A stretch of DNA of 63,852 nucleotides, filler included, from Microthyrium microscopicum (lineage: Eukaryota): the NCBI GenBank assembly GCA_010405405.1. It is 17 parts of 6 records of this genome, joined end to end, with 100 filler letters (N's around TTAATTAATTAA, not from the genome) between each part and the next. Parts side by side here need not be neighbours in the genome. Positions count along the whole stretch, not along the records: positions 44,914 to 55,222 come from MU004238.1; 16 more parts are not named here. The stretch is one strand, 5' to 3'. Below are positions 1-63,852 of the stretch, in pieces. How positions within the stretch are numbered: position 1 is the first letter of the stretch; the number at the start of each line of letters is the position of its first letter. Position numbers and translations under genes: made by a program. A model generated the notes under the pieces. The model was given only the letters and a program-made list of their open reading frames with translations. It was not told where the DNA came from and did no database searches.

Positions 1-2114
1 TAATTAAAATAACTAAAAGTTAGGAAACTACTATTTACCTCCTTTTATACTACTAGCTAGTTTTTCTTAACTTATACTAAAAAACTAGGATTAATAGTAA
101 CTTTCTTATTCTATACTAGCTTATATATAGTAATTACTACTAAAGTAGATTAAGCTATAGCTATTAGTCTTTTTAATATATTTTTAATAAAAGGCTATAT
201 TTATAATAATAGAATGTATTTATAATAATAAAATATATTACTAATAATAAGAACTAGTAATAGTAAGAGATTATATTATTAATAAAAGGATAATCTTTAG
301 TTAAAAATATATATATATTAATAAGAAGAATATATTAAATTAAGAAGAAAATAAGCTATTCTTTATAGTAAATAAGCTCTCTATTAATATTATACTCTAT
401 AAAAAAGATAGTTAGAAATATTTTATAGAGTTTTTAGATAAAAGCTATTATACTAAGCTTCTAAGTTAAAGTTATCTTTTAAGCTACTATAAAAGATAAT
501 TAAACTAATTAGTTATTATATTACTTTACTATATTAGTTAAAAAGAATATTAGATAAGTTATTAGTATAGAAGGTAGCCTAAGTATTTATAAAGGTAAAA
601 GCGCTATAATTTAAAGAGTTTTATTAATAACTACTTTCTACTCTCTTAAATATTTATTTATTTTTATTTTAAGTATTACTTAACTTATATTAAAGTATTT
701 CTTTAGCTAAAGTAAGAATAGGTCCTTTACTAGTAAATAAAAAGTTATATTAACGTACTTAATATTATTAGAAAAGGATAATTAGTAGAGTTTAGTAACT
801 ACCTTAATAAATTAGAATAAAGAGTTTATAAATATTAAGAAGATTCTTTCTACTAATTTTTTAGCGCTTTATCTAGTAAGTAATCTTTTTAATACTATTT
901 TATTATTATATCTTAAGAAATTAATAAATATTAAGTATATAATATTATAAGATATTATTTTTAATTAAGGTTTCTACTATTTTTATCTATTTAGTAAGTT
1001 TAGACTTAGCCTTTTTATAAAGCTTAGTAAGGAAGCTATTAATAATTTCGTTATTAAGCTAATTAAGTAGTTTAAGAGTTTAAAGGTTTTTAATAATAAT
1101 TAGAGTTCTACTAATATTTAACTATAATATCTACTATTAGAACTACTTTTTATAAGGTAAATAGTACTAAAGCTACTTTTAAGTACGCTACTCTTACTAA
1201 TAATTATAAGATTAGTAGTTAGTTTATACTTAAATTTATAATAAGATTAAGTAAATAAAGTATCTACGTTAACTAGTTATACTTATTAACTACTAAAAGT
1301 AAACTACTTCTTAAAGTATTTCTACTACTAAGCGCTAAGATTAAACTATAAAGTTTACTAAGTTCTATAAGTTTAAAAATTATTAAATTATAGTTTAGAC
1401 TAGTAATTTACTTAGTATAATAATATTAATCTAGTAGACTCTATCTAGTAAATATTAAACTAGTTATTTAATATCTTAAAATAGTATTAAACTAGATTAC
1501 TATATATAACTAGGCCTATAAAAAAGATTAGTAATTATATAAAGGATTATACCTTTATTAAAACTTTTTTACGTAGAGTTAAAAATATATATCTTAAGCT
1601 TTATTTAGAATATCTTATAATTTATATAAACTACTAGAGTAGTATATATATTTCTAAGAAATTTAACTTATTTCTATATATTACTCTTTATTTTATTCTT
1701 AATACTAAATATTAAGTTAGTATAGAGTTAGTATAGAGTTAGTCTAGATTAGTATATAGTTTAAATACTAGCCTAAGGTTTAAATATTAGCCTAAAGTTT
1801 AAATATTAGTTTACCTATATATAGAGTTAGCTTAGAGTTAGCCTAGAGTTAGCTTAAAGTTAGCTTAGAGTTAGTTTAGAGTTAGCTTAGATTTAAATAC
1901 TAGCCTAAGGTTTAAATATTAGCTTACCTATATATAGAGTTAGTTTAAGGTTAGCCTAAAGTTAGCCTAAGGTTAGCTAAGAGTTTAGAGTATTAGAAGT
2001 TTAGTCTAGTTAATTTTTTAAGTATAGTTTATTAAATAATACTATTAATATTATATACGTTATTATTATTTATACTTATACTAGTATTATTTCTATATAT
2101 ATTCTTAATCTATT
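1..2114 (-). mobile_element. RIP-degenerate fragment of multicopy element family A (Ulp1-bearing end), reverse orientation
   Basis: The reverse complement aligns by eye with ~19440-21151, 37130-38802 and 60650-62598. Differences are almost all C/T and G/A transitions. Confidence 0.9.
318..1100 (-). pseudogene. Ulp1-like SUMO protease (peptidase C48) domain relic, copy 1
   Basis: Same reading frame and motifs as 37755-38537 (WLNDEIIN, HW, YDSL, QxNxxDCG after reversing RIP changes). Confidence 0.8.
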
Positions 2115-2214
2115 NNNNNNNNNNNNNNNNNNNNNNNNNNNNNNNNNNNNNNNNNNNNTTAATTAATTAANNNNNNNNNNNNNNNNNNNNNNNNNNNNNN
2201 NNNNNNNNNNNNNN

Positions 2215-5200
2215 ATAAAGTTAAAACTAAGCTAGCTACTCTATCTAAGTAATATCTTATACTTTAGTACTTTAAGTATAAAAAATATTTTACTAATATT
2301 ATTACTTATTAAGATAGTATATTAGAAAGATAATATAAAATAGCTCTTAATACTAAACTTTCCTAACTTTATAAATTATATAAAAGACTTTATTTTATTA
2401 ATAATACTACTATAGGTCTTCTATATATAATACTTATTATTATAGCTAAATACTTTTATAGTTTCTATTCTATTAGCTTTTAAAATACTAGCTATAAAAG
2501 TAAGTTTTTTTTTTAGTATTTATATAAAAGTAGCTTATTATTTACTATAAGAGTTAAGACTTTAGTTATATACTAATAGAATATATATACTATAAAAAAT
2601 TATAGATATTAGATAAGGTTTTTAAAATAAATAATTATATATCTAGTAATAGAGCTACTATTTTTAAATTATTAAGTAAAATACTAAAAAGAATTTTAAA
2701 TATATAATTACTCTTAATAATAATAAAGATTAACTTAATACTTATTATACTCTACTTTAATATTTATTATTACTTATACTATTATTTATATATTTATTAG
2801 TCTTAGTTATTTCTAAATAGATTACTTTTATTTTAAGCTTACTACTTAAAAACTAGTTCTTTACTATTACTTTTATTATTATAAATAATTAATATATTAT
2901 TAAAAAATATCTTTAACTAAAGTAATTATATATTTACTTTATTTATTTAGTTTATATTATTTTATAATAGACTTATACTACTAAAATATAAAGTTAGAGT
3001 TTATAAAGTTAATAATAATACTATTACTTCTTAAGATACTTAAGTAAGGCTTTATAACTAGCTTTAACTAGCTTTACTACCTATATTTTAACTAACTTAT
3101 TTAAGATAATAATTATAATAATATTAAATTACTAACTCTTTTATTAGTATAAGAGCTATATTTAGTATAAAAGTAATACTTTTAACTTAATATATATTAT
3201 TATAAAGAAAAGCTACTATTACTTAGCTTTCTTAGAAAATATTATATTTAGAAGCTATTATTACTATATATAGCTATATTACTTTTTTTTTTTACTTATA
3301 TTTCTAAAGTACTCTAAAAGTTTAGAAATATTTAAAAAAGTACTTTAGATATTTATTACTTAGTACTTTTTCTTCTTTATAAAGTCTACTTTATATAAAA
3401 GAAAATTAAAGATATTATAATAGTACTTAATATACTATCTTTACTTCTATTATTATAAAAGTTACTTTTATAGTTATTATCTTAGTCTTTCTATATTTTT
3501 ACTTTAACTACTATAAAACTTACTTCTACTATTACTATTTTCTTTTTTATTTTTATTTTAACTATTATAGAATTTACCTTTACTATATATTTTATATATT
3601 CTAAAGCTTCTAATATTTTAGTTAGCTTTATAAGTAAAACTATAGAGTTATATTAAAGTTTAAAAGTAGTAAGAAAAAAAGAGATAGAAATAAAAAATAT
3701 AGCTAGACTATTATTAGAGTTACTAAGTAAATATTAAAAGAAGTATAATTAATAATAATAATAATAATTATTAATTCTTTCTTTATTAACTTTATCTTTA
3801 TATTAATTACTATAGAATTTATCTTTATAGCTATTACCTTTTTTTTATTAAACCTATTTTTATTTTAACTATTATAGAATTTATTTTTATAACTACTACC
3901 TCTTCCTTTATTAAACTTATTTTTATTTTAATTATTATAAAATTTACTTTTATAGTTACTACTTCTTTCTTTATTAAACTTATCTTTACTTTAATTATTA
4001 TAAAATCTATTTCTATAGTTATTATCTTCTTTTTTATTAAACTTACCTTTACTTTAACTATTATAAAATTTACTTTTATAATTACTACTTTTTTCTTTAT
4101 TAAATCTATCTTTATATTAACTACTATAGAATTTAATTTTATAGCTATTATAATTATTATAGTAAAATATAAAGAGCTTATTAAGTTAAAGAATATAAAA
4201 GTTAAAGTAGTAAAAAAATAAACTTTAAGTAAAAATTATTCTTAATTATATTAAAATAATAAGTATTTAAAAATTTAGTAGTTACTAAAGTAGTTATTAA
4301 GATATAATAATCTTTCTTTCTTAGTTAAAATAGTACTCTTTCTAAATCTTTTTTTTAACTTTAACTTAATTTAACTTTCTTTTTCTTTTTTTACTTTATT
4401 TTCTATTTAGTTTAAGTATAAGAAAAGCGCTTATTAAAGTTATTTTAATAGCTTTTATATAATATAATATTAAAGTACTATTATACTTAAAAAAAGATAT
4501 TTCTTTATAGTTACTTAAGACTTTAAACTTTATATATAAAGTAAAAGAAACTTTATTTTTTTATATTATAAATACTCTTTATATAGATAATAGGAAAGAT
4601 TAATAACTAAGCGTAAATAACTTATTTCTTTTCTTTATTTTACTTTTTATACTTACTTAGTTTTTTTAAATTAATTATATAATATATATACTTATTTTAT
4701 AATCTCTTTCTTTATAATAAATATAATAAATAGAGTTCTAAGTAACTTTTACTTTTTTAAATTAGTAGTAGATTATATATATTTATATATTTATTTACTA
4801 TAAGAGTATAAAAAAGTTATAAAGCTTTATTCTATTTATTATTTAGTTAATATTATACTATTATATATAGTAAAACTACTTTCTATAGGCTTATATTTAT
4901 TAAAATATAGAAGTAGCTATATAGTTTTATATAAGTAAATACTATTTCTTATCTATATATACTTAATAAGTAGTTTTAGTTATATATAGTATATAAATAG
5001 TATATATATAAATATTTAATATAGCTATATAACTTTTATATTATTAAAGTTATAAATATTAGGTAGTTTAGTAATATATTTATTATTAATAAATAGAAAG
5101 AGACGTTTTAAGTATACTTTTTTAGATTAAAAGTTAACTAAGTAGGTTTACTATTTCTAAACTATAGTTAACTTAGTAAAGTAGTTAAGGATGTAGATTC

Positions 5201-5650
5201 TTAATACTAAGAAGTATTTATTAATAAGATAATTTCTTTTAAGTAAACTAAGTAAAGTATTTAACTAACTTTATATTATATTATAAAAGAAAAGTAGATA
5301 TCTTATCTTAAAAGAATTCTTTATTAAGCTAGTAGAATTATAATAGAGTTATAAAAAGCTAAGAAATTACTTTTAGCTACTACTCTCTATAATAAATATC
5401 TTAGTAGCTATTTAGTTTATATTAATTAAATTAATATTTAATACTAGCTATAATAATTAGCTAATCTTTCTTTAATTTCTTAATATATTTTTTAACTACT
5501 TTTACTAATCTAATATAAATATAGCTATAATTAAACTAGAAAAAGTTTTTTTATTTATTATAGCTAATTTATAATAGTTTTATCTTAATAGTAGCTTATT
5601 TAGCATTTTAAAAATACTATACTAGTACTAAATTTATAACTTCTTATATA
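2215..5650 (-). pseudogene. Heavily RIPed coding-like relic of unknown identity, with a 63-bp tandem repeat
   Basis: RIP dinucleotide signature and protein-like de-RIP reading on the minus strand. No diagnostic motif found. Confidence 0.3.
3775..4150. repeat. 63-bp (21-codon) tandem repeat, ~6 copies, with related partial copies at ~3460-3590
   Basis: The motif tatag/aaattt recurs at 3811, 3873, 3936 and onward with a 62-63 bp period. Confidence 0.85.
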
Positions 5651-6027
5651 NNNNNNNNNNNNNNNNNNNNNNNNNNNNNNNNNNNNNNNNNNNNTTAATT
5701 AATTAANNNNNNNNNNNNNNNNNNNNNNNNNNNNNNNNNNNNNNNNNNNNGAAAAATACTTATTACTATAATATAAGCTTTCTTATTTTAATAATTAGTA
5801 TACTCTTATTAACTTAAGAATAGCTACTTTTCTTAATAATATTTATTAAATTACTAAGTTTTTACTAATATAAGAATTATAAAGATACTAAACTTTTAAC
5901 TCTAGCTTTGTATAGTATTTTTTAACTATATTTATTATAAAGGAACTCTTTTCTTTATTATAGAGAAAAAGCTTATATAGGACGCTACTAAAATATCTAA
6001 GAAAATATTTAAAAAAATCTAGTCTAT

Positions 6028-7642
6028 TTACTATTACTTTTATTATTATAGTTAACTAATATATTATTAAAAGTACTATTACTTTATTTATTTTTAATAT
6101 TATTACTACTTTATTTAAGTACTAAATATTCTAAATATAATAGAAATTACTAGTAAGTAACGTTCTTATATATAGTAATAATCTTTAGATAACTATTATT
6201 ACTCTAAGTATCTAATCTACTTATTTATAAATAGAGCTTAAAGTAGTTCTTAGCTACTTTTTTAACTAGTTAAGAGTATAGATATATTTATTAATATAAT
6301 TACTTAACTTAATTATAAAGGTAATATATAATTTACTTAGTAGAATATAAAATATAGAAATAGTACTATTTTAATTAGAAAAGAAAGGTTATTACTTCTT
6401 AGTAACTACTTTAGTAATTACTAAGTTCTTAGTTATAACCTTAGCTTTATATAGCGTTCTTTAACTATATTAATTATAAGCAAATCTTTTTTATTATCTT
6501 AGAAGAAGAGCTTATATAAAACGCTACTAAAATAACTAAAAAAATATTTACTTACTTAATACCTCTATTATATTACTTAAGTATTTTTATTTAGTTTAAT
6601 AACTATATAATAATACCTTTATTAAACTAAGAATAGTAAATAAATCTCTAACTTTACTAATTACGTAAAAAAGTAAGTAATATTAAATAATTAAAATAAT
6701 AACTAAGCTACTTTTAACTTAATTTATATACTACTTACTATTAATTTTATTATTATAGTTAACTAATATATTACTAAAAGTACTATTACTTTACTTACTC
6801 TTAATATTATTACTACTTTATTTAGGTACTAAATATTTCTAAATATAATAGAGGTTATTAGTAAGTAATATTTTTATATATAGTAATAATTCTTAAATAA
6901 TTATTATTACTCTAAGTATTTAATTTATTTATTTATAAATAAAGCTTAAGGTAGTTCTTACCTACTTCTTTAACTAATTAAAAGTATAGATATATTTATT
7001 AATATAATTACTTAACTTAACTATAAAGATAATATATAGCTTACTTAGTAGAGTATAAGATATTAAAATAATACTATTTTAATTAGAAAGGAAAGGTTAT
7101 TACTTTTTAGTAACTACTTTAGTAATTACTAAGTCTTTAAATATAACTCTAGCTTTATATAGCGTTTTTTAACTATATTAATTATAAGAGAACCTTTTTT
7201 ATTATCTAGAAGAAAAGCTTATATAGGATACTACTAAAATAACTAAGAAAATATTTATTTACTTAATACTTCTACTATATTACTTAAGTATTCTTACTTA
7301 GTTTAATAGCTATATAATAATACTTTTATTAGATTAGAAATAGTAAATAAATCTCTAACTTTACTAGTTACGTAAAAAAGTAAGTAGTACTAAATAATTA
7401 AAATAATAACTAAGCTACTTTTAGCTTAATTTATATACTACTTACTATTACTTTTATTATTATAGTTAACTAATATATTACTAAAAGTACTATTATTTTA
7501 CCTACTTTTAATATTATTACTACTTTATTTAGATACTAAATATTTCTAGATATAATAAAGATTATTAGTAAGTAATATTTTTATATATAGTAATAACTTC
7601 TAAATAACTATTATTACTCTAAGTATCTAATCTACCTACTTA
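6028..7642. repeat. 707-bp tandem repeat (~2.3 copies; diverged partial copy at ~5880-6010), truncated by LTR insertion
   Basis: ctatta(c/a)ttttattattatagttaactaatatatt starts at 6031, 6738 and 7445. Confidence 0.9.
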
Positions 7643-7869
7643 TATAATAATTCCTCTTTATAGGCTTTATAGTAGTATTGTAAGAGAGATTTTATTATAA
7701 GATTACGCGCTAGACCTAAAAGGGTTAGTACGCCTAAGGATCTACTAAGCAAACTTACTTCCTTTATAGATTTATAGCTCTTCTAAATCTTCTTCTCTTT
7801 TTCTCTTATTTATAAATTCTAGAATATAATCTAATTATTTACTTACTCTAAGTTTTATAGCTTATTATA
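7643..7869 (+). repeat. 5' LTR (~227 bp)
   Basis: Inverted ends tataataa...ttattata (RIPed TG...CA). The first 68 bp match 14574-14641. Confidence 0.85.
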
Positions 7870-8479
7870 TAATTTATAAACTATTTAATTATCTACGTAC
7901 TTATACTATATACTCTAGAATTTACTTCTAAAGAAGTACCTATATAGATTAATATTCTATATATATAGTCTTAGACCTTATTAAAGATCCTTTATAGATT
8001 TACTAAATCTATTAGCTCTACTAATCTTTTATCTAATTAAAGTATTAGGATTCTTTAATACTTTTTAACTTATTAATAGTCTAAGTATTAATTATTTTTT
8101 ATCCTTAGTTCTATAGAATACTAAAGTTTATCTTTTATACTATTACTAAATATCTATAATTATACTTAATATACTTACTATTAAAACGCGCTAAATAAAT
8201 AAGTATTTTCTTCTAGTACTTTTCTTTATTATTTATAACTATAGCTAATAAGGCTCCTAACTAATAGACTTAAGTTAATAGCTATATAGCCTACTTACTA
8301 TTCTTAATTACTTATACTTAGCCTAATAATTAGTACCTATTCCTATCTCTTATATACTTACGTTACTTATCTTCATTATATTACTCTTTTGCTATATATA
8401 CTAAGTATTAAAGTAGACTTAATACTTAGGATATAGTATAACTAGATACTACTTAGAAAGTAGTAGATTTAGTAGAGAG

Positions 8480-10310
8480 CATCTTAGAGCTATTAAAATT
8501 ACTAGAACTAGACTTAAGAGCGTTATTAGAAAATAAAGATAAGTTAAAAGATAATTATCTATTAGAATAAGGCTATAAAGATAAAAAAACTAAAGTATTA
8601 AAAGATACTTCTTAAAATACTAGTTAAATAACTTTACTAAACTAAATAAATATAAGAGATAATTAGTTACTAGCTCTTTTCTAACTTAATAATAATACTA
8701 GACTTTCTTTTAGAATATATAAATAGCTAATAGAACTATACTAATAAGCTAAAGGCTCTAGAGTATTACTTATATTAATATCTTACTACTCTATAGTAGT
8801 AAACCTTAATTAACTAGTTACTTTAACTATTAATAAAAATTCTCTAATCTTTTAAGCTACTTAAGTATAAAAGATACTTAGTAAAGAAAGTAATAAGCTA
8901 AAAGACGTAAGAGTATATCTTTATTATAAAGAAAAGTAATTAAACCTTTATTACTACTCTTATTATCTAATTAAATTAGGTATAGACTTAGAACGTCTAT
9001 TAAAAAAAGAGATTACGTTAAATAACTTAGTTATATAGCTCTACGCTTTATTATTAGCCTTTTAAATTATAGTCTACTTCTTTAAAATTAAGTAGAATAT
9101 AAATGCTTATAATATAAATTTAATCTATACTCTTTAGGAAGAAGTTTTAAAAGCTTAAGAAAAAATATAAGACTTAGCTAAAACTAATAATAAATACGTA
9201 AAGTAGATTACTTACCTTAAAACGTAAATTTAAAATAATACTATTATCTTTAAGGAAGTAGTAACTATCTACTAAAAAGTATAAGAGCTATAATATAATA
9301 ATAATTTACTTAAGAAAGTACTTACTACCTATATTAATAAGATTAGTAAATACTATAAAGCTTTATAGAAGAAGGTAGATAAAGCTACTATCCTTTAAGC
9401 CTAAGTTAATACTCTTTAAAAGAAACTCTTAGCTACTAAGATAACTAATCTCTATCTTAATTATAATAAGTTAGTAAATAATAATCTATTCTACTAAATC
9501 TCTCTAACTTAAGATATAGACTAACTTAACTTAAATATACTTCTAAGGGTACTAAACTTATATTAAACTACTTCTTTCTCTAACCTTAACTTAATTAATA
9601 ATACTTCTCTTCTTAAAGTATAGAGTAATAAGCTTTTACTCTTCTTAGAAAAAGATAAGTAGAAGTACTATACTTAGAAAAGTAAAGTACTAAACTATTT
9701 TAATAATAATATATAAGTCTATTTTATAGAAGCCTTTAAGATCTAAATTATCTAAGGAGTAATAAAGGATTAAGCGTTTAGTACTATTAATAAGTAAAGT
9801 AACTATAAGTTACCTAACTTATATTTATCTATAGTAGAGATATAGTCTAATCTAGACTATAAGTATAGTATTAAAGATAACTATATTACTACTAAGACTT
9901 AGCTTAAAAGTTAAGAAGCTATAATAAAGCTTACTAAGAAGCTTAAATAATTCCTAGCTTACTTCTTAAAGAACTTACAAGAGGCTAAGCTTAGTAATTA
10001 AGATAAGATTATTAAAATACGTCCTCTTCTACTTCTAAAATTTATAAAGAGAGTACTTTTTATAAAATTAAAAACATTTATAGATTTCCTTAAGAGCTTA
10101 TATACTATTACTTATTATATTAAATATATCTTCTCTACTAATTTGTAAAGCTATAATAATAATAATTATCTAGTAGCTAAGAGTAGTAAATAAAAACCTA
10201 AGTTTAACTACCCTTTAGATATCTATAATACCTTAAAGGCTAATAATTATTATATAAAGTATAGAGAGAAAGGCTATAGCTATTAGTATAACTTAGTACT
10301 ATATAAGAAT
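8480..10310 (+). pseudogene. gag: Gag relic with C-terminal zinc knuckle (boundaries approximate)
   Basis: De-RIP reading C-V-K-C-G-E-K-G-H-x8-C at ~10250-10305, upstream of the protease. Confidence 0.7.
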
Positions 10311-10809
10311 AAAGATACTTTATTAAATACTAAAATCTAATTAAAAGTTATAGCTATTATTATAAAGTTTACTACTATCTATAATTAAATTACTACTTAA
10401 TCTTCTTAGTTTCTAACTATAGAGAATAATTATAATAAGTATAATTATAGTAATAATATAAAAAACTAAAAGCTCCTTTATAGAGACGCGTAAAGGAGCT
10501 AAATAAGTAAGAAGTATATAATTAGTAATAAAAGAAAGATAAACCTAACCCTAAGCTAGTTTTTATAGAAGAATAAATCTAATATAAGGTTAATAAGACT
10601 ATCTAGTACCTAGAAGTTAACCTCTAATAAGTATTATTCTTAGAGCCTATTATATTTAATAATACTAAGTTAACTATTATTAAGATATTCCTTACCTTTA
10701 TAGTATATAATTTCTATCTTTAAGAAGTAGCTACTATATCTATAGTAAGTAATTAGTAAACTACTTATAATACTACTTTCTTTCTAAAGTAAAGCTACTA
10801 CTTAAAAAT

Positions 10810-13800
10810 TAATATCTTTATAAATATAGAGAGTAGAGTAATAGGAATTATTTACTCTAACTTTATTAAATAATATAGAATTCCTACTATTAATCTTTCT
10901 ACCCTCTAAATTATATAATTAGCTAATAGTAAAGCTATTATAAAGGTTAATAAAGCTACTATAGTTAATATCTATTTAAGAGAGTATATTAAATAAATTT
11001 ACTACTTTATTATAAATGTAGCTAGCTATAATATTATTCTTAGTAACCTATAGATTAACCTCTATAAGGTTACTTTTAAAAAGGAAAAGAAGTAAATTCT
11101 TTTTAATTTAGACTACTACTTAGTATATTACCTACTAGCTAGTTACCTAATCTTTATAGATTATAAAGGCTATTTAGTTAACTTAACTAATCCTTACTTT
11201 AAGAATATTATTATAGTTAGTATTACTACCTTTATTAAACTATTAGAATAAGGCTAATAATTTAGTAAAATCTAGCTTAATAATTTTAAAAATAAAAAAG
11301 ATAAGAAACTTCTAAATCTAGATTCTATACTAAAAGAAGATATTACTATTAATTTAGGTAAGATCTTACCTAAGAACTTTAAAAAGTAGTAAAAGAAGTA
11401 TAATAAACTTTTCTTCTTATAAGAAGAGATTCTTAAATGCTTACTAAAAGAATATTATTATTATATAGATATTTTTAACCTAAAATTAGGTAATAAACTT
11501 ATACTATACTATAGTAAATAGAATTACTCTATTAATATTATCTTAGATACTATAATTCCTAAATGCTACTATAATAGTCTAGATTATTAAGAATTTCTTA
11601 TTATTAAATAATATATTAATTAAATACTTAGTTAAGATTAAGTTTAGGCTAGTAANNNNNNNNNNNNNNNNNNNNNNNNNNNNNNNNNNNNNNNNNNNNN
11701 NNNNNNNNNNNNNNNNNNNNNNNNNNNNNNNNNNNNNNNNNNNNNNNNNNNNNNNNNNNNNNNNNNNNNNNNNNNNNNNNNNNNNNNNNNNNNNNNNNNN
11801 NNNNNNNNNNNNNNNNNNNNNNNNNNNNNNATATCCTAATTAATTATCTTAATAACTTTATTATAGGCTATATAGATAATCTATTAGTTTTTAATAATAC
11901 TAAAGCTAGCTATACTACTTATATTTACTTAGTCTTAGAAGTAATAGATAAAGTAGAATTATACTTAGATATCTAAAAGTATAAATTTAATACCTAATAA
12001 GTTAAATACTTTAGCCTAATTATTACTATATTAAAATAGATCTAGAGAAGGTTTAAAGTATAGTTAATTAGTAATATTCTTCTTTAGTTAAAGACGTTTA
12101 AGCTTTCCTTAGCTTTACTAACTTCTATTACTAATTTATTCTTAAATATTTAAAGACTATAGTACTACTAATAGTACTTATAAAGAAGAATGCTATAGTA
12201 ATCTTTTCTTAGAACCCTAATAAGCTAGAGAAATATATATTTAAGAAGCTAAAAATAGACTTTATATTTACTAAGATATTATACTACTTTAATTATACTA
12301 AAGAAATATAGCTAGAAATAGATACCTTAGATTAGGTTTATACTATAATTTTTTTTTAAAAAGATAAAGATAGAAAGCTTTACTTAGTTATATACTTCTT
12401 AAAGAAGATAACTCTAGTAAAATATAATTATAATATTTATAATAAAGAACTTCTAGCTATTATTTATATATTTAAAGAATAAGAACTAGAGCTATTTAGC
12501 TCTATTAACTCTATTTAAGTATTCTCTAATTACTATAACCTTTAGACGTTTATAATAATAAAACGTCTCTCTTAATAATAAGCTAGATAGGCTAAGTTCC
12601 TTTCTTAGTTTTACTTTAAGATAAAGTACTAACTAAGTATAGCTAATAAAAAGGTAAATATTTTTACTTATTAGTTATAAGATATTTTATAAAGTAATAA
12701 TAATCTTTATATCTTTTAATAAGTTTAACTTTTACTATTTCTATACTAATTTAATATAAATTATATAGTAAAGCTAGCTATATTACTTATTAAACCTACT
12801 TGCTTCTTAATACTATACTTAACTACTATTACTTAGAATAAGTTAGATATTTCTAATTCTATAGGTAAGCTACTTAATCCTATAGGAGAGTCTCTTAGTA
12901 ATAATAAGACGCCTAAGAGTAAGCTACTTAATCTCTTAGGAAATAACTTATTTCTAGATTTTAATAGCAACTAGTTTTTATAGAATATTATAAATATAAT
13001 AAAGTATAATAAAATAATAATTACTATTTACTATACTAAAACTAATTACTAACTCTTTTTATCCTTTAGTACTTTAAAATAAGAGTAAATTAAGCTTAAA
13101 GACTATATAGTAGTTATTAATAAAATAATCCTTTATTATAACTAAATCTTTATCTCTTAAGGAAAGCTTTAGTACTACGCTATATAGAGTATATATAATT
13201 ATAAAGCTATAAGCTATAGTAAAGTAATAATAACTTACTACTACTTATAAGAAAATTATTAGTAGCCTAAAATATTATAGAACGTTAAGAGCTTTATTAA
13301 GAGCTATAAGTATATATTTACTAAACTAGTTTACTAAAAGAAGTAAGGCTTCTTATAATAGTTCTCTTTCCTTAAGCGTATATAGTTTAATATTTCTATT
13401 AATTTTATTATCTTATTATCTTATTATTTATACTAAGGTATAATTTACTAGTATATTATAGTAGTTATTAACTAATATATATAGACCTAATACTTTATCT
13501 TACTACTAGACCTCTTTATAGACTTAATAGTACTAGCCTTTATTAACTATATATAGAAGCTTATTAGCTAGCTATTAATAATTCTTTTAGATTATAGTAG
13601 TTAATTTACTTCTATATTCTAAAAGTACTTATATAAATATATAGATATAATATTCTACTTTAGTATAGCATTTTACCTTAAAACTAATAGCATAATAGAG
13701 ATCTTAGTTACTATACTTAAGTAATTTTTATATATATTTATTAACTAGGATTAAGATAACTAGGTAGCCTTTTTACTCTTTACTAAATTTATAGTTAATT

Positions 13801-14510
13801 CTACTATAAACGCTACTATAGAAGTTATACCTTTTAAAGCTTAAAATAGATTTAACTCTTAATTAGGCCTTAAGTCTTTATATTGCCTCCTAAAACCTAT
13901 AAATGCTTCTATAGTAGCTAATAAGGAAGCTATTAATATAGATATAATATAGAAGGGTTATACTAAGATATATAATTATCTAATAAAGTAATTAATCTAG
14001 ATATAAGCTTAGTAAGTAGAGTATACTAACTATTACTACTATATAGCTTTAGACTTATTACTAGGCAACTAGGTTTACTTAGATATATAGAACTATTCTA
14101 CGTTACGTCCTTTAAAAACTCTAGATAATAAGAATATAGGCTCCTTCTATATAATTAAAAAGATTAATACTATTACTTATAAATTTAATCTCTTTACTTC
14201 TATAAAAATATATAATATCTTCTACGTCTAGGTTCTTTACTATATTATAAATAATACTAAGTTACTTAAGTATACTAACTTACTACTAGTAGTTATTAGA
14301 GAGACTATAAATAATAATAAATAGTCTATTAATACTATTATTAATAGCTACTTTACTAGTTAATATAAGAAGCTATAATATAAGATTAAGTATACTAGTT
14401 ATAATAAAGCTAAATAATATAATTAGATAGTTATTAAGAATACGCTAAAGCTTATTACTAAATTTTACGCTTAGTATCTTAGTAAGCTAAGTTTATATCC
14501 TACCTAGATA
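10810..14510 (+). pseudogene. pol: Pol relic: aspartic protease, reverse transcriptase, RNase H, integrase, chromodomain (boundaries approximate)
   Basis: De-RIP motifs: VDTGSGA (~10820), YDVILGNPW (~11030), YMDDLLVF (~11870), ETDASD and NYDIYDKELLAI (12315-12460), DISIDFI / STAFHPETDG (13390-13690), and chromodomain WSVDAIVDSR...LQYKIKYTGY...EFHARYPGKPGP (14320-14500). Confidence 0.93.
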
Positions 14511-14573
14511 CTACTAATACTAGAGCCTACTAGTAGTAGTATTAATTATAATTCTAATAGTATTCTTACTAAT

Positions 14574-14641
14574 TATAATAATTCCTCTTTATAAGCTTTA
14601 TAGTAGTATTATAAGAGAGATCTTATTATAAGATTACGTAT
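14574..14641 (+). repeat. 3' LTR, partial
   Basis: Matches 7643-7710 apart from transitions. Confidence 0.9.
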
Positions 14642-15339
14642 NNNNNNNNNNNNNNNNNNNNNNNNNNNNNNNNNNNNNNNNNNNNTTAATTAATTAANNN
14701 NNNNNNNNNNNNNNNNNNNNNNNNNNNNNNNNNNNNNNNNNATATATTAAAGTAGATATACTTAATAGAGCTTAATATTAATACTAATCTTATTATACTA
14801 ACTAACTAAAGTAGCCTAGAATATATTCTAAAAAAACTTAAAGAGTTATTAAGTAATAAGCTCTTTTATTCTACTAATAATACTACTTTATATATACTCT
14901 ATATTCTTTTACTATATAAATCTTCTTTAAATCTACTATACTTTTAGTATTAATACTACTTAAATATAAACGCTTAGACTTATAAAGTATTAAGGCGTAT
15001 TAAGATATAAGAGTATAATAATAAGGATAAATTTACTAGTTTATATAAGATTAGTAAGTATATTAAAGTAGTTCCTATTACTTAGTATAAAATTACCTTA
15101 TATTATCTTTACCTAATAACTATTTAGTAAATTATATTAGCTACAAAATTCTATATACTCTTACTATTTACTTACTATATAACTTTAGTACTATATCTTA
15201 CTAAATATTAATAACTTCTATAGTATATCTTTATTCTAAGACTTATATTATCTTTTTAATATTAATAAAGTTATATATACTAATTATAGAGGAATTTAGC
15301 TATTTAATTTTAATATATCCTAATATTTATTTATAATTA

Positions 15340-15690
15340 CTAAGGTTACCTTTACTTAAAAGCATTATAAAAGTATATAAAATAACTTTTATCTCTACTA
15401 ATATAAGGCTAAAAAAGAAATAGATAATATATCTATACTTAGCTTATTAAGCTACTTATTTTTTATATCTTTTTACTATAGTAAAAAAATATCCTCTATA
15501 GAAATTAACCTAATAATCTTACTACTACTAAAATTACTAAAATATATAAAATTACTTCTATCTTTACTAATATAAGGCTAAAAAAGAAATAGATAATATA
15601 TCTATACTTAGCTTATTAAGCTACTTATTTTCTATATCTTTTTATAATAGTAAAAAAAACGTCCTTTATAAGGATTAAATAAGTAACTTT
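15340..15690 (-). repeat. 169-bp tandem units (2 here; 3 at ~30710-31236 and ~34555-35080) with A-box-like, B-box-like and oligo-T motifs
   Basis: atataaggct occurs at 15401/15570 and 34621/34791/34960. Each unit contains the hairpin tagtaacctt-N9-aaggttacta. Confidence 0.85.
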
Positions 15691-15768
15691 ACTACGTATA
15701 GGATTTAAATCTATAACCTTAACTTTATATAATAGTAGAGTTATATACTACTATTATACTAGCATAGT
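15691..15768 (-). ncRNA. tRNA-like cloverleaf relic (copy 1)
   Basis: Max-GC consensus of three copies on the minus strand: ACTACGC TA GCGTAATAGTAGTAT A TAACT-14nt-AGTTA AGGTT ATAGG TTTAAAT CCTAC GCGTAGT. This gives a perfect 7-bp acceptor stem, D-arm/A-box, anticodon-like stem and T-arm/B-box. The anticodon cannot be assigned. Confidence 0.7.
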
Positions 15769-16088
15769 AAAATTTTAAACTAAACTATAATACTAAAGTT
15801 AGAATAAATTTAAAGTTAAGGTTTATAGTTTTTAAATATATACTACTATATACTACTACTACTAATATTTAGTTACTATTTACCTTAATTCTAGCTTTAC
15901 CTAAACTCTCTTACTTAAAATTTATTTAGTAAAAATATATTAGGATTAAAATAAACCTAAGAAAATTCTCTAAAAAAATTCTTAGCTATTTACTTTAACT
16001 CTTAATACTAAAATTTAATATATACTCCTAGTACCTAGCTCTTATTAGCTTTAACTATTAGTATATATATTTAATATCTACTCCCTAA

Positions 16089-16142
16089 TCTAGCTCCTAG
16101 CTCTTAGCTCCTAGCTCCTAGCTCCTAGCTCTTAGCTCTTAG
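16089..16142. repeat. (CTAGCTC)n heptamer microsatellite in family A; length-variable copies at ~31665-31700 and ~35509-35596
   Basis: Direct reading. Confidence 0.85.
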
Positions 16143-16859
16143 TACTTTAACTTTTATATATATTAACTTCTATTTACCTTAACTCTTATCTACCTTAACT
16201 TTTATCTACCTTAACTCCTAATACTAATATATACTTAAGTACTTCTCCTTTTAATATTATAGCTAGTTACTAAATTAAATTTAGTAGTGTATCTTAGTAA
16301 TAAAGCTTAATATTAGTTAAGGTATTTTATTTTTAAAAGTATAAGAACTATACTCTATTTTAATATTATTCTTTATTATTTTTAAATTAATTAACCTTAT
16401 TTAAAGACTATCTTCTATATCTAAGAATAAATAGAAGATAATATATTTAGTAGATATTTCTTAATAATATATTAATCTTATTATAAAACTTAGATAAGGA
16501 GCTAAGGTTTTACTATTATCTTAAGTATAAAGATATTTATTAGTATCTATATATCTATCTATATTTACTTTAACTCTTAATACTAATATTTAATATTTCT
16601 TTCTAGTTTCTAGCTTTTATACTTATATATAAAGTTAACTATTATTTTTAAAGTAGTACTAGTTTACTATACTACTTATAAAAGTAATTATAGTATTATC
16701 TACGTATTAGCTAAGCTTAATATATATATTACTTATATTTATAGCTTTCTTCTTTACTTCTCTTATTCTATACTTCTTTCTTTCTTTTTTACTTTATTAC
16801 TTTTATTTTTTTTTCTTCTACTTTCTACTCTCTATAATAGTTTATATTATAGTAATATA

Positions 16860-19800
16860 TAAAATAAGTAAATAAATAAGTTAATTTTATATAAAAAGTC
16901 TTATTATATATACTAACCTATAAATCTTATTTTAGCTATATTATTATATTAAGTACTTAGTAAGACTTTATAGTTAAGGCCTTTAATATTATTAATTAAG
17001 AAGTAAGTATATAAAGTACTATAGTATATATACTAATAGTAAGATTTAATAATAGTATCTTCTATTTATATTTAGCTATTAATACTTATAATATAGCTAT
17101 CTAGTTATACTTTTATAGTAAAACCTAATATAAATATAGCCTTATTTAGTTATAGTAGCTATATAATTAAAGTTATTACTAATATCCTTAATAATTAGCC
17201 TAATCTTACTATAGACTATAATAGTATTAATTATAAAGTTAGCTATAATAAATACTATTTATATAGTACTAAAAAATACTTTTATATTTATTTTTATATA
17301 AGTAGTTTATAAAAACCTAATATTTAATAAGCTATTACTAAATATAATATATAGACTATTAGCTAGAAATAGTTAAGTAGCTAGCTATAGTTTTTTATTT
17401 ATATATAAGTCTAAACTAAAATTATATCTTAGTTAGTACTAATACTATACTAGTACTAAGGTTATTTAGTAAAAATATAATAACTCTATAGCTTCCTTTA
17501 ATAATAAAGCTAAGTATATACTAGACTCTAAGATTACTTTAAAACTACTATAAATAATAAAAATAGTTACTAAATAACTAGCTAGAAGTATAATAGCGTC
17601 TAATTCTTAAGGCTCTTAGAACTAAGAGTTTAAAGTACTTTATCCTAATAAAGAAGTTTATTAAATAAATTCTTAAGGTATTAGCTTTTAAGTCTTAATA
17701 ATTAGTACTATCTATATAGATAATATAAGCCTAATTATAAATAAAATATATCTTAAAACCTAAATAATAATAATAACTTAGTACTAAAGTTATAATTTAG
17801 ATTATAGTTTAGAACCTAAATAATAAGAATTAACTACTTATTAATTTATATAAATAATATAGAACTATAACTTAGTATAAAATATATATTAATCTTATAC
17901 TATAATTTTATTATATTTTCTTAAGGTAATAATAAAAGAAGTATAAAATATTATTATATTTATCTAAATTAAACCTTAAAAGTATATAAAACTTATAACT
18001 TAGTATAATATACTACTTTAAAATTATATTTTTTATATACTTCTTTATAATAATAGTAAAAAAAATATAGTATACTAATTTAGAGTTATAACTTTTATAT
18101 ATTTTTTTATAATAATAAGAAAGAATTATAGTATACTAGTTTTAGGCTATAGTTTTTATTTACTTCTTAAGCTTTAGTAATAAAAAAAGTATAATATAGT
18201 ATTATACTTATAATAAAAAGAAATATTAAGGTATATATTATATAAGTTATTAATATAGATAAAATTTAAAAACTAGAAATAAAATAACTATATATACTAA
18301 AATACTTAAGGCTAAAAAGATCTAGCTTAGAGATACTAGAACTTTCTAAACTAGAATCTAATATTTAATTTTTATATAATAACTATAAGTAAGAAAGATT
18401 AGAGAATTAAGCTACTACTTACTTAAAATAGACTAGTTACTTAATAGTAGTCTTATATTAATACTAATAACTTTAAGAACTTACTATACGTTATAATTAT
18501 AACCTTAATATTTTAATTACTATTTATAATAATATAGTAATAGTAAGAAATATCTTAATATAAGTAAATAACTTCTAGTCTCTAAGTTAAATATAGTAAC
18601 TAACTAAGCGTTACTTTATTCTTATCTAATTCTATATAATAAATTAAAATATAAATACCTTATATACTAAATCTTTATCTTCCTCTTTTTATATTTACTA
18701 ATACTTAATCTATATTTATAATATCTATTATTATAAGCCTTATAAGTTCTTTACGTAAAGCCTACTATCTATATAAAATAATAGAAAAGTAAATAAAAAA
18801 GTAAATAAAAGAGCTAATAGAAGAGTAAATATAGACTAAACTAGATATATATCTTAAAAAATTACTTAGATTTTATAACTCCCTATAATTAATAATTTTA
18901 CTAAAGCTAATACTAGCTAATATAATAATATAGGATATTAAATTATAGAAAGATTTTAATTCTAATAATATAGACTAGCTATATAACTTTATTTAAACGT
19001 TTATAATTCTATATATATATAGTTAACCTTCCTAACGTTTTATAACTAATAATAATAATAATAATAATAATAATAGTAATAATATTAATAGTAATAATAA
19101 TAATAGTAATAAAGGTCTTAGGTACTTAAATACGTTAGATAAAGATAACTTAGACTTAGAGGATAATATAGACTTAGAGAGTTTAAGTTCTAATAAAAAT
19201 TAATTAGAGTTATAACTCTAATAACTAATAGTTATTATAATTTAAGTTAAATTATAGGATAATATCTATACTTTAAATACTAAAGTAAATAAATAAATTT
19301 AAATTAAGATTAATAAATTTAATATTTAACTTCTTTATTATATTTACTACTAATATAACTCTTTTTTACTAATACTAACTTATAATAATAAGAATATAAT
19401 AACTTACTATAGTAATAATTATAATTAAGATATAAATAGATTAAAAATATATATAGAAATAATACTAGTATAAGTATAAATAATAATAATATATATAATA
19501 TTAATAGTATTATTTAATAAACTATACTTAAAAAGTTAACTAGACTAAACCTTTAGTACTCTAAATCCTTAGCTAACTCTAGGCTAACTTTAAGCTAATC
19601 TTAAGCTAACTCTATATATAGGTAAGCTAATATTTAAACCCTAGGCTAGTATTTAAACTTAAGCTAATCCTAAGCTAACTCTAAGCTAATCCTAAGCTAA
19701 CCCTAAGCTAACTCTAAGCTAATCCTATATATAAGCAAGCTAATATTTAAACCTTAGGCTAATATTTAAACCCTAGGCTAGTATTTAAACTATATACTAA

Positions 19801-21151
19801 CTTAGGCTAACTTTATACTAATTCTATACTAACTTAACGTTTAGTATTAAAAATAAAATAGAAGGTAATATATAGAAATAAGTTAAATTTCTTAGAAATA
19901 TATATACTACTTTAGTACTTTATATAAATTATAAAATATTCTAAATAAAGCTTAAGATATATATCTTTAACTCTATGTAAGAAAGTTTTAATAAAGGTAT
20001 AATTCTTTATATAATTACTAACCTCTTTTATAGGCTTAGTTATATATAATAATCTAGTTTAATACTATTTTAAGATATTAAATAACTAGTCTAATATTTA
20101 CTAAATAAAGCCTACTAGATTAATATTATTATATTAAGTAAATTACTAGTTTAAATTATAATTTAATAATTTTTAAACTTATAGAACTTAGTAAACTCTA
20201 TAGTTTAATCTTAGTACTTAGTAGTAAAAGTACTTTAAGGAGTAGTTTACTTTTAGTAGTTAATAAGTATAATTAGTTAACGTAGATACTTTATTTACTT
20301 AATCTCGTTATAAATTTAAGTATAAACTAACTACTAATCTTATAGTTATTAGTAAGAGTAGTACGCTTAAGAGTAGCTTTAGTACTACTTATCTTATAAA
20401 GAGTAATTCTAATAGTAGATATTATAGTTAAATATTAGTAAAACTCTAATTATTATTAAAGACCTTTAAACTCTTAAACTACTTAATTAGCTTAATAATA
20501 AAATTATTAATAGCTTCCTTACTAAGCTTTACGAAAAGGCTAAGTCTAAACTTACTAAATAGATAAAAATAGTAAAAACCTTAATTAAAGATAATATCTT
20601 ATAATATTATATACTTAATACCTATTAGTTTCTTAAGATATAATAATAAAATAATATTAAAAAGATTACTTACTAAATAAAGCGCTAAAAAATTAGTAAA
20701 AAAAATCTTCTTAGTATTTATAAACTCTTTATTCTAATTTATTAAGATAGTTACTAGACTCTACTAACTATTCTTTCTTAATAATATTAAGTACGTTAGT
20801 ATAATTCCTTATTTACTAGTAAAGAACCTATTCTTACTTTAGCTAAAGAAATACTTTAATATAAGTTAGATAATACTTAAGATAAGAGTAAATAGATATT
20901 TAAGAAAGTAGAGAATAGTTATTAATAAAACTCTTTAGATTATAGTACCTTTATCCTTATAAATACTTAGGCTACTTTCTATACTAATAACTTACCTAAT
21001 ATTCTTCTTAACTAATATAGTAAAGTAATATAATAACTAATTAGTTTAATTATCTTTTATAGTAGCTTAAAAGGTAACTTTAACTTAGAGGCCTAGTATA
21101 ATAGCTTTTATCTAAAAACTCTATAAAATATTTTTAACTATCCTTCTTATA
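16860..21151 (+). pseudogene. Multi-exon gene relic: unknown N-terminal part, E/M/Q-rich helical stretch, poly-Asp/Ser acidic tract, C-terminal Ulp1 domain from 20449 (could be more than one gene)
   Basis: Several GT(A)AGT...CTAAY...AG intron-like blocks. (AAT)n at 19048-19110 reads as a RIPed GAY run (GAT survives at ~36740). Ulp1 motifs start at 20449. Confidence 0.6.
19560..19844 (+). repeat. 11-bp GCTAACCCTAG and 19-bp GCTARTATTTAAACCCTAG minisatellite, probably intronic; other copies at 1715-1990 (-), 37245-37501, 60760-61014
   Basis: Unit number differs among the four copies. The block ends in tactaac...tttag. Confidence 0.85.
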
Positions 21152-21251
21152 NNNNNNNNNNNNNNNNNNNNNNNNNNNNNNNNNNNNNNNNNNNNTTAAT
21201 TAATTAANNNNNNNNNNNNNNNNNNNNNNNNNNNNNNNNNNNNNNNNNNNN

Positions 21252-22453
21252 TTTATCTACTCTACTAGATTTATCTTTTCTAGTAGTAGACGTAATTAAG
21301 TTAAACTATACTTATTCTTTAAGGTTAATATTTAAAGAGTAGAATAGCTTTATACCTTTATAATTCCTAAATAGTATAATAGTAAAAAAGAATATAATAT
21401 AGGCTATCTAAGTATATAAGTCCTATATACTATTAACTAAGAACTAATATAAACTATAATATTTAATATTTTATAATAAGGAATAGACGCTACGCCTTAG
21501 TTTTAAATAATTATAAATCTTAAACCTAAATAAGATTTATATATATAGAGTCTATAATTAAGATAGTACTATACTTTATTTATCTTTATTAGCTATATAT
21601 AAAGGTAGGATTAATATCTTAACGTTCTCTAAGTACTTTAAAACTAATTATATTAAATATAGATATTCTATTTATATTTTTAATTAGGAATATAATATTA
21701 TTTAGCCTATTCTAAACCTATATAAGTATAAGAATATCTATTTTAGAGTTCTTATTTAGAAAGGTAAGTTATTATTAAGATTTAGTATTTACGTTTATTT
21801 TCCTAATTTAATATTCTATAGTAAAAAGTAGTATCTTTATATAAAATAACTTAAATAGTAGTACTAATATATCTTATTTCTAGCTATTAGGAATATTTAT
21901 CTAATTAATATTCTATAGTATATACCTTTTAATAAATATTATATATATATAATAGCTATAGCGCAATAAAAAATAAGAAATTAAGATAACTTAAAGCTAG
22001 GCCTAGCTAATATATTCTTTATAATCTAAGGCAAATATCTTAAATCTCTATAGAATTATATACTAGACTATAATAAAAGATTCTAAGGCGTAAACTTAAA
22101 CTAAAAAGATACTACTATTAAAAATCTTAAAGATAAATAAGCTAATATTATAACCTATCTATTAGATTAGATAATAAGTTTAGATATATTTAAGAATCCT
22201 ATTCTTATACTTATATTATATAATAGTAAACTATTATAAAAAGCTAATAACTTTATCTAAGGATTTAGTAACTACTAAGAGTATATAAATTACTATTTTA
22301 ACTTTTTATTTATTAGACTATACTATTTATATATTAATCTTATATATAAAAATATACTATTTTACTAAGATACTTATAGTAATAAACTTTCTACTAAGGG
22401 TATTATACTAGTATTAAAATAAAAATATAGTAAAAATTAGATTTAGTATTATA
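21252..22453 (+). pseudogene. RIPed long-ORF relic of an uncharacterised fungal repeat-associated protein
   Basis: One frame reads over ~300 codons with only RIP-type stops: YDxDS...IYVYFP...WYxxILFPA...LQHMP...LESLW...YVDLxxE. Confidence 0.45.
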
Positions 22454-22553
22454 NNNNNNNNNNNNNNNNNNNNNNNNNNNNNNNNNNNNNNNNNNNNTTA
22501 ATTAATTAANNNNNNNNNNNNNNNNNNNNNNNNNNNNNNNNNNNNNNNNNNNN

Positions 22554-24430
22554 TAAGATAATATATACTACCTAACTATATACTAACTTTATAGTAGAAG
22601 TTTAGATATATAATTATTATATTTAGCTAAATCCTTATTAATAAACTAGATATATTCTAAAACCTTTAGCTTTAAAGTATATAACTAATAGTATTAGGTT
22701 AGAAATATAGTAGTAAAATTATATAATAAAAAGTATATTACTTTACTAGAGCTAACTCTAACGAAATTATATAAGTATTTAAAGATAGTAAGGAAGTTTA
22801 ACTATAGGTCTAAGTTCCTAAGTAGAATAAGTAAACCTATTTAGTAGTATAAGTAGAATAAGTTATTAATCTAGATAATACTTAATTTCTTAAACTAGAC
22901 GTAGCTAATATTAAAGTATCTATATATAAAATACTTCTTTATTATACGCTATAGCTTATATAATATACTTAATAAATTATTAATAAGTATCTTAATAAGA
23001 ATAAGTTAAATATAACTAATTATATTAAAAGTATATAGTTAGAAGATATTATTCTTCTTAATATACTTATAATACTCTTAATATACCTTCCTACTAACTT
23101 AGAGTTATATATAAAAGAATAAAAGCTAAGTAGCTAGTAAAATAATTATATAAATATACTTACTAAGATCCTAGAATAGATTAAAGGACTAGTTAGTATA
23201 CTTAGACTTTAACTAACTAAAAACTAGATTTAGTATATATTAATTAATTAGCTAATAAAATACCTATATTAGATTTTAATTATATAAATAGTATACTATA
23301 AATAAAGATTAATTATTAGTAGATAGCCTCTATTTAGAACTTTAGTATAAAATTAGAAAACTTATTATTAACTATACTAGACGTAAAAAGGCGTACTTAA
23401 TAAGTATAAATTACTATTTATTTCTATAGAGCCTAAAACTAAGTTAATATAGCTTTAGTAGTAAATAGAAGTTTAGTATATATATAATAAGAATAAATAT
23501 ACGTCTAGACGTAAAAATATAAATAGATTCCTATAATAAGAAATATATAACTATTTCTATATAATTTAAATTATTAATTTATTTATATATAAGTTATAAT
23601 AAACTATTATATTATTCTATAAAATGCCTTCTAGACCTAATTCTCCTAATATCTTTTACTTTATTAAACCTATCTTTATAGCCTTTATTATCTAATATAA
23701 TATCTTTTACATAGTACTTATAAATAGAAACCTTAATAAAGCTTTTAAAATTATAGTAGAATTAGTAATATAAGCGTTTATTATAGAAGTTAAGTAAATA
23801 ATACTTAGTAAGCTTAAATAGAAGCTACCTAGATTTAAATAAATATAGTTAGTATATAGAATATAAAATAGTACTACTATATACTAGTACTATATAGAGA
23901 CTATTCTTTATAGTAAGACCTTTCGCCTTAAGAAATAATATACTTATAAGTACTATAGACTTAATACTTCCTTAATTAATTATATATACTAGTCTTCTTA
24001 GTATACTAATTTTAATATAGTTAATAAAATATATTTAATTAATATTCTAGGATCTAAAGATTAATATAAGTAGCCTAGCTTTATTAATTAGCTCTTCCTA
24101 GACTTCTAAATATAAAGAGACTATCTAAGCTTTCTATTTAAAGTCTATTCTAGTTAATATTTTTCTACTATACTTAAGGAAGTTAATAGGATACTTAATT
24201 AGAAGAATTTTAGCTATTATAAATTTATTAAAGTACTATATAGTATATTAAATAACTAGGAACTAACTAGCCTTAATAAGTAGAATAAACTTAGTATATA
24301 ATTAAGAGATACTATACTCTAAAAAGTATTTATTATACTAGACGTTATACTTATTTATAATAGTAGTAAGTTCCTTAAAACTATAAAGCTTAGTAAAAAG
24401 GCTAAAAAAACTAGATAATATATTTCCTAT
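22554..24430 (+). pseudogene. RIPed coding relic, unknown product
   Basis: Protein-like de-RIP reading on the plus strand. No firm motif. Confidence 0.3.
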
Positions 24431-25787
24431 TCTTTTTAATTAAGGCTATTTTTTACTATATATATTAACATTCTTAATACTAACGCTTTTACTTTACTAA
24501 AAAAAACGTATAATAACTTTTATACTATTATAGCTAGTAAATTAAATTAAGTAGTAACTAACGCTATAATTACTAAGGCTAATAAAGCTAGTATACTTTT
24601 AGTTACTAATTTAAGACTTTTATCTTAACTAAAAGTAGTTAATTTTAGTTAGAAGGACTAGTATCTTTATTATTATTATAGTATATAATACCTATATAGT
24701 ATATATAAGAGATTAGTACTATATAGTAAGTATCTTTAGTACTATAAAGTTATTAATAATTTTATTCTTAGCTTAGACTACTAGTAAGATTTTTCTATAG
24801 TAAAACTAATTATATATCTATATACTATAAGTAATATCTAATCTAGATAAGCTATATAGTTTATTAAAATAAATAATAATAATAACTTATTAAGAATAGT
24901 ATTATTTATTAGTAGAGGCTATAGAGAATTAGATAATAATAAACCTAAGTTAATATTTTCTAAAGATATAGATAATATATTAATAAATTTTAATAATACT
25001 AATTAATAAGATTCTAAGTCTATCTATTTAAATTATACTTAATATAATAAAGTAGGTTACTAGCTAGTATTAGATAACTAAAATTATAAATATCTAATAG
25101 CTAGTAATTTATAGTATATATAATAGGACTTAGTCTAATAAGTATCTAGATTAGTACTTATAANNNNNNNNNNNNNNNNNNNNNNNNNNNNNNNNNNNNN
25201 NNNNNNNTTAATTAATTAANNNNNNNNNNNNNNNNNNNNNNNNNNNNNNNNNNNNNNNNNNNNTAAGAGAAAGGTATCTAAGATTTAAAAAGTATTAGAT
25301 AAATATCTTATATAATAAATAATATTTAAATTAAGATATAAGTAAGCTAAAAGATATAGAATTATAAAATAAGATAAACTATTAATTTAGAATAGATAGA
25401 ATTTAATAGAAGTAGGTACAAAAGTCCTAAGTAAGATAAGTAAATCTAATATTTAATAAAGTAAATATATAGGGATTTATGAATTAGCTTAACTTACTAC
25501 TATAGCTTATGATATAAATATTATAAGTATAACTAAATAATTAATATCTAGATTAAATTAGTATTTAATCTAATAGTAAGCCTAAAGAAGTACGCTACTC
25601 TTAATAATATTACCTACTATATCTAACTTATAGTATATTACTACTAATCTATACTACTTTAAGAATTTCTAAACTTCTAAACTTCTATTTTAGTAGTAAA
25701 AATTATCTTTATTTATAATAGGGTTACTAATATTTAGTAAAGTAGCGCCTTTATATAATACTATAGCTTACTTAAAAGGGTTAAGAG

Positions 25788-26660
25788 GCTACACGTAGGT
25801 TTTAGTATAATTATAAGGTTATATTTTAAGCAAAGATATTAATTTGTAAGGAAGCTTACTAAATTTAGTAAGGAAATATTTTTTATAAGAACTACTTACT
25901 TATAATATCTTTTTTAAGGTAGGCTGTATATAGATTTTAGTATAGTTATAAATATATATTATAGGTAAAAATATTAATTTATAGAAAAGCTTACTAAATT
26001 TAGTATAGAAATATTCTTTAAAAGGACTATACTTATAATATCTTCCCTTAGATAGGCTACATGTAGATTTTAGTATAGTTATAAGAATATATTATAGATA
26101 AAGATATTAATTCGTAGGAAAGCTTACTAGATTTAGTAAGGAAATATTCTCTAAACTATATATAGATTTTAGTATAGTTATAAAGATATATTATAAGTAA
26201 AGATATTAGTTTGTAAGGAAGCTTACTAAGTAAGGGAATATTCTTTAAGCTATATATAGATTTTAGTATAGTTATAAGAATATATTATAGACAAAGATAT
26301 TAATTTATAGAGAAGCTTACTAAGTAAAGGAATATTTAAGCTATATATAGATTTTAGTATAGTTATAAGGACGTATTATAAGCAAAGATATTAGTTTATA
26401 GAGAAGCTTACTAAGTAAGGAAATATTCTTTAAGCTATATATAGATTTTAGTATAGTTATAAAAACGTATTATAGGTAAAGATATTAATTCGTAAGGAAG
26501 CTTACTAAGTAAGGGAATATTCTTTAAGCTATATATAGATTTTAGTATAGTTATAGAGATATATTATAAGTAAAGATATTAGTTTATAGAAAAGCTTACT
26601 AAATTTAGTAAAGAAATATTCTTTAAGAGAACTATACTTATAATATCTCTCCTAAAATAG
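25788..26660. repeat. RIPed minisatellite, 8 units of ~90-135 bp
   Basis: tagattttagtatagttata...aaagatatta...gaagcttacta recurs 8 times, with an optional internal block. Confidence 0.9.
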
Positions 26661-27792
26661 CTTTAATAAATAAAATAACACTATATAAGGGTTTTAATTA
26701 GAGNNNNNNNNNNNNNNNNNNNNNNNNNNNNNNNNNNNNNNNNNNNNTTAATTAATTAANNNNNNNNNNNNNNNNNNNNNNNNNNNNNNNNNNNNNNNNN
26801 NNNTAAGAAAGGTAGAGATATACTTTCTATTAATATATACTAGATAACGTAAATAGATATTAATAAATATTATTATTAGTTTATTAATATATAGAGGCGA
26901 GCTAGTTAATTACTTCTAAACATCTTTATTTAAGTAGTATTTTCCTTAAGTTAAAAAGTATTAATTCCTAGTAAATAGAAGTAGTAACTATAGCATATAT
27001 CTAACTACTAGATAATTAAGTAGTAAAAGAGTAGCTTAGAGTTAGCTAATATCTAAAAATATATTACTAGCTATAGTAATTACTAACTAATTATTACGCT
27101 TATTTATAAAGGGATATTATAAAATCTAAGTAGTTAAACTTTTAACTTATAAAGCTTATATATCTATTTACTTTATTACTTAATAATAATTAATAACTTT
27201 AAGAATAAACTAAGGATTTATTTAGGATATCTAGAGATATAGTATAATAGGCCTATATTTTATATATTATAACTAATAGAAATAAAAATATAAAAAGTAT
27301 ATTATAGGCTATCCTTTATTAGATTTAAGCCTATAACCTATACTTTAAGTAAGTCCTAAATTTACTCTATTATTTACTAATCTACTTTAAGAAAGTAGAG
27401 ATTACTTTTAGCGTTCCTATTTATTTTAGTAGTTATTTTTTAATATATTTACTTTTACTTATTATTACTATACCTAAGATAGTAAAGTAAGTGTATTATT
27501 TTGCCTACTTTAGGTACTTATTATATATTTAGTTCTTTTATCTTTTTAAAAAGTCTTTTATTTATAAGGATAATATTATATTAATAAGTTAAAGCTAATT
27601 ATAAACTTAGGTATATATTATAGGTATTAATTAGAGTATAGCTAGTAGTACTTCTTTATAAAAAGATAGTTATATTTAATATAATAGTATATTTCTACTT
27701 AAGACTATATTATATATATACTAATAAAGTACTAGATTCCTATCTACTATATTATTAATTAAGGTAATACTTTATATAAAAGAAATATATAT

Positions 27793-30008
27793 TAGTAATA
27801 AGATAACTAATAAGTAAGAATTTATTTACTTTATCTTAATATTAATAAGAATACTAACTTAATATTAAACTAATAAAAATCCTAATTTAGGTAGGTATTA
27901 GCTCCTTTAGAGCTATATTAGACTTTAATTATTCTCTTAATTTACTTAAAAAGTAGTTAGGGTCTAATATAAAAAGATAAAGACTTAAAAATACTAAGAG
28001 AAACTAAGGACTAAAGGTATAAATTAAAAAAAAAAATATAGACTTAAAGTAGACTTAGATATATCGTTAGTAAACTACCTCTTATAAGTAATAAGTTTAT
28101 AAGTATTATTAATTTATAAGTAAATTAGGAGTAGGACTAATCTATAGCTTAGCTAGAAGTAGGACTAATCTATAGCTTAGCTAGCTAAGGGAACTAAAAT
28201 TAAGAAAGAATTACTTAAGTTAATATATAATAGCTTACAAAATTAGACTTTTACTAAATAAGCTAAGTTACTTACGCTAATTAATAATAGTTAGTATTAA
28301 TTAATACCTATAAAAGTAAAAAGAATTTTAGTTATACTTATATTACTTCCTATTATAAAAAAAAGAAAAAGAGAGATAGCTATATTTCTATTCCTTAATA
28401 TTCTACTAAACTTTAATACCTAGCTTATTAAGGTTTAGTAAAATATATAAAGCCTATAAACGTACCTATCTTTCTTCTTCTTCTTTTTATAGTAGGAAGT
28501 AATATAAGTAAGACTAAGATTCTTTTTACTTTTATAAATATTAATTAATACTAACTATCTCCTAATTAACTTAAGTAACTTGGCTTATTTAGTAAAGGTC
28601 TAATCTTATAAGCTATTATATATTAACTTAAGTAATTCCTTCTTAATTTTAGTTTCATTATTCTATAGTAAGAAAATTAGTAACGAGATAACTAATAAGT
28701 AAGAGTTTATTTACTTTATCTTAATATTAATAAGAATACTAACTTAATATTAGACTAATAAAAATCTTAATTTAAGTAGGCATTAGCTCTTCTAGAGCTA
28801 TATTAGATCCTAATTATTCTCTTAGTTTACTTAAAGAATAGTTAGAGTCTAATATTAAAAGATAAAGACTTAAAAATACTAAAGGAAACTAAGAACTAAA
28901 AATATAAACTAAAAAAAAAATATAGACTTAAAGTAGACTTAGGTATATTATTAGTAAACTGTTCCTTATAAGTAATAAGTTTATAAGTACTATTAATTTA
29001 TAAGCAAATTAGGAGTAGAACTAATTTATAGGTTAAATAGAAGTAAGACTAATCTATAGTTTAGCTAACTAAAGGAACTAAAATTAAGAAGGAATTACTT
29101 AAGTTAATATATAATAGCTTATAAAATAAAACCTTTACTAGACTAGCTAAGTTGCTTATACTAATTAATAATAGTTAGTATTAATATCTATAAAAGTAAA
29201 AAGAATATTAGTTATACTTATATTACTCCTTACTATAAAAAAATAAAAAAGAGAAATAGCTACGTTCCTAACTATATATAATAATATAAGGATTCTTAAT
29301 ATAGAATTTAGATATACTAAAACGAAATAAGATCTTTTAGTAATATAATAAATAATATTATAATAAGATTCTATTTCTATTATAATATTATTTATTATAT
29401 TAGAAATAGAATCTTATTATAATATTATTTATTATATTACTAAAAGATCCTATTTTATTTTAGCGTATTTAAATCCTATATTAAGAGTTACTATATTATT
29501 ATATATACTATCTCTTAATATTCTACTAAATCTTAATACCTAGCTTATTAAGGTTTAGTAAGATATATAAAGCCTATAAATATAGCTATTCCTCTTTTTT
29601 ATCTTTTTATAGTAAAGAGTAATATAAGTAGAACTAATATTCTTTTTACTTTTATAAATATTAATACTAACTATTATTTATTAGCTTAAGCAACTTAGCT
29701 TATTTAGTAAAGGTCTAATTTTATAAGCTATTATATATTAACTTAAGTAATTCCTTCTTAATTTTAGTTTCGTTATTCTATATTATAATAAGAAAATTAG
29801 TAATAAGATAACTAATAGGTAAGAGTATATCTACTTCCTCTTAATATTAAAAAGAATACTAACTTAATATTAGACTAATAAAAACTCTAATTTAAGTAGG
29901 CATTAGCTCTTCTAGAGCTATATTAGACCCTAATTATTTTTTTAGTTTACCTAAAAAATAGTTAGAGACTAATATTAAAAGATAAAAACTTAAAAATACT
30001 AAAGGAAG
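27793..30008. repeat. Tandem array of ~885/1120-bp units, each containing a ~200-bp-arm foldback
   Basis: Block X starts at 27793, 28678 and 29798. Inverted arms at 28190-28392/28455-28656 and 29074-29270/29576-29771. Confidence 0.88.
29273..29507. mobile_element. ~235-bp near-perfect palindrome inserted in the foldback loop (MITE/foldback-like)
   Basis: Arms 29273-29379 and 29401-29507. Absent from the equivalent position (~28390) of the first unit. Confidence 0.65.
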
Positions 30009-31236
30009 TATATATAAGTTAGATTTAACTCTCTTTTACAGTATACTAGTTAGTAGTATATTATTTAGAATAGAAAGTAGATTAAAATTATAAGTTAATA
30101 TAATATATATAACTTTGCTTAGAGATTAATTAAAGAAATAGGTATAGTTAGTAATATACTATTATATAAAGAGAGGGGTACACTGCTCTTAATAAGATTA
30201 TATACTATATCTAACTTATAAAATAAAGCTTAAATGCTATAATATTACTAAGATAAACTATATACTTTTAAGAACTTTTTATTTTATTATTTAGAATTTA
30301 TAAATTATAAATATAGATTATTTTAAAGTAATCTTTAAGAAATACCTATAATATAAAGTTATAGTCTATTCTAAATATAGCTATATAGTTCTACTAATAT
30401 TATTTTCTAGATATATTAAAAAATACTATAAAAGCTTATTNNNNNNNNNNNNNNNNNNNNNNNNNNNNNNNNNNNNNNNNNNNNTTAATTAATTAANNNN
30501 NNNNNNNNNNNNNNNNNNNNNNNNNNNNNNNNNNNNNNNNTATTTACTTACTATATAACTTTAGTACTATATCTTACTAAATATTAATAACTTTTATAGT
30601 ATATTTTTATTCTAAGACTTATATTACTTCTTTAACGTTAATAAAGTTATATATACTAATTATAAAAGAATTTAGCTATTTAATTTTAATATATCCTAAT
30701 ATCTACTTATAACTACTAAGGTTACTTCTACTTAAAAGTACTATAAAAGTATATAAAATTACTTTTATCTTTACTAATATAAAGCTAAAAAAGAAATAGA
30801 TAATATATCTATACTTAGCTTATTAAGCTACTTATTTTCTATATCTTTTTACTATAGTAAAAAAATGTCCTCTATAAAGATTAACTTAGTAACCTTACTA
30901 CTACTAAGGTTACTAAAATATATAAAATTACCTCTATCTCTACTAATATAAGGCTAAAAAATAAATAGATAATATATCTATATTTAGCTTATTAAGCTAC
31001 TTATTTTCTATATCTTTTTACTATAGTAAAAAAATATTCTCTATAGGAATTAACTTAGTAACCTTATTACTACTAAGGTTACTAAAATATATAAAATTAC
31101 TTCTATTTCTATTAATATAAGGCTAAAAAATAAATAGATAATATATCTATACTTAGCTTATTAAGCTACTTATTTTCTATATTTTTTTATAATAGTAAAA
31201 AAAAACGTTCTTTATAAGAATTAAATAGATAACTCT

Positions 31237-31314
31237 ACTACGTATAGAATTTAAACTTATAATCTTAACTTTATATAATAGTAGAATTATATATTACTAT
31301 TACGCTAGTATAGT
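31237..31314 (-). ncRNA. tRNA-like cloverleaf relic (copy 2)
   Basis: Aligns without gaps to 15691-15768. Confidence 0.7.
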
Positions 31315-33759
31315 AAAATTTTAGACTAAATTATAGTACTAAAGTTAAAATAAATTTAGAGTTAGGGTTTATAGTTTTTAAATATATACTACTATATATT
31401 ACTACTACTAATATTTAGCTACTATCTACCTTAATTCTAGCTCTACTTAAATTCTCTTACCTAAAATTTACTTAGTAAAAATATACTAGAGTTAAAATAA
31501 ACCTAAGAAAATTTTCTAAAAAAATTCCTAGCTATTTACTTTAACTCCTAATATTAATATTTAGTATCTATTCTTAATACTAAAATCTAATATATACTAC
31601 TCCTAGCACCTAGCTCCTATTAGCTTTAACTACTAGTATATATATTTAATATTTACTTCTTAATTTAGCTTTTAGCTTCTAGCTCTAGCTTCTAGCTCTT
31701 TAACTTCTATATACGTTAACTCTTATTTACTTTAACTCTTATTTATCTTAACTCTTAATACTAATATATACTTAAGTATTTCCTTTTTTAGTATTATAGC
31801 TAGTTACTAAATTAAATTTAGTAGTACGTCTTAGTAATAAAGCTTAATATTAGTTAAGGTATTTTATTTTTAAAAGTATAAAAACTATACTTTATTCTAA
31901 TATTATTCTTTATTATTTCTAGATTAATTAATCTTATTTAGAGACTATTCTCTATATATAGAAATAAATAGGAAATAATATATTTAGTAGATATTTCCTA
32001 ACTATATATTAATCTTATTATAAAACTTAGATAGAGAGCTTAGAAGCATATTTATAAATAAATTAGCTTAAGTAAATAATATTTCTAATATTAATTTCTA
32101 TAAGGTTCTACTATTACTTTAAGTATAAAGATACTTATTAGTATCTATATATTTATCTATATTTACTTTAACTCCTAATACTAATATTTAATATTTCTTT
32201 CTAGTTTCTAGCTTCTATACTTATATATAAAGTTAACTATTATTCTTAAAGTAGTATTAGTTTACTATACTACTTATAAAAGTAATTATAGTATTATCTA
32301 TATACTAGCTAAGCTTAATATATATATTATTTATATTTATAGCTTCCTTCTTTACTTTTCTTATTCTATACTTTTCTCTTTTTCTTTTACTCTACTACTT
32401 TTATCCTTTTCTCTTCTACTCTCTACTCTTTATAATAGTTTATATTATAGTAATATATAAAATAAGTAAATAAGTAAGTTAATTTTATATAGAAAGTCTT
32501 ACTATATATACTAACTTATAAACCTTATTTTAGCTATATTACTATATTAAGTACTTAGTAAAACTTTATAGTTAAGGCTTTTAATATTATTAATTAGAAA
32601 GTAAGTATATAAAGTACTATAGTATATATACTAATAGTAAGATTTAATAATAGTATTTTCTATTTATATCTAGCTATTAATACTTATAATATAGCTATCT
32701 AGTTATATCTTTATAGTAAAACCTAATATAAATATAGCCTTATTTAGTTATAGTAGCTATATAATTAAAGTTATTACTAATATCCTTAATAATTAGTCTA
32801 AATAGTAGACATTCATAAGCTAGAGTTAGGTTAGTCTATATACAAAATGTTAGACTATTAAAAGTTTATATTTTTAGTAGAGAAATATCTTTATACCTTT
32901 ATAACTTCTCTAATACTTACTTAATAAATATACTCTAAAGCTTATATTATTTAAGTTAACGTTCTTTATTAAATATATATAATTTTATATAATATAGTAC
33001 TCTTATTAGGTAAATAGATTTAATAGTACAAAGTTAGGACTTAGTAAAAATTCTATTATTAAAATGCTACGTTAGGAAGACTTAGTAAAGTAACTTACTA
33101 ATAGAATATAACCTTTCCTTTAACTATTAGTAATAATACTTACTAAACTAATACCTAATAGTATAATACTACTCTATTTTATAGCTTTATATATTATTTA
33201 CTTATACTTACTCTATTTAAAGTTAACTCTCTATTTAATTCTAGTAGTCTTAGTAACTTACTCTAAAGAGCTCTTTAAAAACTATAATCTAGCTTTTTTA
33301 ATATTCCTTCTAGGCTATAGTTTTTAAGAAGCCTATAATAATATCTAGATTACTAATATACTACGCTATACTACGCTATACTATAATTAAGCTAAAAGTT
33401 AATAGTCTTAAATAAATATATTTATTCTATATACTATAGTTACTAACTATTATAATATAAGACTACTAAATAACTAGGTTATAGACTTTAGATAGCTTTT
33501 TAGTACCTTATTATAAGACTAGGATATAGTAATAATAAGTACTACCCTAATCTATTATAGTAAATATTAAATAATTTATATATACTAAAGAAGATAGTAT
33601 AGATAATAATTAAGATACAAAAGATAAAGGAAGAAGTATATTATTATAGGGTTTATTAGTTTTCCTAACCCTAGCTAAATCTTTACCTAACCTTAAACTA
33701 ATATATTACTAACTCTACTCTTTAATACTACTACTTTTTCCTACCTAGTAATTATAGAA

Positions 33760-34480
33760 ATATTATTCTTTTATATTCTTTAATAATAAACTCTATACAA
33801 AATAAAACTACCTATTCTACTATTAATTATACTAGTTAAAGACTTATAATAGCAATATACTACTTATAAAATATAGTAAAACTATAATAAATATATATAT
33901 AACTAATACTTTAATAAATTAGCCTTTAGAGGAATAAGTAAGTTTCTAAAAGAATTATAAGATATATTAAAGTAGACGCGCTTAATAGAGCTTAATATTA
34001 ATACTAATCTTATTATATTAACTAACTAAAGTAGCCTAAAATATATCCTAAAAAAACTTAAAGAGTTATTAAGTAATAAGCTCTTCTATCCTACTAATAA
34101 TACTACTCTATATATACTCTATATTTTTCTACTATATAAACCTTCTTTAGGTTTACTATACTTTTAGTATTAATACTACTTAAATATAAAGGCTTAGATT
34201 TATAAAGCATTAAGGCATATTAAGATATAGGAGTATAATAATAAGGATAAATTTACTAGTTTATATAAGATTAGTAAGTATATTAAAGTAGTTCCTATTA
34301 CCTAGTACAAAATTACTTTATATTATCTTTATATAATAACTATCTAGTAAATTATATTAGCTACGAAATTTAATATACCTTTACTATTTACTTACTATAT
34401 AACTTTAGTACTATATTTTATTAAATATTAATAACTTTTATAATATATCTTTATTCTAAGACTTATATTACCTTTTTAAT
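33760..34480 (+). pseudogene. ~240-codon ORF relic of unknown function in family A (3' part also at 14742-15260)
   Basis: A single frame with only RIP-type stops. No motif recognised. Confidence 0.35.
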
Positions 34481-35080
34481 ATTAATAAAGTTATATATAC
34501 TAATTATAGAGGAATTTAGCTATTTAATTTTAATATATCTTAATATCTACTTATAACTATTAAGGTTACCTTTACTTAAAAGTACTATAAAAGTATATAA
34601 AATTACTTCTATCTTTACTAATATAAGGCTAAAAAAGAAATAGATAATATATCTATACTTAGCTTATTAAGCTACTTATTTTCTATATCTTTTTACTATA
34701 GCAAAAAAATATTCTTTATAGAAATTAACTTAGTAACCTTACTACTACTAAGATTACTAAAATATATAAAATTACCTCTTATCTCTACTAATATAAGGCT
34801 AAAAAAGAAATAGATAATACATCTATATTTAGCTTATTAAGCTACTTATTTTCTATATCTTTTTACTATAGTAAAAAAATATCCTCTATAGAAATTAACC
34901 TAGTAACTTTACTACTACTAAGGTTACTAAAATATATAAAATTATCTCTATCTCTACTAATATAAGGCTAAAAAATAAATAGATAACGTATCTATACTTA
35001 GCTTATTAAGCTACTTATTTTCTATATCTTTCTATAATAGTAAAAAAAACGTCCTCTATAAGGATTAAATAAGTAACCTT

Positions 35081-35158
35081 ACTATACGTAAGATTTAAAT
35101 CTATAACCTTAACTTTATATAATAGTAGAGTTATATACTATTATTATACTAGCGTAAT
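35081..35158 (-). ncRNA. tRNA-like cloverleaf relic (copy 3)
   Basis: Aligns without gaps to 15691-15768. Confidence 0.7.
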
Positions 35159-36331
35159 GAAATTTTAAACTAAACTATAGTACTAAAGTTAGAATAAATT
35201 TAGAATTAGGGTTTATAGTTTTTAAATATATATTACTATATACTACTACTACTAATATTTAGTTACTATCTATCTTAATTCTAGCTCTATCTAAACTTTC
35301 CTACCTAAAATTTACTTAATAAAAATATACTAAAGTTAAAATAAACCTAAGAAAATTCCCTAAAAAAATTCCTAGTTATTTACTTTAACTCCTAATACTA
35401 ATATTTAGTATTTACTTTTAATATTAAAATCTAATATATACTACTCCTAGTACCTAGCTCCTATTAGCTTTAACTACTAGTATATATATTTAATATTTAC
35501 TTCCTAATCTAGCTCCTAGCTCCTAGCTCCTAGCTTCTAGCTCTTAGCTTCTAGCTCCTAGCTCCTAGCTTCTAGCTCCTAGCTCCTAGCTTCTAGTACT
35601 TTAACTTTTATATATATTAACTCCTATCTACCTTAACTCCTATCTACCTTAACTCCTAATACTAATACGTACTTAAGTACTTCTCCTTTTAGTATTATAG
35701 CTAGTTACTAAATTAAATTTAGTAGTATATTTTAGTAATAAAGCTTAATATTAGTTAAGGTATCTTATTTTTAAAAGTATAAGAACTATACTCTATTCTA
35801 ATATTATTCTTTATTATTTCTAGATTAATTAATTTTATTTAAAAACTATCTTTTATATCTAGAAATAAATAGGAGATAATATATTTAGTAAATATTTCCT
35901 AACGATATATTAATCTTATTATAAGACTTAGATAAAAAGCTTAGAGGTATATTTATAGATAAATTAGCTTAAGTAAATAATATTTTTAATATTAATTTCT
36001 ATAAAGTTCTATTATTATCTTAGGTATAAAAATACTTCCTAGTATCTATATATCTATCTATATTTACTTTAACTCCTAATACTAATATTTAATATTTCTT
36101 TCTAGTTTCTAGCTTTTATACTTATATATAAAGTTAACTATTATTCTTAAAGTAGTACTAGTTTATTATACTACTTATAAAGGTAATTATAGTATTATCT
36201 ACGTATTAGCTAAGCTTAATATATATATTACNNNNNNNNNNNNNNNNNNNNNNNNNNNNNNNNNNNNNNNNNNNNTTAATTAATTAANNNNNNNNNNNNN
36301 NNNNNNNNNNNNNNNNNNNNNNNNNNNNNNN

Positions 36332-38802
36332 AAAATATAAATATCTTATATACTAAATCTTTATCTTCTTCTTTTTATATCTACTAATACTTAATCTATA
36401 TTTATAATATTTATTATTATAAGCTTTATAAGTCCTTTATATAAAGCTTACTACTTATACGAAATAATAAAAAAGTAAATAGAAGAGTAAATAGAAGAGC
36501 TAATAAAAGAGTAAATATAGGCTAAACTAAATATACGTCTTAAAGAATTACTTAAATTTCGTAACTCTTTATAATTAATAATCTCGCTAGAGCTAATACT
36601 AGCTAATATAATAGTATAGGATATTAAATTATAGAAAGATTTTAATCCTAATAATATAGACTAGCTATATAACTTTATTTAAACGTTTATAATTCTATAT
36701 ATATATAGTTAATTTTCCTAACGTTTTATAACTAATAACGATAATAATAATAATAATAGTAATAATATTAATAGTAATAATAATAATAGTAATAAAGGTC
36801 TTAGGTACTTAGATACGTTAGATAAGGATAACTTAGACTTAGAAAACAATATAGACTTAGAGAGTTTAAGTTCTAATAAAGATTAGAGTTATAATTCTAA
36901 TAACTAATAGTTATTATAATTTAAGTTAAATTATAGGACAACATCTATACTTTAAATACTAAAGTAAATAGATAGATTTAAATTAAAATTAACGAATTTA
37001 ATATTTAACTTTTTTATTATATTTACTACTAATATAACTCTCTTTTGCTAATACTAACTTATAATAATAAGAATATAATAACTCACTATAGTAATAATTA
37101 TAATTAAGATATAAATAGATTAAGAATATATATAGAAATAATATTAGTATAAGTATAAATAATAATAATATATATAATATTAATAGTATTATTTAATAAA
37201 CTATACTTAAAAAGTTAACTAGACTAAATCTTTAGTACTCTAAACTCTTAGCTAACTCTAGGCTAACTCTAGGCTAATCTTAGGCTAACTCTTTATATAA
37301 GTAGGCTAAGATTTAAACTCTAGGCTAGTATTTAAACTTAGGCTAACCCTAGGCTAATCCTAGGCTAACCCTAAGCTAACTCTATATATAAGTAGACTAA
37401 TATTTAAACCTTAGGCTAATATTTAAACCCTAGGCTAGTATTTAAACTATATATTAATCTAAGCTAACTCTATACTAATCTTATACTAACTTAATATTTA
37501 GTATTAAGAATAGAATAGAAGATAATATATAGAAATAAGTTAAATTTCTTAAAAATATATATANNNNNNNNNNNNNNNNNNNNNNNNNNNNNNNNNNNNN
37601 NNNNNNNNNNNNNNNNNNNNNNNNNNNNNNNNNNNNNNNNNNNNNNNNNNNNNNNNNNNNNNNNNNNNNNNNNNNNNNNNNNNNNNNNNNNNNNNNNNNN
37701 NNNNNNNNNNNNNNNNNNNNNTAGATACTATAGTTAAATATTAGCAAAACTCTAATTACTATTAAAGACCTTTAAACTCTTAAACTGCTTAATTAGCTTA
37801 ATAACGAAATTATTAATAGCTTCCTTACTAAGCTTTATAAAAAAGCTAAGTCTAAACTTGCTAAATAAATAAAAATAGTAAGAACCTTAATTAAAGATAA
37901 TATTCTATAATATTATATACTTAATATCTATTAGTTCTATAAGATATAATAACGAGATAATATTAAAAAGATTACTTATTAAACAAAGTACTAAAAAATT
38001 AGTAGAAAGAATCTTCTTAGCGTTTATAAACTCTTTATTCTAATTTATTAAGATAGTTACTAGACCCTACTAACTATTCTTCTTTAACGACGTTAAGTAC
38101 GTTAGTATGACTCCTTATTTACTAGCAAAGGACCTATTCTTACTTTAGCTAAAGAAATACTTTAATATAAGTTAAATAACGCTTAGGACGAGAGTAAATA
38201 GATATTTAAGAAAGTAGAGAATAGTTATTAATAAAACTCTTTAGATTATAGCGCCTTTACCCTTATAAATACTTAGGCTACCTTCTATACTAATAACCTA
38301 TCTAATATTCTTCCTAACTAATATAGCAAAGTAATATAATAACTAATTAGTTTAATTATCTTTTATAATAGCTTAAAAGGCAACTTTAACTTAGAGGCCT
38401 AGTATAGTAGCTTTTATCTAAAAACTCTATAAAATATTTCTAACTATCTTTCTTATAGAGTATAATATTAGTAGAGAGCTTATCTACTATAGAGGATAGC
38501 CTATTTTCTTCTTAATCTAATATACTCTTCTTATTAATATATATATATTCTTAACTAAAAATTATCTTCTTATTAATAATATAATCTTTTACTATTACTA
38601 GTTCCTATTATTAGTAATATATTTTATTATTATAAATACATTCTATCGTTATAAATATAGCCTCTTATTAAAGATATATTAAAAAGACTAATAGCTATAG
38701 CTTAATCTACTTTAGTAATAATTACTATATATAAGCTAGTATAGGACGAGGAAGTTACTATTAACCCTAGTTTCTTAGTATAGATTAAGAAGAACTAGCT
38801 AG
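36332..38802 (+). mobile_element. Family A fragment (least RIPed Ulp1 copy)
   Basis: Colinear with 18645-21151 and extends beyond it. Confidence 0.88.
37755..38537 (+). pseudogene. Ulp1-like SUMO protease (peptidase C48) catalytic domain relic
   Basis: All in one frame: (W)LN(D)EIIN at 37794; KIGGKNLL..LFIPIHQGS(H)(W)TL with His codon at 38058; YDSL at 38106; QQNSSD(C)(G)AF with Asp at 38244; C-terminal RRLIGSII.CGGLKGNF. This is the His-Asp-Cys order of clan CE. Confidence 0.88.
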
Positions 38803-38902
38803 NNNNNNNNNNNNNNNNNNNNNNNNNNNNNNNNNNNNNNNNNNNNTTAATTAATTAANNNNNNNNNNNNNNNNNNNNNNNNNNNNNNNNNNNNNNNNNN
38901 NN

Positions 38903-40040
38903 ATCTTCCTATTTAAAGTCTACTTTATCTTTAGTATTAGCGGTAGTAATAAAACTAGCACTAAGATAAGAAGTATTTCCTAATTTAGAAATATAACCGT
39001 CTAGAGCCGTTTTAAAAGCTACTAGTTTAGGCTTTGCTAGAGCCTATTTTTCTGCCTAAAAAAATTTAGCTAAAGTATTAAAATTAATAATAATTAGTAA
39101 CTTATAATATAAGCTACATGCTTAATAGCGTTAGCTGCTATTTTAGCTTTTTTAATAGCCTAATTATTTGCTACTTTAGCTAAGTGCTTTTGTTATGATT
39201 TAGCTCTAAAAGCTACTCTTTTAGCTTTTATAGCTTCTTTTTTAGTAGCTTTTTAGTCTAAATGCTTTTTAGTAAGTATACGAAAAGCTTCCTAAACAGT
39301 TAGTTCTTAGGGCCTAAAAATAGGGCTTTTAGGACGTCTATTATTTATTAGATATTAATTAATAAAATAATAGAATATAACTTACCTTTAGGGCTCAAAA
39401 TAAGCACTTGTAGGAGGAGAAGATAGTTTGTAACTAGGGCTTGAAGGAGATCTATTTAATAATTAGTTATTAATTAATTAATTAATAAAATAAAGGAATA
39501 TTACTTACTTTGTAGCTTCTAGATACCTTTCAAGTTACTTTTTAAAGGCTGGTTTTAGCCCTAACTAATTCGTACTTAATACTAGTATATTAATTATTTA
39601 TTAATAACCCATACTAGTCTAAATTAAGATAGTAGTAGATAGAATAGGTATAGTAGTATCCGCTTAATTATATAGGAAGGTATAATTTATATTAATCTTA
39701 CGTACTTCTAGAACGTAATATACGGTAAAAGTATAATTAAGATTAATTCCTTAGTAAAGTAGGTTGTTTTTAATACTAAAAAAGATATGTTTAAGTTTCT
39801 ATTCGTCTATAAAGAAGACTATATAGCCTAAATAAGGGCTATTAATGGCGCTATCCCTTTTTAGGATAAAGATTTTAAGATTAGATATTCTTTTATTTAA
39901 AATTAAGGCATTTTGATAGCCTAAAAACTTATTTTAAAATCTCTAAGCTTTAGCGAGCTACTTACGTAAGAAAGAACGCTCTATTAATATTAGTATTAGT
40001 TATATAAAGGGTTTAGTTACTTATTAATAAGTTCTATTGC
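38903..40040 (-). pseudogene. Intron-containing gene relic with K/A-rich basic exon, divergent from the hAT transposase
   Basis: Minus-strand GTAAGT...CTAA...AG introns. The exon at ~39130-39340 reads RRPKSPIFRPRELTVQEAFRMLAEKHLDQKAAKKEA. Confidence 0.4.
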
Positions 40041-40104
40041 GTAGGGGTCTAGCTAAGGTATTCTAATTTAAAAAGTTAATAAAAGTAAAAAATAAAAAAA
40101 TCTT

Positions 40105-41748
40105 TATAAAAATTAAAATAACTTATAAACTAGGCTAAGATAGGCTAGATAAAGACTATAGCTAGAAAGAGGAGGAAAAAAGGATATAAAAATAATATCT
40201 TTTAAATGCTAGCTATAGCTAGAAACTAAAAAGATAAAACTTTAATAATTTAAGAAAGAAGAATTAAAAGAGAGGGAAGGGCAACTTATATAGAGATTTT
40301 AGATTAGACTAACTATATTCTAATTAGTTTAACTATATTCTGAGCTAGATTATAGTTAATCTAATCTAAAATCTCTATATAAGGTGCTCTTCCCTCTCTT
40401 TTAATTCTTTTTTCTTAAATTTTATAAAAAAATTACTTTTTAGAAATATATTCTAAAGTACTACTACTCTTAACTAGTTTATATATTATTACCCTTTTAG
40501 GGTATATATCCTTACTTTTTTTATAAGTTTTTCTAATAAGTTTTTTTTACTTTTTTTACTTTTTTTAACTAACTTTTTTTTAGTTATTTAGTATATTATT
40601 AAGCAATCTCTACTTTTTATTTCTATTTCTAGAAGTATAGAAAACACTTTTTTAAAGCTTTTTATAGCTTTTTTTAGTAAGTTTATTTTTACTTTTTTTT
40701 ACTTTTTTTACTATATTCTAATATTTAACTTAGGCTTCTTTTCTAGTAGTATTTCTACTTTATACTTTTAGTATTACTATTAGTAGTAAGTTATTTATTT
40801 ATATTTTAGAAATATTTTACTAACTTTTATAATTTAGTTTATTACTATTTTTATTAGAGATTATATTTATATTTTCTCTAATATTTCTTTATTCTATTTA
40901 AGATTTATCTTTATAGTATATNNNNNNNNNNTATAAAAATTAAAATAACTTATAAACTAGGCTAAGATAGGCTAGATAAAGACTATAGCTAGAAAGAGGA
41001 GGAAAAAAGGATATAAAAATAATATCTTTTAAATGCTAGCTATAGCTAGAAACTAAAAAGATAAAACTTTAATAATTTAAGAAAGAAGAATTAAAAGAGA
41101 GGGAAGGGCAACTTATATAGAGATTTTAGATTAGACTAACTATATTCTAATTAGTTTAACTATATTCTGAGCTAGATTATAGTTAATCTAATCTAAAATC
41201 TCTATATAAGGTGCTCTTCCCTCTCTTTTAATTCTTTTTTCTTAAATTTTATAAAAAAATTACTTTTTAGAAATATATTCTAAAGTACTACTACTCTTAA
41301 CTAGTTTATATATTATTACCCTTTTAGGGTATATATCCTTACTTTTTTTATAAGTTTTTCTAATAAGTTTTTTTTACTTTTTTTACTTTTTTTAACTAAC
41401 TTTTTTTTAGTTATTTAGTATATTATTAAGCAATCTCTACTTTTTATTTCTATTTCTAGAAGTATAGAAAACACTTTTTTAAAGCTTTTTATAGCTTTTT
41501 TTAGTAAGTTTATTTTTACTTTTTTTTACTTTTTTTACTATATTCTAATATTTAACTTAGGCTTCTTTTCTAGTAGTATTTCTACTTTATACTTTTAGTA
41601 TTACTATTAGTAGTAAGTTATTTATTTATATTTTAGAAATATTTTACTAACTTTTATAATTTAGTTTATTACTATTTTTATTAGAGATTATATTTATATT
41701 TTCTCTAATATTTCTTTATTCTATTTAAGATTTATCTTTATAGTATAT
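40105..41748. other. 817-bp apparently identical duplication flanking a 10-N gap (unmerged contig overlap)
   Basis: 40105-40921 = 40932-41748, with no differences seen. Confidence 0.85.
40247..40421. repeat. Inverted repeat with ~70-bp arms, each containing a TATATAAG-like box facing outward (artefactual second copy at 41074-41248)
   Basis: aattaaaagagagggaagggcaacttatatagagattttagattag pairs with ctaatctaaaatctctatataaggtgctcttccctctcttttaatt. Confidence 0.85.
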
Positions 41749-42187
41749 TCTATACGCTATTCGTTATTATTTAGCTAAAATAAAGTTTAAAAGCTATTAT
41801 TATTCTATAATATAGTTTTTATTTCTTAATTTCTACTTAAGTTTTCTATAACTTAGTTATTTATTAGCTATTTTATAGATTCTTTATTATCTTAATCTAT
41901 CTTTATAGTATTCTCTAGTTTACTAGAGTTATTATATTATATCTTTCTATATTCTATATAGATTTATATTAAAAAACTAAAAAATTAAAAAATAGTAAAA
42001 AAATATTTCTTTTCTATTTTTATTTACTTCTTACTTAGTTGTACTATTTAAGACTAGTAAAATTTGTACTATCTACTTTTATATATTTTTAATAGATCTA
42101 TTAATTTAGAATTCCTTATCTAGCTCTAGATTTTAATCTAGAAATAAAAGAAGTACCTAGATTTATATTCTCTTTTTAATTTATAAA

Positions 42188-44653
42188 ATAAGTAATATTA
42201 ATAATTTAGAAATAAATAATAATAATTCTAATCTTAATCTACCTAATACCTAGCCTACTAGCTAACTATTTAATTTAGATACTAGTATAAGTCTATCTAA
42301 TAGTGCTTCTTAAGTTACTATTAGATTAAATAAACATAGGAGTAATAAACATAATAAATCTACTTTTAGATTAAAAGATAGTAGCCCTAGTACTGCTTAT
42401 ATCTTTAGATATAGTTTATTTACTAGAAAACTATTACTTATTAATTTTAATAAACCTAGAGAGTTTAAATTAACTTATTCTATTTATAAGTCTAATTATA
42501 AAAAAATTGTTCCTTTTAAGAATTTTTTAACTTCTAATTCTACTATATATTATAGAAGACATTATCCTACTATAGCTACTAGACAAGAAGAACATAATAC
42601 TAAGCAGACTATAGAAGATTATAATATAGAATAAGTATTAATTACTAGCTCTATTAATAATCTAAATATTTCTATTATTTCTCTATTTACTAGAATAGCT
42701 AGTAGTCTAGATACTAGAAAACGTATAAGATCTAGTACTAATTACGAGTTTCTATAAAAAGAAGCTCTATATTTAATTCTAGCTTTTATTATTAATAATA
42801 ATCTATCTTTTAATATCTTAGATTCTTAATCTTTTAGAGACTTATTAGAATATTATAATTATAATACGCCTAAAGCTAATCGTAATAACGTTAGAAAGCT
42901 ATTAAATAAAACGTTTAACAACTCTCTTAAAATATTTAGATTAGAAGTTAAATAAGTAATAAAAAATAAAAATTACTTCTCTATTACTTTAGATGCTTAG
43001 ATAGCTAGTAATTAAACTACCTTTTTAGGTATAATATTAATATATATTAATAATAATACAAAATTATAATATAAGTTAATAGGATTTAAAGAGTTAACTA
43101 AAAGCTATACTAGTGTTTATATTTCTTAAGTATTTAATACTTATTTAATTAATTATAGTCTAGATATTTTAAATATTATTAGTATTACTAGGGATAATGC
43201 TAGTAATAATAATACTCTAGTAGATTAATTAAAACTTAAAGTATTTTCTAGAGATTCTATAAGTTTTTATAATATTCGTTATGCTACTTATATTATTAAT
43301 TTAGTAGTAAAAGAAGTATTAAAACGTTTTCTAGCTTCTTATAATATAGAAGTTAATTTAATAGCTTATATTAATACGTTATTAAATTTAGAAGATAATA
43401 ATAATAAAGAAGATAATATAGAAGGTAAAGATAGTACTAAGCCTTTAAATTTAATATAAAAAGTAAGAAGAATTATTACTTCTATTAAATACGTAGGAGT
43501 TTATAAAAGATTATTTATTATTAGTCTACGTATTTACTATTATAATAGCGAGATTCCTAATACTACTAAGATTAATAAAGTAGCTTTAGATAATAATACT
43601 AGATAGAATTCTACTTATTATACTCTTAATTCTTTTATTCTTCTTAAAAAATATATTTTATATATTTTTAATAATATAACTAAGCAAAAGTTTAGAAATC
43701 AATTATTATTAACTAATAGCGATTAGCACGCATTAGTTACTTTAAAAGATATATTAAATTACTTTATTTATCCTTCTACTAAGCTATAAGGTCAAATTTA
43801 TAGTATAATTAATTAGACTTTATTATATATTTACTAATTATTTTAGCAGCTAGAAGAGAAGAAGTATTTAATAGAAGATAATTTAGATCCTTTATCTAGT
43901 TATAAAGAAAAGAAGTTTTTTATTAAAGCTATAGATCTAGCTCTTAATAAGCTAGATAAATATTATAAAAGGAATATAACTACGTCTTCTTAATTAACTA
44001 AAATAAAACCTTATATAATAGGAATTCTACTAGATCCTAGACATAAATTAGTACACTTTAATACTAATTTAGGTAGCATTTTATGCTTCTATTCTAACGT
44101 ATTAAATAATATTAATAGGATATTTAAAATAGAGTACGATTTAGCTAAGGAGAGATTAATTAAATTAAATCTTCTTAACTAAAATACTACTACTTTAGAC
44201 CTATAACCTAGTTCTACTAATAAACTAGAGAATAATTTAGATAAGAACCTCTTTTTAGGCAATAGAGCTAGAGCTTCCTTACCTAATTAGGAAAGTACTA
44301 CTAAATATATTTAGTATTTTAAAGAAGGGCTTACTAATCCTAATATATACCCTCTAGAATTCTAGAAAGAAAATAGACAAAAGTAGCTAATATTATATTA
44401 CTTAGTAGTAAAATAGCTAGCTATTTTTACTACTTCTACTAGTATTAAAAGTATATTTAGTATAGAAAGAGATATAATTACTAAAAAGAGAAATAAGCTA
44501 GAAGCTTTAACTAGTAAATATATTTTACTATTAAAAAGCTAGTAATTATTAAGCTAGGAAGAGCTTTATAATAGACTAGCAAAAATATCTTAATTAAAAG
44601 AAGAGCTACTAGAAGAGAATAATAAAGAAAAAGATAAAGAAGAGAAGAATTAA
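42188..44653 (+). pseudogene. hAT-superfamily DDE transposase relic (822 codons, frame intact, RIP stops)
   Basis: De-RIP motifs: FSITLDAWT...FLGI (~42975), ITRDNASNN (~43185), IRCAAHIINL (~43275), TRWNST (~43600), LLDPRHK (~44030), and dimerisation domain PLEFW..LAISATSTSIESIFS..RNKL (44350-44500). Confidence 0.93.
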
Positions 44654-44780
44654 AAGTTAGAAGTTAGAAGTTAGTTATTAGTTATAAATTAAAAGATTTT
44701 TATAACTATATAAAAGAATATTTAATAATTAGATTCTATTAATAAATAGATTCTATTATATATTAGATATATAGTAGATT

Positions 44781-44813
<33 letters not shown>
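44781..44813. repeat. (AGTA)n microsatellite
   Basis: Direct reading. Confidence 0.9.
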
Positions 44814-44913
44814 NNNNNNNNNNNNNNNNNNNNNNNNNNNNNNNNNNNNNNNNNNNNTTAATTAATTAANNNNNNNNNNNNNNNNNNNNNNNNNNNNNNN
44901 NNNNNNNNNNNNN

Positions 44914-45008
44914 AACCCTAACCCTAACCCTAACCCTAACCCTAACCCTAACCCTAACCCTAACCCTAACCCTAACCCTAACCCTAACCCTAACCCTAAC
45001 CCTAACCC
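44914..45008. repeat. Telomeric (CCCTAA)n tract, ~16 units, at scaffold start (chromosome left end)
   Basis: Perfect repeats, with the C-rich strand 5' at the scaffold end. Confidence 0.97.
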
Positions 45009-45014
45009 CTACAG

Positions 45015-45105
45015 TGGGGCCAGCGCACTCGATGGGAGCCAGCGCACTCGATGGGAGCCAGCGCACTCGATGGGAGCCAGCGCACTCGATGGGAGCCAGC
45101 GCACT
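45015..45105. repeat. Telomere-adjacent 19-bp tandem repeat GATGGGAGCCAGCGCACTC x5
   Basis: Direct reading. Confidence 0.95.
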
Positions 45106-46957
45106 GCGCGCGCCATCAACCACCAACTCCATCACCACTTGCTCCGCTCGCACGCCGCGCAACCAACCACCAACTCCATCACCACTTTTTCATCTGCTTC
45201 TCGCTCGCACGCCGCGCATTACCTCGCTCTACGCCGCCAACTTCAATCTGCTTCCCGCGCACCGCGCATTTCTTCACCTGCTTCCTTCTCCCACCACTTT
45301 TTCTACACGCCGCGCAATACCTCGCTCTATTTTCCGCTTTCCCTTGCCGCGCATCTCAACCTTCGTCGCCGTTTTCTACTCTTGCTTGCATACGCGCATT
45401 TTCCCGCATCACTCCCTGCTTCATCATCATTTTTCGAACTTCGTCGCCGTTTTTCGTGTCTCCTTCTTGGCCGCTTCATCAATCTCTTCTCGCTCGCACA
45501 TTGCGCATTTCCAACGCCATCTCTTGGCTGCTGCTCGCCGCGCATTTCACAACACCACATCCATCGCGGACTCCATTGTGCCAACCTCCAGCCACTCCCC
45601 AAAGCCTACCTTCGTGCCCGCGCCCGCGTTATCCACACCTGCACACCTTTCTCCCGTTCTTTGAACCTCGTCCTTCATGTCCAAATCCCAGCGACCCAAG
45701 CTCGCTATCTCGCCGTCGCAAAAGTCCCGCCTTTACCACACGGCATCATGCCCCCCGCTTCACCAGCAGACTTCCCTATACATACAATGCGCGGTACAAT
45801 GCCTGGCTGACGGACTCACCGGACCTTTCGGACTCTCATACTCCGCCCTCGGCTTCTGAATACATTTGCGCTCTGCTGAATACATTTGCGCTCTGGTCTG
45901 AGCCTGATGTCGCTCGCGCGATGCGCATCAACGATCTGGTGGTGTGCTTGTCGCGAACCCGGCCACGAACTGGGGATACGCTGTTCGCGTATTGCTCATT
46001 CAACATACATGATGCTCCTCCGCTTCAAATCATCGCCACAAGCTGCTTGTGATATGAATGTTTGCGCCGCCGCTTCACGTACGAAGCACACCATGTTGCC
46101 TTTCTCACTGCTACTTCCGGGCCAATTCATGTCAATCCCTTGCTTGGGAGTTATTTGAAGCGCTGCTCCATGCGTAGCTATCACTTTTCTGTCCCTCCTT
46201 GTAGTGGTAGTTTCGTTTCACTCCGCATGGACATGAATGACCGAACGATTTCTCGCTTCTGGTTGGTTTCCCTCGTGATCTCTTCATTTGTGAAATGCAA
46301 TTTGCTCTCCCGATGGGTATAAAATCACATGCCTTTTTCTGGGCTCGCGTCTGTACAGCTGCTCTTGCAACGATCTACGAACGTATGCCAAGTTCTTCGC
46401 CTTAGCATATTGGCACAGCAATGGGCATACTAAGTACTCCTGGTTCCCCGTTCTTGGTTCCCTGCTCTTGGTGTCATGCTCTTCTATGTACCATTTCCTT
46501 GAAGTGCCTATTGCAACGGGCAGGAACACATGCTAGTCTAGTCCGCCCTCGTTCATATCGTAACGGTATGTGAACAAGTGCCGTCCTCGAGCCGGACTTA
46601 CAGTTGGTATGGCCTTCAGCGTGTCTTTCTCCCGGAATGTTCTGTGCTCGGAGTCCGGTCACTCGCGTTGCTTCTGAGTGAAACCATTCTCTCATTCTTT
46701 CTTGATCTCGCTACGTAGCTACGTCCCAGGCCTTCGTTCTGGCAGAACGGGCACGACTGATCACACTGGCCTGCTCGTTCATCCACCCTGAATGGGTTCG
46801 AGCTGCTGATTTCTGCCAATATTTCCGGGTCGGAATCGGCAATGGATTTTGAGCCCCCGTTGTGGCTTGCTGCTCAACAGGTCGAAACGCACACGTAGTC
46901 TCTGCCAATGTCATCCTCCTTTACAGGGCACTGCATCTTTGAGACCTCCTACCACAT

Positions 46958-47715
46958 CGAAAGGCCTTACCTCTCCGACAATCGCAGGCCTTACCTCTCC
47001 GACAGTCGAAAGGCCTTACCTCTCCGACAATCGCAGGCCTTACCTCTCCGGCAATCGCAGGCCTTACCTCTCCGACAATCGCAGGCCTTACCTCTCCGNN
47101 NNNNNNNNNNNNNNNNNNNNNNNNNNNNNNNNNNNNNNNNNNNNNNNNNNNNNNNNNNNNNNNNNNNNNNNNNNNNNNNNNNNNNNNNNNNNNNNNNNNN
47201 NNNNNNNNNNNNNNNNNNNNNNNNNNNNNNNNNNNNNNNNNNNNNNNNNNNNNNNNNNNNNNNNNNNNNNNNNNNNNNNNNNNNNNNNNNNNNNNNNNNN
47301 NNNNNNNNNNNNNNNNNNNNNNNNNNNNNNNNNNNNNNNNNNNNNNNNNNNNNNNNNNNNNNNNNNNNNNNNNNNNNNNNNNNNNNNNNNNNNNNNNNNN
47401 NNNNNNNNNNNNNNNNNNNNNNNNNNNNNNNNNNNNNNNNNNNNNNNNNNNNNNNNNNNNNNACCCTCCCGATAGCGCCTTACCTCTCCGGCAATCGCAG
47501 GCCTTCCCTCTCCTCTCCGGCAATCGCTTGATATGCGCGAAGGTTCGGGAGGACGACCCTCTCCGGCAATCGCTTGATATGCGCGAAGGTTCGGGAGGAC
47601 GACCCTCCCGATAGCGCCTTACCTCTCCGGCAATCGCAGGCCTTGCCTCTCCGACAATCGCTTGCTATGCGCGAAGGCTCGGGAGGACGACCCTCCCGAT
47701 AGCGTCTTACCTCCT
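46958..47715. repeat. 24-25-bp minisatellite AGGCCTTACCTCTCCGRCAATCGC with higher-order variants, spanning an N gap
   Basis: Six units before the gap. After the gap, variants are interleaved with a tatgcgcgaaggYtcgggaggacgaccc block. Confidence 0.92.
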
Positions 47716-47770
47716 CGTTCTTTGCCATCGGCGCAAAGATTCTGGTTGGCTTTACGAACATGAAAAGCTG

Positions 47771-48066
47771 CAACCCTTCGGCCACTACTTCCTACCGATA
47801 GGACCAATTCAATGAATGGAAACACCGACTCGACTACGCCGATGGCTATGACCCACACCAACCCTTCGGCCACTACTTCCCACCGATGGGACCAATTCAA
47901 TGAATGGAAACACCGACTCGCCTACGCCGATGGCTATGACCCACACCAACCCTTCGGCCACTACTTCCCACCGGTGGGACCAATTCAATGAATGGAAACA
48001 CCGACTCGACTACGCCGATGGCTATGAACCACACTCCCCGGAACTGGGATGGCTTGGAAGCAGTCT
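47771..48066. repeat. 88-bp tandem repeat x3
   Basis: caacccttcggccactacttcc occurs at 47771, 47859 and 47947. Confidence 0.95.
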
Positions 48067-48869
48067 TTGGTGAGTCACCTTGGCTATCCGTACCTTGTCT
48101 CATTGTGGTGACGCCCAAGTTTTTGAATGTTCCAGCGGTACATCATTGAAGTTTCGTCGGGTCGCGTCGCGGGCTATAAGGAGGAACATAAGTCGGCTAG
48201 ATTTTCAAGTATTTGGTCTTCACATGAATCTGTGTCAACAACACGCCAGATGCAGTTCTCACGTCGACGTATAGCAGTCAGATAATGACACGCGTGAAAA
48301 GTCGCGAGGCTGGGCAATCGGCACGGTGCACTGTGGCTGCCACCAGCCATCGCCAGTATCCACCAAGTTTTTCGGCTTTGTGGCCACCTCCCTTGTGGCG
48401 CGTATCAAGCGAATGATTTCAATTGGAAGATCACATGGTCTTCCCGGCACATGCTCCCCAGAACGGCCCCCTCACTATGAAATTGATTCTGTCTCATATT
48501 TTCGCAGTCTATCGTAGTAGGAAGTTAAGTTTTACTGGTTCATGTCGTCTGTATGAACTTCTGGACGGAAAAGATGACCTGTTGTGCTTGACTTTTATTC
48601 CGGTAATTGGATGTAAGTTACTTTTTTGCAAACTTAGACTTGAGAGCTTCGAGAATCAGATGCAGGCAGTTCCCCTTCGTACTCTTTCAAATGCGACCAA
48701 TCTTACAAAGTTGTGATATGTCCCGCATGTGGGGAATCTTGGTTGCTATCAACGGATCAGCCACCGGTACATAAAAGTAACAGCGCCCTTGCAACAAGTA
48801 ACGCGGCTGCTATCTACCTATAACCAGACAAATATCCAGTAACTTGTCTCCTTTAGAACTCGCCCAACA

Positions 48870-51800
48870 TTCTGCGTGAAACCATTTATCATTGCGCAGG
48901 CCGAATCATCTTTGCGCAGCAGTTGTGCCCTCAACCTGTTTAACCTCGAATACCACGAAACTATCACGAAATCAAGACTGCGCTAGAGAAATCAACTCCG
49001 CGCAATATGTTCATTGAACAGAATATAGTATTTTGCGCAAGGTAAAAAGAATCTGCGCACTTGGGGGCGGGCTGGCGCAGTGATGTTTCCCATAGGTACG
49101 AAGTATCTTTTGACCTGTAAGAACATAACAACAAGACTGCGCTAGAGACATCAATTCCGCGCATTCTGCTCCTGAAATAGGATAGAGCATCTTGCGTAAA
49201 GTAAAAAGAATCCGCGCACCTGGGGGATGGCCAGCGCAGTGATGTGTATCTTTTGACCCATAAGAACATAACAACAATAGTGCGCTAGAGAAATTCATTT
49301 CACGCATTCTGTTTACTGAATACGATAGAATACCTTGCGTAAAGTAGAAGTAATCCGCGCACCTGGGGGCGGGCCAGCGCAGTGATGTGTTCCATAAGTA
49401 GTAAATATATTTCGACCTCCAAGAACATGAAAACAACAGTGCGCTAGAAACATTCATTCCGCGCATTCTGTTCATTAAATAGGATAGAATACCTTGCATA
49501 AAGTAAAAGGAATCTGCGCACCTAGGGGCGGGCCAGCGTAGCAATGTCTTCCATGAGTACTATATCTTTCGACCCCAAGAACATGACAACAAAAGTGCGC
49601 CAGAGAAATTCATTCCGCGCATTCTACTATATAACTAAGATACAACATTTTGCGCAAAGTGAAAAGAAACCGCGCACCTGGGGCCAGGCCAGCGCAGTGA
49701 TGCTTTGCAAACCTAGGTAGCTACTAAGTTCAACCTCATCTAGCTTCAAAGTTGGCAATGATCTCGGTCGCTTGAACCTGCCCAGAGCAGATGAACACCA
49801 GTGCACCATCATCTTCAATCTTCTTCAAGTTCTTGAGATGACGACGAATACAAGGCTCCAGAAATCTAGCATCGACCTCGCCGCCCTCACCTTCTCTGAG
49901 CGGCATCTCGATCTCTCCCTGCGCCTGCCGCCGTCCTCGCCTCGCTCTCCAAGCGTGGTGTCAACGGTCGGCACGGCCACAGACCAGATCCCAAAAAGCC
50001 GAATGGGGCGCTCGCAGACGAGTCACGCCTGCGCAGATGAATAGCTCGGCCCCTGAGGGCGATGCTAAAACAGCTACACATCAATGCCAGTAGCCAGGAC
50101 CACATTGATCGCCCGCGTAGCCAGAGCGTAACCAAATCCTTCCAGCCAGGCCAAATTCCCGGGACATTCCTGGTTCCCAATGGCGCGCAATCCGAGCAGG
50201 CTTGTTCATAAGCATGGGCATGTCAGCGGTTTTTCGAGCATGAACTTGATAGACACATCTCATTGAAATGGCTGCTGCTCGAAGGAGTGGCGTATATATG
50301 TATGCTGGTCGTACTACAGAAGAATATTGGCCTCAAAGGAAGGAAAACCTTATGTGGACACACTCTCCATGGCGGAGTCGACCATACAAAACTCCAAAAA
50401 CTATCTTCAGGGGGTCTCGGACATCATCTCATCGCTGTTAGATGGTTTTTCGGTTGGAACAGTCCTGTGCTGTGTTGCTATGGTGCAGTCAGGCGGCCAG
50501 TTCCACCCACACACAGCTACACTGTACTTTCCATCAGTCGCACATTACTTGGATCTATCTCGAGCTTTACAACGGGTTTCCTTTTGCCGCACAACATGGT
50601 GGTTTCGGTATCTTTTGACCCTTAAGAACATGACAACAAGACTGAGCTAGAGAAATTAACTCCGCGCATCTTGCTCTTTTGATATGATAGAGTATTCCGC
50701 GCGAAATAGAAACTATCCGCGCGCCAGCAGTTAGGTCAGCGCAGCGTTGCTTTCTCTGTCGTACACTGAGATACAGCCATCAAGGCCGCGCTATACAATA
50801 CAAATCCGCGCATTATGTAGTTCATGCAAAACGCAAGCTCCTACATAAAATGAAAACAATCCGCGCGCAAGCAAGCATGACAGCGTAGTAATGGTGTCTC
50901 CATCTAACACGAAGACCAAGTCGAAATTTGATCATGAAGCCACCAAGACTGCGCTACAGAAAAGAAATCCGCGCCTTCTTGTATATCAGCATATTATAAC
51001 CATTTGCGCGAAACTAAAATACATTGCGTAGAAAGTGGCGAGCCAGCGCAGTGATGGCTTCAAGATGAGCTACATTTCACAACAAGGCAAAGCCACCAAG
51101 ACTACGCTGTAGATAACAAATCCGCGCATTCTTTTCTGCAAGTACAGTGTAGCGTTTTGCGTGAGACCAAAAGAACTTGCGTAGAAAGTGGCGAGCCAGC
51201 GCAGTGATGGCTTCAATATGAGCTACATCTCACAACAAGATGAAACCACCAAGACTGCGCTACAGATAATAAATCCGCGCATTCTTTTCTCCAAGCATAG
51301 TATAACCTTTTGCGTGAGACCAAAAGAACTTGCGCACAAAGTGGCGAGCCAGCGCAGTGATGGCTTCAATACTACTAGCTACAAGATGAAGCCACCAAGA
51401 CTGCGCTGCAGATAACAAATCCGCGCATTCTTTTCCGCAAGCACAGTTTAGCCTTTTGCGTGAGACCAAAAGAACTTGCGCACAAAGTGGTAGTGATGGC
51501 TTCAATACATTTCACAACAAGGTGAAGCCACTAAGACTGCGCTGCAGATAACAAATCCGCGCATTGCTGCTCTCTGAGCAAATTATCACTATTTGCGTGA
51601 AACAAAATGAACGTGCGAGTAAAGGGCGACATAGCGCAGTGATATGTTCAATTGTAGCTACATCTCACACCAAGATCAAGTCAAAATGCTGCACAACCAC
51701 CAAGACTACGCTACGCAAAACAAACCCGCGCGTTCTAGTCTCTCGGCGCATTGAAACACTAAGCGCGAAATGAAAACAACTTGCGCGGAAGTAGAGGACC

Positions 51801-54210
51801 TGGCGATGTGATGGTTTCGACAGCTACACCTTAAATCAAGGTCAAGAAGAGTTTACGAACCCGCCGCACTATGCTACAATCCGAATGAAATGAGGTGAGC
51901 CAGTACAATGAAGCATTCTGTAGGTGCACCTTACAGTAAGATCAACCTGAGATATCATGCAGCCATCAAGAATGCGCTACAGAAAATGAATCCGCGCATT
52001 CTATTCCCAAGACTTTCTTCAACATCCCGCGCGGAATCTTTGACTTCTACGCACATTCAAACAAATGTGCACCGCAATAATGTGATTGGAATATTAGCAA
52101 CATAACCAAATCTGTCAAGACTGCCTTGAAGAAAATGAATCTGCACATGTTCTACTCGAAAGATTGTTCAAGCTTTATCCGTAAGCTCGTATAGGGGTAT
52201 TCGCAGCGCATAAGCCTGGCGATGGTACCATCAATACCTTTGTTTACCAACGTTATATCAGGACACTAAGACTGCGCATTACATACTCAGTGCCTCAGTT
52301 ATCCGCTTCGAAATGAATAAGAATCCTTTTCTGTTCATACAATCCAGTTGCTCGCACGATATAGCCTACAACAAATACGACCAGTCTCCTGGCTTATGCG
52401 TATACTCGCAATGATGAACATCGAGCATGAGGAAGCCCCCTTCTCGCACAATATCGCCTACAACAGAGACGCTAGAGTATGCCTACTCTGGAAATGTCTA
52501 CCAACATTTTTCAACAATATGAACAGCGAGCATGTGGAAGCTCTCATGGAACCTACGCCCCTTCTCTGGCCCTACGCTCCATTTGCTCGCACGATATAGC
52601 CTCCAATAGAGAAGACCAGTCTCCAGACCTATGCCTACTCTGGAAATGTCTACCAACATTTTTCAACAATATGAACAGAGACCATATGGAACCTCTCATG
52701 GAACCTACGCCCCTTCTCTGGCCCTACGCTCCATTTGCTCGCACGATATAGCCTCCAATAGAGAAGACCAGTCTCCAGACCTATGCCTACTCTGGAAATG
52801 TCTACCAACATTTTCAACAATATAACCGGTGAGCATGTGGAAGCTCTCACGGAATCTGCGCCCCTTCTCTGGCCCTACGCTCCATTTGCTCGCACGATAT
52901 AGCCTCCAATAGAGACGACCAGTCTCCGGACCTATGCCTACTCTGGAAATATCTACCAAAATTTTCAACAACATGAACGGCGAGATGAAGGAGCATTTGG
53001 AAGCTCTGGTAGCGTGCGATGCTTTTCAAGTCAAGAAGCTGCCGATGTAGCTACAGCCTACATCAAATACGACCAGGCTCTACGCCTATGCCTAGGCTCG
53101 AAATGCTTACCAATCTCTTCAACGACATGAACAGCGAGATGAGGAAGCTCTGGTAGCGTGCGATGCTTTTCAAGCTGCCGATGTAGCTATAGCCTACTAC
53201 ATCCAATACGACCAGTCTCTACGCCTATGCCTAAGATGAAAGAGCATGTGGAAGCTCTGGTAGCGTGCGATGCTTTTCAAGCCAAGAAGCTGCCGATGTA
53301 GCTACATCGTAGCGTGCAATGCTTTTCAGGCCAAGTACATCAGCAAAGACGTTGAAGATGCGGTATCTGGGAGATTGTATGGTCTGAACGCGTGGCCGTA
53401 GCGATTCTATCCATTTCTACGCTTCGCCTAGCACCACATCACTGTTTCAAGTCAAAGACTGCGCTGGGAAAATAGAGGCCGCGCATCCTGGTCTTGGAAC
53501 TGCTCTCAACACCTTGCGTAAAGGCAGATAGGCTTTCCACACTTGGGTCAGCATAACGACCACCCGCAAGGCACTTTGAATACCGCATTTGGTTTCAACG
53601 TCAACAATCTGACAACAGCCCCATTGAAGAAAATCATTACCAAGATCTTGTAAATACCGCCTTGCTTATGAGTTTGCGTGGAGGTGTTTATTACCGCGCA
53701 GCTCGTAGCTGGTTTCCGTAACGTTTTCTCCGCCTGACAAGTAACGTAGTAACGAGGTCATCACATCAGCCTCTCAAGCTGCGCAAGTGGAGTCCAACCC
53801 GCGCATTCTGTTCCCTGATCTTCGTTTGTAAATTTGCGCGGAAACTTTCCCTATAGCGCAACTTGGGGCAAGTATGCGCAGAGTTTGCTCGACCCAGGCG
53901 ATTTACAATGTTACCCGAAACGGAACACCACCAGCCAACTTAAGCTGCGCTGACATGAACAATCCTGCGCGTTCGGATTTTATGAATAAACTTCAGATTT
54001 TGCGCGAATTCTCATTGAAATGCGCATTCCGGGGCGATCCAGCGTAGCGACCAACCGATTGATGTGCTGTAAATCGGCCTCAAGCTGCAACGATAGAGGA
54101 ATTTGACTGCGCACGGGAATCAAATCCTACGCATCTTATTCTCTGGGTCCTATTCCACTGTGGTAGCCGAGTTTGCCACCATCTCCGCCTCTGGGGTGAC
54201 TTTGCGCAGC
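48870..54210. repeat. Array of ~22 diverged ~135-170-bp units with five GCGC boxes at 20/35/20/20-bp spacing (blocks 48870-49705, 50600-52290, 53455-54210)
   Basis: Box starts counted by hand, e.g. 48980/49000/49035/49055/49075, 50951/50971/51006/51026/51046, 53781/53801/53836/53856/53876 and 53947/53967/54002/54022/54042. Confidence 0.92.
52345..53340. repeat. 152-bp tandem repeat (near-identical copies) decaying into shorter variants
   Basis: ttgctcgcacgatatagcct occurs at 52348, 52583, 52735 and 52886. Confidence 0.93.
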
Positions 54211-54669
54211 GGTTACTTGCTTGACAATTTACTTCCTTCTCCTGGCATTTCGTCCAGATGGACCAATGTCACGTTCGATTTGTCTTTCTTTGTTATTTTG
54301 TAATACTTTACTTGTTTTTCCTGGCCAAATGTTTCCTGGCACGTTCAATAAGTTGCAGTCACTTCTCCTCGTCTTCATCTCAAAGATAGATAATCCGTCC
54401 ACTCAGCATTGCCTTTTCGTGAATATTGCAAGTTCTGCGACGACAACACGCATCGAGTAATGCGCTTCGTCAGTTCGACAAGAGCTATCCTCAGAGAAAT
54501 ATGTCAGGCACCCCGTTGGTAAGCCTGCAGGTACAAGCCTGTGAAGCTGTACAAACGGAATATGGCGAACTCCATGTCGACAACAACCTGTAAGCCATGA
54601 AGATGAATTGTTGCAGAGCAACGCGCGCGTGTCTTCAGACAGAAAACACAGTTGCGACTGTACCTGTAG

Positions 54670-55222
54670 GAAAAAGGCGAACTACTTCCTGCCAGTGGGA
54701 CCTGGAAACACCGACTCGACTAAGCGAAAGGCGAGAGCTACGATCCTCGAACATTCTCAGCAGTCAAGAACTGGAATGGCTTGGAAGCAGTCTTATCAAT
54801 CAGTTCTTCGACTAAGCCGATGGCTATGATCCTCAAACATTCTACTAGCTTGGAAGCAATCTCATCAAGCAGTTCTTCGACTCAAGCCGGTGGGACCAGT
54901 GGAAACACCAACTCGACCACGCCGATGGCTATGATCCTCGAACATTCCCAGGAGCTGGGATGGCTTGGAAGCAGTCTTATCAATCAGTTCTTCGACTAAG
55001 CGGATGACTAGGTATGATCCACAAACATTCCACTAGCTTGGAAGCAGTCTTATCAATCAGTTCTTCGACTCAAGCCGGTGGAAACACCAACTCGACTACG
55101 CCGATGGCTATGATCCTCGAACATTCCCAGGAGTCAGGAGCTGGGATGGCTTGGAAGCAGTCAGTTCTCAGAACTGACACCGGTGGGACCAGTTCAATGA
55201 GCGGAAACACCGACTCGACTAC
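54670..55222. repeat. Mosaic repeat related to the 88-bp family
   Basis: Shares ggaaacacc(g/a)actcgactacgccgatggctatga and ctgggatggcttggaagcagtct with 47771-48066. Confidence 0.88.
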
Positions 55223-55464
55223 NNNNNNNNNNNNNNNNNNNNNNNNNNNNNNNNNNNNNNNNNNNNTTAATTAATTAANNNNNNNNNNNNNNNNNNNNNN
55301 NNNNNNNNNNNNNNNNNNNNNNAATTATATAACTTATATTAATTTTTAAGTAATAGTTTATTAGCTTTAAGTCGTAGCTATTAATATATTTTCTTCTTAC
55401 TAAAAACTATTTTACTTACTTACCTAATAGTTATTACTAGCTCTTTATAATCCTTATATTATAA

Positions 55465-56200
55465 TAGCTTATAGCTAATAATATATCTTCTATTTAGTAA
55501 ACTAGACATTATTTATTAGTCTAGTAGCTATTACTATTTTTTATTATACTCTATTATTAGTATATACTATAACTAACGTCCCTCTTTATTATATTAGCTC
55601 TTAAAATTTTCTATAACTTTACTATAATTATTAATTTACTAGAAGTCTAGTTCTTATAAATTTTATAGCTAATAACTAGCTTTAGTATTTTAGCTAGTAG
55701 CTTTTCTTATAATCTAATAATTATTACTAGCTTACTATATATCTTAGTACTAGCAAATTTTATAGCTAATAAGCTTTTTTATTATACTAGCTAGCTACTT
55801 TTACTATAACCTATTAATTATTATTAATTTACTTAATATATAATAATAACTAAAGTTATAGTTAATAAGCCTTTTTATTATACTAGCTAGCTACTTTTAC
55901 TATAACCTATTAATTATTATTAATTTACTTAATATATAGTAATAGCTAAAGTTATAGCTAATAAGCCTTTTTATTATACTAGCTAGTAACTTTTATTATA
56001 ATCTAATAGTTTTTACTAACTTAATTAGTATATAGTATTAATATAAGTTATAGCTAATAAACCTTTTTACTCTACTAGAATATAGCTTTCTTAATAACCT
56101 ATTAGTTTTTACTAACCTAATTAGTATATAGTATTAATATAAATTATAGCTAATAAATATCTTTATTATAGTAGTAAGTAAGTTCTTTATATTCTAGTAT
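55465..56200. repeat. RIPed 96-97-bp tandem repeat, ~8 units
   Basis: A tatagctaat-like motif occurs at 55470, 55567, 55664, 55761, 55857, 55953, 56049 and 56145. Confidence 0.85.
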
Positions 56201-56792
56201 AAATTTACTACTTACTTATATACTAGTCTTAACGCCCTTACTAATAATAAAATTTAGTTTAATACTAGCCTATAGCTAATACTCTTATATAATTTTTTTT
56301 AAGTTAGTAGTAAATTTTTAATTTTCTTAAAAAGAGTATATTATTAGAGATACTTTCTCTTCTATATAGTTAAGTTAGAGAGAACTTATAAAGCTAAGTA
56401 GAGTACTTATATTATTAGTATATTAGATTTATTTTTATTTTCTTTCTATATTATAAATACTATTATTTAATATTTATTATATTATAAATATAACTAAACC
56501 TCTACTAAATAAAATATTCTATAAGTTTCCTAACGTTTAACTCTAATTATTTAAGTAAGAAATAAAATATAATTATTATTAGAATAATATTATTTACTTA
56601 GTAGACTTACACTACTATAATAATACTTTTAAGTAAATACTTTTATAGATATTATTATAGTATCTACTACTTTATTTCTAGCTTATAGCCTANNNNNNNN
56701 NNNNNNNNNNNNNNNNNNNNNNNNNNNNNNNNNNNNTTAATTAATTAANNNNNNNNNNNNNNNNNNNNNNNNNNNNNNNNNNNNNNNNNNNN

Positions 56793-57957
56793 TACCTTTA
56801 CCTATTCTAGAATTAATACTCTATTAAAAAATATAAATTTTAAGCTACTTATATTTTTATAGTTATATCTTCTTTAGAGATAATTAAAATTATTATTACT
56901 AGTAGTATCTAATAAAGACTTATTCTTATAATCTATAGGATATTAATAATTATCTTTATTATTAAGGATATTTAGTTTTTACTATTTACTTTACTATATA
57001 GTTAACTTACTATTCTTATCTCTAGATAAGCTAAATATAATATCTTCTTTATAGGCTTTGCTATACTTTATAGTACTAGTATTTTTATTACCTATAGCTA
57101 ATAGCTTTAGCTAGCCTATATATATATCTTTCTAAAGATACTTTAGATTATCCTTTATATACTTAGTATTAATAAATTAGATATTCTTTCTAGCTATTAA
57201 AGCTCTCTATATAGTAAGTACGCTATTTTATAATATATTCTTAGCTTATTAGGTTAGATTAGGGATACTAGATTATTAAGTACTAATAGGCGCTACTAAG
57301 TATAATAGTAAAGTCTTTTATTACTCTTATAGAGATAATATTATCTTACGAATCTTTACTAAGCTAAATATTTAAGTCGTTATAGCTAATATATTATTCT
57401 ATAATACTACTACCTTTTTCTTAAGCAATTTAGTAATTAGCTTAAAACTATCTACTTTATTAGACTTAGGCTTAGTTATAGCTAATAAGTTACTTAAACT
57501 TAAAATAGCGTCTTAATAAATTAATTTTTTAGTATTAAGACTATAAATAAAGTAATATTAAGCTAAGGTAATAGATTCCTTATTATTATTAAGTAGAATA
57601 ATATTAGCTAGTAACAACTTAGGCCTAAATTTTTTAGTCTTAGATATAGTATCTCTAGTTAATTAGGTATTTATCTTAGGCTAAGACGATACTAATAAGT
57701 ATATAATTATTAAATATTAGCTAAAAGACTTATTATCTAGCTCTATTAAATAGCTATCTAGGATTATAGAAGTATAGCTAGTTAAATCTAGAGCTACTAA
57801 CTTCTTACGCCCTTTAGTTAAGGCTAGAGTTAAGTAATAATTATTATTATTATTACTTATACTTAGGACGAAGAGATTAGCCTAATAAGACTTTTTTAGA
57901 GAAGAAGTAATAAAATTATTATTACTATTAGTATTTTTATAACTTAGATAACGTCAT
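56793..57957 (-). pseudogene. RIPed ORF relic, unknown product
   Basis: Surviving ATG (cat at 57955-57957) and a protein-like de-RIP reading. No motif. Confidence 0.3.
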
Positions 57958-58762
57958 TTTAAATTATATATTAGATTAGGAGTTACCTTAGCTTTAGTAC
58001 CTCCTTTACCTTATTTACTATAACTAGGAGCTATAATACTATTAACTATATAAATAATTAATAATTATTCTTATTTAATAGGTTATAAAAAGTAATATAC
58101 CTTTAGGTTACTATAAAAGAGTATAATATTAAAAATACTATAAATTATAGTAGTAATAACTTAATTTATTAAAACCTAGAATAAGAAATAAACTTAAAGC
58201 AAAAATAGATAAGAGACTAAAAATTATAGAAAATAAATAAAAGAGTAAAGTTAATAAAAGATTAGAATAAGAAAAGATAAAAGATTAAGGTAATAAAGGA
58301 GACGTCTAATAAATAAGGTTCTTTCTAAACTAATATATAGGTACCTTCTAGACTAAGATTACTCCTACTATTTTTACCTTAGCTATATATCTTAATAGAT
58401 ACTTATATATTAATACTAAGGCTATTATAACCTTTCTCTAATTCCCTATAATCTCTTTTATAACTTTATCCTTATTATAAACTATACCTCTTTTATATTA
58501 ACCTATTATTTCTAGGTATAATAATCTATTTAGACGTACTTATTTAAGTCTAGACTATAAAAAGTAATAATTTATTATTCTCTAGAATAATCTATATCTA
58601 TTATTTCTTCTATTCTATTTATATATACTTAGCTAGTAACTAACTATATCTAAATTAAATTANNNNNNNNNNNNNNNNNNNNNNNNNNNNNNNNNNNNNN
58701 NNNNNNTTAATTAATTAANNNNNNNNNNNNNNNNNNNNNNNNNNNNNNNNNNNNNNNNNNNN

Positions 58763-60115
58763 TTACTATAGACTATAATAGTATTAATTATAAAGTTAGC
58801 TATAATAGATACTATTTACGTAGTACTAGAAAATATTTTTATATTTATCTTTATATAAGTAGTTTATAGAAACCTAACGTTTAATAAACTATTACTAAAT
58901 ATAATATATAAACTATTAGCTAGAAATAGTTAAGTAGTTAGCTATAGTTTCTTATTTATATATAAGTCTAAACTAAAATTATATTTTAGTTAGTACTAAT
59001 ACTATACTAGTACTAAAGTTATTTAGTAAAAACGTAATAACTTTATAGCTTTCTTTAGTAATAAAGCTAAGTATATACTAGACTCTAAGATTGCCTTAAA
59101 ACTACTATAAATAATAAAAGTAGTTACTAAATAACTAGCTAAAAGTATAATAGCATTTAATACCTAGGGCCCTTAAAACTAAAAGTTTAAAGTACTTTAT
59201 TCTAATAGAGAAGTCTATTAAATAAATTCTTAAGGTATTAGCTTTTAAGTCTTAATAATTAGTACTATCTATATAGATAGTATAAGCCTAATTATAAATA
59301 AAATATATCTTAAAACCTAAATAATAATAATAATCTAGTACTAAAGTTATAATTTAAATTATAGTTTAGAATCTAAGAAATAAGAATTAACTACTTATTA
59401 ACTTATATAAATAATATAGAACTATAACTTAGTATAAAATATATATTAATTTTATACTATAATTCTATTATACTTCTTTAAGGTAATAATAAAAGAAGTA
59501 TAAAATATTATTATATTTATCTAAATTAAATTTTAAAAATATATAAAATCTATAACTTAGTATAATATATTACTTTAGAGTTATACTTTTTATATACTTC
59601 TTTATAGTAATAGTAAAAGAAATATAGTATACTAATTTAGAATTATAACTTTTATATATCTTTTTATAATAATAAGAAAGAATTATAGTATACTAGTTCT
59701 AAGCTATAGTTTTTATCTACTTCTTAGGCTTAGGTAGTAAAGGAAGTATAATATAGTATTATACTTATAATAAAAAGAAATATTAAGATATATATTATAT
59801 AAGTTATTAATATAGATAAATTTTAAAAACTAGAAGTAGAATAACTATATATACTAAAATATTTAAGCCTAAGAAGATTTAGCTTAGAAATACTATAACT
59901 TTCTAAACTAGAATTTAGTATTAAATTTTTATATAATAATAATAAGTAAGAAAAGTTAGAGAACTAGGCTACTACTTACTTAAAATAGACTAATTACTTA
60001 ATAGTAGTTTTATAATAATACTAATAACCTTAAGAACTTACTATACGTTATAATTATAACCTTAATATTTTAATTACTATATATAATAATATAGTAATAG
60101 TAAGAAATATCTTAA
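58763..60115 (+). mobile_element. Family A internal fragment
   Basis: Colinear with ~17206-18558. Confidence 0.9.
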
Positions 60116-60215
60116 NNNNNNNNNNNNNNNNNNNNNNNNNNNNNNNNNNNNNNNNNNNNTTAATTAATTAANNNNNNNNNNNNNNNNNNNNNNNNNNNNN
60201 NNNNNNNNNNNNNNN

Positions 60216-62598
60216 ATATAGTTAACCTTCTTAACGTTTTATAACTAATAATAATAATAATAATAATAATAATAGTAATAATATTAATAGTAATAATAAT
60301 AATAGTAATAAAGGTCTTAGGTACTTAGATATATTAGATAAGAATAACTTAGACTTAGAGGATAATATAAACTTAGAGAGTTTAAGTTTTAATAAAGATT
60401 AGAGTTATAACTCTAATAACTAATAGTTATTATAATTTAAGTTAAATTATAGGATAATATCTATACTTTAAATACTAAAGTAAATAGATAGATTTAAATT
60501 AAGATTAATAAATTTAATATTTAACTTCTTTATTATATTTACTACTAATATAAATCTCTTTTACTAATACTAACTTATAATAATAAGAATATAATAATTT
60601 ACTATAGTAATAATTATAATTAAGATATAAATAGATTAAGAATATATATAGAAATAATACTAATATAAGTATAAATAATAATAATATATATAATATTAAT
60701 AGTATTATTTAATAAACTATACTTAAAAAGTTAACTAGACTAAATTTCTAGTACTTTAAACCCTTAGCTAACCCTAGACTAACTTTATATATAAGTAGGC
60801 TAATATTTAAACCCTAAGCTAGTATTTAAACTTAAGCTAACCTTAGGCTAACCCTAGGCTAACCCTAAGCTAACTCTATATATAAGTAGGCTAATATTTA
60901 AACTTTAGGATAATGTTTAAATCCTAGGATAATATTTAAACCCTAGGCTAGTATTTAAACTATATACTAATCTAGGCTAACCTTATACTAACTCTATATT
61001 AACTTAATATTTAGTATTAAGAATAGAATAGAGGGTAATATATAGAAATAAGTTAAATTTCTTAGAAATATATATACTACTCTAGTAGTTTATATAAATT
61101 ATAAAATATTCTAGATAAAGCTTAAAATATATATCTTTAACTCTATATAAAAAAGTTTTAATAAAGATATAATTCTTTATATAATTACTAACCTCTTTTA
61201 TAAGCCTAGTTATAAGTAGTAATCTAGTTTAATATTATTTTAAGGTATTAAATAACTAGTTTAATATTTACTAGATAGAGCTTACTAGATTAACGTTATT
61301 ATACTAGGTAAATTACTAGTCTAAACTATAATTTAATAATTTTTAAAATTATAAAACTTAGTAAACTCTATAGTTTAATATTAGCGCTTAATAGTAAAAG
61401 TACTTTAATAAATAGTTTACTTTTAGTAGTTAATAAGTATAACTAGTTAATATAAATACTTTATTTACTTAATTTAGTTATAAATTTAAGTATAAACTAA
61501 CTACTAATCTTATAGTTATTAGTAGAAGTAGCGCGCTTAGAAGTAGCTTTAGTACTACTTACTTTATAAAAAGTAGTTCTTATAGTAGATACTATAGTTA
61601 AATATTAGTAAAACTCTAACTATTATTAAAGACCTTTAAACTCTTAAACTACTTAATTAGCTTAATAATAAAATTATTAATAGCTTCCTTACTAAGCTTT
61701 ATAAAAAGGCTAAGTCTAAACTTACTAAATAGATAAAAATAATAAAAACCTTAATTAAAGATAATATCTTATAATATTATATACTTAATACTTATTAGTT
61801 TTCTAAGATATAATAACGAAATAGTATTAAAAAGATTACTTACTAGATAAAGTACTAAAAAATTAATAAAAAGAATCTTCTTAGCGTTTATAAACTTTTT
61901 ATTTTAATTTATTAAGGTAGTTACTAGACTCTACTAACTATCCTTTCTTAATAATATTAAGTACATTAATATAACTTCTTATTTACTAGTAAAGGATTTA
62001 TTTTTACTTTAGCTAAAGAAATACTTTAATATAAGTTAAGTAACGCTTAGGATAAGAGTAAATAAATATTTAAGAGAGTAAAAAGTAGTTATTAATAAAA
62101 CTCTTTAGATTATAGCGCCTTTACCTTTATAAATACTTAAGCTACTTTCTATACTAATAACCTACCTAATATTCTTCTTAACTAATATAGTAAAGTAATA
62201 TAATAACTAATTAGTTTAATTATTTTTTATAGTAGCTTAAAAGATAACTTTAACTTAGAGGCTTAGTATAGTAGCTTTTATCTAAAAACTTTATAAAATA
62301 TTTCTAATTATCTTTCTTATAAAGTATAATATTAGTAAAGAGCTTATTTACTATAGAGGATAGTCTATTCTCTTCTTAACTTAATATACTCTTCTTATTA
62401 ATATATATATATTCCTAACTAAAAATTATCTTCTTATTAATAATATAATTTCTTACTATTACTAGTTTCTATTATTAGTAATATATCCTATTATTATAAA
62501 TATATTTTATTATTATAAATATAGCCTCTTATTAAAAATATATTAAAAAGACTAATAGCTATAGCTTAATCTACTTTAGTAGTAATTACTATATATAA
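60216..62598 (+). mobile_element. Family A fragment with Ulp1 domain relic at 61619-62401
   Basis: Colinear with 19015-21151 and 36700-38730. Confidence 0.9.
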
Positions 62599-63204
62599 NN
62601 NNNNNNNNNNNNNNNNNNNNNNNNNNNNNNNNNNNNNNNNNNTTAATTAATTAANNNNNNNNNNNNNNNNNNNNNNNNNNNNNNNNNNNNNNNNNNNNAG
62701 TAAGTCTATTAAATTAGTATTAAAATTATAAGAAGCTTACTAAGATATAGTATAAATAATTAATTTTAACTATATTAATATTACTTAAAGGTAGTTACTA
62801 TATATAGACTAGTTATAATATATAACCTAGATTATAATAACTAGCTATAATAGTAAAATAGCTATTATAATATATACTATTATTATTAATACTCTAACTA
62901 TTTAAAGTATCTAAAGTAATAGTAGGTATAGATAGGTAATATATAAATTAATTCTTCTCTTTAATTATATTATAAACTAAGTAAGTATTAAGAGTTATAC
63001 TATCTTCTAATAAGAAGACCTTAGTATTTAATATTATATATAATATAGTAAATAGTAGTAAAAAAGCTAATATAATATATTAGCTAAAGTAATACTAAAA
63101 AGAGACTAATCTATATAGAGATATAAAGTAGTAAAGTTTAAGTAGGTTAAAGAATTCTAATAAATAAATAAGATAATAGTAAGGTAAGTAGATATATAGT
63201 AAGA

Positions 63205-63378
63205 GAAAAATAGAAGTAAAGATAAAGTAGAGATAGAGGTAGAGATAGAGGTTAAGGTAGAGGTAGAAGTAGAGATAAAGATAAAAGTAGAAATAGAGGT
63301 AGAGGTAGAAGTAGAAGTAGAAGTAGAAGTAGAAGTAGAAGTAGAAGTAAAAATAGAAGTAGAAGTAGAAGTAGAAAG
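63205..63378. repeat. (GTAGAR)n hexamer low-complexity tract
   Basis: Direct reading. Confidence 0.85.
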
Positions 63379-63852
63379 AAAAGAGCTAGAATTTACTAAA
63401 ATATTAATTAATAAGAAGTAAAAGTAAGGCTAATAATAGTATTAATTAGTAAGTAGAATAGTACTACTAGCTAGAATATAAAATAGTTAGGAAAGCTAGA
63501 TATAAAAATAACTAAGAATAACGTAATAGCCTAAAAAAGTAAGTAAATAGATAGAGACCTTAATTTATAGAATAAATAAGAGTAAAATTATTAAAGAAAG
63601 ATATTACTTAATAAGTAAAGTTACTAATAGTAGAATATATAGTCCTTAACCTTAATGTTAATACTTAGTCTAAAATATTTATATAAATATATTTATTCTA
63701 TATTCTCTTTTATCTTTTATATTATATTCTATCTTCCTCTATATAATATAAACTATAAACTTACTCTACTTACGCTTTTAATATATAATATAGTAAATAA
63801 TATATCTAATAGTAAGAATTTAAATATATTTTATAATACTAATATTCTTATA

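What the first reader, a model, noticed from the sequence alone, without database searches (positions are those of the whole stretch)
15340..15768. tRNA-like cloverleaf followed by a variable-number array of Pol III-type units inside the Ulp1 element
Seen on the minus strand in 3 copies: a 78-nt cloverleaf with a perfect 7-bp acceptor stem but an enlarged anticodon arm (14 nt between the 5-bp stems), followed by a second B-box-like tail (de-RIP GTTCGATCC) and an oligo-T run. Next come 169-bp units (2 here, 3 at 30710-31236 and 34555-35080), each with an A-box-like TAGTAGAGATAG (de-RIP TGGCGGAGATGG), a 10-bp hairpin, a degenerate B-box and GAGGAC-oligo-T. Inference: the element carries its own cluster of tRNA-derived Pol III/TFIIIC units. 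These could be small RNAs, a SINE head, a chromatin barrier against heterochromatin, or scars of tRNA-targeted insertion as in Dada transposons. Together with a SUMO protease this could be a two-part anti-silencing module.
Basis: partly seen in the sequence, partly recalled or inferred. Interest (0 to 1): 0.72.

Follow-up and report, generated by a model that had tools for sequence, protein, structure and literature searches.

The report
Dead tRNA relic beside 169-bp minisatellite
A real but mutation-killed copy of a tRNA gene, followed by an ordinary 169-base tandem repeat, sits inside a many-copy junk repeat of a fungal genome; it is a fossil, not a working RNA-gene cluster.

Summary
The cloverleaf is real. 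Infernal's tRNA model hits 15690-15768 (-) at 32.4 bits (cut-off 29), the only tRNA hit in the window. Reversing RIP-type changes across the three copies gives a 7/7 Watson-Crick acceptor stem, and the site is the single best of 2,902 offsets. Copies B and C no longer hit the model. ARAGORN finds nothing at default settings, and its relaxed calls are at chance level.

The 169-bp array is real and varies in copy number. Its units are not tRNA- or Pol III-type. Only their last ~45 nt match the tRNA 3' end, trailer and T-run; the unit body does not. No unit has a RIP-compatible B box.

No Ulp1/C48 domain was found in 1-44813.

The window is a chain of 17 small contigs joined by N-linkers, so the three copies lie on two contigs. 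The surrounding repeat is many-copy and RIP-mutated.

Verdict: a RIP-killed tRNA-gene relic plus a minisatellite grown from its trailer, carried passively in a larger repeat. It is ordinary, and its route of origin (captured gene or SINE head) is unresolved.

The parts
15690..15768 (-). tRNA-like segment, copy A (79 nt: acceptor 7, D arm 4-7-4, anticodon arm 5-14-5, variable loop 5, T arm 5-7-5, discriminator A; no CCA)
   Evidence: RF00005 32.4 bits, model 1-71 of 71, E=0.0023 in 21.5 kb and 0.0069 in the whole window. Pairs: 16 WC + 3 GU + 2 mismatches of 21.
15652..15689 (-). 3' trailer (~30 nt) and T8 run, copy A: candidate former Pol III terminator
   Evidence: Runs of T>=8 occur 0.23 per kb per strand in this DNA.
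15483..15651 (-). 169-bp unit A1 (full)
   Evidence: alignment of 8 units. Its last ~45 nt are homologous to the tRNA 3' end, trailer and T-run.
15375..15482 (-). Truncated last unit A2 (about the first 108 nt of a unit, then diverges)
31236..31314 (-). tRNA-like segment, copy B (more RIP damage)
   Evidence: 12 WC + 5 GU + 4 mismatches. No tRNA-model hit at E<=10 in a 201-nt search.
30750..31235 (-). Copy B: trailer + T9, units B1 (31028-31196) and B2 (30859-31027), and truncated B3 (from 30858 downwards)
35080..35158 (-). tRNA-like segment, copy C
   Evidence: 13 WC + 5 GU + 3 mismatches. No tRNA-model hit at E<=10.
34594..35079 (-). Copy C: trailer + T8, units C1 (34873-35041) and C2 (34703-34872), and truncated C3 (from 34702 downwards)
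14742..17203 (-). Shared repeat R, copy A. One end is at ~17198-17203, where A and B stop matching. The other end is cut by the contig start.
   Evidence: Self-BLAST and junction reading. 678 short contigs of run X1 lie on it, with changes almost all transitions.
30541..32801 (-). Shared repeat R, copy B (cut by the contig start at 30541)
33962..36231 (-). Shared repeat R, copy C (cut by the contig end at 36231; its extent below 33962 is unknown)

Best explanation
This is a fossil. An ordinary tRNA-type gene was carried as a passenger inside a longer repeat (R, at least 2.5 kb). It had internal A and B boxes, a 7-nt insertion or intron just after the anticodon, a trailer of about 30 nt and an oligo-T terminator.

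The ancestral working is inferred from textbook Pol III biology, not shown here. TFIIIC would bind the A and B boxes. Pol III would transcribe the tRNA plus trailer and stop at the T-run.

Downstream, a 169-bp minisatellite arose. Its unit ends with a second copy of the tRNA's 3' acceptor strand, trailer and T-run. Unequal crossing-over or replication slippage between these ~45-nt homologies therefore expands and contracts the array. Units are gained and lost whole: the middle unit is missing in copy A, and one public contig has one unit fewer.

Because the tRNA lay inside a long, multiplied repeat, RIP (C-to-T and G-to-A mutation of repeats) hit it along with everything around it. All three copies now have damaged stems and a damaged B box. 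The units have no promoter of their own. Nothing here is likely to be transcribed by Pol III or bound by TFIIIC today.

Shown: tRNA origin, RIP-type decay, array structure and copy-number variation, many-copy status of the repeat. Inferred: former transcription, the mechanism of array growth, and passive multiplication.
For: tRNA origin:
- RF00005 gives 32.4 bits against a cut-off of 29, full length. It is the only tRNA hit at E<=10 in 63.9 kb.
- All 17 variable columns among the three copies of the 79 nt are transitions.
- Different copies keep complementary halves of the same G:C pairs. The RIP-reversed consensus has a 7/7 WC acceptor stem. All 21 of 21 pairs are WC or restorable by a RIP-type reversal; slid registers give 6-13 of 21.
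- Sliding the pairing mask over 2,902 offsets of the shared repeat, the true site is the single best for restorable pairs (21, runner-up 19) and for G:C pairs (7, runner-up 6).
- A and B boxes at the canonical places are 11/11 RIP-compatible in all three copies. Only 7-9 and 7-8 of 11 are exact today.
- No CCA follows the discriminator, so the sequence is gene-like.

Array:
- TRF finds period 169.
- Units are positional orthologues between copies, and the middle unit is absent from A.
- One contig of run X1 skips 168 bp, from 15483 to 15652.
- Unit-to-head similarity lies only in the last ~48 nt.

RIP and repeat status:
- GC is 0.13-0.27 across 1-45000.
- 181 of 196 variable ungapped columns of the shared 1.5 kb are transition-type.
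- 678 contigs of run X1 lie on 14742-17260. The differences are A>G 55, T>C 90, C>T 88, G>A 28, against 9 transversions.
Against: - Only one of three copies reaches the tRNA model; B and C give nothing at E<=10.
- ARAGORN finds nothing at default settings. Its relaxed calls are worthless: 7 and 85 calls in the real DNA against means of 11.25 and 96.9 in simulations.
- The RNA fold of copy A is not a cloverleaf and is not unusually stable (z = -1.10; 25 of 200 shuffles fold as well).
- The anticodon loop has 14 nt, not 7. The formal anticodon ACT is not a normally used one (my knowledge), and the isotype could not be named.
- Two RIP-invariant pattern scans of the metagenome collection found no compatible un-mutated tRNA or element.
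- The T8 run lies ~30 nt behind the tRNA, further than I recall as usual. T-runs are common in this DNA: T>=7 occurs 0.71 per kb per strand.
- The class of repeat R is unknown. No protein domain was found in it, and one of its ends is cut by contig ends. 'Passenger' is therefore inferred only from the >=1.4 kb of shared sequence upstream of the tRNA in all three copies.
Confidence: 0.6

Rival explanations
1. The tRNA-like segment is the head of a long (~1.2 kb) tRNA-headed SINE-type retroposon. Its body would hold the 169-bp repeat. It would have inserted into repeat R before R multiplied. Pol III would have transcribed it from the tRNA promoter, and a partner LINE's reverse transcriptase would have copied it.
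For: - An earlier, unchecked note on this genome describes a 1.2-kb tRNA-headed non-coding retroposon sharing a LINE tail (e1-7502723).
- In copy C the distance from the tRNA start (35158) to the end of the A/C homology (33962) is 1,196 nt. That end is also where contig 14742-21151 begins, and assemblers often break at repeat borders (my knowledge).
- The layout of tRNA-related region, then tRNA-unrelated region, with an oligo-T tract, fits the way fungal tRNA-SINEs are recognised (PMC5063351, passages read).
Against: - All three copies share at least 1.4 kb upstream of the tRNA, so no independent insertion is seen.
- No target-site duplication is evident at the candidate ends (my reading).
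- Summed contig depth shows no step at the tRNA start; it is high on both sides, 15246-16337. This is a poor measure.
- None of the 6 listed loose ends of run X1 lies at ~15768; 49 rows across all four runs are not shown.
- No LINE reverse transcriptase and no shared tail were found in the window.
- The oligo-T terminator ~30 nt after the tRNA would stop Pol III long before 1.2 kb.
- No sequence look-alike of this stretch was found in earlier notes. A RIP-mutated copy would escape that word-based look-up.
Confidence: 0.25
2. The transposon carries a working or once-working cluster of tRNA-derived Pol III/TFIIIC units. These would act as small-RNA genes or as a chromatin barrier against heterochromatin, paired with a SUMO protease as an anti-silencing module.
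For: - A genuine tRNA-derived segment with RIP-compatible A and B boxes exists.
- Every unit ends in an oligo-T run.
- tRNA genes can act as heterochromatin barriers through TFIIIC in yeasts (my knowledge, not checked here).
Against: - The units lack any RIP-compatible B box. Their one A-box-form match per unit is at chance density, about 2 per kb per strand.
- The unit body is unrelated to the tRNA.
- No Rfam family hits the units.
- The single B box is mutated in all three copies, including the invariant C of the T-loop.
- The loci themselves are fully RIP-mutated (GC ~0.18), so they did not protect even themselves.
- No Ulp1/C48 domain in 1-44813.
Confidence: 0.04
3. Chance: AT-rich RIP-like DNA forms many hairpins, and the cloverleaf is a coincidence.
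For: - The fold z-score is only -1.10.
- ARAGORN relaxed calls are as frequent in simulated DNA.
- Only one of three copies hits the model.
Against: - E=0.0069 over the whole window times all 4,227 families, and the only tRNA hit.
- The site is unique best of 2,902 offsets, and the RIP-reversed consensus restores 7 G:C pairs.
Confidence: 0.03

Closest known systems
Fungal tRNA-derived SINEs (Mg-SINE of Magnaporthe; AfuSINE2 families of Aspergillus fumigatus, PMC5063351, abstract and passages read)
   Same: A tRNA-related region with Pol III A and B boxes, followed by tRNA-unrelated sequence and an oligo-T tract. Non-coding and multi-copy.
   Different: The tRNA is not at the 5' end of the repeated unit: at least 1.4 kb of shared upstream sequence. 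No target-site duplications were seen and no LINE-like tail was found. AfuSINE2 elements are 140-493 bp (paper); this candidate would be ~1.2 kb with an internal 169-bp tandem repeat. The T-run lies ~30 nt after the tRNA.
RIP-mutated repeat families in AT-rich blocks of ascomycete genomes (for example the survey in PMC4943192; search listing and start of abstract seen only)
   Same: GC ~0.18, differences between copies almost all C/T and G/A, many copies, coding capacity destroyed.
   Different: None in kind. The particular feature here is that a short Pol III gene was mutated along with its carrier. By my recollection of the Neurospora literature, such genes are too short to be RIP targets on their own.
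VNTR-bearing composite retroposons such as hominid SVA (recalled, not checked here)
   Same: A Pol III-derived or SINE-derived part next to a variable-number tandem repeat inside one non-coding repeat.
   Different: No evidence of retroposition here. The unit length (169 bp) and the origin of the repeat (from the tRNA trailer) differ. This is an analogy only.
tRNA genes as TFIIIC-dependent heterochromatin barriers (fission-yeast centromeres; recalled, not checked here)
   Same: A tRNA gene embedded in repeated, silenced DNA.
   Different: The B box is mutated in all copies, and the gene is itself inside the mutated block, not at its edge.
Dada DNA transposons, which target tRNA and small-RNA genes
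   Same: An association of a mobile repeat with a tRNA sequence.
   Different: No transposase domain and no terminal inverted repeats were identified. The tRNA is uninterrupted except for 7 nt in the anticodon loop.

Membership tests
tRNA (Rfam RF00005) | Covariance-model score at or above the curated cut-off (29 bits), full-length match | tested here: met
   Copy A: 32.4 bits, model 1-71 of 71. Copies B and C: no hit at E<=10. The default fast-filter run missed copy A as well.
tRNA (Rfam RF00005) | Four-stem cloverleaf kept through evolution (here: restored when RIP changes are reversed) | tested here: met
   21 of 21 pairs are WC or RIP-restorable. The acceptor stem is 7/7 WC in the three-copy consensus. 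Slid registers give 6-13 of 21. The site is unique best of 2,902 offsets.
tRNA (Rfam RF00005) | 7-nt anticodon loop with a usable anticodon | tested here: not met
   The loop has 14 nt, identical in all three copies. Read as a 7-nt intron at the canonical site it gives anticodon ACT (from a relaxed ARAGORN call that is itself at chance level).
tRNA (Rfam RF00005) | Detected by a dedicated tRNA finder at normal stringency | tested here: not met
   ARAGORN gives 0 genes in the window and 0 for the RIP-reversed consensus at default settings.
Pol III type-2 transcription unit | A box and B box at canonical positions plus a downstream oligo-T terminator (consensus motifs recalled) | tested here: inconclusive
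   tRNA-like part: both boxes are 11/11 RIP-compatible but only 7-9 of 11 exact today. T8/T9 follows ~30 nt downstream. 169-bp units: no RIP-compatible B box in any of 8 units or 3 trailers, so the units do not qualify.
tRNA-derived SINE (features as used in PMC5063351) | tRNA-related region at the 5' end of the element | tested here: not met
   All 3 copies share at least 1.4 kb upstream of the tRNA. Only 3 copies are available, so an old nested insertion cannot be excluded.
tRNA-derived SINE (features as used in PMC5063351) | Flanking target-site duplications | tested here: inconclusive
   None is evident by eye at the candidate ends. The 3' end is not defined because of contig breaks.
tRNA-derived SINE (features as used in PMC5063351) | 3' region shared with a partner LINE | not testable with these tools
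   No LINE was found in the window. No whole genome is held.
Ulp1-carrying transposon ('Ulp1 element') | Peptidase_C48 (Ulp1/SENP) domain encoded in the element | tested here: not met
   Six-frame read-through with X at stops against Pfam: none in 1-13001, 13000-21300, 21252-26703, 26804-38802 or 38903-44813. Not scanned: 55323-63852. RIP lowers sensitivity.
Dada transposon | Dada-type transposase, terminal inverted repeats, insertion at a fixed site inside tRNA or small-RNA genes | tested here: inconclusive
   No transposase-like Pfam hit on the contigs with the module. The tRNA is not split by a large insert. Terminal repeats were not searched because the ends are unknown.

The most novel reading that the evidence does not exclude
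Before RIP killed it, the repeat carried its own live tRNA gene. Such a gene could have served the element, for example as a TFIIIC-bound insulator that delayed heterochromatin spread, or as a landing beacon. The terminator-ended 169-bp units would have been a spacer array. A milder version is a fungal SVA-like composite retroposon of ~1.2 kb: tRNA head plus VNTR.
Probability: 0.05. Interest if true: 0.65.

Novelty: new member of a known kind. Interest (0 to 1): 0.2.

Why it matters
It matters little for biology. It is one more RIP-degraded repeat, with a tRNA-gene relic and a minisatellite inside.

It is useful in three small ways:
- A tRNA origin can still be proven at 23% GC, by combining a covariance model with reversal of RIP changes across copies.
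- Relaxed tRNA finders and A/B-box spotting are uninformative in such DNA.
- This window is a chain of unplaced contigs, so any claim about what lies 'inside' what needs care.

If the SINE reading proved right, it would add a long, VNTR-bearing tRNA-SINE to the short list of fungal SINEs.

Tried and rejected
- ARAGORN with introns at 90% and 80% thresholds called the consensus and copies A and B. The same settings give 7 and 85 calls in the real AT-rich DNA, against means of 11.25 and 96.9 in 20 Markov simulations. I rejected this as evidence.
- Thermodynamic folding of copy A (z = -1.10) and of unit B2 (z = -1.83) is not informative.
- RIP-invariant IUPAC scans of metagenome contigs gave 0 hits for the T arm + acceptor + trailer (49 nt).
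- No whole genome is held.
- Earlier-notes look-ups by place and by sequence found nothing for this stretch. A word search for Ulp1 found only other genomes.
- Sequencing runs: no RNA holder is listed, so nothing can be said on expression. Runs X6 and X7 (other organism labels) hold only small shares. The X7 pieces are ~37 nt and look spurious. X6 has one 199-nt contig at 91% identity on the array.
- The joint 15392->16843 (skips 1,450 bp) rests on one contig with a 26-nt side. It is too weak to use.
- Repeat R as the LTR of the Gypsy relic on the preceding contig: no R-like sequence lies where that element's 5' LTR should be. I rejected this, weakly.
- tRNA copied from a mature tRNA (primer read-through or retro-copy): no CCA follows the discriminator. 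Rejected.
- The 1,160-bp spacer between B and C (32802-33961) matches nothing else in the window, so the far end of R stays undefined.
- ORFs of the GC-normal contig have no Pfam hit.

Full report
WHAT THE WINDOW IS. The first 45 kb and the last 8.5 kb have GC of about 0.13-0.27. A block at 45-55 kb is GC-normal. The window is not one continuous piece. Sixteen linkers of the form N44-TTAATTAATTAA-N44 join 17 small contigs, and there are four further plain N gaps. The finding's copy A lies on contig 14742-21151. Copies B and C lie 3,844 bp apart, in the same orientation, on contig 30541-36231. No whole genome is held.

THE CLOVERLEAF.
- ARAGORN at default settings and Rfam with its fast filters found nothing.
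- With permissive filters, the Rfam tRNA model RF00005 hits 15690-15768 on the minus strand. The score is 32.4 bits against a curated cut-off of 29. The match is full length, with extra bases only in the anticodon loop. E is 0.0023 for 21.5 kb.
- Over the whole window this is the only tRNA hit at E<=10, with E=0.0069.
- The homologous segments of copy B (31236-31314) and copy C (35080-35158) give no tRNA hit, even in 201-nt searches at E<=10.

RIP REVERSAL.
- The three 79-nt copies differ at 17 columns, and all 17 are transitions.
- In the register of the model, copy A has 16 Watson-Crick pairs, 3 G-U pairs and 2 mismatches out of 21. B has 12, 5 and 4. C has 13, 5 and 3.
- Different copies keep complementary halves of the same pairs. 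When every C/T column is read as C and every G/A column as G, the acceptor stem becomes 7/7 Watson-Crick.
- All 21 pairs are then Watson-Crick or restorable by one more RIP-type reversal. Registers slid by 1-3 give 6-13 of 21.
- I slid the pairing mask over all 2,902 offsets (both strands) of the 1,529 ungapped columns shared by the three copies. The true site is the single best for restorable pairs (21, next 19). It is also the single best for G:C pairs in the consensus (7, next 6).
- Chance is therefore excluded for practical purposes. This was a tRNA-type sequence.

WEAK OR VOID LINES OF EVIDENCE.
- ARAGORN with introns calls the consensus at a 90% threshold, and copies A and B at 80%. The same settings give 7 and 85 calls in the real AT-rich DNA. 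They give means of 11.25 and 96.9 calls in 20 first-order Markov simulations. I discard this evidence.
- The minimum-energy fold of copy A is not a cloverleaf, and z is only -1.10.
- The anticodon loop has 14 nt (CTACTATTATATAA, identical in all copies). Read with a 7-nt intron at the canonical place, the anticodon is ACT. RIP reversal would also allow GCT, ACC or GCC. The 5-nt variable loop speaks against a serine-type tRNA (my knowledge). The isotype stays open.
- No CCA follows the discriminator, so the sequence looks like a gene and not like a copy of a mature tRNA.

PROMOTER BOXES. I used consensus motifs recalled from memory: TRGCNNAGTGG for the A box and GGTTCGANNCC for the B box. At the canonical places of the tRNA-like part, both boxes are 11/11 compatible with RIP-type decay in all three copies. 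Today only 7-9 of 11 (A box) and 7-8 of 11 (B box) match exactly. The T-loop C is a T in all three copies. In RIP-invariant form such boxes occur about 2 per kb per strand in this DNA. On their own they mean nothing.

THE ARRAY.
- TRF finds period 169-170 at 30744-31203 (2.7 copies, 93%) and 34588-35095 (3.0 copies, 89%). It does not list copy A.
- Alignment shows that A has one full unit (15483-15651) plus a truncated last unit. B and C each have two full units plus the same truncated last unit.
- First units resemble first units and last units resemble last units, so A simply lacks the middle unit.
- One short contig of public run X1 skips 168 bp between 15483 and 15652, which is a form with one unit fewer still.
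- Each full unit has a 9-12-bp hairpin and ends in GAGGAY/GAGAAT plus T7.
- The last ~45 nt of a unit (3' hairpin arm, trailer-like stretch, T-run) are homologous to the tRNA's 3' acceptor strand, trailer and T8.
- In a purine/pyrimidine alignment, which RIP cannot disturb, the 169 nt ending at the T8 score 49.5 and 46.0 against units. The shuffle mean is 36.6 +/- 4.2-4.5. With the last 48 nt removed the score falls to 21.5, against a shuffle mean of 27.8 +/- 4.3.
- The units are therefore not decayed tRNAs. No unit or trailer has a RIP-compatible B box. No Rfam family hits a unit.
- The array is best read as a minisatellite. It is seeded by a duplicated trailer and resized by unequal exchange.

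THE CARRIER.
- The three copies share far more than the module: A 14742-17203, B 30541-32801 and C 33962-36231.
- One end of this repeat (R) is defined at ~17198/32796, where A and B stop matching. The other end is lost in contig ends. The 1,160 bp between B and C match nothing else in the window.
- At least 1.4 kb upstream of the tRNA is common to all copies.
- Of 196 variable ungapped columns in the shared 1.5 kb, 181 are transition-type.
- 678 short contigs of run X1 lie on 14742-17260 at >=80% identity. Their differences are almost all transitions: A>G 55, T>C 90, C>T 88, G>A 28, against 9 transversions. R is therefore a many-copy, RIP-mutated family in the source organism.
- Six-frame translations with X at stops gave no Pfam domain on the contigs with the module.
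- Elsewhere in the window there are Gypsy pol relics: RT_RNaseH_2 at about 12237-12611 and SH3_Tf2-1 at about 14064-14237, both on the plus strand. There is also a hAT dimerisation domain at about 44315-44536.
- No Ulp1/Peptidase_C48 domain was found in 1-44813. The stretch 55323-63852 was not scanned. RIP lowers the sensitivity of this test. The 'Ulp1 element' is not verified.

HOW IT MOST LIKELY WORKED. An ordinary Pol III type-2 gene lay inside a longer repeat, with a tRNA-type promoter, a short trailer and an oligo-T stop. Once the repeat multiplied, RIP mutated the whole block, including this short gene. By my recollection of the Neurospora literature, such a gene would be too short to be a RIP target on its own. 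Today the stems and the B box are damaged in every copy and the units have no promoter. I expect no Pol III transcription and no TFIIIC binding. I give this 0.6.

THE MAIN RIVAL. The tRNA may be the head of a long SINE-type retroposon that inserted into R before R multiplied (0.25).
- For it: an earlier unchecked note reports a 1.2-kb tRNA-headed retroposon in this genome (e1-7502723). The distance from the tRNA start to the end of the A/C homology is 1,196 nt in copy C.
- Against it: the upstream sequence is shared. I saw no target-site duplication. There is no step in depth and no listed loose end at the tRNA start. No LINE lies in the window. The T8 only ~30 nt after the tRNA would stop Pol III early.
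- The features that define fungal tRNA-SINEs were taken from PMC5063351 (abstract and passages).

RELATIVES ELSEWHERE. Two RIP-invariant pattern scans of the metagenome collection found nothing. Seven DNA runs from four studies hold part of the stretch. No RNA holder is listed, which says nothing about expression.

NOVELTY AND SCORE. A RIP-killed repeat that holds a tRNA-gene relic and a minisatellite is a new member of a known kind. I did not search the literature specifically for RIP-mutated tRNA genes beyond, whose listings showed nothing on point. I make no claim that it is unreported. Interest is 0.2.

Noticed in passing
window 2115-62698 (16 places): The window is 17 small contigs chained by 100-bp linkers (N44-TTAATTAATTAA-N44). 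Consecutive contigs sometimes continue the same repeat: 58763-60115 then 60216-62598 parallel 17206-18558 then 19017-21151. The order may therefore reflect scaffolding, but adjacency is not certain.
   Followed up: partly
window 44914-45008: Sixteen perfect AACCCT telomere repeats start the GC-normal contig 44914-55222, so that contig is a chromosome end. It is followed by many different tandem repeats (periods 19, 24, 46, 88, 143-159, 152, 188 bp). Its three longest ORFs (216-333 aa) have no Pfam hit.
   Followed up: partly
window 19571-19835, 37243-37447, 60799-61003, 1715-1985: The neighbouring repeat (17206-21151 and its copies) holds arrays of 11-bp and 19-bp units such as TAAGCTAACCC. 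These contain a telomere-like CCCTAA core.
   Followed up: no
window 40105-40921 and 40932-41748: An 817-bp stretch is repeated at 100% identity on either side of a 10-N gap, inside otherwise RIP-mutated DNA. It looks like an assembly artefact rather than a young duplication.
   Followed up: no
window ~12237-12611 and ~14064-14237 (+): RIP-degraded Ty3/Gypsy pol relic: RT_RNaseH_2 at E=1.3e-10 and SH3_Tf2-1 at E=4e-6, on contig 5751-14641.
   Followed up: partly
window ~44315-44536 (+): hAT-family dimerisation domain (E=1.6e-6) in a long, little-interrupted reading frame on contig 38903-44813. This is a less degraded hAT transposase relic.
   Followed up: no
window 16090-16216, 31666-31757, 35508-35658: Upstream of the tRNA-like segment, each copy of the repeat has arrays of a 7-bp unit (CTAGCTC, 6-13 copies) and a 16-bp unit, with copy number differing between copies.
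   Followed up: no
window 25786-26602: Tandem array of 94-bp (and 133/185/279-bp) units, 5.8 copies, on contig 25264-26703. It is unrelated to the 169-bp array.
   Followed up: no

Follow-up and report, generated by a model that had tools for sequence, protein, structure and literature searches.

A subtelomeric tandem array of Microthyrium microscopicum carries a repeated set of five GCGC words, and selection acts on the letters of these boxes and on their spacing, not on the letters of the spacers between them. The array is probably a non-coding, double-stranded, multi-site docking platform for a putative DNA-binding factor, tandemly amplified within a compound subtelomeric domain.

Organization of the Array

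The array lies on a 10.3-kb contig from MU004238.1, within the 63,852-nucleotide stretch (filler included) that was analysed as a whole and is referred to here as the window. It is comprised of 20 full-length units of ~155 bp in three blocks (Table 1), with unit periods of 136-169 bp and linkers of 37-70 bp. An initial annotation had described about 22 units with an invariant five-box core. The pattern at fixed offsets is real, but only 14 of the 20 full-length units hold all five boxes at offsets 0/20/55/75/95 with at least 16 of the 20 box letters, three of them perfectly, and six are decayed or contain core indels. GCGC-type boxes occur at these offsets from the first-box positions then listed, except that the cores of units 51403, 53461, and 54109 are not kept: the first lacks box 5 owing to a 10-bp deletion, the second retains boxes 1-3, and the third boxes 1, 2, and 5. 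Units 52123 and 53621 are largely decayed, and in unit 51539 compensating +1 and -1 core indels leave boxes 1 and 5 still 95 bp apart.

Neighbouring units share homologous linkers, as in tandem duplication. Among eight reliably alignable neighbour pairs, seven of ten indels fall in linkers and three in cores, a majority rather than the near totality first ascribed to linkers of ~40-70 bp. Distal and proximal spacers share an identity of 0.20-0.53 (inner-spacer columns), and their description as barely alignable is a fair one. The proposed five-box spaced pattern, allowing up to two mismatches, matched the whole window 12 times (11 on the plus strand and one on the minus strand) and 100 dinucleotide shuffles not at all; since the window is mostly AT-rich, the tree simulations described below are the stronger null. 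Neither the unit profile nor a RIP-tolerant purine/pyrimidine profile found further unit copies within the window.

The invariant core of each box is GCGC, and the boxes are in mixed orientation over 99 bp. Of the ten box pairs, the best two inverted pairs are 1/5 and 2/3, with 89 and 83 of 224 flank cells complementary, respectively, in agreement with the initial reading of the first pair as inverted and the second as complementary. Boxes 1-4 form a dyad-symmetric 20/35/20 set, to which box 5 adds one further 20-bp step. The ends of the ~115-bp module form a 13-bp imperfect inverted repeat (offsets -8 to +4 against 94 to 106), in which 83% of cells are paired. An ancient internal duplication of 20 or 55 bp seemed likely by eye and was rejected, with direct flank identity between boxes being merely 0.18-0.32.

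Table 1. Positions of the array, its inserts, and the surrounding repeats in the window
Feature	Position	Strand	Remarks
Telomere tract (CCCTAA)n	44914-45008	+	Period 6, 15.8 copies, 100% matches; scaffold spacer precedes; chromosome end to the left
Telomere-junction 19-bp repeat	45015-45105	+	4.8 copies, one GCGC word per copy
24/46-bp repeats	46956-47661	+	Family D12; flank a 364-N gap on either side
88-bp repeat block, left flank	47771-48067	+	One family with 54681-55222
Remnant unit	48874-48917	+	Boxes 3-5 at exact 20/20 spacing; profile frame 48819; diverged copy elsewhere reaches up to 48916
Block 1	48972-49703	+	Five intact units; box 1 at 48980, 49139, 49282, 49441, 49597
Insert in linker	49710-50600	-	Diverged copies elsewhere in the genome (paralogous contigs)
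Block 2	50636-52290	+	Intact units at 50644, 50788, 50951, 51104, 51257, 51708, 51974
Block 2, damaged units	51403, 51539, 52123	+	
Block 2, remnants	52274; possibly 51808	+	52274, box 1 only; 51808 by eye, profile score -40
Unrelated ~152-bp repeat family	52325-53311	+	Interrupts array; almost GCGC-free
Block 3	53453-54215	+	Most diverged; intact units 53781, 53947; decayed 53461, 53621, 54109
Right-flank repeat block	54681-55222	+	Kin of 47771-48067; contig end falls inside block

Chromosome-end Setting

The contig opens with (CCCTAA)n, and the array units sit 4-9 kb inward; counted across the one 364-N gap, the array (48874-54215) falls inside the range of about 6-13 kb from a telomere that is typical of repeats associated with telomere-linked helicases. 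The presence of the same 24/46-bp repeats on both sides of this gap supports a true join between the telomere-proximal part and the array part. Tandem repeats with periods of 19, 24, 46, 88, ~155, 152, and 188 bp make the contig a compound subtelomeric domain. The 19-bp junction repeat was considered as a copy of box 5, but its local alignment score (32) was not significant against 200 shuffles (mean 26, maximum 35). Similarly, an apparent GCGC excess in 45009-45560 (17 against 11.9±3.0) was matched by 18 of 300 shuffles, with no GCGC word in 45110-45560.

The host fungus is RIP-active. The array is not a RIP-degraded repeat, as TpA/ApT is not high (0.73-0.84 in the array blocks, 1.63-1.65 in AT-rich contigs) and CpA+TpG is not depleted relative to those contigs, with (CA+TG)/(AC+GT) at 1.29-1.42 and 0.02-0.09, respectively. 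The interspersed-homology pairing of RIP has an 11-12-bp period, which does not fit the 20/35 spacing. Reading the contig in six read-through frames gave a single sub-threshold Pfam match, outside the array, and no encoded candidate binder. The predicted protein at 45942-46901 (minus strand) had no homologues, and a bacterial promoter and terminator scan, not meaningful for a fungus, remained at shuffle level.

Selection on the Boxes and Their Spacing

In 16 gapless cores, 283 of 320 box letters are kept. The initial annotation had suggested comparing per-column conservation with a neutral model; a GTR+G model fitted on the 91 non-box columns yields 157±17 box letters (maximum 213), and none of 5000 simulations reached the observed value. 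Placing all sites in the slowest class raised the expectation to 192±17 (maximum 245), again with none of 5000 reaching 283. As a control for post hoc column choice, the best five 4-mers anywhere in the simulated alignments were taken, and these kept at most 279 letters (0 of 2000 reached 283). Transversions number 2 of 280 in boxes and 191 of 1274 elsewhere, and parsimony steps per column average 1.75 in boxes compared with 3.96 outside (non-box G/C columns 4.41, A/T columns 3.74).

A cross-check between proximal and distal units gave the same picture. The columns in which 11 or more of 12 proximal units agree are matched at only 13 of 25 positions in each of the distal units 53781 and 53947, whereas their box letters are kept at 20/20 and 19/20 (p = 6e-7); with the decayed units 53621 and 54109 included, 63 of 80 box letters match compared with 49 of 100 at the other conserved columns (p = 5e-5). 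Within block 1 alone, 4 of 20 box columns are variable against 39 of 79 outside (p = 0.02). The box/spacer contrast is not significant in the youngest trio of units (p = 0.26), and because of this and of the six damaged units among 20 (two of which, 51403 and 51539, are recent duplicates), selection may be relaxing.

These results bear on whether the array is a neutral minisatellite, in which each GCGC word is a mutational cold spot or is regenerated by conversion. Chromosome ends of fungi commonly carry compound tandem repeats, as described in the available text of PMC1635262, several units are decaying, and the box changes are nearly all transitions, mainly at outer box positions. Neutrality is nevertheless rejected in all three sets of simulations, the spacing is kept as well as the letters, and the non-box G/C columns change faster, not slower, than A/T columns. 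Moreover, we know of no sequence context that cuts transversions about twenty-fold at one 4-mer. A neutral origin is thus very improbable.

Tests for a Protein or RNA Product

Stop codons interrupt all six frames, as first noted, with 8-35 per frame across the 16 cores. A decayed repeat protein gene of ~51-53 residues per unit on the minus strand would draw on the best minus frame, in which the 16 cores contain 8 stops (column shuffles, 27±11; 5th percentile, 11) and a 177-aa ORF spans 49011-49544. However, this frame is the best of six, and 7 of the 16 cores still contain a stop in it. The ratio pN/pS is near 1 (0.82 in this frame and 0.77-0.98 overall), box identity is the same at all three codon positions (0.79-0.81), non-box columns lack codon periodicity (0.49-0.52), and most unit periods are not multiples of three. 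The ORF itself has no homologues of 97-310 aa, no Pfam match in its frame, and only noise-level Atlas matches (0.83). An intact ORF with dN/dS far below 1, which the initial annotation had set against its own reading, was therefore not found; the repeat-protein reading is largely refuted and scarcely credible. The claim of a constraint at the nucleic-acid level, on box sequence and on spacing, is supported by the step counts, the proximal-distal cross-check, and the simulations (0 of 5000).

It is also very unlikely that the units act as a structured RNA, or as folded single-stranded DNA, through mutual pairing of box 1 with 5 and 2 with 3. This two-helix model does pair 83.6% of cells (shuffles, 81.0; 6 of 500), pairing between boxes 1 and 5 exceeds a probability of 0.5 in 6-8 of 14 units, and 4 of 13 single-unit folds have z <= -2.6. 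Individual units, however, fold differently, boxes 2-4 have no partner in more than 5 of 14 units, and RNAalifold chooses partners that differ between the two strands, its covariation terms being +0.1 and -0.2. Pairs in which both sides change are about as frequent as in shuffles (4 against 3.6; cells 7 against 5.0) in a comparison of only 14 related sequences with low power. RNA loops usually need no fixed length, whereas those implied here are invariant. No Rfam match was obtained at E values up to 1, and no tRNA. The covariation that a structured-RNA repeat would predict was thus not recovered, and that option of the initial annotation is unsupported.

A Candidate Multi-site Docking Array

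Of the three options originally offered (protein binding, recombination, or structured RNA), multi-site protein binding fits best. Each ~115-bp module would present five GCGC-core sites at fixed distances, which a sequence-specific factor may read cooperatively from one face of the DNA. The modules would be redundant, and the array could help to organise or maintain the chromosome end as a chromatin boundary, tether, or recombination platform. Its present form reflects tandem amplification of modules, length changes mostly in linkers, and loss of boxes in six of 20 units. Against a docking array stand this damage, the interruption by two inserts, and the failure of the Pfam reading in six frames to yield a candidate binder in the contig; the evidence comes from a single known locus. 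Fungal chromosome-end repeats are usually treated as fast-changing filler, whereas here five words and their distances are strongly selected, and the module (as wild type, box mutants, and spacing mutants) offers a ready probe for pulling down a putative subtelomere-binding factor.

The constraint could instead come from a recombinase, and be partly historical, if the module marked where a mobile or telomere-maintenance element ends or recombines, being either MITE-like or a multi-site substrate of a transposase or telomere-linked helicase (TLH). The 13-bp terminal inverted repeat with internal sites resembles a MITE or DNA transposon end, direct copies of one repeat family flank the array (47771-48067 and 54681-55222), at a diverged locus elsewhere homologues of 48604-48916 and 53080-53176 are joined, 48916 to 53080, and C2H2 fingers occur in TLH proteins according to the available text of 10.1101/2024.02.27.582403. 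Nevertheless, no relic of a transposase, recombinase, or helicase is found in the contig or the next two scaffold contigs, the homologous neighbouring linkers indicate tandem duplication rather than independent insertion, and the two inserts split the array at different points, within a linker in one case and just after box 1 in the other. This explanation appears unlikely.

A more specific form of the docking array, judged rather improbable, would make each unit a one-nucleosome sequence code, in which a dedicated factor, possibly a zinc-finger TLH, reads the five sites on positioned nucleosomes; the array would then be a platform for chromosome-end maintenance or recombination and represent an undescribed class of fungal cis-element. 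The period of 136-169 bp is nucleosome-sized, as first stated, in length alone. Relative to the axis that separates boxes 2 and 3, the centres of the five boxes are at -37.5, -17.5, +17.5, +37.5, and +57.5 bp, equal to ±1.75, ±3.75, and 5.75 turns if 10.0 bp make one turn, a value for wrapped DNA, with drift at 10.5. The distance of 75 bp between boxes 1 and 4, and likewise between boxes 2 and 5, is close to one superhelical turn. If the factor were a TLH, or if nucleosomal reading occurred in the predicted phase, the role of such helicases and repeats would become directly testable.

Relationship to Known Systems

Loci with the spaced pattern in metagenomes (6), viral contigs (75 and at least 118, with short flanks at 38 loci of the second scan), and prokaryote genomes (5) include no relative. 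On the unit profile, none of the 204 loci listed reaches 0 (the best scores -3.5), compared with 10.8-140.6 for the array's own intact units when left out, and those inspected are simple repeats or 18-bp coding repeats. The absence of relatives is weak evidence, as fungal assemblies are scarce in these collections, which can be searched only by exact match. No published description of the element was found in the main texts of the literature searched. SBF/MBF binds CGCG sites and AbaA binds CATTCY; these factors and E2F were not adopted as binders, since the invariant core is GCGC rather than CGCG, and otherwise the resemblance is confined to individual boxes.

By analogy, and within the available text of the papers cited, the best functional model is provided by the SPE2 arrays of Plasmodium falciparum, in which two 6-bp repeats 4 bp apart, at ~777 sites on all chromosomes, are bound by the ApiAP2 protein PfSIP2 (PMC2829057). 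The two share a subtelomeric position and a tandem arrangement of short half-sites whose sequence and spacing both matter. The present array differs in that its five GCGC-core sites span 99 bp and are of mixed orientation, with a single known locus and only a putative binder, and its boxes, 20 or 35 bp apart, do not form the bipartite SPE2 motif (6 bp, 4-bp spacer, 6 bp). Meloidogyne satellites, which form centromeric arrays with one or two CENP-B box-like motifs of 17-19 bp (PMC3694981; PMC8097292), likewise keep short motifs within monomers of just 32-64% identity, unlike the five 4-6-bp boxes at fixed mutual distances in this small subtelomeric array. On the best reading, the array may work in the manner of SPE2 arrays or box-bearing satellites yet belongs to neither kind.

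Among fungal repeats, comparison was made with the helicase-associated repeats (HARs) and TLH-containing regions of Magnaporthe oryzae and Fusarium oxysporum. HARs lie beside a TLH gene, are near-identical between ends, and often carry telomere motifs, and HAR-D likewise has a conserved palindromic core (PMC1635262; 10.1101/2024.02.27.582403). Such regions also place several different tandem-repeat blocks within ~10 kb of a telomere, but units of the present array have diverged deeply from one another. No RecQ-type TLH gene is found in 45009-55222 or in 55323-58662 (two of the five contigs to the right); a repeat closes the contig, and the scaffold order is untrustworthy. A multi-box fixed geometry is not described for HARs in the available text, and "gcgc" occurs at a word start 0 times in that of PMC1635262. 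The Candida albicans major repeat sequence, interstitial on seven chromosomes with one 29-bp common sequence, COM29 (PMC6896093), is similarly a nested repeat with 80-170-bp subunits sharing a conserved palindromic word; it is not telomere-adjacent and has no apparent sequence likeness to the array. In FoTeR, the repeats add up to 0.4-1.4 kb and precede a reverse-transcriptase gene (PMC12857005). The VNTR-rich 5' regions of MoTeR/FoTeR elements also adjoin telomeres with many short tandem repeats, whereas the 10.3-kb contig has no reverse-transcriptase Pfam match in six read-through frames up to 55222. Baculovirus hr palindromes (bound by IE1) and the EBV family of repeats (bound by EBNA1) use spaced palindromic sites as enhancer, origin, or tether. 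These are viral, with a single repeated site per unit, unlike the five-box array, and no viral relative was found among the loci listed.

Inserts in the Array

The ~152-bp repeat insert contains few GCGC words (one in 52310-53440, compared with 5.5 in shuffles). In run X3, array-identical contigs had depths of 502-789 and diverged paralogues of 1043-1225, contig depth not being equal to copy number; runs X6 and X7 contained identical low-depth pieces with no independent variation, and the uneven cover in run X5, perhaps an RNA run, was set aside because its contig depths do not allow parts to be ranked. The proteins predicted from the linker insert at 49700-50271 and 49739-49960 (both minus strand) had no homologues. 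Of its listed differences, 11 of 18 are synonymous in one minus frame and three of four in another, and the insert is probably a decayed protein-coding fragment.

Organization of the Array

A profile scan and alignment revealed three blocks that together hold 20 full-length units, besides two or three remnants, with a period of 136–169 bp between adjacent full units (named here by the position of box 1). The five boxes, GCGC words of the unit core, had been described as keeping exact offsets in about 22 units. This holds for 14 of the 20 full units, in which all five are found at 0/20/55/75/95 with 16–20 of 20 letters kept in each unit; box 5 is missing from 51403, 51539 carries +1 and -1 indels that leave 95 bp between boxes 1 and 5, and 52123, 53461, 53621, and 54109 are decayed. 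Almost all indels had likewise been assigned to the linkers between cores, where a majority was indeed found in the eight reliably aligning neighbor pairs (7/10), with the other three in cores. All 13 neighbor pairs gave 30 linker and 22 core indels, the many compensating gaps in the five divergent pairs being regarded as alignment noise.

Changes tolerated in the boxes are mostly GCGC to GCGT or ACGC and, therefore, the core is RCGY with GCGC strongly preferred. Boxes 1–4 are dyad-symmetric (20/35/20), which explains the single minus-strand match of the five-box pattern. Among box pairs, 1/5 and 2/3 show the strongest inverted symmetry, in agreement with their reported inverted and complementary relationships, and that of boxes 1/5 reaches 13 bp with a two-base mismatch. 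A/T tracts concentrate at offsets 11, 53, and 66–67. Where the second insert ends, immediately before unit 53461, there is a 10-base inverted copy of the right arm of block-1 units, which may be there by chance.

Selection on the Boxes

Selection was assessed in 16 cores without gaps, namely those of the 14 intact units and of 53621 and 54109; units 51403, 51539, 52123, and 53461, which have core indels, were left out, as were the remnants. Parsimony gave 1.75 steps per box column, whereas the 91 columns outside the boxes needed 3.96 and the G/C columns among them 4.41. Box letters were kept at 283 of 320 positions, where 157 ± 17 are expected under a GTR+G model fitted to the non-box columns, with mutation treated as context-independent (0/5000 simulations); placing all sites in the slowest class also gave 0/5000. 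As a control for post-hoc column choice, the best five 4-mers anywhere in every simulated alignment were scored, with a maximum of 279 (283 reached in 0/2000). The boxes are far more conserved than their flanks; the opposite outcome had been named in the initial annotation as one that would refute its reading.

Of the 25 columns that are as well conserved as boxes in the 12 proximal units, 53781 and 53947, both distal, each match just 13, whereas the boxes match at 20/20 and 19/20, respectively. Between offsets -6 and 104 of the 14 intact units, transversions occur at 2/280 box positions versus 191/1274 outside, and transitions at 19/280 versus 202/1274. The box/non-box contrast reaches p = 0.02 in block 1 and p = 9e-5 in block 2, and is not significant among the youngest units, three in number (p = 0.26). 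The pattern is real and selected: five short words, and the distances between them, are under selection in a double-stranded geometry; beside these contrasts, a neutral satellite with protected words is improbable.

Nature of the Constraint

A constraint at the nucleic acid level, as proposed, was upheld by pN/pS values of 0.77–0.98 across six frames, with no dN/dS<<1, and by box conservation that is equal at all codon positions. A dead repeat protein is thus very improbable; one minus frame with few stops (8 versus 27 ± 11 expected) gives a mild hint that the repeat once coded for protein, but the 177-aa ORF it holds gains no support from homologues, families, or Atlas. Pairing boxes 1:5 plus 2:3, as in a folded RNA or single-stranded DNA, accounts for 83.6% of cells, a value reached in 6/500 shuffles. 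However, two-sided changes are not in excess under this model (a low-power test on 14 related sequences), box 2–4 partners vary from unit to unit, and there was no Rfam or tRNA match, so that the structured RNA once suggested is quite unlikely.

Multi-site binding is the preferred option; a much less likely one is that the units are acted on by a recombinase or transposase, with a constraint that may in part be historical. Units were multiplied in tandem and some were lost; a sequence-specific protein would occupy all five sites of a unit in a cooperative manner, and the array would serve its chromosome end, a reading to which we give somewhat better than even chances. All five boxes share a rotational phase about an axis at offset 39 at 10.0 bp/turn, because box steps are 20 bp, and drift at 10.5; this arithmetic is a lead, not a test. 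For other factors, periodic and two-gyre nucleosome binding with ∼80 bp between contacts is documented (10.1101/240598), the corresponding distance here being 75 bp.

Comparison with Known Systems

The array would work like Plasmodium SPE2 subtelomeric binding-site arrays (PMC2829057) and satellites with conserved boxes (PMC3694981), and sits where telomere-linked helicase (TLH)-associated repeats occur (PMC1635262; 10.1101/2024.02.27.582403). Its boxes do not fit the SPE2 motif, and it is therefore not filed under SPE2 arrays. No TLH gene was seen in 45009–55222 or 55323–58662, on a scaffold whose order is unreliable, and the array is not filed under TLH-associated repeats either. Metagenome, viral, and prokaryote collections, in which fungal assemblies are few, were scanned with the spaced pattern; at least 204 loci matched, all of those listed scoring below 0 on the unit profile, and no relative emerged among them. 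Metagenome locus L005:2138-2400, a 20-bp tandem repeat with TGCGCA, was rejected as a simple-repeat match unrelated to the unit. The element is apparently undescribed; searches of open-access literature turned up no account of it, and supplements or subscription papers may hold one.

Genomic Setting

The window strings together small contigs, with 44 N, a 12-base linker, and 44 N between each and the next; most of the contigs have a GC content of 13–27%. AT-rich contigs bear the dinucleotide signature of RIP, a repeat-mutating process (TA/AT 1.63–1.65), which points to a filamentous ascomycete. The array contig has normal GC and no RIP mutation in the array, which lies ∼4–9 kb from the telomere. 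The telomere tract at its start sits mid-scaffold, and contig order in the window is therefore artificial. Unrelated 19-, 24-, 46-, 88-, 152-, and 188-bp repeats surround the array, one family on both flanks, and two inserts interrupt it.

Coordinates of the array and surrounding features
Feature	Position	Strand	Description
Array contig	44914–55222		15.8 telomere repeats at start; one 364-N gap, same 24-bp repeat at either edge
Telomere-adjoining tract	45009–45560	+	GCGCA 14 versus TGCGC 2, in short degenerate repeats
Telomere-junction repeat	45015–45105		19 bp, CCAGC-N6-GATGG + 3 bases
Protein-like stretch	45942–46901	-	320 codons, scattered stops between
Array	48874–54215		∼155-bp units
Block 1	48972–49703
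First insert	49710–50600	-	Probable decayed gene; TATA-like word near 50290
Block 2	50636–52290
Second insert	52325–53311		Unrelated repeat, period 151–154 bp, nearly that of flanking units
Inverted arm copy	53435–53444
Block 3	53453–54215
RIP-mutated element, four copies	1715–1985, 19571–19835, 37241–37447, 60799–61006		In AT-rich contigs, with 11- and 19-bp telomere-like repeats

The total GCGC count of the telomere-adjoining tract is not clearly above shuffles. The protein-like stretch, so judged by eye, gave no Pfam match and no homologue among proteins of 176–560 aa.

The first insert is probably a decayed gene. Other parts of the genome hold diverged paralogues of it, including one on a contig of 11.5 kb; Pfam and protein homologue searches gave no name or homologue. 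Differences from paralogous contigs are synonymous at 11/18 listed sites in one frame and 3/4 in another (values for the best of six frames, from 40 listed out of 45 differences to a pool of several paralogues).

Contigs assembled from sequencing run X3 equal the window without differences at 48816–49960, 50270–51053, 51860–52507, and 53253–54700, the last two also matched by run X5 from a different study. This argues only moderately against an assembly artifact, since X3 may be the source sample. X3 array contigs have depths of 502–789, with no variants among those listed, whereas diverged copies of stretches outside the array reach 1043–1225, and one X3 contig joins diverged homologues of 48604–48916 and 53080–53176. 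Depth contrast and joining contig are a hint that the array is low in copy number and that a related locus exists besides it, although the depth of a contig is not a copy number. Of the remnant unit, the second-locus copy of 48604–48916 covers boxes 3–4 and the first part of box 5.
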